Below are positions 1-64,000 of a DNA stretch of 64,000 nt, piece after piece; positions within the stretch are counted from its first letter, which is position 1, and each line of letters begins with the position of its first letter. The DNA comes from Octopus bimaculoides. Taxonomy: Eukaryota. A program made the position numbers and the translations under genes. Below the pieces are notes generated by a model. The model saw nothing but the letters and a program-made list of their open reading frames with translations, searched no databases and had not been told where the DNA came from. The stretch covers positions 38,607,510 through 38,671,509 of the forward strand of contig NC_068996.1 in NCBI RefSeq assembly GCF_001194135.2. The letters are read 5' to 3'.

Positions 1-369
1 GTAATACTCACGAAGTAAACAGATTTGTTACATGACTTCTGGATATATATAGATAGTTTATCTAACTGGCATAATTAGCACTAAAGATACATTTTGTAAT
101 GAATATATAATAGCTCAGATAAAAATTGGTGGTGGAAGTTGGCTTATCTCAAAAATTTCATTCACCATTTATGAAGCATTCTTCATTACACAATTCATTT
201 CAAACCTCCAACTGGGAGGTTTAAAATGAGTGTGCCTGTCTGGGCGTGTATTCTAATCTGCATACAAACAAGATGCATAACATTTTAAACTTGTATTCTT
301 TCTGCAAATTTTAGTATTGAACATATATTTAAAAACATTTGAATTATTTTTACTGTTGTATGTGTGTGA

Positions 370-1445
370 TGATCATCATTTAACATCTGCCTTCCATGCT
401 AGCATGGGTGGAACGGGACCACAAGAGCCAGTCAGGCTGAAGCCTGCACCAGACTTCAGTGATTGTTTTGGCAGGATTTTTACAGCTGGATGCCCTTCCT
501 AATACCAATCACTCAGCAGAGTGGACTTAGTGCTTTTTATGTGGCACAAGCACAGGTGAGGTCAGTTTTGGCAAGGTTTTTACAGCCTGATGCCCTTCTG
601 AACACCAACCAAGTACTTGCAAGGGTCACCAAGTACTTGCAAGACAAAAAAGAAATTTCAAGAGGCGGGGGACATTGGAGGAAGTAATCTTGTGTCAGAT
701 GATGAAAGGTTATAGTGAGGCAGAAACAGGTGTCTTGCTGTAGAGGAAGTCCAAGGTTACCCAGCTGGAGAGAGATCAGGAATGAAAGCAAAAGGTGCGC
801 TACCACAAAGGAAATGCATGGTTACCCAACCTGAGGGAAGTGCAGGAGATGGAGAGAGAGAAAGAGTGGGAGACAGCAGGATAGAGATATGGCAAAATGC
901 TGGTCTTACAAGGGACGGGAATCAAAATATGAGATGGTTGAGTAAAGGAAAAGATAGATATAGATGGTGGCAAGTACCAGGGCATACCTTTGAGGTTCAA
1001 ACACCATAATATAAGTGGCAGGATATTGCAAAGGAAGTGTGATTAAAGAGTGGGAAGGGAGGGAACGAAGAAAACCCTGGGTATATATAGTCAGTTGGGT
1101 TACTGGATAGCAATGATACAAAGGAAACAGGGCCCGGAGGACAAGATTGGAGAGTGAGAGCTTGGCATAGTGTATGAAGTTGGAAATATGAGGAAGAGAT
1201 GTAAATTTGTTTGGTGAGTGAAAAGTTTTCTTGTGTGTGGGTGGAACACACAGGTCAGAGGCTAGCGGAGAGCAACGGTACAGTGCCACAGGACCCAAAG
1301 GACAGGCTTGGGGAGTGGGAGGTAAGCATAGTGCATAAAGCAGAAATGTGAGGAAGAGAAGAGATGTAGAGACATAGTTCAGTTTGTTGTGGTGGAGTGT
1401 GTGAGAAGTTTTCTTGTTAAGTGTGGGTGGGATACACAGCACTTC
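370..1445. repeat. Degenerate repeat block; starts with a minus-strand family-C copy (GGATGCCCTTCC motif, CAT tail), continues as a purine-rich repeat with an internal ~185-nt duplication
   Basis: GATGCCCTTC at ~488 and ~589; GTGTCTTGCTGTAGAG shared with ~11460; duplicated GTTTTCTTG..GTGTGGGTGG..ACACA at ~1225 and ~1408. Confidence 0.6.
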
Positions 1446-1472
1446 TTGAACTCAGTTTCATTGAGGTGAGGT

Positions 1473-1478
<6 letters not shown>

Positions 1479-1510
<32 letters not shown>
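1479..1510. repeat. (CA)n microsatellite
   Basis: Direct inspection. Confidence 0.95.
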
Positions 1511-1515
<5 letters not shown>

Positions 1516-1711
1516 AGGCAGGTACAAAATATCTGCTAATTGTAAATGTACATATGGCACAAAGGAAAACTTATGAAGAGGGTTTAAACATGAGAACTCA
1601 GAAACTTGGTGAGATTCTCTATATCAGGCTTGGGGAAATATAAAAATCATGTAATGTTTTTGAACTTCCATTTTACTTCTTACATATTGTATGTTAGGAT
1701 ATATATATATA

Positions 1712-1893
1712 TTGTTTCAGTCATTTGACTGTGGCCATGCTGGAGCACCACTTTTAGTTGAACAAATCAATCACAGTACTTATTCTTTGTAAGCCTAGTA
1801 CTTATTGTATCAGTCTCTTTTGATGAACTGCTATGGGGATGTAATTACACAATCAGTTGTCAAGTGATGGTGGGGGGGGGGACAAACAGACAC

Positions 1894-1956
<63 letters not shown>

Positions 1957-2105
1957 CACAATGAGTTTCTTTCACTTTCCGTCTACCAAATCCACTTGCA
2001 AGGCTTTGGTCAATCTGACGCTATAGCAAAAGACACTTGCCCAAGGTGCCATGCAGTGGGACTGAGCCCAGGACCATGTGGTTGGGAAGCAAGCTTCTTA
2101 GTACA
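1712..2105 (-). mobile_element. SINE family A (tRNA-like head, central microsatellite, tail ...CAGTCAAATGACTGAAACAAGTAAAAG)
   Basis: Colinear with more than 10 other copies in the window; central (TA)n at ~1895-1951. Confidence 0.85.
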
Positions 2106-2937
2106 CAATAATAATATTGAACTTATGTACAGTTCTCGGGTGCGCTACAACTCATCAGTAAAAGTAACCAAAAGTGCATGAACAGTGAATGAGCTGTTTA
2201 AAAAAAAAATGGCAGGAAGAATCAGGTGTACTGTTGGTGAATTTTAGGATGTATAGAAGTTTTGAAGGCTGTAGTGTATTGACAGCTAACAACTGATATG
2301 GGTAGTTTATTCCTTGCTTCAGCAATTCTGAGTATGAAAAAATGTTTCTGAAAGTGATGGGTGCTGTGTTGTTTTTTGATTTTGTATGCATGCCCACAAG
2401 TGTTAAGACATGGAATTCAGAAAAAAAAGTTTAGTATTTATTGGAGAGTGCATTAAACCATCTTGTGATTATAATGGTTCTGAATAGTTGAGAATATACA
2501 ATGGTTACTACCAATGTGGTGTGACTGCTTTCAATCTTTTTAACACTCTTTTACAATAGGGTTTTTCTTACTGTTTCTTACTCCATTATGATACTGTAAA
2601 TTTTTCTCTCCTGAACTGTATGCCTTTGAAAGCCTTTGTTCACTTTCCCATCCACTTTGAAAACTGGAAATTTTAAGTCCTCATTCAACTTTGTTCTCCC
2701 TGTGAGTGTTTGAAGCTTGTGGATATTATTTTTTTGTCTTCTTGAATTCTAATAAAGTAGCTTATGATATTGTTGGCTGTTGTTAAAACAAACACCCTCT
2801 TCTACAGAGAACATCCTTTGTTCGTATTTTGGCAGGAAACAAAAGTGGTATATACACACTGCATTTTAAAAGCATTCAGATTGAATTATAAAATGTTATT
2901 TAAGATTACTCTAAGATTATTTGCTCCAGTTGCAAAT

Positions 2938-3532
2938 ACGGGTGTGACTTTGTGATAATAAGTTTGCTTCCCAACCATGTAGTTTTGGATTCAGTTCCCT
3001 GCATGGCATCTTGAACAAGTCTCTTCTACTGTAGTCCTAAGATGAAAGCTTTGTGTGTGGATTTGATAGATGGAAATTTAAAAAGGCCCATTTAGTGTGT
3101 GCGTCACACTCTGTGAAGTGGTTGGCATTTGGAAGAGCACCCAGCTATGAAAACCATGTCAAAACTGACCTTGCCTGTGCTTGTACCGTGTAAAAAGCAC
3201 TTGGCCCACTCTGCAGACTTCTACCTGGCCAGCTCCTGTCAAACTGCTCAACCTATGCCACCATGGGAGGAGGATGTTAAATGATGATCATGATGTGTGT
3301 GTGTGTGTGCACCTTTATGTTTGTCCCCACCACTACTTGTCAAACTGATTTGTTTATATTCCTGTAATTTAGTAATTTGGCAAAAGAGATTGATAAAATA
3401 AATACTAGGCTTAAAAAACATGTACTGGGGTCAATTAAAAAAAGCAAGTATTGGGGTTGATTCACTCAACTAAAATCCTTCAAGACGACATCCCAGCATG
3501 GGCACAGTCCAATGACCGAAACATGTAAAAGA
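2938..3532 (+). mobile_element. SINE family A with a family-C fragment nested in its central microsatellite (~3105-3292)
   Basis: A head (TTTGCTTCCCAACCATGT...), then C-type GGTTGGCATTTGGAAGAGCACCCAGC...ATGATGATCATGAT, then the A tail. Confidence 0.75.
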
Positions 3533-4954
3533 TCTTGTTAATAAGATGATTTACTGACTTACAATTAGCAGATATAATTATCACACAGCAGAGCTGAGAC
3601 AAAAGACTTGTAGATTAGCATCGTAATGATGGGTTTACATTCACAGCTGGTACCACAAAAGTGCGTTAGCGAGACACTGTACAAAAAGTCTGAACTAAAT
3701 ATTCCATAGTCAATGCAAACTAAGTTCACAAAAGGTGAATTTGAACTTGTTGGTAGACATACTGGATATTTTACATTATAATATAATAAGTGTGAATGTC
3801 AGTGTGTCACACTTTTTCAACTTTACTACTAGAGGCCGTAGTCCAACTTATACCATTTTGCAATCGGGCTGACTTCATGAGTAAATTAGACATTCCTGAC
3901 CAAATCTGGACCCACACTCCTGAAATTTTGGATTCCTAAGTTTTCATTGCAACGATTGTTTTTGGCGTTTTTTTTTTTTTTTTTGTTACGTAATTTTTTT
4001 GTACGATAACATTTTTTATAACTGGAAATAATCAGAATTAATTGCGAAATCCAGCAATTATTTTCAGCAGATTTTTGGCATATTTTGCAATGAATATGAC
4101 AATCATTGGAATATGACTCTGGAGGAAGCAATTGCAACAAAACAAGTCAGAGATCTGTTTGCAGATCCTCCTATTCAGGGTCAGTAGCTTAAAAGCTATA
4201 TACTAGAGTTGCTAATAATAGTATTTTGACTCTTAGATGGTTTGCAGGAATTGGTTGCAAAGTTGTGATGCTTTGTTGCAGTTACAGAAAGGAGGAAATT
4301 TCTGAATATGCAATTTTGGGGAAAACCAATGTCTCTTTTTGCTCTGAGCAAAGAGCTGACTGTAGGAGAGATGTATTTATCTCTACACATCATTTCAAGA
4401 GTTTTGTGTATTAAATTTTATTGAATGTCTTTTCATTGAAATCACTTTCTATCAATACAAATTCTTACAGAAACGACTTTTTATCAAGATTTAGAGTAAT
4501 TTCCAAAATCTATTTTGCAGAACAGTTTTTATCTATTAATTTTAAATACAGAATCATTTATAAAATAAGTGCTGTAGAATGCATGTATTTTTAAAATTTT
4601 ATAAAATAAGTCAGCTTAAGTTTTCTTATGGGAAATGCTATTTATATTTTATTTTAGAATAATTTTATTAAAAATGTTCACGTTACACTATAACTATCAT
4701 ATTAGTCCTTTCAAGAGAGAATTTAAAACTTACAAATCTATGTATTCTTAGCTGCTTAGAAAAGTATGTTTTAAGGCTAGTTTTCTGTTATCATTTTTTT
4801 TTTTTTTTTTGTCATATTTTCTGCCTGTTTACATTACTCAAAATATTAGATAATGTAGGAGAAATATGGAGATAGGCTAAAATTACATTAGACTTATGCG
4901 TATGTATGCTTACATCATTATTGTTTTAATGTTGGCTTGGGTTAAAGCCTCAAG

Positions 4955-5150
4955 CAAGCAGAAACATTGGCACGCCGGACAAAATGTTTAGAGGCATTTT
5001 GTGTCTTTATATTCTGAGTTCAAATTCCGCTGAGGCCAACTATGCCTTTCATCCTTTTAGGGTCGATAAATTAAATACTAGTTACATACTGGGGTCAATG
5101 TAATCAACTCTCCCAAAAAATTTCGGGCTTTGTGCCTTGATTAGAAAAAA
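4955..5150 (+). mobile_element. SINE family B (GCAGAAACATT.GCACGCCGG...GCCTTTCATCCTTT..GGGTCGATAAA...GCCTTGTGCCT)
   Basis: Aligns with the better-preserved copy at 60254-60470. Confidence 0.8.
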
Positions 5151-5704
5151 ATGCTGGCTTGGGTCAAATGAGATTGAAACAGGTTTCATCATCAGTTCTC
5201 ACTGGTTTCCAAGTAAGGTAATATTTCCCCTTGGCAGGGCATGTATTCATGGAAGATTGGAAACAAATGGCTCTATGATAGTGACGCTTGCTTATGATTT
5301 GACTAATGCAATGTAAAGACAAATCATACATACATGGTGATTGCTCCATCTTCACAGATGATTGCCTTCTCCTTGTGCTTCTTTGTTGTCAGTGGTATTT
5401 ATGACTTTGTCCATGGCCTCTCAGATGACTATTTGGTCTTGCTACAGATCTGCATGGCCTGATGCTTAGGTGACAAATGAAAGTCCTAACTTACGCTCTT
5501 CCAACCAGTTAGGACTGCACATTTTGCCACTCTTCCATCACTATAGGACCGTCAGCAGATTAAATCAAAAATGAAGTCACCATAAAGAGACACTTCTTTC
5601 TAATTGGATTATAGTGATAAATGCTTGTACAACATGAATACTGGTCACTGAAACTCCATGATTAGTACCTAATGACAGGCCAAAGTGAGATGGCCAGTAA
5701 TCAG

Positions 5705-5850
5705 TTTAGGTCTACAAAATCAACTCAGAAAGCTTTGGTTGGCCTAGTGATATAAGAGAAAACACTTGCCTAAGGTGCTGCTCAGTGGCATTAAACCTAA
5801 AACAATGTGGTTGGGAGAAGTGAACTTTCTAACCACAGCTATACCTGCTT
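5705..5850 (-). mobile_element. SINE family A head fragment
   Basis: AAGCTTTGGTTGGCC...ACACTTGCCTAAGGTGC...TGTGGTTGGGAGAAG. Confidence 0.65.
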
Positions 5851-6663
5851 ATTGCTCCAATAATCCAGGCAGTATATGAAAATTGCTTAACCATTGATGT
5901 AACTTATAAAAAGAAGTAAATGAAAAATTCTCTTTTAATTTATCGCCTGTATCTCTTGTTTTTCTTAGTTCATTTTATATTCTTTAATCCATCTTGACAA
6001 AATGGACTAAGCAATTCAAAGAGACACAGCATTAACAAATGTGTAAAGTGTTATTTTGAGAGCCTTTTAATAAGTAATTAAAACAGTTTGTATCTGTTCA
6101 ACTTTAAAAATATTAAAGTATATCTGAATTTTTTGTCAGATATTGATAAATGCTTTTCCAATAAGTGGGTCTGGTTTATTAGCAAATGGGTGTCAGATCA
6201 CTTGATTGCTGGGCTTATTCCACTGTAACTCCTACATTTTCAAGTGAATATCACTAGAAATACTTATTTTTTTATTTCTAAATAGTCAACCTGTATTCTC
6301 TGCTTGCTTCAATGTCAGTATTTTTCAACTTTGAATGGTGATCTTCCTTTTATTTACTAAAATATAGTTTCAATTTAGCTTGACTTTATGTGAACACAAG
6401 GCATTGTCAGTAATATCACTTTGAAAATCACTGGCCTTGGGTAGTACAAGAAATATTGGAAAAATACATAGCAAAATTTTAAATCGAATGAAGAAAATAA
6501 GCAACAGAATATTTTAATCAGTTTTCTGATTGTTTTTAAAAAAGTTTTTTTATAAACTTGACTGTTGTTACAGTAAAGGAAATTATACAGTCTACAGCTT
6601 ACTGATTTTGATCTTAATGGTGTACACTTAAGACTAAGTAAAGATTAATTTGGGAAGCCACCA

Positions 6664-6990
6664 GGTATTTGTTCAGGTGTGGCTATGTGGTAAGAAATTT
6701 GCTTCCCAACCACATGGTTCCAGGCTCAGTCCCATTGCATGACATCTTCGGCAAGTGTCTTCTACTAAAGCCTTGTAAGTTAGTTTGATAGGCAGAAACT
6801 GAAAGAAGACTGTCATACATACATATATATGTATGTATGTATATAGATAACTTAGCAGTTCAGTAAAGGAGACCAAGAGAATAAGTTGCAGGTTTAAAAA
6901 AAAAACAAATCCTGTGGTCAATTTGTCTGACTTAAATAGAAGGTGGTGCCCATTCATGGTCATAATCTAATGACTGAAACCAGTAAAAGA
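6664..6990 (+). mobile_element. SINE family A
   Basis: GGTGTGGCTATGTGGTAAGAAATTTGCTTCCCAACCACATGGTTCCAGGCTCAGTCCC...ATGACTGAAACCAGTAAAAG. Confidence 0.85.
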
Positions 6991-7589
6991 TAAGAGAGAT
7001 TAAATTAATATGGTTATAACCCGTATGAAGAAATGTTTTTCTTTGTGTATGTGGGTAGGCTGTAGTCATTTCAGATATAGGCTAGTTTCACAGATGTTAT
7101 AGTTATACTTTTTTGAAGACTCACTACCCACATTTGCATCAAAAAAGTAATAAACTTTTGTATAATTTTAAACTCTCCATCATAGTCTTTTGGTATTGTA
7201 GAGTGGCTACTATAATGAAAACAATAGTTTGAGTTAAGGACTTTTTTTTGTTTTTATCTTTTCGAAATTACTTTGTATTTATTTTTCCATGTAATCATTC
7301 CATAAGACAAGTATTTGATTGAAAGAAATGTTTACTCTCCTGTAAACAGATTTTATTCAGTTCACACTGTACAATATTGGTGTTAGGAAAGGCATCCAAC
7401 CATAGAAATAATTCTGAAGTAGACGCTGGAGCTCACCATAGCCCTCCAGCTTAATGTATACCCTGCCAAACTGTCCAATGTGTGCCAACATGGAAAACAG
7501 ACTTTGAATGATGTTATAACATGAAAAATTGGTGTTTTGTGTGTGTGTGTGTGTATATATATATCATCATCATCATCATCGTTTAACAT

Positions 7590-7772
7590 CATATATAGGT
7601 TAAAAAAAAGACAAAAAACAACGTGATACGGATAGTGTTATTAGACACTCGGGAAAGGAAAAAGAGAGAGTATGACGTTTCGGGCAGAGCCCTTCGTCAG
7701 AAACAAGGAAAGTTCAAAGAAGGGAAAAACGGAGAAAGAAAAAATCAACACCGATGTCCTCGAGGTTACATT
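7590..7772 (-). mobile_element. Penelope-like element fragment (pLTR-type signature GACGTTTCG...CTTCGTCAG)
   Basis: CpG-rich island in AT-rich intron, carrying the motif that reads as a minimal hammerhead on the minus strand. Confidence 0.6.
7670..7704 (-). ncRNA. Minimal type-I hammerhead ribozyme motif (Penelope-associated)
   Basis: Minus strand gttt-CTGACGA-a-GGGC-tct-GCCC-GAAA-C-GTC-atac: full catalytic core, 4-bp helix II, palindromic ACGT helix III, GUC triplet; helix I gttt/atac has one mismatch. Confidence 0.6.
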
Positions 7773-7863
7773 GTGGAATATATATATATATTGTGTGTTA
7801 TTTTAATAAACTGTCACTCTTTCTATTTTCTAATTACTTGTATACTTTGTATTCCTTCTACAG

Positions 7864-8094
7864 GTGTTGGAATTAATTTGTACTAGGGAATCTGGCTCAG
7901 TGTTCGATTCTGGTGGCTTAAATTGTGTTCTTACTTTCATTCGTGAACATGGATCTCAGGTACACAAAGACACTCTACATTCAGCAATGTCTGTTGTATC
8001 TAGGTTGTGTGGGAAGATGGAACCCACTCAAGATACAGCACTAGAAGGATGTGTAGAGTCTTTGTCCACATTACTTAAACATGAAGACCCATTT
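7864..8094 (+). CDS. HECTD1: HECTD1 exon 1 in window (ARM/HEAT-like region)
   Basis: tacag|GTGTTG...CCATTT|gtaagt; [28 protein letters not shown]...LLKHEDPF; 231 nt, phase 0-0. Confidence 0.96.
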
Positions 8095-11000
8095 GTAAGT
8101 ATATGTTGACTCTGTTTTACTTTAATGTTTGTCTGATAATCTTTGTGAGTACCATAGCATAGAAATATTCCTATGCATTTGGTTTAAGCTTAATATTTAC
8201 AATGAAATGCATCTTTTCTATATTACTATGGGGAACTAGATTGGTTAACAAACTAAACACATTCTCCTTATAAACTTTACAGAGAAGTGGTAGTTAAGTT
8301 TTTGTTTTGTTAAGTGCTAAATTGGAGTATGTATTTTATTATCAATGGGATTTTGTTATTGTGTATTAATAAAAAAAAAATTGAAATCAGGAAGATACTA
8401 AACATCTGGTCATTTTGGATCACCACTATTTTCAACTATATGAGGGGATGTTGAAAAGTTCCTGGCTTTAGATAAAAGAAAATACAGATCAGTTAATTAT
8501 GATTTTATTCAACATATTTCCCTCTCAGATTCAAACACTTGCAGCAGTTCTTCAGTTTTTCTAAGCCCTGTAAAAGAACTCGGAAGTTTGGGCCTCCATC
8601 CAGGCCTTTTGTGATACTCTAAAAGCTAGAAAATTTTTTGCACCCCCTCATACATGTAATTATAAAAATACCTGTGTCCTTTGCAGAGCCACCATGACTT
8701 GTAAAACAGATGCAGTTAATGTTCATCTTGCACAATAGTTAGTTGACAGCTGCTAGAAAAAACAGGCAGGAAAACCAGACAGGTTACTTTCTGGAAAGAA
8801 CTGAGTGAATGTGGTTAATTTAAGGAAGCTAATAGAGAAGTACAATATGGATGGTGAAAAAGAGGTGGCACAGGACTAGCTAGCTCTGTGGAGCAGAGGC
8901 TATTATAAAAGCAGTAGAAAAAGTAGTGAATGCAATGCTAAAGTCAGAGATTGTACTGTGTTGGCAAGTGATTCCTTGCCAGTTAGTTGCAGGAAGTTTG
9001 TGAAAGTGTTAGTAATGTTACTTATCTGTAATATCAGTAGACGAATGTGTTGTAATATTTACTAAGATAATTTGCCTGTACTCAACTGTAAAATATTTTC
9101 TACCCCAGATTAAAAACAGATTTTCATAACCTTGGTTTTTTCTCAACTTGTTCACACCTCCAAAAAGTAATCCAGCCAACAAAATTTTTATAGATAAAAC
9201 ATTTGTGTAACTTTGTGAGCTATTTTGCATAATTCTTCTCCAGTCAGTACTTAAATGTGGTGCTTCTGTTGACCAGTAATCATTTTACTCATCTGTTGGT
9301 GAAATAATGTACAATTATTAGCCTAATAATGTTTCAGATATTATATTTCATCTTCATTTGATGTCTAAAAAGATTGGATGCATCTTAATTTTGTATATTA
9401 ACATGCAAAATATCTGATCAAGTAATATAATTAAATGTCTTTTCTAAAGCTAACTCCACCATTCTTACATAATTTTCATTGTTTTGTCATTGCCTGATTG
9501 GATAACCTTGTAATCAAAGGCATTGGAGCTAAGCTCGGCATGTCTTTTCCCTATGTGCAGAGTACCTACTAATACATCCATTGTATTTTTTTCAAATATG
9601 GTGAGTCTGGTTAAGGTTTAGTTTCTATTTCTGACAGGTTGAACAATCATATAGGAACTTACTTAGTTCAAAACTGCTAGGTCAACCAGTACTTTTATTA
9701 AATGATTATATAATGCAATTTGAGTCCCAGAGTATTTCTAATCTTTTTCCTCGTTATGCTGTAATAATTAGGGGATTTGGTAATTGATTCAGCTCCCTTA
9801 ATTCTAGGGGCTCCAGATACAACATTCCTCATCAAAAAAGGATCTGACTATTATCTTCAACTACAGTTGGAGGTACGGGAATGATAAAATACAGAGGGAT
9901 ACTATAGAATGTGGGTCTTTCATTTCTGAATCTCAGTGTCTGTTACATACCTTAATCATCAAGATAGACACTATACATTGTGGTCACTAATAATATTCAC
10001 ATAGATAATTTTACTGAATGCAGTTTTTTTCTTTTTTCCAGGTGTCTGATGGTGCCCTTCGATGTTTTGCATCCCTTGCAGATAGATTCACACGAAGAGG
10101 GGTTGATCCTGCTCCTCTAGCTCAACATGGATTAGTTGATGAGCTTTTAAATCGTCTGCAGGCTGCTGGTGAAGCTGTTCATGGAACATCAGCTGTTGGC
10201 CCTAGCACATCCGCTGGAGCAACTGCTCTTGTACCTGTTGATTCTAAATCCAGTGCAAGTGTTTCCACTGTCATTAGTTTATTGTCAACACTATGTCGAG
10301 GGAGTCCTTGTATTACCCATGATTTGTTAAGGTCTCATCTTTTAGAGGCAATTGAAAGTGGTCTTAAAGGCGATGAAAGGTTAGTTATGTTTTATTTTCT
10401 ACATTTTAAGCAACCTTTTTTTAAAATAAAGTTTCAATAAGATTCACTTTATACAAAATTTTGATAATGCAGAGAAAGGATGCTTGACCATTTTAGCATT
10501 CAAATTATTCTGTCAAGGGTTATGCTTTTCATTCGCATTGTTTTTAATTAAATCATACATTATATTGTAGCTTGGAGATTTCAATAATGTGATTGTATAT
10601 TTCCAGAATGATATTATAGGGTAGGTGTGAGAAACCAGAGCTGGTCAGCTTGAACATTAAACAATATTTGGGCCGGATACAGCCAGTTTAAATACTAAAG
10701 GATTAAATAGCATACTCTCCGATGCATGATTATCATACTCGTTACACAAAACTAAGTTAACGAGCAATAACAATTTAAGGGTTGAACTTGATTTTATGAT
10801 TGAAATTCATTTTGTTATAATCATTATAGAATATTTGAGTGAAATTATATCAAATTGACCATTTTGAAACAAGATTTGTATAACAGCATAGGCAACATGT
10901 GTGACTGTTAAGTTCACTGACCAACCTTGTACTTTCAGGTTCAATCCACTCTGTGGGACTTTCAGCAAGTGTCTTCTACTATAACTCCAAGTTAACCTAA

Positions 11001-14000
11001 ACCTTATTAAGTGAACTTGGAAACTTAAGCTTGCCATCTCTCTCATCTGTATAGATAAATAGATGTGCGTGTTTGTCTCCTTGTGTTGAGTTTGAATGCT
11101 GATTATAAACAATTGTCATACAAGTAATGTTGTGAAATCCTGCCCTGCCATTGTGTTGTTCTTGTTTTGAAGGACAAGAGGAAATATTGCCTCACTCAGA
11201 AGCAGGTGAGGGTTAGCAATAGAAATAGAATACTGTTCCATATTTTTGAGATAAGGAATTCTGTATGCACAATGTTCTATTGACTGTTTTGGCGTGATTT
11301 CTACAACCTGATGCTCTTCCTATCACCAGCCACTTTACGGACTGTACTCAGTGCTTTTTACATAGCATCAGCAGTGTCACCAAATAACTTGCAGGACAAA
11401 ACTCAACTGGGAGAGGGGAAGTATTAAAGTGGTTAAAAAATATGATAGAAGGATAGAGATGTCTTGCTGTAGAGATTACATAGTTACCCCAGTTGAGAGA
11501 GATATAGAGAGGTGGTAGTTGTGAAGATGTGTTGGGACCTGCACCCACTTATTGCACTTGGTATAACACTAGTGTAACAATAATTTGGTACCCTCCCAGC
11601 AGTATATCGGATAGATACTATCCCTTAGTGGGTTGAATCCTCAACCCCTAACTCTCTTGGATTATATATATATATATATATATTATTTCTTCCTTCAATG
11701 CATTGATAAGTGCCGTTGGATTTCAGAGTTTCTGATTATTAACTCCTTCGGCACCTCTGCATTGCTTTAAAAAAAAAAAAAAACCTAACGTAAGAATTAC
11801 CTTAGAACTTATCAAACAACTGAGGTAATATCTGTCATTGCCTGAAGTTATTATACATTGAAATGTTTGAATATTAGCATGTGATTGTAATTTGTACTTT
11901 TTTTCTCCTGTGGTTTTTGAGTATCATTACTTCTGTATTTTCTACGGTGTTAAATATATACAATCCTTATTTTCAGATGTTGCTTGGATACAATGCGTCT
12001 GGTTGATCTCCTCTTAGTATTGTTATTTGAAGGACGGAAAGCACTTCCTAAAGCTGCAGCTGCTGCTTCATCATCTGGCATTGGTAGCATATCAAGCAGT
12101 CGCCTACTCCCTGGATTAAGACGTGTTGATAGCTCAGGGACTGGAGAACCACGATCACACAGACAACTCATAGATTGTATCAGAAGTAAAGATACAGATG
12201 CTCTTATTGAGGCTGTTGATAATGGTATACTTTTTATATACTTATAACATATATATATATATATTTCTCCACTTCTACTAGGCAACTCAACAAACTAAAA
12301 TATTTTGACATTTTGTTACAGTATTGCTTAATTTTAATTAGAATGTATGTGTGAATGTGTGTGTGTCGATTGTTTTAATAGTGCCAAAATTAAGTGTTTA
12401 ACAATATTAAAACTAATATAAGTGAATTCATGTGAGCATTATTATACTGAACTAGATGCTTTCAATATATTCCAGTAGTGCTCCGTATTAAATATCTCTA
12501 ATATTGATAAAATAAAATATCGGCAAGATAACTTTAATTCCATTAATTATACTCACTCCTGACAAAAAAAGTTTGTACCTAGAAAGAAAAGCAATCTTCA
12601 GAAAAAGTTTACTTTTAAGCTGGACATTTCACCAGTTTGGGAAAGTCTACTTACTGTTCCTTTTCTTTCAAACTAGCTGATTATGAACAAAGAAAAAAAA
12701 GGCAGAAAACAAAATTAGTTTAAGACTTGATATGCTTGTATTTGGATGTTGGGATTGATATTTTGTAAAGAAAGTTTGGTATAGATGATTTAATTTGATT
12801 TTTGTATTTATGACCACGGGATTTGGGCTGATGATTGTCCCTAATTTGAAATTTTCATGAAGTTATGTTTATATTGCTGGAAAAGACTAATTTTGCTGTT
12901 TGGAATATGTAAATTCAACACTGCAAACTCTCAGAACATTTACTGCTTTTACTATTATTCCTAAAAGAACTGAACCATGAGAGGGGTTATTTGTCTTTGC
13001 TATAGATTCATACTTTTATGTCTTATAGTTCTCTGCCTCTTCTTGCATTATGTAATGCTTTCTTCATTGAAACTTTAACATTTACATCTCAAAGGACAAA
13101 ACTTTTGAATGTAATTAAGAATTTAAAGATATTTATTAAAATTTTGTTACAATGTAAAGTGATATGTGTATGTATATGTATATATGTGTGTGTGTATATT
13201 TCTGTGTGTGTGTATATACATATACATACACACACACACATACACAATTTGCATTCATAGAGTTTGCTGTAAAATAGTCAAGGCATGGCTTGAAGTCATT
13301 CTGATATTTATCTGATAAATTTAGAACATTTCCATCATGCAGATGGTAAATAAAATAGCTTTGTCATATAATACGACACCACCTCGTAAGTGTGAGCCAA
13401 TGGAAAAGGCACTATTTGGTCACTTGATCTGCCTAGCATTGGAATTGGCTATGCTGTTAAAACATAGGGTAGGACAAGATTCCTTGTGGTATGTGTTCCA
13501 GTAGTGTGTGATCCATGTTCAAATCCTATTGACATCAATTTTTCTGTTCATCGTTTTTAGTTTATAAAGTACATACCTAAGGCAGTAGATTGAAGGCATT
13601 GTTTTGAGTTTCAGCAGAGATGCTTTGCATCTCAAGTTCTTATTGTCCACTTTAAGATTACAACTTGATCTGATCCTCAAGTGCCTTTCACAGAGTTCAG
13701 TCCTGCAATCATGCAGGCTAACACTTTAGTTGAGGGATAAGTTCTTCACAGACTTGTATGAACTAACTCTAGAATGTCAAATGTTTGGTTTTATTCTCCT
13801 AATTGAAGCGAGTGTTGGGCAAAACCCTCTTAGTTAAAGTGTGAAAGTGGACAACCCTCCCCCTTTTTTTTTCTTTTTTCCCTTACAGTCATTGGACTGC
13901 AGCCATCCTGGAGCACTGCGTTGAAGTTTTAGTTGAACGTATTTGACCAGGGAATTTTTTCGCCTTTTACTTGTTGCAGTTATTAGACTGCAGCCTTGCT

Positions 14001-16181
14001 GGGGCACCACCTTGAAGAATTTTTTTTTTTTTTTGAAAAATATTTTTTGTAGCAAATATTCAAAACCAAAAGATTGCAATAACAAAAAAGCATTGCTGAG
14101 TGGGTTTTAAGTGGACGAACTTAAAACATCAGGAATATTAGTGTGGATACGGAAAGGGTGTGTTTGAAATTTAAAAAAATATTTTTCAGATTCATAATCT
14201 CTGGAATCCTCACAGAAGTTTTGCAAAAAAGTGAAGAAAAAAAAGTAAAATTAGGTGGGTTAAATTCAAGGCAGGGCCCCAGCATGACTGCAGTCTAATA
14301 ACTGCAACAAGTAAATTCTGGGGTCAATGCATTCAACCAAAACATCTTCAAGACAGTGCTTCAGCTTGGCCACAGTCTAATGACTGAAACGTAAAAACTA
14401 AAAAGAATAAATAAATAAAAAAGTAACTGAAAAATATAACCAAGGGGTTTTTGTCTGCTTTCGTAGTTTAACTAAAGGGAGTTTTGTCCAGATCCCAATT
14501 GAAGCATACAAGATGGTTCAGGTATTATTCCTAAATACCCTATTCATAGTATAGAGCCAAAATAATTAGATAAATTAATCAATATACAACTTGAACAATA
14601 AAGGCTAGAATATGAGATATTAGCTAGTGTCTGTGCAGAAACCTGTGAGAAAGACCCATCCAGATACGATGTATGTGCATGCAAATGCATACACACTTTC
14701 TTATTAAGAGTACTTAGAACAAAGAATTGCCCAGGTGATATACATAGCCAAGTTCTTCAGAACCAATACACAAGGGAAAGCTTTTTTTTTTTTTTAAATA
14801 TTGTTCATATCACCACAAGCTAATGCTGAAAATGTGTATGGATTTTTAAAAACTGAAAAAAAGCCTACATGTACTCAGTATGTATAGAGAAAGTGAAGGG
14901 AAAACGAGTCACATCTTTTAGTATATGGATTCTTTTCCAGCAGTTAAGATAAAATTTTCCTTTATGTTGCACTAATTTAACAAATCTGAACCAATATTAA
15001 TAATGACTTTGGAACCGCAACTTTGAACATAAGCTAGTTATATATATTTTACAGAATGTATAAGTTACATTAGTCTTGGACACAAATGTAATCTCACTCT
15101 GTAAACCACAGGTCTTGGGTCACCTTTTAAACCTTTTTATTTCTATTTTGAGTGGTTTCCCTTTACCGATTGTCTAAATAGAAGAGGCCTTTACAACTTC
15201 AATTTATTTGTATTAATAGGTCACTGCAACCTATTTATGTTCAATGCTCATTATTAATCATTTTAACAAAAACTATTTACACAATTTTTCTACATTAAAA
15301 ATTTGTAGTTCGCTCTTTCAATTTTGCCTTTTTTAATCAACAAAAATAATCAAGAGCTTTCTTGGTTTGGATGATTGAATGAATCATGAATTGGGTTCCA
15401 TTTCTTGTTGTTGCCACTTGTTTTGGTAATCATCACATGTTTTAAGTGCCTTCTTTACTATGCCTGCATGGGTCAGGTGATATTTGTTGAGGCAGATTTT
15501 ATATGGCTAGATGCCCTTGCTTTATATAGCCAGCATTTTTCCTTTTTCCAATTAAGGGAGTGTTTCACTAAGACCAGACATGTTTTCATGGCAGATTGGA
15601 AACAAAGGACACTGCTTGAATGATGGTAATACTCACTTTACAACTATTGTGTGATATCAAGATAAGGAGTACCAAACATCTATGATGTTTTTCTTTCAGT
15701 TTCCATATGCTAAATCTACTCACAAAGTTTTAGTGAGTTTTCAGGTTTATAGTGAATCATTTTCCCAGGATGTATCCCATGTACTTATGAAGCAAACTTC
15801 TTGATCTCAACTATACCTGTACCTCCATGCATCTGGTAGTGGCAGTTATTATATGCAAATAAATCCATGTACATTTTGCATGTTGTCAAATAATATATGT
15901 ATTTTTATGCACTTCACCTATTTTATTTCAAACCGCAAAATCAGATTTAATTCTAAATTTTTAAAATTTAGGTCATGGCGCTCCAAATTACATTTATTTG
16001 TAATACATGATAACAAGACTTTCAATAATGAATTTTACAATTAATATAGACAATATATGTTTTTGTAACATTTTTCAATACCTTGAGCTGAAACATTGAA
16101 TATTTTTCAGTCCCATTCCCCACTTAAATTTTGACTTAGTGTAAGTTGTGCTTTTAGGAATTAAAATTAAGGCAGTGAGTT

Positions 16182-16222
<41 letters not shown>

Positions 16223-17327
16223 TTTACTGGTTTCAGCTCAGGGCTGAGGTCATGCTGGTGCACCACCTATATGTATATATAAATTGAGACAATTTAGCTG
16301 AAGTGAAATAAATGCCCAAACATTGGAACATCTCCACTCCGTCTTTTCCTCCTCCCCTTCACTATATGTTAATTTGCTCTTTGGCATTTCCGTCCATGTA
16401 ATTTTGCATTATCATTTGACTGGCTGTGCTGGGGCACTGCCTTGAAGAATTTTTAATTGAATGAATCCCCCTCCTTTTTTTTTATTTTTTTTTTTATATT
16501 AAGCCTGGTACTTATTTTATCAGTTTACTTCTGCCAAACTGCCAGGTTAGTGTCTCAAGCGGTAGGGACTAACACAGACATACACACACACTTCTTTCAG
16601 TTTCTGTCTACCAAATCCACTCATAAGGCTTTGGTCAACCTAAGGCTTGCCTAGGACCATTTAGTTAGGAAGGAAACTTGTTACCATGCTCTCACACCTC
16701 TTATAAGTAAGGACAAAATAATAGGGAAATACCATTTGTTTCTGGAATCATTGGCTAAGGATTCTATGCTTCAATTCTGGTTTCTATCTGATTTCATGAA
16801 ATGTTCTTATTGTTTTACAAGACTTGCTATCTAGGATTTCTCATTTCTGTAGCTCTTTTCCAGTCAGCTTAACACGATGTTTGATTGTCGGTTGTTTTGT
16901 ACTTTATTTAACTTTTTTAAGAAAAAGATTTATATTAAATGCATTTTTCTTTTTTTTTTTTAGTAATATTTAAAAAAGATTTTTCTTCCATTATTCTATT
17001 GTCCGACATATATTGTACCACATCGTTCTAATGCATTCTATATTTGAGTCTTGTTCTTTCTCATGCACCAGCATATTGTACTTAAGTTGTTAAAATTTTT
17101 TTCATACCTTCACTTTAAAAGTGGGCCCTCAGTTGGCTCTCATTTGATTTGATTTCATTGTTTTTATATCCACTCTTCTGTGAAGGTAATGAGTTGGATT
17201 GGACAGAACAATGCAGTGTTGCAGCTTATATAACATTTCTTTTAGCATTGAGAGATACAGTGCATTATTATATAATTTAATCCATCTAGAGGCTTTTTAA
17301 AATGAATGAATATAACTCTGAAAATTA

Positions 17328-17365
<38 letters not shown>

Positions 17366-18003
17366 CACACAGCAGTTGTTAAAGAAATATTCTGTAAAAT
17401 AACCAGAATGTACATAAAATAAAAGAAGCAATTGATTGTTAAAATGTTCTTAGATGCTAATAGAAAAGACTTTCAATTTTCTAATGAAAATTGGCCTGGA
17501 TTAAGAATTTCAAATACCTCTAATAGGGAATTAAAATGTATGCAGGAATAGCGATTTTCACTTCAAAATTCAATCTTGGGTAAGATTTTCTAGTATATCC
17601 TCAGGCTGAACCAAATCTTGTGGGTGGATTTTACAGGCAGAAACTGAAAGAATTTCATTGTGTATTTATGTTCTTGATAATTGCATGTTAATTTCATTGG
17701 TTAACAGTGTTGTATGTATAAATTGATTTATATTTATATGTATTTTATCTATTCTAGGCTTTGATGTGAATTTCATGGATGATGTAGGTCAAACATTGTT
17801 GAATTGGGCTTCTGCTTTTGGCAGTCAAGATATGGTACATTTATTTATTTATTTATTTTTTTTATGTCATATTTCCTTTTGAATTACGTTTACTATGTGT
17901 TAGTTAATAATAATAATAATTTAATATTGAAAACCTGCAGTGTAACTAAACTAATATTTTTTGTAGTGTTTGGTGTTAATATTCTTTCTTGTTCCTGTGT
18001 GTT

Positions 18004-18069
<66 letters not shown>

Positions 18070-21000
18070 CTGTGTATGTTAATGTCTTTCTCAAAACTTT
18101 CTTAATCTTTATTTCATGATTGCAATGACTTAGATCTAATTTTAAAAGTTGCCAACTGTTATATCATTATCTTTAATCCCTCTGTCACCATTTGACTAAG
18201 AACATGAAGTCCTTAGGAGATTAAACAAGAAGCCTGTTATTCTTGGTTTTGTAATTTTAGTGGTTAGTTTTCAACTAAGTTCCTTCTGAGGTTTTCTAAC
18301 AGTTGTAATTGGCATTCTAATATATCAGCTCTTTAATAACAGGTTAGAATATTGTATATGAAGTTACCAAGAGTTCCCCAATAAAACGAATTTTTCTTGT
18401 TTGCTAGGTTGAATTTCTTTGTGAACGTGGTGCTGATGTAAACAGAGGCCTTCGATCATCCTCATTGCACTATGCAGCATGTTTTGGTAGACCTCAAATA
18501 GTAAAGGTTATTATCTGTTTGCTTATTTTATTGTTTATTAGTTTACTTGAAATTATTTAGGTTATGTGATGTTTAATGTTTTTGTTCAACTTACATAAAA
18601 TCTTCAATAAATCTAATTTAAAACATTTAAGTTTCAAATGCATGATTACAGAAATGGTTGTTTCCGATTTATTATTTAGACTTTACTAAGATATGGTGCT
18701 AATCCAGATCTTAGAGATGAAGATGGAAAAACTCCATTAGACAAAGCAAGAGAAAGAAATGACGAAGGCCATCGAGAAGTCATCCAAATATTACAATCAC
18801 CAGGTAAATTCAATTTGTAATGTATTTTGACTTAGCTGAGAAAAGGGGCTCTTGTGTTGAATGGGGAGGGACATGAAGTTTATTAGTGTGGTGAAATGAA
18901 AGATTATTAAAAAAAAAGTGTTTAACTTGTTCTTTATTTTAAACTTACAGCTTTGAAGTAATTCAGCTAAATGTATTTTTGGGGTTAACTGCCTCCTCCC
19001 ACCCACTCCATTGAGACCTCTTGGACTGGAATCATTGAATGTTTGCCACAGGTTGGTTTGGGTAACATTTAATTTAAATTGTCACCAATTAAAATTGAAA
19101 ACATGAGTATACATATGTATTGCCTGTGTGGTAGTAAGCGTGAGAAAGATGCAGTCTTAGAAAAGTGTAGGGAAAATGTTGTGCATACATTTTCTGGTTG
19201 ATGATAAACCAGCCAGAAGGTTGTACGTGTTTGCTATGAACCTTGTGCATGTTCAAAGGAGCACACATCCTTATGAACAAAATAAACTTATCTGGGGTAG
19301 GTCTTTGCTGCAGTTGGTCTGACATTTGTGAATCTGATTTATTCTCAGATTAATTTGAGCTGTCAAAGTCTTAGTTCATTGGGTTGAAATGTTCAATAGC
19401 CACAAGGCTATTGAACATTTCATTGAATTTTTTTTTTCAATTTCACGTCTTTTTTTTTTCTAGAAACTCTTCAGTTTCTATATATATAAAAAAAAAAAGC
19501 TTTCTAATAAAAGCAGTTCTAAATAAAAGATTTTTTTTTTGTTTCCCTTTATATATTTTTTAGTGGTTTTTAGTAATCTTTTCTTGTTGCTGTGTAATGC
19601 ATATATTTCAAATAAGTTTTACTTTTGTTACTGATATGATTTTTTTTTTAATGAGATGAAAATTTATGCAACAGATTGGAACATTTGATCTTGGGCCAAA
19701 ATTCTGCAACTTTAACTGTAGTAGCTGTGACACTTATGTTTATTGTGACTTTTTAAAATCTCTCTTCTTCCATTTCCTANNNNNNNNNNGTTCAAAGAGA
19801 AAATTCACAAATAGAAACAGACAGAGAAAAAGATTTGGTTGAAGAAGACAAAACAGAATGTACAGAACCAAAAGGTGATCCAGAAGTTGCCCCATTATAT
19901 ATTAAAGGGCTCCTGCCTGTCTTTGCACAAGTATTTCATGGATCCATGTTGATATCAGTCAGGTAATTAGTGACTTTTTTTTTTCTTATATGAAGGAATA
20001 CAATAAATTTCTAAATTTAACTTATTTTCAAAATATTCTCATGTGTTTTTTTTTCACCCTCTGAAGGAAAGCCAGCTTGTCACTCATCAGAAAAATGGTC
20101 CATTATATTAGTGGGCCACTTTTAGCTGAAATGAGTTGCTCAGAATTTAGCAGCCCAAATTTTGGATCATCTCTTACAGAAGTCATTGCTACAGTTCTTG
20201 ACAATGAAGTAAGTTCATGTTAACTTTAACTCTTTAATTACTACATTCAACTAGAATACACCTATGTGTTTCATTACTATTCCAAATTAACTATAAATTT
20301 TAATGCTTCATGAAACTATTATAACTTTCAATGAATATATTAGTGTTTAGACTATGAAAGGTCTTGTGTAAATCTGCAATGGATTTTTTGTCTCAGTTAT
20401 TCTAATTTGATGTAAAATTATATCTATGACAAAAAAAAAAAGCCCAAATTTTGTTCAGTTAAATAGGAGCCCATATCCTCCTTTTCCTTTGTTTGCATTC
20501 TGTGACAAATGGCCTCTTTCATCTGGGAAATTTCAATTGGAAGAAGCTTGAGTAAATAATCACTGTGTAAGTTTTCTAAAATATGTGATAGAGAAATATT
20601 TTAAGTTTTCACTGCAATCTCTTTTTGGAATTAATTCATTCTCTGCATAAGTTTTTTTCACTATCAGGTATTGAAGCATCTGGTTCTATGCCCATTGCAT
20701 TAATGCCTGTTGCATTTCCTGATCTGTAGTAGTTGCTTATTTCAAATTTATAAAATTACTATTGCTAAACCTGAGGTATATAAAAGTTTTAAAAAGGTTA
20801 TAACATTTGAAAACAGTAAAAATAAAATAAAATATTTAAAAAATAAGGAAAAATGGTAGTGGAAAATAATAACCAGATTTTCTAGGGTCATCAAATTCAC
20901 ACCTTAACAATATCAGTATACAGTGTTTACCTGTTGCAATTATATCTCTTATGTAGTAGCACAATTTTCCTGAATATTCTAATTTAGGTGTGAATAGGTA

Positions 21001-24000
21001 AATTTGGGCAATTTCTGCTTCTTCAGTAATATCCAAGATTGTTTGAGTAACAAGAACTAAAATAGTAAACATTTTTATGGAATGGATCGTTTTATTTACT
21101 CTTGTAGGAAGATGATAACGGCCATCTAATAGCATTGCAAGTGGTGCAAGACTTGATGAAGAAAGGGCAAGAAATTTATCTGGAACACTTTGCTCGCCTT
21201 GGCTTATTTAGTCGTGTACTAACCTTGGTTGGACCATTTGAAGAAGAGAAAGACAAGGAGAAGGTTTGTATTTGAAAATAATTTTTGCACAAGGCTCAAA
21301 TAGTAAAATGTTATTCTGGATGCCTTACTGTACCTAGTACTAAGTTCAAATTTCAAAGAGATGAGCTTGACCTTTTCATTTATTACTGGTTGGTAAAATA
21401 AATATTATGAATATACTTGGTTGATTCTAGAGAAAATTAATTTCATCTCACAAAAATAGAAGACATTAATTTTTAATATTTTGTTTCAGGAGGAGGAGGA
21501 ACCAGTTATTGAAGATGCTAAAGAAATTCTACCAGGCAAGCCTTATCACTGGAAAGATTGGAGTATAGTTCGAGGACGTGATTGTCTGTATCTTTGGAGT
21601 GATGCTGCTGCCTTAGAATTATCTAATGGAAGTAATGGGTGGTTTCGTTTCATATTGGATAGTAAACTTGCTACTATGTATTCCAGTGGAAGTCCAGAAG
21701 GAGGTTCTGATAGTTCTGGTAGGGCTTTGTTTTACTTTTTTCTTTTCCTGTTGCTATTTCATCAGTTTGGTTTTTATATCAATTAGCAAATATATTTCAC
21801 TAATCTTTTTAACTTCTACAGAAAACCGAGGCGAATTTGTTGAAAAGTTGCAAAAAGCTCGTAGTCAAATTCGTTCAGGGACAATGAGCCAACCAATTGT
21901 ATCAAAGCCTGACGCTGCCAGCTTGATTGTTGGTAATTGGGTGTTGATGTGCAAGAAAACTGGAGAAATGCAAATTCATAACTCCGATGGCCAACAGGTA
22001 AATGTTTGCTGAAAATCTATTAATTCAAAGTTTAAATTACTTTTTATCTACTTCCCATCTTCAGATTTTTACATAAGTGGAATGATAGTTGATAATGCCA
22101 GATTAAATAGTTGCCTTTTAGCATCTAGTCAATTCTGTGTTCAAATATCACCATACCAGTAAAGACTGGGGTTGATAAAATCAACTACAATACTTTTAAA
22201 TTTCTATTGTGTTGTACTAGAGAATAAAAGGTGAACTTATGATTTTAAGTTAAAGTGGTTTAAATTTCAGCTTAAAAGCATTTCACCATTTGTATAGGAC
22301 CCATCAAATTTTGTGCCTTATTTTTTTTTTCTTTTTCCTGTTTTAATGAAAGTTTTTCTTTTTTCCTTCTTCTTTCAAACAGCAATCCACATTGTTAGGA
22401 GAAGATCTGCCAGGATTTATTTTCGTTTCCAATAGAGGAACCAGACATTCTTTTACTGCTGAAACCACATTAGGTCCAGAATTTGCAGTTGGATGGGGTG
22501 GCAAGAAAAGTAAAAAGTCCAGGACAAAAATTGATGCTTTAAGAATGAAAGTAATTATACTTTAAGTATCTAATTTGGATTGTTTAAAATTTTTCTTTTA
22601 CACAATTATTTTGATATTTTCTCAAATAACTTTGGAAGGAGTTAGTTGATAACAATTTTGGATATTGCTATTGGGGAAACTGAATTCAATGAAGCTGGGT
22701 TAAATTTAATACTTGTCTAAACACACAAATTGAAATAACTCAAAATTGAATTTGCAAACTTTAATCTTTAATTTAAAAATTTTTTCACTTGTAATTTAGT
22801 CTTGCTTCTCCAATAACCTATACTTCAAAAAATTCTTGCTTTGTATTTTATTTTTTCCACCATACCATGATGTTTTATACATGGTACATAAACTGCATAA
22901 TTTTGAATTGACATGATTTAATTAAACCTTGTTTACTATTACACATTTTGTACTACATAAAATGGTGTTTTCTATTTTTAGGTAAGGACCTTAGCCAGGG
23001 AGCTATATGAGCAATACTTTAGAGTAGCTGAAGCTTCTCCTCGTAGCATTGTGGCTCGAATTAAAAACATTGTGCATCGACTTGAAGCTTCATATGCTAA
23101 ACAGATCAGTCAAATAAAAGTAAGTAGCTTCCTTCACTTGTAAAACTGATAGACTATGACAATTTTTAACACATCTAAAATCTGTTATATGATAAACATT
23201 AACCCTTTAACATTTAAACTGGCCATATCTGGTCCAGATATTTTACCTGTTTAGTGTTCAAACCAGTCAGATCCAACCTCTTACACCTACAGTGTCATTC
23301 TAAAAATAATCACATTATTGAAATCTCGAAACTGAGATAATATTGATCCAAAACATTGTGATTAAATAAGCATTATATTTTGACAGAATAATTTGAAAGT
23401 ATATCACTTAATGCATAAATTTATTACAAACATTACTTACGCATTTTCTCTGCTTTTCTATTTTAGTCCCCTACAGGTGAAGTGGAATGGGAGGAAGACA
23501 TGCATGCTGCTCTGGAAGAATTAACAGCATTATTAAAAGATGAGCACACAGTTTCTTCTTTCGAACTTTCAAGCAGTGGATTAGTCCAAACCTTGCTGAA
23601 CATCTTAAATAATGTAATTGTTTCTTCTTTAGTATTTTTAGATATATGAAGTTGCTTATTTTAAATACTAGAATTACTGCTTTTATGTTTTTGTTTTTGT
23701 TTTGTTTTGTTTTGTTTTCTTACATCCTGGTAACTAAATTTTCTAAAATAGCTACCATCAAATACTTATTCCATATGACATACAGTTGAGAAGTTAAATG
23801 CTATGTCTTAACTAAATTTAACACCTGGTTTGAAAAGTTGAATGATTTAGTCACTACAGTCAACTGGTTTTGTCTTAAACACAAGACTTCCAATATACTG
23901 ATTTATAAGGATGAGATTGTGAAATTCATGACTTTATAAAAGACATTAGTAAAGAAAGTTAAGTAGCCTAAACTGGAAATCAAGTTTAACTCCATGATTG

Positions 24001-27000
24001 TTTTGTATATATACTTATAATAGTGTAATTGACAAATCATTGAGCAAGTTATTGTTTTGAATTCAAGTCTTGAATTTGCATTAGTATCTTATGAGATACT
24101 AATATGAATTGCTAAAAGTACACAATATATAAAGTGTTGAGTTTATGGTGAACTTTTATTTAAAATATGGCCAGAAAGATAAGTAAAAGACTACCATTCT
24201 TGATTGCCATTTGAAATCCATAAGTTCAACTTGTTATAGGCAACATTTTGTGACAAGCTTGTCTTCTAATCTTAAAATTTTGCTTACATTTGCTTAATGC
24301 TATAAAAACTGAAGTTAAATATTAGCTTTATAAACACCTATAGTTCATAAGTGATTATAATAATATTACCCTTCTGATTGGAAATATGAAGCATGCCCTT
24401 TATTATTTTCAACTAGATTAGTTCATTTTTTTTTTCTCTTTTTCTCTTGCAGAATGTTGAAGATATGCAAACTAGAGCTAGCATGAAAAGAACAAATGAA
24501 AGAATAAAACTATTCAAAAGAATATTTCAGAAAAGAGAAGGGTGAGTACTTGAGCACTTCACGACTCAACAAAACTGTCATGATTGTAGATCCAATTAAA
24601 TTCAGTACTAGTAGAATATCAGAAGAATGTTTGATACAACTAGCATTTTAACTGTTTTATCTTTTAAATATTTTCCAGAGGTTTTAATCCAGCTGTTGCT
24701 CTTGTTAAAAAGCTTGTGGCTGTTTTAGAATCCATTGAAAAACTCCCTGTCTACAGTTATGATCTTCCTGGGTCTGGTTATGGTTTACAGGTAAGTTATT
24801 TTTTCTTTCTTTTTTTTCTTACTGGGTCTGGAGCAAGGGACAGGCCCTCCTAGACCAGTGGGATTGATACTATTAATGTCCCTCTTTGTAAGTCAACATC
24901 TACAAGAATGATAGGAGTTTAGACAGATCAAGAGGGTTGATGTTCGAGGAAGGAAGAATTGGGTGTCGTGATTAGTGAAAGTGCTAAGTGCAATGAGTCA
25001 TGTGAGAAGGGACAAGTGGTGTGAGAATGTTTGAGTGGAGATGGCATGAACCCAGCCAGTAGTTCAAAGGAGCTGAAGCAATTATAGATGTGGTAGAAAA
25101 GCTAGGAGGAAACAGAACACCTGTCTGTGAGCCATTTGTAAGGGACTTTATCCAATTTGATGAGTGGCTCTATTCTGGATATGCCTAGGGTGTGTGTGTG
25201 TGCAGCACTTACAAACACTTCAGATGTGAGAGCAACATGCCACTGAATATTACCTAAGCTTTTGTAGAGTACTAATTAATAATTGTTAGAGACTGAAATA
25301 TATTTTGGCTCTGAAGAGAAGGGCCAGTCAGTGTCGAAGATGTGCTTTTGCCAGAAGAGATTCTACCCACTAATTGTACTGCATTGATGTTTTCTTGATA
25401 TTGGTAGCATTCATGTTTATGTAGCCAATCAAAATTTAGTTGAATAATGACTTACGATTTATGTCTGCTATTTATCCCTTCTATTTTAGATCCTTACTCG
25501 TCGGCTTAGATTTCGATTAGAGCGGGCTGCTGGTGAAACTGGTTTAATTGATCGCTCAAACCGTACTCTAAAAATGGAACCCCTTACAACAATTTCTGCA
25601 CTTGAAAGATATCTTTTGAAGATGGTAAGAATATATTACAAATTTACAAACATTTCTTTGTAATCAAATGTAAACACAATTTTTTTATGTAAGAAATCAT
25701 CTAATGAAACGTAATTTATAAAGTCATTCCAATTTGAGTTCCTAATTAACTATTATAATGAAGTTGCTTATAAATATTCTTTTGGACTCTTTAGGTTGCC
25801 AAGCAGTGGTATGATTATGAACGATCAACCTTTACTTTTGTTAAAAAATTGAAAGAACCAGGCACATCAATAACATTTACTCATCAGCGGGACTTTGATG
25901 AAAATGGTCTAATTTATTGGATCGGCACTAATGCTAAGTAATTAATTTGTTTTTTATTCAAGTCTGAAAGTAATTTTGATGTTTTAAATCATTACAAAAT
26001 TCAAAAGATTTCTTAAAATATTGTTAGCTATTTTATTTCTAGCCAGAATATATAGGCCAAGGACTTTGCTAGTATATGTGTAAGATGAATTTTAATTTTT
26101 TTTTCTCTTTTTAATTTCAATGATGTATTAAAAAGGATATTTGGAATAACTTAACAAAACATATTTCACATAAATATATTAGAATTTCTATTATAGGTAT
26201 CTTCAGTAAAATTTTAATATTTTCAAAATCACTATCTAAAGTCATTTGGACTAAATAACAGAATTAATGTATTAGAGATGATTATGCACATTTGCTGAAT
26301 TTCAGTTTGCTTGAGTACATATAAAGCATGTGTAAAGGTAGTCCATCAATGTTTAAAAAAAATTATAAAGAGAAATTCAAGTTTGGAGAATTTGAAAGGT
26401 TTGCTGGTATTTCTTAAAGCTTTGGCTTGTTTCCTCTGTGTAGCCCTGAAGCCTAATTGATAGATAGTGCTGCCTACTTGCTAAGTTTTTAAAGAAATGT
26501 TCTAATAAACTCTATGGATATGGGTGGTGTGAACATAGTAGCACAACTCAAAAAATATGTTAGTGTCATAATATTAGGAAAAGAATCTGAAATGTTCATC
26601 CATGCCCCAGTAACTGATTATCTTCTGTAGCCTCCAAATACCCTTTTTGACAAAAATATCCAAATTTCATCTAAGCATGTAGACGTTCAGGAGTTCTCCT
26701 TTCCTCTTTTGTTATATATATATTGAGTAGTGCTTGTTTTTCCAGTTTGCATGTGGAAAATTTTCGAAAATAAATGGCAAATTATTTTGATTTGATGTAA
26801 AAACTGATTGGATCTTGTTTCTTCCAAAAACATTAAAATCTCATTTTGTATTTCATTCTATTTCGTCTGTTGAACAGTCTTCTGGTCTTCTTTACCATCA
26901 AGTGACACTGTTAATTTGTGTTTGCTATCAGAAATAGATATATCCGATTCCAAATTGTGATAATTGTTGCATTTTTCACTTACTGCTGTTGCCTCTTCCT

Positions 27001-30000
27001 TTCAAAATCCCTGCTAAGTTCAGTAATTACAAAAATAGAGATAGTACCTCTGAGGAATAGGCTGGCTGTTGTAGGAACAAGCAAATAAATAATTAAAAAA
27101 GCAAAGTTTAGAGTAGACAAAATTAATGTTCAAATGATGTGGACTATACAAAAAATTTACTTGCTGAAATCTATCACTGGAATAGTAACAAGGCTTCTTA
27201 AAAAAACTGTTCATATAGAAAATAATAAATACTTAGGTTGTTAGATTGATGAGAGACAGGTTAAATAACTTTTTTTGTTTAATCTGATTTTTTTTCACCC
27301 CAGGTAAATAAATTTTATTAATTGTTGAAAACTTTACCAGATCGTTTGAAAATTTATATTGTTTACATTTATTAGGTGTGATCTCTGTAAAATATGCTAA
27401 GCCTGCTATCTAAAGGAAATCTTGTTTTAATATAGAACTGCTTATGAATGGGTGAATCCAGCCCAGTATGGATTAGTGTGTGTAACATCGTCTGAAGGAA
27501 GAAATCTTCCTTATGGAAAACTGGAGGACATACTAAGCAGGGACTCTTCTGCTATCAACTGCCATACAAACGATGATAAGTAAATATTCTTTTATTCTTT
27601 TACTTGTTTCAGTCATTTGACTGTAACCATTCTGGTGCATTGCCTTGAAAAGTTTTTGTTGAAGAAATCGACCGTAGGACTTATTCTTTGTAAGCCTAGT
27701 ACTTATTTTATCGGTCTCTTTTGCCGAACTGCTAAGTTACGAGGATATAAACACACCAACATTGGTTGGACATGCACACACATACATATATCTGATGTGC
27801 TTCTTTCAGTTTCCACCCACCAAATCCACTCTAGTCTTTGCTCAGCCTAAGATTATAGAAGACACTTGTGCAAAGTGCCACACAGTGAAACAATCTGGAA
27901 CCATGTGGTTGGGAAGCAAGCTTCTTACCACACAGCTATTTGAAATTTTTTTTAAACTTTGTCCGTAATGTAACTTTATAAAATTGTTAGTGCGAATTTA
28001 ATTCCTTATAAATTTTAATAAGTGTTTTGTTTTGTCGTTAACTTTGTTAATTATTTGAAGTCACTTCTGTACCTAAAAATTATTTTTTTAAATTTATGTT
28101 GGGTTTCTTGCAGGAAAGCGTCCTTTGCAATAGATCTTGGTGTATGGATTATACCGAATTGTTATACTCTACGGCATGCAAGAGGATATGGAAGGTGAGT
28201 GTCTACAAACTATTGTAAATTTCAGTACAATATATATATCACTGATCTGTCTGATATTAATTCATTTTTGCTTATAACATTAATTAGGCAGTAAATTGGA
28301 AGAAGAATTAGTATTAGATGAAACTCTTCTTTCAAGCTTTTTTTTTTTTCCCCCTCCATCCCAAATTTCTCTGGATTTATGCTTTCTGAATGCAGTATTG
28401 GACCGGTTGAAGCATTAAAACCTCAGATGAGATGCCTTGTGGTATTTGTTTTGGCTCTTTGTATATGGAGTTCAAATTTTGCCATTGTTGGCTTGAATGA
28501 TAAATTTGGTTGGCCACTCAGGTTATCACTGTCTAAATACCTTTAACAGAGTTCACTGTGCTGCAAACATTAAGAACAAGTCGCCAGTTTGAGGATACCT
28601 TCTTGCCTTCATTCTCACCAATCTTAGTTAGGGGTCCTGTGAAGTGTTAGGAGCACTCCTTTCTCCCCTATATAAAGTAATAAAAAAAATTAGGCTTTTT
28701 TTTTTTCCACTGTCATGGAAATTCTTTTTAATTTCTTATATATTTACTCTAAAAAAAATTTTATTTATTGCTTTAAAATTCTTTATTTTAGATCAGCTTT
28801 GAGGAATTGGCAATTTCAAGTTTCAAAGGATGGTCAGAACTGGCTAACTTTGTACAATCATGTTGATGATTGCTCTTTAAATGAACCTGGGTAAGACTAC
28901 TTTCTTAATTTACTTCCTTTTAACAAACTGATTTTTTTCTTTGTAATATATATATATATATATACATATATAAAAAAATTCAAAATTGTGGGTGTAATGT
29001 TTTAATTGATTATTAGAATTTTTTTTTATGTTCTATTATGAAATTGACAGACTAATGTTCATAGAGAATTCAGACCTTTGTTGTACAGGTGATTAGATTG
29101 ATTGAAACCAAATTTTAACTTTAAATTAACTTGCATCAATTTTAACAAAACTAAAATGTGTAAATAGGTTTGAAAAAAGCATCTGCAATATCTGCACATT
29201 TGAGCTAAGACCTCTGTTGTCTATCACGTCAGAAATAAATGTAACTACAAAACTTTGAAAATGAGATGAAGTAAAAGCTGTAGGATATGTAACAATTTCT
29301 GTATGAACATCATTAGTGAGTGATTAATTCTGTTACCATACAGTGTGATGTTACTCTATCACTTAAAAGTAATAATTTTATTTTTAATTTAAAAGATTAA
29401 ACTTTAAATGTGAAAGTTACATTATTGGTATGGGCTAATAAGGTAATAAAACAGATATTGATGATTTTTGGCAAGAAAAAGGTAGAGATATTATATTCAA
29501 AATCGTATTATACAATAATAATTTTCTCTTGTATAATTTTTAGATCTACTGCATCTTGGCCAATTGAATGTCCCACTGAAGAAACTCAGGGCTGGAGATA
29601 CATCAGACTTCAACAAACTGGTAAAAATGCCAGTGGCCAAACACACTATCTTTCACTCTCTGGTTTTGAAATTTATGGTAAAGTGACTGGTGTTTGTGAT
29701 GACATAGGTAAGTACATATGTATCTAGAGAAGCAATTGGCTTAATAAACAAAAAATATATAAACTGCTAAGTTGTTTGAAATTGCAATCAGATAATTTCT
29801 GTTGAATATTAAAGTGTTAGTTTTTTTTTTTTTTTTTTTTTCAAGTATTACTTTTATATTCCTGTTTATCAAGAACTATTGGTTGATTTAATTTCCATTC
29901 CTATTGTTGAATATCCTTTCTTGAATGATATATCAGTGACTTAGGGAAAAGATTTGTTTTAATCTTTATTCACTCTGTTTATTACTTAAGGCAAAGCTGC

Positions 30001-33000
30001 TAGAGAAGCAGAGGCTAATCTAAGACGTCAACGACGCTTTATCAAATGTCAAGTGCTTCGGCAAATACAGCAAGGTGCTCGTGTAGTACGTGGCATGGAC
30101 TGGAAATGGCGAGATCAAGATGGAAATCCTCCTGGTGAAGGATTTGTAACTGGAGAATTGCACAATGGTTAGTATTGTGATATTTTACTCTCATGAAAAA
30201 TGTTAATATAACTACAAAATTACAGTTTCTAACTTCTAAGTTTTTTAATATGGGAGAAGAATGATTAGAACAGGAACTTAGTACAATAGGATGGTATTAA
30301 GACTAAATATAAATTTTTAAATATCTACTTTTTGTTTGGCTTAAAACTTTTTCATCTTCACTTTTCTTTTTGACTAACAGTAATTTTATAAATCTGATGT
30401 GATGATGGTGATATAGTTAAAAATAATTTCCTCTGCTCGTTTGAAGAGTTTGGATATTTTGATACATTTTGCTTTCTTTTTACAAGTAGCTATAAAGTTA
30501 GTTATGTAATTTGTTAATGTCAGTGTGATTATGAACTTATTTTCCATTCCTTTATATTTAAAGCCTTACCTCTGTGTGTGTATTTGTATTAACTAGTTTT
30601 CTGTTTTTTGAAATGTAAAAATTTTGATCCATTTGCATTAATTTAGCAGCGTTATTGTAATTTCTATACTTATTAATGTTTAAATTTTGTTTTTTAATAT
30701 TTAGGCTGGGTAGATGTGACATGGGACTTTGGTGGTTCCAATTCTTACCGAATGGGAGCTGAAGGAAAATTTGATTTACAGCTAGCTCCTTCATATGATC
30801 CTGAAAAGGTGAGAATCCCAAAGTTAGACTCTGCACCACAAACTGTCAAACCAAGAACCGGTTCAACATTCATGGATAAAGTAAAGGTATTTTTTTTTTT
30901 AATAATTAGAATAAAATTATGAAATTGATGCATTCGGTTTATGAGAATTAACCTGTCAGTATGCATTATGCATCATTTACATTTGTAGTCTATTACCATT
31001 GAATACTGAAATTTAGGGGTTTGCTTCAACAAAAGTCGCTCTTCTATGTGTTTTATCACTAACACCTGAGACTTCTTGGAAAAAAATACCCATTCTTTCA
31101 TATTCTAATTAGTGCTAGAATTTTTTAGATTAGGACCGGTCATTATTTGAGTTAGATCTTTCAAACAGTTGATACAAAGGCTTAAGCACAGTCCACAAGT
31201 TATGCAAGTATGGTGGTCTTTTTTTTTTTTTTTTTGTTATGGACATTTTGTCCTAAAATTTAGTACTTAGTTTTTGTTTCTTTTTTAGATAGAAATTGAA
31301 CAAGTTCAGTGATTAAAAATACTCTTCTTTCTGTTCTAATTGTCCAATCCAGGTGAGCATTACCAATCGGAAAAGTAACTCTACTCCCAGCCTCAGTGAA
31401 GTGTCAGAAAATCGAGCATCTGTTGCAAGTACAGAACAGGCTTCATCAGCAGAAAATCTATCATCGGCCTTAAAAAATGTAAGTTACTTGTCTATTGTTT
31501 GCACTCTCTAACATTTGTTAGTTTTTATGTAGCTCTGAAATATAAACTAGGGTTGTATATTTTCTAGATTGGCTTCAGGTTATTTGAATCAAATTTCTGG
31601 TTTCCTTAAAGCCTGTTTTGTTAAACAAACTGAATTCTTTTCCTCCTCATATTTGATTGAACGAATCTTAACAGCCTTTCTAGCAGTGATTATACAATGC
31701 CAGCTTCTTTCAAATTCACCTTTCTAAGGGTTGATAATACTTTTACCAGTGTTGCTTAATCTAATCGTTTCTTATTGGCAAATACCATTTCAAAACTTTT
31801 GCACAATTTTTCTCCATTCATTCTTATGTACAAAATCTGATAAATATCTATGTATGAGCTAAGCTTTTATAAATGTTTTTTTTTTTTGTTCTTTTTTGGT
31901 TCATTTGAATAGTTTTTGTTCAAAATATGCAGCAAATTTGTTCTTGACAGTTCATATGGTGCACTTGAATGTTGTAGGACAACTTGAAATTTACTATAGT
32001 TCTTAATGCATCCATTTATTGTGCTGTGTAAACTTTGTAAACCCACTTTCATCATTTTAACATCTACTTTTTTCTGCTTGCATGGGTCAGATGGAATTTA
32101 TTAAGACAAATTTTTTTATGGCTCTGCTGTCAGTCCTCACTTGTTTCCAAGCAAGACAATATTTCCTACTGATTGGACATATTTATATAGAAGATTGGAA
32201 ACAAATGACATTGCTTGTATGACAGTGACACCTGTTTACGACTATTATGCAATGTCATGGTGAGGCAAGGAAGCATACACAGTGGGCTGCTTTCAATTTC
32301 CATCTACCAAATCCATTCACAAGGCTTGGGCATTTATAGTAGTACACATCTGCCCAAAGTGGCACACTGTGGGACTGAACCTGAAATCGTGTTGGGAAGT
32401 AAACCTAGGCCATACCTTTCTCTACATGCATGTATAGGTGTGGAAGCTTGCTTCCAAACCAAATGGTTCTGGGTTCAGTTCTATTGTGTGGCACCTTGGG
32501 CAAGTCTCTTCTACTATAGCCTCGGGCCGACCAAAGTCTTGTGAGTGAAATTGACAGACGGAAATTGAAAGAACCCTGTCGTGTGTTTTTGTGTAAGATA
32601 ATTTGGCCCCTTTTATCAAACTGCTAAGTTTAGAAGAAATAAACAAACTGATAGAATAAGTACCAAGCTTAAAAATTAAAAAATTAAGTCCTGGAGTTAA
32701 TTTGTTCAGCCAAAACCCTTCAAAGTAGTGTCCCAGTGGGGCCTCAATCCAATGACTGGAACAAGTAAAATACATATATACCAAATGCTGCGATGGTCCT
32801 TACTATATTTGAATATTGTCTTTGGCTTCATAAATAGAAATGATTCCTACCAAGTTTCAACATTATCCTGCTCTGAAAAGCCCATTATTTTGTGGAAATG
32901 CTGAAAATCTTTCTGCTGTGAATTTCATTGCAGACTTTAAAAACTAGTATGTTGAATTATGGATTTAAGACCTACATAGTAACCTTTGCTATGTCGTAAA

Positions 33001-36000
33001 TTTGTGTAAACTTGTTGCCATCTTACATGTAACCTATTCAGTAGATATATAAGTAGGGTAAATTATTTAACTATCTCTCTGTAGATTGGAAAAATTGAAC
33101 AGCCTTAATTAATTTTTGAACTTTATTGGGGTCTCATCAGAGGTGTTGACATCATTTGACTAACTCCTCAGAAGTAATCAGCCAGTCTATTTATATATTC
33201 AATACATCCTCTGGCTTCAAAACTGGAGCAATTAATTTGCATACTTCAAATATTAAACAGTAATATCTGCAGGTTGTCAACAGGGATCTCAGTCCACACT
33301 GTATTAGGGTATGACATGTAATCTATGCAGTACATATATAAACAGAGCAAATTTAACTATTTCTCTGTTGGTTATTCCTATCTATTAAATTACAGTACAT
33401 ACAAAATATGGGTCCCTGTTTTCCCTTGTGGTGGGGTAACAGATGTTTCTACAATTAATTTGATGTCAAATGGTATCTCATGTCTTAGTACAATTCAAAC
33501 TGTATTTCATCCATTATAAATCTATTTACTTTGCAATAGTTCTCTTATCATTTACCTGTTTCGGTCATTGGACTACACCACTTGACTGGTTTTATCAACC
33601 CCAGTAATTATTTTCCCAAAGCCTGGTATTTAGTTTAATTGCTGAGTTACAGAGATGTAAACAAACCAACACCAGCTGTCAAGTAGTATGGGGGGGAAAA
33701 AAGACACACGGACGACATATACATGTAGATGTGACAAGCTTATTTTAGTTTCCGTCTACCAAATACATCCAAGGTACCACATAGTGGGACTGAACCCAGA
33801 ACCATGATGGTTGGGGTAACAGAATTACTCCAGTTGATGTTCCAATCATTTCAGATAAAACTTTTCATAATATTCCTGATTATATGTTAATTTTTTATTC
33901 TTTTTGAAAATTCCAAAAGAATTCCTTTTCAGCTTCAGTTGTTTTATCTCTTTGGTTTTGTAGCTCAATGACCATTCTGTCTTTTTGTTTCATTTTTACT
34001 TTTTATTTATATTGTTTTTTTATTTAACCCTTTAGCATTTAAACCCAGCCATATCCAACCTAAATATTCTGCCTGTTTTCTCTTCAATCTGACCAGATCC
34101 AGCCTCTCATATCTACCCTACAATGTCATTCTAAATCTAAACAATCACATCATCAAAATCTCAAAACTATGAGATAATGCATGATTGATTCAAAAGAATG
34201 TGAATAAATAAGCATTACATTTGACAAAATAACCTGAATGCTAAAGGGTTAAATCAGCTATATCCAGCCCAGATATTCTGCCAGTTTTATTGCCAAACTG
34301 GCCAGATCCAGCCTCTCACACCTACCCTGCAATATCATTCTAAAAATAAACAATCATCTTTGAAATCTCAAAAGCTGTGATAATTCAGGATTAATTTTAT
34401 AAAATGTGAATTTATAATATATTTGACAAAATTTGAATGCTAAAGGGTTACGCCATTTTCTTTTTTCTTTTTTTTTCTTTCTTTTTTTGTACAACCCTGC
34501 TTCATCAAAAAGTACCATTGTTTCATCTCATTTGAATCTTTGGTCATGTATTCCTGATCGTTGTTGCTTTATTTTCTCAATCCCATTTTGAATATCTACA
34601 ATGATTGCAAATTTATGCATAATATCAAATCCTTTTGCAAACTATGCAGTGGCTGAATAGAGGTGAAAATCAAAGTAAAATGCCTCTGGAAGAGGCAACA
34701 GTTTGAAGTGGAGTTTACTGTTTAGTAATGTTTCATAACAACCTGTTCTCTTTTACAGCTCAATCTGACTCTGTATTGCAACCTATGTAGCTTGTCATAG
34801 CCTACTTCTAGTTTCAAATAACTTCTCTCTTTAACATTAAAAAAAAGCCTAACTTTTCTATTTCGTATTGAATCCTTATCATACAGCAGATGTGTTCAGT
34901 TAATTATTAGCAGCATTTTTTCCTTATGTACACTAACTACATCTTTTCATTTTGCTAAAGACATACTTGTACCCCAGAATGTTCTAAATTTTCATGTAAT
35001 TTGCAAATCAATCCTTGTTTTGGATTGCTTTTTGATTTCCCACATAATTTGTTAGTAATAAAAACATAGTTGTAATTAAAAAAAGAAATTTGAAATCTCA
35101 ATTGTCAGCATAGATTTTTTTCATTCTTTTTCTACTTAGGAATGCATTGACGGATTTTTTTTTTTTTATAATTGTGCATGAATGTATTTAGTTTTGATAC
35201 ATTTTGAATTGTACTGTTACAGATTTTGACAATTCACTCTGCTGCTTTTAATCCTGAATGCTTCATTTCTTTATTTGGCTGGTAAAAACTTTCTGGAAAG
35301 TTCTCAAGCTGTGTTGAAATTTAAAACTCAGTGCAATTCAAAGCAGAATTAATATTGTATTAATTTGCTTTTGAAGCAAGCCTTAAAAATTCAAGAGTGT
35401 AAATAGTTTAAAAGAAAATTTTTTTTTTTTTCCAATGAAATCTAGGAAAATATGAATTTGAAAAGTAATTTATCGTTAGGTTACTAGAATAGCAGAAACT
35501 TAGTGCTATGCTAAATGTACAGTAATATTTATCTTTCGGTTTTAGTTCAATTCCTGTTGAGAATAGTCAAATACATACCAGAATGACTACTATTTCTTAC
35601 AAATCTGATTTTCATCTTTGGAATTTTTTTTGAATTTTTAATTCTGACAAAACTTAATTTATGAAAATCTATATATTTGTTCATTAAATTATTTGGTACA
35701 TCAAGATTCAATGTCGAAATAATTTTGATTTCCAAATAATCAAAAGTCTTTGCTTGCTGCAAACAAACATTTTATATAATAATTTGAAATTAAACCACTC
35801 TTATTAGTCAAGTTTTGGTACTGGTTTTGTCAAGATGTTTAAGCCTTATTTTTAAGTCTTCCCTCCTCTTCAGAATGTTGTTTGGCGATATCTTTTAAAC
35901 TACTTATTTAGACATCTAACCTTTTTGGCCTTCAAGGTTGACTATCATCAACAAGACAGAATTCTGTAAAATAGAGGGATCAAATTATATTCCTCTAGAC

Positions 36001-39000
36001 ATTTTTTTGAGGATTTTTCAGTTTTTATGAAATATCTTCCACAATGTTTTCTCTTAAATAAATGAAGCTTTAAAGGCATATTCTGAGATTTCCCAATTGT
36101 TCTCTTTATTGTTACAGTTATTAGAAGGTCTACGAGGTTGTCCAGATCCTTTTTATTCAATGATGCATTTATCTCCACATCCATCATCACACGTCATAAG
36201 GGGCAATACCCTGGAGACTCATCAGTCTGTATCACCCACTCCTACTTGCAGCAACTACTTGGGGGTGAGCATAAAGATTTTGAAAATGTTTCCCTGTGTG
36301 TTTGTGCGTGTGCATGCCTTTGTGTGTGTGTGTGTGTACATGGATAAGTTTTTGTTTTTTTTTTAAATTCAAAAATGTTAATCTTACAACATTTTCAAAA
36401 TTCTCAGTTTAGTATTATGTCCTTATTACTATTTTCCAGAACTTGTTCTGCAACAAAGAAATTGTTTTGTCTTTTAATCCTTTCGTTGCTATATTCCTAT
36501 CTGAAATACACACCTATGTGTTTCAATGAAATTCTAAAATAATCGTGAATTTAGACTTGTTTCATAAAACAACTTGAATTTTTTTTTTTTTTTTTCTTTT
36601 ATTAATCAACATATCAATATGATTTTTAGACACAATTTAACTAAAGGTTCTTAACAAAACCTATTTCATAATTTTTGTCTCAAAGTGGAACTAATTACAG
36701 GTAAATACAGGTAAATTCAACAAAATATTAAATCATTTAAATTTTGTTTAAACATTAGGATGGAAAATGAGTTATTAGCTAATATTCAATGAGTATACAA
36801 CAAAATTTTAATATGAAAGAATTGTGCAAATTACTGGATTATATATCAGTTGAACTTAATGCACATAAGACAAATGGAACATAAACTTCAAGCAGAAAGA
36901 AATATGTGTACCAAGTAAAACAATGAAATACTAGAATTTGTCTTTGAAGAAAACTAGGAAATGAAATACATTTCATCAACTAAATGAAATAAACTCACAT
37001 ACATATATATATACATAAATACATATATTCACAATACAAAGTGATCAAAATTTGCCACACATCTTACAGGTAAATAAAAAAAATTAAAATAGGTAAAGGT
37101 GAAAAAATATAAATCAGTTATACACATTTTAAAATTCTTTTGTATCTGTTGTACTGTTGTCAGAATTGTTTCACTTCAGGAAATAGAAATATTCGATTTG
37201 TAATCACACACATAGTATACATAGTTTGTGTACACACTGTATTAACTTAGATTTTTCTGTCTTTTGAAAATACTTGGAATTTAAACTTGCTGCTTGACAA
37301 CATGAAACTAGAATCCAGTTTGAAAAAATAAATATCCAAAACTTTGCAGTGCTCAGATATCCTGTAAAATAATAAGTGTAACTCAATTGTTTATACAATG
37401 AAATCATGTGTCTTCACAAATGTACTACTGAGATTAGCACTGGAATTCTCATTTAAATACGACTAGCTTATTTTGGCTGTTTTCAATTAGGTTGATATTA
37501 TTCATCAATAAAATTCTCAGTTGGCTACGGCCACCTTGGTATTGAAAGGGTTAAGAAAGATTTGGTTCAAAAAATTCAATCTTGTGTTGAACATGGTCTT
37601 TAACCAAGCAATTTTATAGAAATGAATTAAATTTCTGAAATTATATTCATTTGGAAAAATGCTCTTGAATTTTTATCATTGGGCTTGTTTGTATATACAG
37701 ATTAAATTTCTGTGCAATTTCATTCATTTGAAAATACTCTTGAATTTTTGTCATTAGGCATGTATATACAAATTATGAAAAATTAAATTTTACTTTTATA
37801 TAAAAATATATTTGTAAAACTCGATGATTTACTCAAATTTTATGATGAATAATTTGTATAACACATTCCATTTCCTTTTCAAAAATTGCAGGCACTAAGA
37901 CTTTTATTTAACAAGAAATTGAATTTTGTAACACAATAAGCTATGAATTCAAACACTATTTATTCATCAGGACAAATGTGTTTTAGGTTTTAATTTTCAA
38001 TAATTTTCATTTGAAAGTGTTTAACTAGTTTTGAGTTTTCAGTTAAAATATTTTACTTTCTTCTGGCCTAATGTTTGTTTCCTGTAAGAATGTTTGTTTT
38101 CAATGTACAAGATTCAAGAAATTATGCATAATATTACAAATAACATTCAGTGAAAAATTAAGACACTTTTAGTTCAGGCTTTTGGATATTCCACTTAATA
38201 ATTAGATTTTATAAATAACTTAAAAGCTGCACTCTATGCAGACTTTTAAGTTATCTCATGCAGAGGACTAATTGGGCTTGGGGCATAAAGTTAAAGAGAG
38301 CTAAATAGCGTGATTATAATGTGTCTATAATGACTATATGCCCCAGTAGTATTTGGTCAGAGGTTACGGGTGGATGAAAATTAATTCTGTAAGGTAATCA
38401 TTCTATTGCTCCAGTCCCAAGTTGAATCCCAACTGTTGGCCAATTTGTCCCAAAGTTCTTATCTCAGAATAAAATTAATGAAGCAAATGTCATTTATCTC
38501 CCCCTTGATCTCTGTCATCTGATAAATGCCAACCAAGATGATGTGAATCAGCAAAAAAAGATACATTTCATATTGCTGAGTAGAATTTTAAGAGTAAACA
38601 ACTTATGTTGAACTTTTACAATTCGTGTAATAAAATGTTTGGCATTTGGGGAAAATGTATTTTTAAGAATTGATATTCATTTGTAAGTACATATAAATGG
38701 ATTTAAGCTGGAGAATTACCTCAAGTTTGTGAGAATTAATGTTTTATATTATAAAGTGTCAGTTTAAAATATTTTCTCAGATTTTAAAAACATAAATATT
38801 AAGTTTTCAATTTAAAGAAAGCTATCAGTATATAACAGTTTGACTGACTAGTAATAATTAAACATCAGTTATTTTACATATTTCTGAAGTTAACTTTTGA
38901 ATGAGAAAAATGTACTGGACTTCCTAATCATTTCTGAAAAGTGCATCCTGATGCAGCAATTGTGTCATTTGTTAATACACTAAGAAACTATTTTTCTTTC

Positions 39001-42000
39001 CAGAAGTATCGGCTATTTTTTTCTATTAATTAACCATTGTTATTACATTTAATATCTGGTTACACTATACATACACACAAAATCTTACATGTTATTTAAA
39101 ACACCAAAAACATAGTTACTGTGAATGTCACTGCCAACAATATACTTAGTAAAAAGAATAGATTTTGAGATCTGGTTAACTCATACTAGCTTAGTTTCAA
39201 ATAGATTTTTCTTATATACTCTTTATAATATTTAACATTTACAACACTTAAAAGTAGATTTAACCTCACTCATTAACAATTTTGGTTCCTCTCTCTCTCT
39301 CTTTCCTCTTGTAATTATTTGTTGTTGTTTTTTCTCCTCACATGCACAACAAACGTTACTAAACTTTTTTTTTTTTAAATATTTCATGATTATTTTTTCA
39401 GCTGTAATTGAACTTACTTAATTCATGCAAAATTTCTTGAATAATTATGTTCAAGAAATATTAAATTAACCTAAATTCAGTTTTGGGAGATGAAATTTAC
39501 AGATTTAACACCATTAAGCATGCTAAAGATGTTATTGTTTATTATTACCATGTATATTCATATATTTCCCCATGCAGGTTTGAAATTAATAATTCCCTTC
39601 AATTATCTTCTATTTCCAATAAGTTTTTCCATTTTACTTGCACCATTTTTTAAAATTAATTTCATCTTGATTATCATGAAGTAAATCTCTAATCAAACCT
39701 CTAATGAACCAAATTTTTATTACTTTTTGTAGCTAACTTGCAAATGATCCTTTATTTGCATCCAGAGTTGTTAAATGCCTATTCTTGCATGTTTGTCATT
39801 CTGTAAGTTTTTTTTTTTTTTTTTAGAACAGACAGAAATAGAATCTTTATAACAATTTTGTGAATACAAATATTAATTTTATAACTTGGGTTTTTCAAAT
39901 GAAATTACTTACAATTATGCAAGCTCTTTTTGCAAAACAATACTTTCATATGTTATGTGCATTGAAATTTGTAATTAGATGTTTTTGATGAACATTGGTT
40001 TGTTGTTAAACCTGTTTACTAGAAAATTAATGGAATAAGATCATTTGCCGTAGCTGCTCTTCCTCATCATTTATAAATACTAGTTAGTGCAAGTGTCTTA
40101 ATAGTTTTTCAGTGTTTTAAATGTAGCAGCTAAATTGTCTTGGTTGATTTTTATTACATACAATTTGGGGCCATATTAACCCTTTTGAAATAGTGTTTTG
40201 GTATGTGTAGCCAAAAAGACTTTTTTTTTTTTTCCTGTTGAGATTGAAATTGATGGGTGCTTGTAGAAAACAAAGAATAAAGTGCCTAATACTATTTTAT
40301 TAGTAAAACTATATATACGACATAGTTTCATATTATATCAACTGACAGACGATCCCTGATAAGCTATTACACTTCAAAACGTTTATTTCATCAGACCAAT
40401 GCGTTGGCCTCAAAGTCCTTTCAGCTTGTATCACTTGGACCAATCAATCAGCCCAGGTGTCGCAAGAGGGTTGAGTCTTACAATTCAAATGGTCATAGGT
40501 TAGTCCACATTACTCTATAAGGAGAATGGGACCGCTTTCTCTGGTGTATATATTCCTCTCTGGACAGTGTGCCAGTCTGACAGAATTACTCATTTTTACC
40601 AGCTGAATGGACTGGAGCAACGTGAAATAAAGTGTCTTGCTCAAGAAACCACAATCTTAATGATCATGAGTTCAACACCCTAACCACTAAGCCATACACC
40701 TCCATAAGGTCATAGCTTGAACACTAATTACAATTGAAGCTGATGTACTTGAATATCCTACTTCACTTATCTACGATTTATTAGCAACTTGATTTACTAC
40801 CACTATAATAGATAGTGAAAATTAAAGCTTGCTTGCTTGTGCAACAGGTAGCACAGATATTATATAATAATTTTGTTCTATTCATTGAAGCTTTGTAATC
40901 AAAACAAAAATAGCTGTTATCATCACATTTAAATGGTTCAAAATTTTAAAGTTTGATATCCTATAATATAAAAGTATTCTGTAATTGTAATATTAGCAAA
41001 ATGTTTCATTTTAGAATAATATCAAACATTTAAAATATGAGACCACTTTTGCATGTATTGATATAAATGTCTATGTTATTTCTGTTTGGTTTTGTAACTT
41101 TTATAACTATTTCCTACTTGTCCTTAGATAAAATTGTAATTAAGCTGGTCATTGATCGCAAAGCATTGTTCATCAATATATTTGAAGTATGTTGCAGGTA
41201 GCAGCAACCTAAAGCAATGTAATTTTGAGGTGGTTGATACTTATTTTGATTTTTATCTTTCTATTCTGGCAATAAAAATAACATACTTATTATTGAAGAA
41301 TTGACAAATGTTTCACCAAGAATGTGGCAATCTAATGCAACTTTTTTGTCTCCAGTAATGCAACAAGCAAATTTTTATTTGAGAAAGAAAATTCAGTTTT
41401 TTTTTTTTTTCAAATTAAGAATCGACATGTTTTTTCCACCTTTAGTATTCAGTTTATATAAAGGGGGGGGGGGATTGATTCACATAAAATATTAAACTTT
41501 AATTCTAAATTTTAATAAAGAGACTTATTGTGCTTACTCATGTACAAATTTCTCTTGTCATACAGAATTGTTTGTACATACTTTGCTTTTTTTCTTTTCT
41601 TTAAAGGCTGCGCAACAGTTAGCTGATAGTGTTGTGAATTTGGCAAGCAATGATGCTATTGTCATGGTTACAGTTGATCCTAGTGAAGAAGGTTCAGCAA
41701 ATGGCAACAATGCACAAGAATCTACTCCTGTTGTTCGTTGGGAGCCGTGTCCTTCAGATTATCTTGAAGGCGCTACAGGTGGTGGTGATAATGTAGTTGG
41801 GTTAGCAACATCTAAAGTTGAAAAACGTAGGGGTAAGCTGCTTTAATTTTCTGTAGCATTTTTCACTTTTATCTTCAACATTTTATGGATTAATACAAAT
41901 CGGTGGAATTCTGCTTCAAGTACGCCATAGAACACCTCATAATTTTGGAAAAAAATTTGGGGAATTTTCATAAAATTTTTGCAAATTTGTGTTCTAGACA

Positions 42001-45000
42001 AGAATTCATATGATTATGCAACCCCTACCTTCCCCCAAAAGATTTTTATCTCATGACCATCTGATATTCTTTTCATTTGTTTGTTAGTCTGACATGTTGA
42101 TGTTTTTCAATCTTTCTCCCCATAAACAGATTTAATGATCCATTGCTGGGATTTAAGCCAAAGATTCAGACTGTCCATACGTTAAACTGATGTAAAAAAA
42201 AAAAATTGAAAAATCAGAAATTTTTTTTTCATAGTCATGTGAATTCCTGTGTGTAGAATACGAATTCAAAATAATTTTCTGAAAATTCCAAAATATATAT
42301 TAAAAAAAAAAAAGTTATGAGGGGTTTTAAATGGTGTGCTTAAAGCAGAATTCCACCCACAAATCTATTACAGATTACATGAAGCAAAAATTAAATGTTT
42401 AATTGATTTCTTTGGGGAAAATGTTTTTTTACAGTTTTATAGATTACATTAAACTATTCTCATTAAATATTACATATCCTGACTTTGTTTTCTAAGCTTA
42501 TGCACTTCTAAATTGAAAATGATTATCAGCTGTTGGTTGAATCTTGGATACTTCATCAGTAATGTTTTTATTTTTTTTTTAATTTGAAATATTTTATATA
42601 AGGTACAGAAGTTGGAATTGATGGAAGCCACAACATAGTTCCAATGAGAGAGCAAAAGCGACTCTTTCGAACTGAGGCCAGGAAGTTACATGAAACACAA
42701 AATTCTCGTAGCTCGCCAACTAATCCTATGAGTGTAAGTGTTCCAAATCTTCCCACTTCTTTGGAACCTGGTGCTAACTCTATGGAATCTTTTGCTGTTG
42801 TTGTAAGAAGAAATCTTACAAATGAAACCAGTAACATGGCTAGTTCTACAGCCAACAATGGTGGTTTAGTCCGCCTAGCTGCTTTTGCCAACACACCTAG
42901 TAAGTACCCATTATTTGTATTTCTCAGTTTATTTTTAGGTTTCATAATTGTTGTAAAATCAAATTCATTAATCATTTATAAAAAGTTATATATTAAAGCG
43001 AATGCTTTTGAATCTACAAGTGCAGATTGGCATAACTCAGAAAATATAAGGGTTATATTGTTTCAAGGAAATGTTATCATTAGTAGATTTTAAAATATTT
43101 GAGCTTTATTTTTAAATAGGAATATGGAATTTAAATTTTTATTTGATATTTGTGCTTTTTTTTCCTTTTTTTTTTGTTACTGATTTGGCATTTATTACTG
43201 CCGTTTCTTATAAGTTTTTATATAAATTTTTCTCAATTCATTTGGCTGACAACTGAAATCCCTACTTGTAGTGGCTTACTGGTTAGATACTATTCAGATT
43301 TGTATACAATCAAGTGTAAGATATTTAATATTCAATTCTCCTAATAGCAAGTGTTTTTAATGTAGTTCTAACATTTCATTTATACTGTTTATTCCTTTTT
43401 TTTTTTTTTTTGCTTTAGGTAACCTACTAAGTGCTCAAAGCTTTCCTAACCTAACTAGTACACCATCCACTACATCTAGCACTTTGACAACAGCTCAAAC
43501 AATGACCAACATGACTTTAAGCCAGGCACTTACTCGCAGTTTACCGTCAACTTCAAGTGAAAGTGATAATGAATTTTTGGAAAGCTGCCAAGCAAATGCC
43601 TTGTTAGCAGATCTTGATGATGAATTGATGCCTGATATAGAAAATGATGGTGATGAAAATGATGATGAAAATGAAGATGATGATTTTGATGATGTTGTGA
43701 TGGTGAGCAGCTACTTTCAAGCATATTGAATTCTTTTAACTATCCACCTAGATCAATCACGTTTTGTATGTGAGGGATATAGTTGAATAAATAAATGGCT
43801 TTTATTAATATGCTGCTATTCATCCAATTGAATGAAATAAAAGTTACTTGAAAATAGCAGGATTTTGATACGATACTGACAATTATTAGACAGGAGGCAT
43901 AAAACACTATTATAATCATAAAACATAGTTTGTAAGCTTTCAGTTCCTTTTCAATTTACTAAATACAGTAATACCTCACCTTATGAGAACCCACTTTTCA
44001 AGACCCCAGGTTTACGAGTTTTGTTTTTCAAGCACAATATTCAAATTTTGAACGAAGTACAAAAGTTTCTACTACCATAACAAATGCTTCTGTGTGTTAC
44101 CATGAAATTTATAGAAAGCAAAAAAAAGTTTCTTTTAAGCAAACAACTCTAGACTTGTGTTTTAATAAAGAAATCTACAAGTCTGTCTATGAGTGCTTGT
44201 GAATCTGTGATCATGTACAAGTAAAGGTGTGCATGAGTCTAGTTTGAGTGAAAGTGATTCAGAAAATGATTATAATAATTTTTTTTATCATAACTGTTCT
44301 TGACATTCTTTACATTCTACTGTTGCTTTATTTCCATATATTTACAAGTATTATAAATTTTATGGGGAAAATATTTTTCTGGGAATAAATTATGATTTAT
44401 GACATTGCTACTTTGAGAAGTTATTGCACTGCTTTACAAGTGGCCTCTGGGAGCAAATTAACTTGTATATCAAGGCATTACTGTACTTAACAGATTTCTC
44501 ATATAAGTCATCTCATACTTTATCCCTTTCTGAGCTAAATGTAATTTATGAAACAACTGAGTATATTTTGATTTTTACTTATTTAATTCTATTTATTTTT
44601 ACAGGAAGATGATGATATTGAATGTAGAGGTGAAAAACGAAGAATGTGGGATGATGAATTTGTCTTGAAACGGCAATTTTCAGCTCTTATACCAGCCTTT
44701 GATCCACGTCCTGGTCGTACTAATGTAAATCAAACACAAGATTTTGAAATACCTGCACCTGGTATGTACTGTTGAAATAAAATTGTTCTAATCAAAAATT
44801 ATGAAAATAACTTTACAAGCAAATATTTTACAAGAACAAACTCTAAATATATCATGGTTTCTGATATGTGTGTGTGTGTGTGTATGTATGTGAATCTTTT
44901 TACTTGTTTCAGTCATTGGACTGTGGTCATGCTGGAGCACCTTGAAGGGTTTAGCTGACCAGTACTTATTTTTTTATGCTAGGTATTTATTCTTTTGGTC

Positions 45001-46218
45001 TATTTTTCCAAATCACTAAGCTATAATCATCAAGCAATGTAGGAAACCTACACTGGGCTTCTTTCAGTTTCTATTTACCAAATCCTCTCTTCAGGTTTTT
45101 GTTGGCCTAGAGCTATAAAAGAAGACACATACCTAAGGTATAACGCCTGTGTATAGGTGCAGGTGTGGTGTTTGGTTTAGTCTCACTGTACAGTACCTTG
45201 GGTAAGTGTATTTTGTGGCCTTGGTTCAACCAGATTGGATTTGATAGATGGAAACAATGTTCATTGTCTCTGTGTGTATAAGTATGTTTGTGTGTGCCCA
45301 TATCTTAACATCATGTGATGGTTGTTAATGAGCATCAAGTTCATACAAACGATGTGGTTCATTCCTAAGGGAAACAGGTGAGGGGTGAAGACAAACTGCT
45401 GACTTTGTACCAAAACTTGAAATTAATATTTATGGAATTGTTTCATACAGTATATTGATTTTAAATTTTGGCTCATGGCCAGCAATTTCGGTGGGAGTGG
45501 GTAAGTCAATTACATCAAACCTCAGTGTTCAACTGGTACTGACCCTGAAAGGAGAGAAAAGGCAAGGTTAGCCGTGGCAGAATTTGGACAAAATGCTGTT
45601 CAGCATTTTTGCCCAGCATGCTAATTAGTCTACCTGCTTGCCACCTTGTTTTGTACAGTAAATTGAATTAAATATAACAATTAATTTACCCTTATTCTCT
45701 AACTATGAGGTGACTTGTGATAGAAAAAAATTTATAATACCTTGATAACTAGAAACCTCTTGCCAGAAAAGAAAAAAAAAAACGTGCTGACATGAGGTAT
45801 CTTATGTTTGTACACTTCCTTACAAAATTATATTTTCTATTGATTTATATATTTACGTGCCATGAAAATTTCTTGTGATGTCTTATGACCAATCAAAAAT
45901 GCTGCTTGTGATTGATATTCATTATTTTTAATTAGGTTCTGAAGATAGCTCAATACTTGAATTAAGCAATCAAGTCCCTCAGCCACGTCTTGCTCTCTTT
46001 CTAAAAGCACCAGCCACTACAGGGGTACGCAACTTTTCTTAATACATTTTTCATAATTCTTTTGATGTTTTTCTATCCTTATGAAAAATGCCTTCAAATG
46101 CATATATGCATAATACTTAGAAAATGGTAATAATTCCAACTGACGGTCAGCATGAAAATAAATTTTAGAAGAAACCTCAATTCAAAAATATTTTTTTCAA
46201 ACTTGGTCTAAATAGTTT

Positions 46219-46249
<31 letters not shown>

Positions 46250-49200
46250 CTTTTTTATATATATATATATAGATGGATGAGATAGAAATTTATATGGGTG
46301 AAGAAAATGCATGCATCTTTAAATATGTCCAGCAATTGCGAGTGCAAGGTGGAAGTAATGGACGAAGTGAAAGATTGAAAAGAATATGGGAACCAACTTA
46401 CATGTATGATTACAGAATTTTGTTTTATCAAGATTTTTAAAAATTTTCTTATCTTAATTTTTCACTTGTAAAAAATATAACAAAATATTGATCAGTGTTG
46501 AAGTTTTCAGTCCTTAAAACTACAGTCCTTGTCTTTTATTTTTTTAATATCAAAGACACTGTAATATTTATTGGTAGCTATTCATTTATATTGGTATTAA
46601 AGACATCCTTGGACACTTGATATTTTTAAAATATATCTTGCTGCTAGAATATTTGAAAATAATCAGTTCGTATAGAATACTTACTCAATTACTTAGATAG
46701 TCAAGATTATAGCTGTTTATAGAAATGATAAATGCATTTACTTTTTCCAGAATAACATACAGAGAATTGAAAGAAGGTGAATCCAAATCAGATTTATCAA
46801 CTGTAAGTTGCTTTTTTAACTTTTGCAATTAAATTCAAATTGGTTTGAATTTAATAATTTAAGCTACCATTGCTTTCATGAGCATTTTCTGAGTTTGCAA
46901 ACTTATTTCATTTTCTTTATAAAAACATCCCAAAATATCTATCATAATGCTCTCCACCACTAATTCGATGCAGACATCATCTTTCCAATATAGAATAGCC
47001 ACAGTCAATTTCCTCATCACATTAGGAACCAGTCTTTCTTGGAAGTTGACAATGTTCTTCCAACTTAATTTTAATGCCTCCATTAAACATTAATGTATTT
47101 TACTGTATCCAAAATGCTAAGTTTTATGCATTTATTCCCTATACTCCAAACTGTTTTGTGAACACTTGTACCATTTCTTATAAATATATATATATCATCA
47201 TCATTTAACATCCATCTATGCATGCATGGGTATATATGGCTGATGCCAGTGTCATGTAACTGGTACATATAAAGCACCCTTCAAATATTGGGCCTCATGG
47301 AGGCAATAAGTGACCGAGACCTTTGGCAATATGCTGTGCTTGAGAAAACCTGTCAAGCCAAGTGAAATCAGTCATGGCCAATGGTGGTTCATGTAACTGG
47401 CACCCATGCCAGTGGCATGTAAAACGCACCAATTATACTCTTGGAATGGTTGGAGTTAGGGAGGGCATCCAGCCAGCATGGACAATGGATGCTAAACGAT
47501 GATTGCCAGAGCGGCTGTCTGGCTTCTGTGCCGGTAGCACGTGAGGAGCACCATTTGAGCGTGATCATTACCAGTGTCGCCTTACTGGCACGTGGACAAA
47601 GCATTTGAGCTAGGTCGTTGCCGGTGCCGCTGGACTGGCTCCTGTGTGAGTGGAGTATGAAAGGCACCATTTGAGCGTGGCTGTTGCCAGTGCTGCCAGA
47701 CTGGCCCTCGTGCCAGTGGCACATAGGAGCACCCACTACACTCTCAGAGTGGTTGGCATTAGGAAGGGCATCCAGCTGTAGAAACTCTGCCAGATCGGAT
47801 TGGAGCTTGGTGCAGCCATCTGGTTCGCCAGTCCTCAGTCAAATCATCCAGCCCATGCTAGCATCAGAAGCGGACGTTAAACGATGATGATGATGATTTA
47901 TTACTGTAAATAAATAAAACATTAGGTGTATTTTTAATATTTCTTTTTAGGATTGCCAATCCAGTATAACATCATTGAATGAAAATTTCCCAATGTCAAC
48001 ACGACTTCTCAGCGAATGGGAATCTCCGTCTAATAATGATCCAACTGCATGTACTGTGGATCATGTTCTTAGGTTATTACAATTGTGCCATGCAATATTT
48101 ATTGATGGGACATCAAATTGTAATATCACAGGTAATTTTATTTTCTTAAACTCCAATATAATTTTAAGAACTAATTATAATTATTGCAAGTTTATTTACA
48201 AAATAACAAAAAATTTAAAAATTAAGCTTGATATCTGCACCAGCTCGGACTTAATAGTAAAAATCAGTTTATAATTATACCATATGTTACATGTATATTA
48301 TATCATACCTTGATGCTGTGTGAACTAAGATCCTTGTTGACAGGCCGCTGGTATTTATAGTGTTAAACACTTTCGGTATGCAAATACTCATACATAGAGT
48401 AACTGTTGTATTTGTTGAGTACTTAAATAGTTTGGCTGCTTGCTTCTCTAGAGACTGTAAAAATGAGGTGGATGTCTTTGATAAGAACCCAATAAGGTTC
48501 GAAAATCGATTAAGGTTGTTCGTCGTTTATTCAGCCAGCAGAGAAATGGCTAAAATTTATCCTGTTTATAATTAATCATACCATATATTATATTAATAAT
48601 ACTTTGACTTGCAATTAGTCATTGCCATTATGGAACCTTAAACAATAAGATTGATTTGATATTATTGTTTTTCCTCATTAACTTCTTGAAGAATACAATT
48701 ATAACTGTTAGTTGAACTTAAAACAAGAATGCTAATTATATAATGAATTTTTTTTTTCCAGACCATATTTCTAAGGTTGACGTCCATCCAGAAGACTTTA
48801 TTTCTAAGAAGCTCACTAATAAAGTGGGACAACAAATACAGGTAAGTTTCTATTATATTTTAAATTTGTTTTTCCTTTTATGCTGATTTCTATTCTCAAA
48901 ATACATGTATTTTGTATTAATATGGTTGATAATTATTTGAGTTTAATATAACTGTCACTATATTTGTTTTAAAATATAGCATTTGCTCTTTACTTCATTC
49001 TAATAGTCTTGCTTAGTTTTGTTTACATCTTGATAAGGAAGAAGTTTTTTTTTTTTTTTTTTTGCACATTAAATCCTGTAATAAATCGGAATTATTATGC
49101 AATAGTAATCTTTTACAATTACTGCAGAAAACTCTTTGAATTAGCTTTAAGCAGTAAACATTTAAATATATATTAAAGACAATATTTATCTTATGAAAAT

Positions 49201-52200
49201 ATTTATAAAAGTTTTAATACAGGTGAGAATTGCTTAATATTATCTAATATTTGATATCTCTTTTTTTTTCTTCTCTAAGGACCCACTAGTGTTAGCTAGC
49301 AATGCATTACCTGATTGGTGCGAACAGCTAACAAAATGGTGCCCCATGCTCTTCCCATTTGAAACCAAGCAACTGTATTTCAGCTGCACAGCTTTTGGAA
49401 CGTCAAGGTAAGAATTACTGCAAGAATATGAAAACTCTGGGGTTATGAAAATAACATTAATAAAAGTTCTTGTAGGTGTTATCCACCAACAATGTTATGT
49501 AAACTTCTATTACACTTCCCCACTTTTTTTTTTCTGCTATGAGCTATGTTTATTTCATTCTGTGCATCAAATTTCTGAATTTTCATTTTATGTACTACAG
49601 AGCTATTGTATGGTTACAAAATAAGAGAGATGCTGTTCTTGAAAGAAATAGAGGGCCAACACCAAGAAGGGATGATACACATGAATACCGAATAGGTCGA
49701 CTAAAGCATGAGAGAGTCAAGGTTCCTCGTGGAGACCAGTTACTAGAATGGGCCCTTCAGGTTATGCGTTTCCATGCTCGCAGAAAATCCATTTTAGAAG
49801 TAAGTTATTAGTTTTGGATTTTTTTTCTAATCTCAGTTTATTATTTGCATTGAATGAAAACTAACATCACTTCTTTAAACTATTGTAGTGAGCTATTGAG
49901 ATATTGGTTACACAGTGCTAGTCATAGAATATGAACTGTCAAAATTTTCTTGTAGGCTGATTACCTTACCAACTTAGTTGCATCTCTTATTGGTTGTTTT
50001 TATATGCATTATCTTTATACAATGCTTGCACTTTTGCAGATTGAATTCATTGGGGAGGAAGGCACAGGACTTGGACCTACACTTGAATTCTATGCTCTTA
50101 TTGCTGCAGAATTGCAAAGAAAATCTCTTGGGCTTTGGTTGTGTGATGATGATATTGTTGACACTACTGAACGTGAGGTGAATAAATTATTTTTCTAGTT
50201 AATATATGATTAAAAACAAAATCTTTTACACTTAGAAAGAAAAAAAAGAAAATTCAGAAAAATGCTAATGTGTTATGCTTTTTAATATTCATTACTTTCA
50301 AATATTCAACTTTTCAAATCTAAAGACTATGTAAATATTTACTTCTTTTATTAATATTTTTTTAGGTTGATATTGGTCATGGTGTGAAAGCTCCTGGATA
50401 TTATGTACAGCGTGCTGGTGGACTTTTTCCTGCACCAATTCCACAAGACAGTTCAGATTTAGAGAGAATAGAATCTCTGTTCTATTTTCTTGGAACACTC
50501 CTTGCAAAATGTATTCAAGATAATCGGCTAATTGATTTACCATTGTCTAAGCCATTTTTAAAAATGATGTGTTATGGTGGATCAGTTAGACAGACCAGTA
50601 AACACTGTTCATACATGCCTTCACAGCGTAATAGTAGCCCTTGTGAATCATTTTGGACAAATGAAGATCTAATTTCAAGTAGTGAATATGTTGATAAAGA
50701 ACTTATTCTTGATCCACCTAAAACATATCAAAATACTGGGCCACCTTGGTATGCTGGTATTTTAAAAGAAGAAGATTTTGCCCTTGTTGATCCCCACCGT
50801 GCATATTTTCTCAGCCAACTGAAAGAATTGAGTACCCGCAAACAAAATATATTAAAGAAACCAATATCAAAAGGCCAGAAAAATTTACTCATGCAAGACC
50901 TCAGAATTCCTCCCCCTTCTCCAGATTCAGAAAATGGTGTTCGCCTAGAAGATCTTGGGTAATTATTATCACTATTATTATTATTATTTGTCAAGGTTGA
51001 ATTTTGCCTTTCACTCATGTTGTCAATCAAATAAAGTTGAGCACTGGAATCAATGTAATCCACTAGATCCCACCCCAAAATTTCAGGCCTTGTGCCTATA
51101 GTAGCAAGGGTTGTTGTTGAATTAATGTTGGCTAAGTTTTTCCTTAAAAAAAAAAGCCTAATTAAAAATGGTGGTAAATACTTTTTCATTAGACAGCTGC
51201 ATTTCATTTCATTTGGATCTTTCAAGTTATATACTGGTACATCATATTAATGAATTAGCGTGTTGAAATTAGATAATTAGAAGCCTAAATGCCGTTTTCT
51301 TTGATGATTGCTACATTGATAACAATAGTAATAAAATAAGAATTAAGATTTGTTGACAAACTTATATCAAGACATAGCTACTAAAAATGCAGTATAAAGG
51401 CCAGTATTTCTACCACTATTCTAAAACATTTGATTTGATGTTTGCTCTTTTTCTTCCTCTCTAACTTTTTTTTTTTTTTTTTTTTTTTTGCCAGCTTGAC
51501 GTTCCAATTCAATCCTTCATCCAGAGTTTATGGCTATACCTCAATTAATCTCCGCCCTGGAGGAGATGAACAGGTCGGTTGTAAACTGTATAAGCACCAA
51601 TTTAAGACTGAAAGGAGAAACAGGCTCAATGAGTGGGCTCAAACCATTCATTGCCCAACGATTGATTAAAAACATAATTAATATTCCATAAACAGGCTTA
51701 TTTCTCTTCTGGCATAAACTGATGCTTAAAATGTCTAATATAATTTATAAATGTTTTTGAATACTTCTTTTTTTAAAGCCTAAACAATCCAAGTTATGAA
51801 AAAATAATTAATATGCATAGGCACCAGCATGGTATGTGGTAATAAGCTTGCTTCCCAATTTCATGGTTCTGGGTTCAGTTCCACTGCTTGATACCTTGGG
51901 CAAGTATCTTCTACTATAGCCCTGGGCCAACCAAAGACTTAAGAGTGGATTTGGTAGGCAGAAACTGAAAGAAGCCAGTCATATACATATGTGTATATTT
52001 GTGTCTGTGCTTGTCCCTCCAGCATCACTTGATAACCGATGTTGGTGTATTTACATCCCCATAACTTATCAGTTTGGCAAAGGAGCCTGATAGAATAAAT
52101 ACTAGGCTTACTTAGTCTTGTGGTCGATTTCTTTGACTAAAATACCCTTAAAGGCGGTGCTCCAGCATGGCTGCAGTCAAATGACTGAATCAAATAAAAG

Positions 52201-55200
52201 AATACAGGTCAATGGTGCTCTTACCTGGTATTTCAATATTTCAGGATTGTCTGTGGAGAAAAGGTGTTGATAGCTGATGTCTCCCAGCTATTCTTTTACT
52301 TGTTTCAATCATTTGACTGCAGCCATGCTGGAGCACTGCCTTTACTCAAACAAATCAACCCAGGACTTATTCTTTGTAAGCCTGGTACTTATTCTATCAA
52401 TCTCTTTTGCAGAACTAAATTACAGGGACATAAACATACCAACATCAGTTGTCAAGTGATGGTGGGGGGGACAAACAAACTTATACAATGGGCTTCTTTC
52501 AGTTTCCGTCTACCAAATCCACTCACAAGGCTTTGGTTGACCCAAGGCTATAGTAGTAGACATTTGCCCAAGGTGCCACACAGTGGGACTGAACCTGGAA
52601 CCATGTGGTTGAGAAGCAAGCTTTTTACCACACCTGCGCCAATACCTTTTCTCTAGATTTCCAGAAGGAGTCCTAACCCTGAAATATTGAAATATCAGGA
52701 TTAATTTCTTTTTATGTATAACTTACATTGTTTTAGCTTTATAAAAAGAAATATTTAAAACATACATATACAAAGCTTCATGAAAACAATACTACTCTGT
52801 TAATATAATTTATTTTAAAATATTAGAAGCTAATTCATAATTTAGTTCAAATACCTAAGAATTACTGACTGCTATATTTTTAATGTTTCATTGGTACTAA
52901 ATGCCAATTTTATTGATCTTGAATTTGAACTTGTAACATATGTAACTAAACTAAATTCAGAGTTTACTTTCCATTCAATGTCTTATTTTATTTTAAATCC
53001 TTATTGTTTTTCATTCTAAATTTAAAAGACTGGAATTTTTGTAGTTGAATTATTTTTCTTTACTAAAGTAGCACGATTGACATCATTCATCAACAGTTGG
53101 GATCAAAGCTAGATATTGATCTGCTTACCATGAGCTTATTTATTATCTGGAGCCTCTTTTTAAGTTTAAATTTTTTTTTCCTTTTTTATTTTTCAGGAAG
53201 TCACATTAGACAATGTCGAAGAATATGTGACCCTTGTAACTGATTTTTGTTTCAACACAGGAATTCAGCGACAGATGGAAGCCTTTAAAAGTAATTTGAC
53301 ATATTCTAGTTTTTGTTCTTTTTTTTGTTCTTTTTTTTCTTTTTTTTACACCATACTAACATGGATTAGGCAAGACTTCTGTGGACTGTTGCTAGCACTT
53401 ATTTGTTTCCCTTACCTTTTAAATCATGAACTGCTCAGCATCTAGACATGTTTTAACAGTAGATATAATAAATGACAAAACACAGAAGTTTCTGTCCAAT
53501 TTCCATCTATCAGTTTCATATGCAAGGCATTGGTCAACCTTCAGTCTTATAAAAATATATATGAGAGGCATTGGTATCTAGAAGACCCGAGGTGGCAGGT
53601 AAGGCTATGTAAGTGCTACGAGAGGACCATAGTTACACCCTCAGTTCAATAATAATACAAGTGAGGAATCTAATGCATGTCTTATGTGGGCATGTATATG
53701 TTAAATAAAATGAGACAACAAAACCAAGGCTGTGTGGAATTTATAGGACATTTATAAAGAGAAAGGTAGTTTTGCAGCTGTATCTGGGATATTAGGGATA
53801 TCCCTTCATCAGAGACAATATGAGAGAGTTAACTAGAGGGAAATAGAGTTCAATATAAAGCGTTATATTGAACTCTACTATTTTTAAATGTCCTATAAAT
53901 TCCACATAGCGTTTGGTTTTGTTGTCTCGTTTTATTTAATACATACATAGATATATATACACACACACGCACACACACATATACACGCACACATATATAT
54001 ATATATATAACAGAGAATGAACCCAATTGAAACAAACTTCATAATTCCACACAGCCTTGGTTTTGTCGTCTCGTTTCATTTAATATATATATATAACAAA
54101 GAGAATGAACCCAGTTGAAGCAAACTTCATAACTACAGCAAAATCTATACCGCAAACAAAAATAACTTTTTAATAGAATTGGTGTTGATTAGTGTCCTAG
54201 TTTTTTTTATTCCATTACGATATGCATCAGGGCTGCTACACATGGACAAACCTGAATTAGATAGCACACCTGTTGTTTATCTAAGCATATAAATGGCATA
54301 ATTTATGATTAGTCTGGTACAGTTGGTCCATCTCCTGAACCAAGATAGAAGATTGGCTCTCAACCTGCTAGAAATAGATGCAAGGTTTCCTTCAAAACAC
54401 ATCCTATCTTTATAACAGGGGAAGAACATCTAGGGGACTGTGGTACTAGATATCCATAAAAAAAAATTACTCTCCCATTTTATCTACATAAAACAGTTCT
54501 ATTGTTGCAACATCATTTGTCTGATCTGGTACTATATTGATGTGGTCTGGATGAGTGTAGCATAATGAGTACATGTAAGAATTGGCTTCCAAATGTTTGA
54601 TCAAATATCTTTGTCATAGGTTATTTTGTTGGAGCTAGTTGGTGCTCTGCAGTTATTTAATCCACACGTTTTTTTAAACCTAACAACTATTCTATTTTAG
54701 ATGGATTTGATCTGGTTTTCTCTATGGAAAAATTATTATTCAACCCTATGGAGTTGTCATCCTTACTTTGTGGTGACCAAGCACCAACATGGACAAAAGA
54801 AGATATTCTAAATTACACAGAGCCAAAACTAGGCTATACAAAAGATAGGTCAGTTATTTTTTTCATATTTTTAATTTTTTGCTTTTCCAATTTTTTTACA
54901 TTTTAATTTAAACTATTGCATGTTTTAAATACAATTACTTCCAATAGCGAATCTTTTTTCTTTTTCTTTTTTGTAGCCCTGGATTCCAAAGATTTATTAA
55001 TGTCTTATTAATGCTGACGTCTGATGAAAGAAAATCATTCCTGCAGTTCACTACCGGTTGTTCTTCTTTGCCACCTGGTGGCTTGGCTAACCTGCATCCA
55101 AGGTTGACTGTTGTTCGTAAAGTAGATGGAAATGATAATAGTTATCCATCTGTGAATACGTGTGTCCATTATTTGAAATTACCAGAGTATTCTACAGAAG

Positions 55201-55259
55201 AAATATTAAAGGAACGTTTGCTGATAGCAACAAGAGAAAAGGGGTTCCACTTGAACTGA
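7864..55259 (+). CDS. HECTD1: E3 ubiquitin-protein ligase HECTD1 (Ufd4), spliced multi-exon CDS, 5'-partial; 42 visible exons, ~2,350 codons
   Basis: Exon translations run colinearly along recalled human HECTD1 from [10 protein letters not shown] to ...EKGFHLN*. Visible splice sites are GT/AG with compatible phases. The visible exons sum to 7057 nt, so the gap must hide 3n+2 exonic nt. Confidence 0.97.
8441..8650. mobile_element. Tc1/mariner-type MITE (210 bp, TA TSD)
   Basis: TA|TGAGGGGATGTTGAAAAGTTCCTGGCTTTA ... TAAAAGCTAGAAAATTTTTTGCACCCCCTCA|TA; imperfect ~30-bp TIRs. Confidence 0.8.
10042..10379 (+). CDS. HECTD1: HECTD1 exon 2
   Basis: ttccag|GTGTCT...GAAAG|gttagt; [27 protein letters not shown]...LKGDE; phase 0-2. 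Confidence 0.96.
11977..12224 (+). CDS. HECTD1: HECTD1 exon 3
   Basis: tttcag|ATGTTG...AATG|gtatac; [24 protein letters not shown]...[23 protein letters not shown]; phase 2-1. Confidence 0.95.
13810..14496. mobile_element. Mutator-like (MULE) foldback non-autonomous element, 9-bp TSD AATTGAAGC
   Basis: AATTGAAGC at 13801-13809 and 14497-14505; arms of ~200 bp or more are inverted copies, including a perfect 28-bp match 13966-13993 / 14288-14315. Confidence 0.75.
16187..16219. repeat. (CA)n microsatellite
   Basis: Direct inspection. Confidence 0.95.
16420..16690 (-). mobile_element. SINE family A
   Basis: TCATTTGACTGGCTGTGCTGGGGCACTGCC...TTTCAGTTTCTGTCTACCAAATCCACTCATAAGGC. Confidence 0.8.
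17758..17834 (+). CDS. HECTD1: HECTD1 exon 4 (ankyrin repeat)
   Basis: ttctag|GCTTTG...GATATG|gtacat; [25 protein letters not shown]; phase 1-0. Confidence 0.95.
18000..18058. repeat. Compound (TG)n(TA)n microsatellite
   Basis: Direct inspection. Confidence 0.95.
18408..18506 (+). CDS. HECTD1: HECTD1 exon 5 (ankyrin repeat)
   Basis: tgctag|GTTGAA...GTAAAG|gttatt; [33 protein letters not shown]; phase 0-0. Confidence 0.95.
18680..18803 (+). CDS. HECTD1: HECTD1 exon 6 (ankyrin repeat)
   Basis: atttag|ACTTTA...CCAG|gtaaat; [41 protein letters not shown]; phase 0-1. Confidence 0.95.
19780..19789. other. Assembly gap (10 N) over a splice acceptor and exon start
   Basis: Run of N directly after a pyrimidine tract ending in 'ta' and before an open HECTD1 frame. 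Confidence 0.98.
19790..19962 (+). CDS. HECTD1: HECTD1 exon 7 (5' end hidden in the N gap at 19780-19789)
   Basis: Open frame [57 protein letters not shown], then AG|gtaatt. The pyrimidine tract ends ...catttccta[N]. Confidence 0.9.
20067..20208 (+). CDS. HECTD1: HECTD1 exon 8
   Basis: ctgaag|GAAAGCC...AATGAA|gtaagt; [13 protein letters not shown]...[10 protein letters not shown]; phase 2-0. Confidence 0.94.
21108..21263 (+). CDS. HECTD1: HECTD1 exon 9
   Basis: ttgtag|GAAGAT...GAGAAG|gtttgt; [32 protein letters not shown]...; phase 0-0. Confidence 0.93.
21490..21718 (+). CDS. HECTD1: HECTD1 exon 10
   Basis: tttcag|GAGGAG...TCTG|gtaggg; [69 protein letters not shown]; phase 0-1. Confidence 0.96.
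21822..21997 (+). CDS. HECTD1: HECTD1 exon 11
   Basis: ctacag|AAAACC...CAACAG|gtaaat; [15 protein letters not shown]...IHNSDGQQ; phase 1-0. Confidence 0.95.
22383..22550 (+). CDS. HECTD1: HECTD1 exon 12
   Basis: aaacag|CAATCC...ATGAAA|gtaatt; [38 protein letters not shown]...; phase 0-0. Confidence 0.94.
22982..23119 (+). CDS. HECTD1: HECTD1 exon 13
   Basis: ttttag|GTAAGG...ATAAAA|gtaagt; [31 protein letters not shown]...; phase 0-0. Confidence 0.93.
23200..23410 (+). mobile_element. piggyBac-type MITE, right end degenerate
   Basis: TTAACCCTTTAACATTTAAACTGGCCATATC...; colinear with 34028-34248. Confidence 0.7.
23467..23613 (+). CDS. HECTD1: HECTD1 exon 14
   Basis: ttttag|TCCCCT...AATAAT|gtaatt; ...[35 protein letters not shown]; phase 0-0. 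Confidence 0.9.
24453..24541 (+). CDS. HECTD1: HECTD1 exon 15
   Basis: ttgcag|AATGTT...GAAGG|gtgagt; [29 protein letters not shown]; phase 0-2. Confidence 0.88.
24679..24790 (+). CDS. HECTD1: HECTD1 exon 16
   Basis: ttccag|AGGTTT...TTACAG|gtaagt; [37 protein letters not shown]; phase 2-0. Confidence 0.95.
24825..25435 (-). pseudogene. Decayed CR1/L2-type LINE 3' fragment (RT C-terminal region)
   Basis: Minus-strand fragments with stops and frameshifts resemble ...LYK.Q....EYCSHIW...RIQNRA...LFYHIY...FLPRTS. Inserted in the exon 16-17 intron. Confidence 0.55.
25490..25624 (+). CDS. HECTD1: HECTD1 exon 17
   Basis: ttttag|ATCCTT...AAGATG|gtaaga; [32 protein letters not shown]...YLLKM; phase 0-0. 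Confidence 0.96.
25795..25937 (+). CDS. HECTD1: HECTD1 exon 18
   Basis: ctttag|GTTGCC...GCTAA|gtaatt; [13 protein letters not shown]...[15 protein letters not shown]; phase 0-2. Confidence 0.96.
27436..27579 (+). CDS. HECTD1: HECTD1 exon 19 (SUN/Sad1-UNC domain)
   Basis: atatag|AACTGC...GATAA|gtaaat; [36 protein letters not shown]...; phase 2-2. Confidence 0.96.
27596..27935 (-). mobile_element. SINE family A, well preserved
   Basis: TTTTACTTGTTTCAGTCATTTGACTG...GAACCATGTGGTTGGGAAGCAAGCTTCTTACCACACAGC; begins ~17 nt after the exon 19 donor. Confidence 0.85.
28114..28194 (+). CDS. HECTD1: HECTD1 exon 20 (SUN domain)
   Basis: ttgcag|GAAAGC...GGAAG|gtgagt; [26 protein letters not shown]; phase 2-2. 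Confidence 0.95.
28792..28890 (+). CDS. HECTD1: HECTD1 exon 21 (SUN domain)
   Basis: ttttag|ATCAGC...CCTGG|gtaaga; [32 protein letters not shown]; phase 2-2. Confidence 0.96.
29544..29707 (+). CDS. HECTD1: HECTD1 exon 22 (SUN domain)
   Basis: ttttag|ATCTAC...ATAG|gtaagt; STASWP...[20 protein letters not shown]...; phase 2-1. Confidence 0.96.
29991..30167 (+). CDS. HECTD1: HECTD1 exon 23 (MIB-HERC2 domain)
   Basis: cttaag|GCAAAG...AATG|gttagt; [15 protein letters not shown]...[31 protein letters not shown]; phase 1-1. Confidence 0.96.
30705..30886 (+). CDS. HECTD1: HECTD1 exon 24 (MIB-HERC2 end); alternative donor after 30808
   Basis: tttag|GCTGGG; [34 protein letters not shown]; phase-0 donors at 30808/9 (AAG|gtgaga) and 30886/7 (AAG|gtattt). 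Confidence 0.88.
31353..31478 (+). CDS. HECTD1: HECTD1 exon 25 (Ser-rich linker)
   Basis: atccag|GTGAGC...AAAAAT|gtaagt; [42 protein letters not shown]; 126 nt, phase 0-0. Confidence 0.88.
32282..32770. mobile_element. Head-to-head pair of SINE family A copies (minus 32282-32420, plus 32432-32770)
   Basis: Both contain the head segment GGTTCAG...GGGCAAG...CTACTATA...GGAAATTGAAAG in opposite orientation. Confidence 0.8.
33552..33820 (-). mobile_element. SINE family A
   Basis: CCTGTTTCGGTCATTGGACT...TTTCCGTCTACCAAAT...GTGGGACTGAACCCAGAACC. Confidence 0.75.
34028..34450 (+). mobile_element. piggyBac-type MITE (34028-34248, TTAA TSD) plus a tandem second copy lacking its left TIR
   Basis: TTAA|CCCTTTAGCATT...AATGCTAAAGGG|TTAA; second unit ends GAATGCTAAAGGGTTA at 34450. 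Confidence 0.85.
36118..36264 (+). CDS. Candidate in-frame cassette exon of HECTD1 (49 aa)
   Basis: ttctctttattgttacag|TTATTA...TTGGGG|gtgagc; 147 nt, no stop, phase 0-0 like both neighbours; TGCATG at 36311-36316. Confidence 0.6.
36478..37550. mobile_element. Possible old piggyBac-like non-autonomous element
   Basis: TTAA|TCCTTTCGTTGCTA ... GGTATTGAAAGGG|TTAA; TIRs diverged. Confidence 0.4.
37626..37771 (+). repeat. Tandem duplication of a ~72-75-bp unit
   Basis: ATTAAATTTCTG...ATTCATTTG.AAAAT.CTCTTGAATTTT..TCATT.GGC...GTATATACA, twice. Confidence 0.75.
40500..40705 (-). mobile_element. tRNA-derived SINE (family D), degenerate
   Basis: GGACTGGAGCAACGTGAAATAAAGTGTCTTGCTCAAG...CCCTAACCACTAAGCCA (reverse-oriented tRNA-like head). 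Confidence 0.6.
41607..41832 (+). CDS. HECTD1: HECTD1 exon 26 (linker)
   Basis: ttaaag|GCTGCG...AGGG|gtaagc; [16 protein letters not shown]...KVEKRR; phase 0-1. Confidence 0.85.
41902..42357. mobile_element. MITE, 456 bp, 27-bp TIRs, 8-bp TSD (hAT/Merlin-type)
   Basis: GGTGGAATTCTGCTTCAAGTACGCCAT / ATGGTGTGCTTAAAGCAGAATTCCACC (3 mismatches); flanks TACAAATC / CACAAATC. Confidence 0.85.
42603..42899 (+). CDS. HECTD1: HECTD1 exon 27 (linker)
   Basis: ataag|GTACAG...CCTA|gtaagt; contains MSVSVPNL...SMESF (cf. human SSASVPNL...SLESF); phase 1-1. Confidence 0.87.
43419..43702 (+). CDS. HECTD1: HECTD1 exon 28
   Basis: ctttag|GTAACC...GTGATG|gtgagc; [11 protein letters not shown]...[25 protein letters not shown], then an acidic run; phase 1-0. 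Confidence 0.93.
44605..44761 (+). CDS. HECTD1: HECTD1 exon 29
   Basis: ttacag|GAAGAT...CCTG|gtatgt; [38 protein letters not shown]; phase 0-1. Confidence 0.96.
44898..45350. mobile_element. Head-to-head SINE family A pair (minus ~44898-45140, plus ~45150-45350), diverged
   Basis: Opposite-orientation heads meet near 45145. Confidence 0.6.
45460..45650 (-). mobile_element. SINE family B
   Basis: TTTTAAATTTTGGC.CATGGCCAGCAATTT...GAAAGGA...AGGCAAGG...; matches the copy at 57470-57665. Confidence 0.75.
45936..46024 (+). CDS. HECTD1: HECTD1 exon 30
   Basis: aattag|GTTCTG...ACAGGG|gtacgc; [29 protein letters not shown]; phase 1-0. Confidence 0.88.
46273..46403 (+). CDS. HECTD1: HECTD1 exon 31
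   Basis: (ta)n-tag|ATGGAT...TACAT|gtatga; ...IFKYVQQL...[11 protein letters not shown]; phase 0-2. Confidence 0.92.
46751..46802 (+). CDS. HECTD1: HECTD1 exon 32
   Basis: ttccag|AATAAC...TCAACT|gtaagt; [17 protein letters not shown]; phase 2-0. Confidence 0.88.
47192..47895 (+). mobile_element. Stack of family-C retroelement copies ((GAT)n tail; GGTTGGCATTAGGAAGGGCATCCAGC motif)
   Basis: Short minus-oriented tail at ~47192, plus copy ending AAACGATGAT at ~47500, younger CpG-rich copy ending AAACGATGATGATGATGAT at ~47895. Confidence 0.8.
47951..48131 (+). CDS. HECTD1: HECTD1 exon 33
   Basis: ttttag|GATTGC...ACAG|gtaatt; ...[13 protein letters not shown]... (cf. human SCGVEDVLQLL); phase 0-1. 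Confidence 0.88.
48762..48841 (+). CDS. HECTD1: HECTD1 exon 34
   Basis: ttccag|ACCATA...ATACAG|gtaagt; [19 protein letters not shown]; phase 1-0. Confidence 0.93.
49280..49407 (+). CDS. HECTD1: HECTD1 exon 35
   Basis: tctaag|GACCCA...TCAAG|gtaaga; [42 protein letters not shown]; phase 0-2. Confidence 0.96.
49601..49799 (+). CDS. HECTD1: HECTD1 exon 36
   Basis: ctacag|AGCTAT...TTAGAA|gtaagt; AIVWLQN...[15 protein letters not shown]...RKSILE; phase 2-0. Confidence 0.96.
50040..50177 (+). CDS. HECTD1: HECTD1 exon 37 (HECT N-lobe)
   Basis: ttgcag|ATTGAA...CGTGAG|gtgaat; [27 protein letters not shown]; phase 0-0. Confidence 0.96.
50366..50958 (+). CDS. HECTD1: HECTD1 exon 38 (HECT N-lobe)
   Basis: ttttag|GTTGAT...CTTGG|gtaatt; [15 protein letters not shown]...[19 protein letters not shown]...RLEDL; 593 nt, phase 0-2. 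Confidence 0.96.
51495..51573 (+). CDS. HECTD1: HECTD1 exon 39 (HECT)
   Basis: tgccag|CTTGAC...GAACAG|gtcggt; [26 protein letters not shown]; phase 2-0. Confidence 0.94.
51820..52204 (+). mobile_element. SINE family A, full length
   Basis: GGCACCAGCATGGTATGTGGTAATAAGCTTGCTTCCC...GGTGCTCCAGCATGGCTGCAGTCAAATGACTGAATCAAATAAAAGAATA. Confidence 0.88.
52289..52640 (-). mobile_element. SINE family A, full length, inverted relative to 51820-52204
   Basis: TATTCTTTTACTTGTTTCAATCATTTGACTGCAGCCATGCTGGAGCAC...AAGCAAGCTTTTTACCACACCTGCGCC. Confidence 0.88.
53197..53290 (+). CDS. HECTD1: HECTD1 exon 40 (HECT)
   Basis: tttcag|GAAGTC...AAAA|gtaatt; [31 protein letters not shown]; phase 0-1. Confidence 0.95.
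53691..54145. repeat. Inverted plus tandem repeat complex with a perfect 15-bp stem-loop
   Basis: Arm 53701-53754 is inverted to 53885-53939 and to 54043-54082; hairpin TAGAGTTCAATATAA-agcg-TTATATTGAACTCTA at 53844-53877; (CA)/(TA) tract inside. Confidence 0.85.
54701..54848 (+). CDS. HECTD1: HECTD1 exon 41 (HECT)
   Basis: ttttag|ATGGAT...GATAG|gtcagt; [11 protein letters not shown]...[27 protein letters not shown]; phase 1-2. Confidence 0.95.
54977..55259 (+). CDS. HECTD1: HECTD1 terminal coding exon (HECT C-lobe; catalytic Cys codon 55161-55163)
   Basis: ttgtag|CCCTGG...; [28 protein letters not shown]...[17 protein letters not shown]...EKGFHLN TGA. Confidence 0.97.
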
Positions 55260-56391
55260 ACAAGAACTTTAAAAGGGCCCTATTACCAGTGTCTAAACTG
55301 TGCCAGTAAATACTGGTTTATTTAAAAACTGTACCAAATAAAAGGGACAACTGTCTGGCCCGTTGCTGAGATTTGGCAGATTTGATTTAGGATTAAGCAA
55401 ATTTGGATCTTTCATACAGGAGAGAATTTTTCTAGTAAGTTGTTCAAGAAAGTAAAAAAAAAAAAAAGAAAGAAAAAGAAAAAAATCTGTGAAAACATTT
55501 TATTTATTTATTTATTTATCCCATTTTTTTTTTCCAGTCTATTTTGTGATCAACTTTCCAAAATTTCAATTGATTCCTTTATACTGAAATAGCATTTTTA
55601 AATGTAAAACAAGTTATAATAAAGTCGAATTTCTCAATTTCAGGTTAGTTTGGTAATGAGTCCAGAGTTATATTTTCCTTTTCTTTTTTTTTTTTTTAGT
55701 ATTGGATGCATTAAGACATTAATACAATTTTATGGACTTTGCAATAAAAGAGAAGATAAACTTTCATATATCAATTTTGAATTTGTTCGTAAACGGTTAA
55801 TTTCTCACATTCTTATTTATTCTCAATAATTTAATATAGTAACCAAAGAAATTTGGGGTGCAACTCTGGGAAGTTTTGCTTGATATTGGCATTTTTTTAT
55901 TATTCAAATTTAGGAAAATAATTTTAATCTTGTATATTTTTAAATAATAAAAAGTTAATCTTGTTATTGTAAGAAATATTGATCATTGTAGCATTTAAAC
56001 AAAATACATCTTAAAATTTCCACATAAGTTTATATATTTTGAGATGAAAAGCTACTTTAGTATCATCAATTCTTGATTGCCTTCTTTGAAACACATTAAG
56101 TTAATTTTTAGTCAGTTCATAAAGCTAAATTGTTATTGATAAAATTATTATTTTTAAACTTCATTTTCTTTTTGTAATGAAAGGTCATGAATTTTTCCTG
56201 TTCTATCAAGTTAATGTAAAATTGCTTGCTCAATACCAGCATTCAAATATTGGTGTAGTTGTCGTCTTTAATCTGCATCTTTTAAATGATATCTGCTTTC
56301 AAACAAGTTTAATCTTTTAGATCTCACCATCATCCCTCACTTGTTCTGTATAATAAATGCTGCCTTTTTATTCATGCCATGATGCCTTTTG

Positions 56392-56427
<36 letters not shown>

Positions 56428-56707
56428 ATATATGTATATATGTATATATTAACAACTCCAATTTTTGTCCATTTACTTGATCCAAAATTATTTCTGCATG
56501 ATGGAAACCTTTTTGAGAGCTGTGCTCATGTCTCACAGTGAAGTAATATGAATGTTATTGAAGGACTTTGACCAAAGCTGCCATATTAGAAAGGTCCCTT
56601 GTCCCATTTCAACCTTGAAACTAAAAGGATTTTGTATTACAGTGTTGACTATTTTCATCTTCTTTCCTTGTGATATAAATGTGATATAAAATACATTTTC
56701 TGTTTAA

Positions 56708-56925
56708 CCCTTCAGCATTCATATTTCTCTGCCGAATGTAATGCTTATTTGTTTGTTGTTTTGAGTTATTCATGCATTAATCTTGTATCTTCAAGATTTC
56801 ATGATGTGATTGGTTATTTTTAGAATTACATTGTAGGGTCAGTGTGACAGGTCAGATCTGACCAGTTTGAGCATAAAAAAGATAGAATAGTTGGGCCAGA
56901 TATGACTGGTTTAAATGCTAAAGGG
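56708..56925 (-). mobile_element. piggyBac-type MITE, complete, TTAA TSD, in the putative 3'UTR
   Basis: TTAA|CCCTTCAGCATT...AATGCTAAAGGG|TTAA; internal sequence is the reverse complement of the 34028 copy. Confidence 0.85.
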
Positions 56926-57469
56926 TTAAAACAAGTTTTTCCTTCAGACAAGTAAGATGAAACGCTTGGAATGTTATAAATAAAGTAGTCTAATTTCTTT
57001 AGAGAATTTACATAATTTAAGTACAATAAAAACCAAAATACTGGGTGAAACTTTTTTTTTTTACTTTTCAGGTTTAGAATAATTTGAGGCTTTATTATAT
57101 TATCTTATATCCAGGTTTTTCTCTTTAATACACATTTATGGAAGGGAAAATTAGTAAAATGTGCCAAGTTTTTCTTTTTTATTCAAATTGAATGGCAAAG
57201 AATGGACAATCTACATGCCGTTATCAGTAAATGCCTGTTTTCTAAATTATCATAGAATAAACGAGTAATGAATAATTTGTCTGTAACTTCTTGCAACCTC
57301 TTGACTTAATTTTTCAATTCTATTTAGTCATCTGTGTGTATCTCTATTTCAACAGATTGGTTAGTATAATGGTGATAGATGTCTTTGTAAGTCAATTAAA
57401 TCATAAGATTACTATGAACTGTTTGCTTTTTATTAAATAAAATTTCATTGGTTACTTGATACATATATT

Positions 57470-57665
57470 GGTTTCAAATTTTGGCACATGGCCAGCAATT
57501 TTGGGGTAGGGGTAAGTTGGTTATATTGACATCCCACCTCCACCGCTGAAAGGATGAAAAAAAGGCAAAAATCAACCACTGTGGCATTTTGAACTCAGAA
57601 TGTGAAGTCAGTAGAAATGCTGCCAAGCATTTTGCAATGATTTTTGCCAGCTTGCCACCTTACTT
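57470..57665 (-). mobile_element. SINE family B
   Basis: TTTCAAATTTTGGCACATGGCCAGCAATTTTGGGG...GAAAGGATGAAA...GGCAAA...GAACTCAGAA. Confidence 0.75.
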
Positions 57666-58764
57666 GATACATATATTAAACAGCATCTTGTAAATCTTTT
57701 ACACTGTATAACCTATAATGCTTTTTTAATCATAGCAATAATGGCCTAATACTTCAAATATAAACTGTTATTGAAAATATGTATTTAAAAAAAAAATTTA
57801 TCAGAAGTTTTCAGTTTTAGTATGCTTTTCCAATATTATCTTAAAAACCATTTGACTTTTATAATCTTTATAATGGATATATTTATAGTTTGTCATTGAA
57901 CAGTGGCCAAGCTGGATTACCAGCTTTAAAGATATAGTTAATTACATCAGCCAATGTACTTGATTTGTATTTAATCAACTTAGGAAAGATGAAAGTCAGT
58001 TGACCTGGATGGGGTCAAGGAATGCAACCAAATAACAAGCTATTTTATTCACTCTACCCATTCTTCCAGACTCTGCCATCTAATATATATTCACGCACAT
58101 GAATACTATATCTAGAGATATTAACTACTTTAAATTTGGGCAGGATATAGAGATGAAGAAAGAAAAGTTGCTTATTAAATTTTTTGTACCTAAATTTAGG
58201 TGTGCCATTGAATGTCTACAGTGTGAAATATTGTGTCTGTATGCATGTGTGAATGTTTGCAAAAACACTTACTCTTGTTTTTCTGATTAAATGGATTATG
58301 AACTTAGATAATGCATTGCCTCTTTAAAAATTTTGTGAATTAAAAAAAAAAGTTTTTTTTTATATAATTGTGAGTGAATTTCTTAGAGGGATTAGAGTAT
58401 GTAAACTGTTGCTCTTTTTTGCATTGCAGTATGACTGTTATCCCTTCTGTGCTTTGGTCAAAGAATAGTAAAGTTCCTTCAGTTCATTTTGTAATTCATA
58501 TGTAATCCTTTTCAACTTTGTAGCACAGCGATAAACATGATGGAATGACACTGTTGTCTTTGCGGTACTAAACCTATTGTGATAGGATAAATAATAATTT
58601 TGCTGAGGATTTTTGGCAGCGTTAGTTTTATTTTACTGTGATTTATTTGCAAAAATGTTCTGTTCAGTTGCATGCACCAAATGGTGAGTGCTTGCTAATA
58701 TAAAGACTTGGAAAACAAAAAAAATTAAAGATTTTCAAGAAATATTTTAAAAAATGTACAAAAA

Positions 58765-58778
58765 AATAAAGAAATAAA
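58765..58778 (+). promoter_or_regulatory. Tandem AATAAA signals, candidate distal poly(A) site of HECTD1
   Basis: AATAAA at 58765-58770 and 58773-58778, followed by a T/GT-rich tract at ~58798-58820. More proximal AATAAA at 55337, 55618 and 55743. Confidence 0.4.
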
Positions 58779-59589
58779 ATATATGATTTTAAGATATGCT
58801 TGTTTTCGTTTTATTTATATATCATTTTTACTAGAATTGTTAGATAAACTGTAATGTTGATCTCTCTGGCATTAGTAACATGAGATGACTACCTACAAAC
58901 ATGAAGTAAAATTGGATCATTTCTGGCTCCCTAGAAATTTGCTTTTACTCTACAGTTCACAATTATTTAATGATAGAAACATCAATTTTTTTGTTTGGTA
59001 TAGAACAAGTATATATTTTTAATTTGGTTGTGTTTATATTATATTATCTAAACTGGTCTACAGTCGCTGGTTTGAATGGCTTATAAAACAATTGAATATT
59101 GTAATCCTTAAGAGTTGTGAATTTATTGCTAAGCATATTTTCATCAGCCTTAAAATTTGAAATACTATAGGATTACCTCAGTGGAACTACATTATCATTT
59201 ATCACTCAGTGATTTCAAAACATTGAAAATAAATATTTACCTCATGAGATGGTAGCCAGCAGTGTTGTCACAGTTTGATTACACATCCAGTATCTTAACA
59301 TAGTAAGAGAAAAGTAATCTGATATGTCAAATGCAATAATCTTAATTTTTACAATGTTATGGTAAGCTTACTTGCCTAGACAATATTACTTTCACTATCA
59401 AACAACATACATGGAAACATCAATCCTGAAAGTGTTGAAATCAATCCTGTACTGAGGGGGGTGGGGTATTTATTTTATGTATTGGACCTAGAGAAATGTG
59501 AAGCACCCCCATGACCTGCTGATACTTCTAGACCAAGGTGATTGGTGTTATCAATGCTTCCTTGTCTGAGGAAGAGAATTCCAGAGGGC

Positions 59590-59935
59590 ACATAAAAGCA
59601 CTAAGTGCATTGGGCCTCATGGAGCCAGTGACGTCAAGCCAAGTAAGATCATAGTTGTAGCTGATGCCAGTGTTGCATAACTGGCCTGTTAAAAGCACCC
59701 TTCAATTGTTGGGCAATATGCTGTGCTTGTGAAGACCAGTGAAACTGTAGTTGTGGCTGATGCCAGTGCCACCTCACTGGTACCCATCAGTAGCACATAA
59801 AAAGCACTTCATGCGTTGGGTCTCATGGAGGCAGTGACGTCAAGCCAAGTGAGATTGTAGTCATGGCTGATGCCAGTGTCACGTAACTAGCCTGTTAAAA
59901 GCACCCTTCAATACTGTGCTTGTGAAGACCTATTC
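59590..59935 (+). repeat. Tandem ~205-bp duplication of a family-C internal fragment
   Basis: AAAAGCAC...TTGGG.CTCATGGAG.CAGTGACGTCAAGCCAAGT.AGAT..TAGT..T.GCTGATGCCAGTG...GCCTGTTAAAAGCACCCTTCAAT, twice. Confidence 0.75.
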
Positions 59936-59944
59936 AGGTATTCA

Positions 59945-60660
59945 AGTAAAGAAACCCTTGATATCATTCTTAACCTCTTTGCAGTTTTATAAATTGTTTT
60001 CCATGTTGCAATGATCTGAAAAGAGGATGGCTAAGACGGAACAAGGTCAGAAGAGTAAGGATAATGAGGTAAAACTTCCATATTTAGTGCCATAATCTTT
60101 CCCTGAATGACTTGGGCAATATGTTGTCTAACATTATCTTGCAAGAGCACCGGCCTATCATGAATGATGGTCACTCTTTGCAAATTTTTGTGCAAAGCTT
60201 TCAATTGACAATATTTCTCTGCATTAGCTGTTTCATTATAGAGAATCCATCTAAGGTGGCGAGCTGGCAGAAACATTAGCACGCCGGGCGAAATGCTTAG
60301 CGGTATTTCGTCTGTCTTTACGTTCTGAGTTCAACTTCCGCTGAGGTTGACTATGCCTTTCATCCTTTCGAGATCAATAAATTGAGTACCAGTTGCGTAC
60401 TGGGATCAATCTAATCAACTGGCCCCGTCCCCCAAAAGTTTCGGGCCTTGTGCCTAGAGTAGAAAAGATAACAGAAAGTCCATTTTTCATCACTTGTGAT
60501 GATTCTATCCAGGAAAGTTTTGGTAGCCAATCTACTTTTCAGTGATGAGCAAATGGTAAATTTTTTATTCAGCTGAGAAGCAGTCACATGATGAGGGTCC
60601 CATTAACCAAGTTTAGACACTTTTCATAGTTCATGAAAGTGGTTTATGATTTAAATGTGT
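59945..60660 (-). pseudogene. Mariner (DD34D-type) transposase remnant, interrupted by a SINE
   Basis: Minus strand: WDPHH (WVPHEL-like, ~60587-60602), FLDRIITSDEKW (~60480-60515), QDNVRQH and YPYSSDLVPS (60031-60250), then a frameshifted LFRSLQ. Confidence 0.85.
60254..60470 (+). mobile_element. SINE family B, young (CpG-rich), inserted in the mariner remnant
   Basis: GGTGGCGAGCTGGCAGAAACATTAGCACGCCGGGCGAAATGC...GCCTTTCATCCTTTCG...GCCTTGTGCCTAGAGTAGAAAAG. Confidence 0.88.
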
Positions 60661-60704
60661 CTTGACTTTGACTATTTTGCTAATTTTCGAAAAATAAAAT
60701 AAAT

Positions 60705-60955
60705 ACAGGGTACTGACCAGCTGCTATCAGTTTGTGCCAGTTTCTTGGACCCCACACCAATTTCCTTTGCAAAATCAGGATAATGGTGGTCCATCTTAGA
60801 TATAAGCCCTGCAAGGTAGAGTGGCTGCTGCAGCAAGTGTTGCTGGCCATAATCTGTGGCAACACCATCATGGTCATGACCACAGGGCATGTCTGAGTAC
60901 GCCATTTGTTTTGGGGTGTGCAGCCCATTGTTCCATCTTTTGCTGCTTCATCATC
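60705..60955 (-). pseudogene. RTE-like LINE RT C-terminal fragment
   Basis: Minus frames give KQQKMEQWAAH (cf. RKWRWAGH) and DFAKEIGVGSKKLAQTDSSW (cf. ...LAQDR..W). Confidence 0.45.
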
Positions 60956-61029
60956 CCCCTATACACACACACTTTTTTTTTCTATTTTCCTATTTCTATT
61001 TGTAATGAATATATAGAGAGGATATTGGG

Positions 61030-62720
61030 AAAAAAATACTCATGAAGTTTGCATGTGTTATGACAAACAAATAAAAAGATCTGACTGTAGGTGTAACATA
61101 ACACTATCAATAGTAGAATGGAAATCATTTGTTTGACAAAAAAAAAAGACTTACTCAGGACCTGTAGATAGTGAAATAACTTCTGGTAGAAAAAGAACTG
61201 CAGAAAGAGCGCAAAGATTTGAAAACAGGAAGGCAAGGATGTGCTAAGAACTAGTTATCAGTTCCCAAGTGGTATTAACGAAGATAGTTGTGATGACAAT
61301 GGACTAAGAGAAAACCAACAAAACAGATTTACTTACGAGGATCTAGCCATCACAGCAGACAGATATCGGGTAAGTTGCAGAGCTGCTGCCACCATTATAA
61401 ATGCAACTTTGAGAGATATTGGAATTTCAAATGATACAAATATGCCAGATAAGAAGGAGTTGGAAAAAACAATATCAGAAAAATGAAAACAGAAAATACA
61501 AAGCTCGACTGCATCGGTTTTGATGGCAGAAAGGATGAAACTAAAACAGCAAGAGGGATGGAAAGTGCAGAGCACTATGTCATTGTGAAAGAGCCCTGTG
61601 ATGAGTATTTAGATCACGTTTCGCCAGATAATGAAACAGCTCGTTGCATGGCAGAAAAAATTATTCCTTTTTTGATTTTGACAGTCAAGAAAGTTTAAAA
61701 GCTGCATTATGTGATGGCACCCCAGTAAACACTGGTCATTTAGGAGGGTTAATTTAAATAATTGAATTATACATAAATAAACCACTTCAGTGGTTGATAT
61801 GTCTGCTAAATATAAATGAACTTCCATTTCGACATGCATTTGAATCCATAGATGAAAAAGTAACAAGATCACGAACATCAAAAGGCTTAAGTGGCAATAA
61901 AATTAAAGAAAATGTAACAAACTTAAAGATAATCAGATTTTCTCCAGTAAAAACTAAAGTGAAGGAATTGGTATTAGAAATTGTTGATACTTTAAACTCA
62001 GATCAAAAATATCTGTATGAAATATGTCTCAGTACTGAAACAGGGTTTGTTTTTGAGCAGTTAGAAGTAAGATCACCTAGTGAAATCCATCTTGCGAGGT
62101 GATTAACATGTGCAAACCGAATTCTTCTCTTATACGTTTCGGAAAAAAATCCCCAAAAGAATATTATGGATCTTGCTAAAATCATAATGCAAGTTTATGC
62201 TCTAAGCTGGTTCTGGATTAAGTCTCACCTAAAGTTACACAAAGGAGCAAGATATGAACCAAGATCATAAAGAAGTTATGGAGAAATCGTTAAAAACTAA
62301 TTCGTATTTTGCCCTTCCGGAGAATATTTTACTGACTATGCTAAATTAGGGAAGTAGCAATTCAGCGAATTATTAAAGCAAGAACTTTTCTCCTAATGTA
62401 CAGTAAAAAATTCAGAAATTTTAAACTACCAAGCAAAATTAATTTTGAAGCACAGGATTATGTTTTGACTAACTGGGAAAATGAAGTTATAATATCCCCT
62501 CCAGTTTTACGGAACTTTACAAATGTTGGTCTTAAAGCTTGTTCAGGACCATAAACGGCAATACCTCTTCCCTGTCATAGCCAAGGAGTCAAGCATGCTA
62601 TCATGTTAGTGACAAAAGCTTCTGAAGTCAGAATAGGCCACGAAAATAGGCACAAATTCATATAAAATGTACAGAAATCAAGACAAAGTTTACTTTACTT
62701 TGACTGGAAAAGACAATGGT
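61030..62720 (+). pseudogene. hAT-superfamily (hATm/hATx-like) transposase pseudogene
   Basis: Frameshifted ORFs carry ADRYRVSCRAAA, IGFDGRKD, EHY, CDGTPVNTG, PLQWLICLLNINELPFRH, SDQKYLY, HLARW, YFA.PEN and PCHSQGVKH. Confidence 0.85.
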
Positions 62721-62769
62721 CATTAAATTAAATAATAAATATTCTCCTTCATTGGAAACGAAACTCGGC

Positions 62770-63160
62770 TTGCAAAGACCTATTGTGGCAAGCGAAGGCG
62801 AAACCGTCATGGCACCTGCGCCCAGCATCGCCTTCCTGGCACGTGTAAAGACATTCGAGCGAGATCGTTGCCAGTGCCGCCGAACTGGCTCCTGTGCAGG
62901 TGGCACGTAAAATACACCATTTTGAGCGTGGCCGTTGCCAGTACTGCCTGACTGGCCTTTGTGCCAGTGGCACGTAAAAGCACCCACTACACTCTCTGAG
63001 TGGTTGGCGTTAGGAAGGGCATCCAGCTGTAGAAACTCTGCCAAATCAGATTGGAGCCTGGTGTAGCCATCTGGTTTCACCAGTCCTCAATCAAATTGTC
63101 CAACCCATGCTAGCATGGAAAGCGGACGTTAAACGACGACGATGATGATGATGATGATTT
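62770..63160 (+). mobile_element. Family-C retroelement copy, young, (GAT)n tail
   Basis: CpG-rich; GTGGTTGGCGTTAGGAAGGGCATCCAGCTGTAGAAAC...GCGGACGTTAAACGACGACGATGATGAT; nearly colinear with 47500-47895. Confidence 0.85.
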
Positions 63161-63912
63161 TATGGTGTTCCCTGTTCATCTATTTCATTTAAGGTTCGTG
63201 CGGTTTTTGTAATTGCATATCATGATAGTCATTAAGAATTTACATTTTTTTAATGTTGAAAGTGCTTTTGTTAATATAGGTTTTTTTTTATAAAAAAAAT
63301 TAATACAAACTATATAAATAAAGATTCCAATCAAATTTTTTTTCAGTTGTGTTGGGGTGGGGGTGCATATAATTTATAAAAAGTTATAAAGGTAATATTT
63401 AACCAATACAAAGTTAATAGCATTAAAATAAGTGTACAATTCCTTAAATTTTCAGTATTCAAAACGCAAAATTGGGGGTGGTGGTTATGCGAGGGGTAGG
63501 GGTGGTCGTATACTTTAAAAAATTTGTCAATTTATTTCTCACGCCAAAATGAACACCAAGCAAATGGAATCAGAATATAAAATTTTGACCCCCTTCCCCC
63601 AATCCCCTAATATATACATGAAGGGAAAATTATATTCGAATGAGCCCTTGCTAAATCTATGGAGCTTATGTGCATATAAGCTGTGTACGCAGTCACAAAA
63701 TTATAATGTGCACATCATATGATCAAAAATCTTCTGATTGCAACTATATTACTTAATATCTTTTCCTCATTATATGACGATAGCATACGATCTAAAGTAG
63801 ATTTGGTTGCTATTTCTAGCGCGGAAATCGTTCACGTAAAATGTTCACTGAATTTTTTTTCTTATCTGTCTCTCTGTGTATGTATGTACATAAGTATATG
63901 TATCTATCTCTC

Positions 63913-63923
63913 TATATATATAT

Positions 63924-64000
<77 letters not shown>
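63913..64000. repeat. (TA)n microsatellite running off the window end
   Basis: Direct inspection. Confidence 0.95.

Follow-up and report, generated by a model that had tools for sequence, protein, structure and literature searches.

The 64-kb window, by which we mean the whole stretch of DNA that was analysed, holds most of a HECTD1 gene on its + strand. The host gene had been predicted to be HECTD1, and this identity is borne out by a MIB/HERC2 domain (~29990-30886) that matches PDB 2dk3/3dkm, the solved MIB/HERC2 domain of human HECTD1, with E=5e-37, together with a HECT C-terminus, the domains being arranged in the HECTD1 order. Orthologue fragments align with the + strand HECTD1 exons one exon after another, and the final coding open frame has the terminus ...REKGFHLN, followed by a stop, at 55256. 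A run of Ns at ~19757-19800 (+), which appears as XXXX in the translation, lies inside an exon-carrying open frame and is an assembly gap adjoining coding sequence. A strong donor-like site at 30808 (+; AAAAG/gtgaga, score 6.9, with the slash marking the splice junction here and below) is located inside the exon ending at 30886, where it might either serve as an alternative 5' splice site or be a decoy. The two constitutive exons that concern us here are separated by an intron of 10,128 nt with a GC content of 0.30, and the upstream one is covered by the orthologue fragments P0004, P0007, P0036 and P0037 in tblastn comparisons. Coordinates of these exons and of the features discussed below are collected in Table 1.

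Table 1. Features of the HECTD1 locus, in window coordinates
Feature	Position	Strand	Details
Real HECTD1 exon	24453-24541	+	89 nt, GC 0.28, needed for reading frame
Upstream constitutive HECTD1 exon	31353..31478	+	Phase-0 end (...ALKN), donor AAT/gtaagt
Putative branch-point region	36081..36099	+	CTGAG A at 36086 (-32); CCAAT As at 36095/36096 (-23/-22)
Polypyrimidine tract and acceptor ttctctttattgttacag	36100..36117	+	Generic PWM 6.2, above ~21/32 real acceptors
Exon-like segment	36118..36264	+	147 nt, 49 stop-free codons, phase 0-0, 44% GC
Donor GGG/gtgagc	36265..36270	+	Generic PWM 7.0; only two scored real donors higher
Degenerate TG microsatellite (family D4)	36295..36337	+	Contains TGCATG 36311-36316
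Downstream constitutive HECTD1 exon	41607..41832	+	Phase-0 start (AAQQ...), acceptor score 10.4
SINE-like copies, examples	1700-2110, 27590-27935, 32250-32780, 33540-33815, 44890-45140, 51835-52204 (-), 52286-52635		

The exon-like segment in the middle of this intron had originally been predicted to be an unannotated cassette exon. Its length and mid-intron position, its stop-free translation, its phase (read from both flanking exons), the sequence of its acceptor and that of its donor, which follows an exon end in GGG, were all found as they had been described. Since both flanking exons are in phase 0 and the segment measures a multiple of three, its inclusion and its skipping would both keep the reading frame. 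It thus has the frame of a cassette exon, with no stop in the phase of the flanking exons, and it also has the splice sites of one, as both of its scores fall within or above the range of the gene's own sites. A branch point is possible in the region upstream of the polypyrimidine tract, where both candidate positions show a partial match to yUnAy.

The predicted enrichment in GC is likewise present (0.44, as compared with 0.27 and 0.26 over 500 nt on either side). GC content is an unreliable exon marker in HECTD1, however, because the real exon at 24453-24541 is as AT-rich as the introns, and its weight as evidence for an exon is further reduced by two other GC-rich islands in the same intron, at 38223-38378 and 40313-40751 (+). 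Both islands are unique in the window, neither carries an exon-like splice pair of the strength seen at 36118-36264, and the open frames of 40313-40751 gave no Pfam match.

Splice sites were scored with a generic position weight matrix calibrated on 33 recognisable HECTD1 exons. The candidate acceptor outscores roughly two in three of the gene's real acceptors, which speaks for an exon. Within the 10.1-kb intron the candidate donor is the sole donor scoring at least 7, four acceptors including that of the candidate reach 6.2 or more, and 36118-36264 is the sole pair of such strength. Only two equally strong pairs exist across the gene span, the other being the real exon 24453-24541, and no pair of this strength occurs on the minus strand of the window; both observations favour an exon. 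As a null model, the intron was shuffled 400 times with dinucleotides kept within 300-nt blocks. Pairs of candidate strength arose at a rate of 0.037 per shuffled intron, and none of the 400 shuffles produced such a pair with the correct frame and no stop, which again counts for an exon, while thresholds set at the median of the real sites yielded an in-frame open pair in 8 of the 400. The combination of features is therefore unlikely to arise by chance in a single window (on the order of 0.3% up to a few per cent), and the splice scores and shuffles together uphold the predicted exon-likeness as exceeding chance at the level of the window. Genome-wide, some chance pseudoexons of comparable quality are expected. 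Elsewhere in the gene, a 33-nt exon-like element at 11173-11205 (+), in the intron upstream of the exon at ~12018, combines an acceptor of 4.4 with a very strong donor of 9.7 (CAG/gtgagg) and is open in all three frames; these features would suit either a micro-exon or a decoy.

The coding signal of the segment was assessed with a codon log-likelihood trained on 1,666 real-exon codons versus intron trinucleotides. Frame 0 scored 0.002 bits per codon, whereas real exons, under leave-one-out, had a median of 0.25 and extremes of -0.06 and 0.53, and only two of the 33 scored lower than the candidate, a result that weighs against an exon. On the other side, the score lies above 89% of stop-free intronic windows (80% when GC-matched) and above those of the other two frames of the segment (-0.38 for +1 and -0.22 for +2). 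Frame +2 is likewise open, over 86 codons (36087-36344), and the frame-0 open reading frame spans 36058-36363 and so overruns both splice sites; each of these properties counts against an exon. In real exons, frame +2 carries stops at ~0.10 per codon, and a further open frame of any kind is seen in just 6% of their 147-nt windows. An open frame is by itself unremarkable here, since frames of at least 49 codons are open in ~60 intronic regions across the gene span. Together with the extra open frame, the codon usage of the segment speaks against long-term coding selection, and the segment looks like non-coding DNA that chanced to be open. Such an appearance fits either a young exon or no exon at all, and does not fit an old, selected one.

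The nearest database relatives of the flanking exons come from other molluscs, with at most 68% identity. In ten orthologue fragments from other animals the flanking exons are joined directly without any insertion, which counts against an exon, and ...STEQASSA(E/D)NL...K runs straight onto (T)AE.VAESVL.LAS inside a conserved block. The original prediction had placed the insertion in the linker; these ten fragments speak against a loose linker, as an insertion at the junction would split the conserved block. In a genomic contig of one relative, L001 (10001-11011), there is no intron at the host position of the candidate, and the frame continues uninterrupted over 336 residues; in that of another, L002 (~950-1620), an intron occupies the same position in phase 0, with a length of ~0.67 kb compared with 10.1 kb here. 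An 11-residue similarity between the L002 intron and the candidate peptide (SSHTIRW-TLE) was dismissed as chance (shuffle test, P=0.64). The absence of the intron in L001 and its small size in L002 imply that it lengthened along the lineage to which the window belongs, so any exon within it would be a lineage-specific gain. The predicted lineage restriction accordingly holds if the candidate is used, given that the ten fragments lack the insertion, that the intron is absent from L001 and that the L002 intron contains no homologous segment.

Searches for relatives of the segment itself returned nothing that would identify it. The candidate peptide had no match in a word-indexed protein search with its flanks attached, and no real homologue emerged when 1.84 billion representative proteins were searched exhaustively with HMMER, which weighs against an exon; the four HMMER matches obtained were rejected as translated tandem repeats or a repeat protein from bacteria. 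The frame +2 peptide had no protein match either, and Pfam searches in four frames of the segment gave nothing over the cut-off. ORF look-ups for the same or a sister species gave no match, and two codon-degenerate scans of metagenome contigs, one with the cassette and one with the constitutive exon as control, were uninformative, as the control went unmatched along with the cassette. A literature search on HECTD1 isoforms and cephalopod cassette exons retrieved nothing relevant. Several other identities were eliminated. The peptide is unlike every other exon, which rules out exon duplication, and the junction reads cag/TTATTA, which rules out a recursive splice site or RS exon. A repeat within the window (no second copy of the segment), a known RNA family (no Rfam match at E<=1 over the whole intron), a stable RNA structure (folding z=+1.15) and an antisense gene (the reverse strand of the segment has no long open frame) were also discarded, and these last four exclusions add to the case for an exon.

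We tentatively favour, at just under an even chance, the reading of 36118-36264 as a genuinely spliced, young, lineage-specific HECTD1 cassette exon. It would have been born from intronic DNA while the intron grew from <1 kb to 10 kb. Its donor, GGG/GUGAGC, is predicted to base-pair with U1 snRNA, the 18-nt pyrimidine tract and CAG to recruit U2AF, and the 147-nt spacing to permit exon definition. In part of the transcripts, 31478 would then be spliced to 36118, and 36264 to 41607, adding 49 residues (LLEGLRGC...SNYLG) between the peptides of the flanking exons without shifting the frame. The strength of the splice signals, the phase, the open frame and the lack of the segment in distant orthologues are observed, whereas its use by the spliceosome, with the frequency and place of that use, is inferred, and nothing indicates that the inserted peptide would be a selected functional module. 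A chance pseudoexon, in which an acceptor and a donor of good quality happen to meet a C/T-rich stretch that is poor in stops and which the spliceosome ignores or uses at noise level, is also a serious possibility, somewhat below even. Pseudoexons are reportedly far more numerous than real exons in long introns, and the candidate resembles them in its location in a long intron, in having consensus-quality sites spaced as in an exon and in its weak coding signature. In codon usage it cannot be told apart from the highest-scoring non-coding open windows; two of its three frames are open and the frame-0 frame extends past both sites, which suggests composition rather than selection. The abundance of long intronic open frames, the several strong donor-like or acceptor-like sites in the gene span that have no mapped exon boundary, and the lack of a homologue and of an insertion in orthologues also agree with a pseudoexon. 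Unlike typical intronic pseudoexons, however, the candidate surpasses most genuine sites of the gene at both of its ends and is open in the right phase, a full combination that was absent from the shuffles at its own strength and rare even at the median real-site strength. The only other pair of equal strength in the gene is a real exon, and the minus strand offers none. A constitutive HECTD1 exon of the source species, missed by an exon-skipping gene model, would account for the strong splice sites and the kept frame, yet we regard it as highly improbable: codon usage and the out-of-frame stop pattern look unlike those of the other exons, and in every orthologue fragment the two flanking exons adjoin, their junction falling in a conserved motif.

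The original prediction went further and invoked a neural or muscle exon whose inclusion would be promoted by Rbfox at a downstream UGCAUG and by CELF-type proteins at UG repeats. This is a sub-case of the young cassette exon and, in our estimate, an unlikely one. A downstream UGCAUG is known to favour exon inclusion, and the candidate resembles Rbfox-activated neuronal and muscle cassette exons in having one less than 50 nt from its donor; the TGCATG is indeed present where it had been described, 47 nt past the exon end and within a UG-rich tract, as is a further copy at 35175. Against such regulation, there is one copy of the motif near the candidate, the copy at 35175 being irrelevant at 940 nt upstream. 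TGCATG occurs 35 times on the + strand in 64 kb (~1 per 1.8 kb), so that the chance of meeting it within 100-300 nt of a given point is 5-15%. The supposed UG-repeat tract proved to be UG-rich as stated, but it is only a degenerate TG microsatellite of a type (D4) found widely in the window, which readily yields such hexamers. A lone motif at near-chance density inside a decayed microsatellite sets the candidate apart from Rbfox-activated exons and leaves Rbfox regulation unsupported; Rbfox or CELF control of the candidate is a lead that the motifs suggest rather than a finding. Still more doubtful is a tissue-regulated, lineage-specific HECTD1 isoform in which the new 49-residue Ser/Pro/His/Cys-containing insert acts as a switch for an interaction of the giant E3 ligase in nerve or muscle and breaks up the conserved block (...AESVxxLAS) downstream of the MIB/HERC2 domain. 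What stands of the earlier interpretation is thus an exon-like, frame-keeping segment that is lineage-specific if used; the Rbfox argument and the placement in a linker are unsupported. A different origin of the signals was considered in a SINE-like family with an internal TA/TG microsatellite, which has at least 15 copies in the window in both orientations. The antisense end of the family (CTTTTACTTGTTTCAG/TCATTTGACTG) forms a very strong acceptor-like site followed by the internal microsatellite, and it reaches a score of 11.5 in the copy at 13889, which makes the family well suited to supply cryptic 3' splice sites. The exon-like signals could accordingly represent an old, decayed antisense copy, in a manner resembling Alu exonization. 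The number of copies in the window and the acceptor at 13889 agree with such an origin, as do the alignability of 36094-36126 with the antisense SINE end and a similar overall layout (head, ~170 nt, G-run, microsatellite). A profile built from eight window copies (nhmmer), however, covers 36094-36126 only, a non-significant match of 33 nt at E=3.7, whereas every recognisable copy is matched by the same profile at E=1e-53 to E=1e-6, and blastn yielded no more than 22 matching nt in SINE copies and no significant hit. No significant similarity links the segment to the transposable-element families present in the window, and we consider a SINE-like origin decidedly improbable.

Lineage-specific cassette exons that arise by exonization of intronic sequence are well known, primate Alu exons being an example. 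Like them, the candidate lies deep in a lineage-expanded intron, lacks a counterpart in other animals, has a non-coding-looking composition, and is symmetrical in length (a multiple of three), so that inclusion is tolerated. It differs from primate Alu exons in lacking a demonstrable transposable-element origin, and from young exonized elements in general, whose splice sites are usually weak, in the strength of its own. Spliced exon or pseudoexon, it is an ordinary kind of feature. If the favoured reading of a young cassette exon is true, the locus would offer a clean case of exon birth within an intron enlarged more than ten-fold in one lineage, together with a conserved E3 ligase that has a species-restricted isoform, the insert of which lies inside a conserved motif; this would be useful for annotation and for the study of how new exons originate, while being unsurprising in kind. 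If the segment is unused, it would serve as a high-scoring pseudoexon on which splice-prediction tools could be tried in AT-rich, long-intron genomes. Downstream of HECTD1, an open frame on the minus strand at 60034-60330 (..LLQDNVRQHIAQ..EVLPHYPYSSDLVPS) had no Pfam match at E<0.01 and presumably resembles the C-terminus of a mariner-type transposase.
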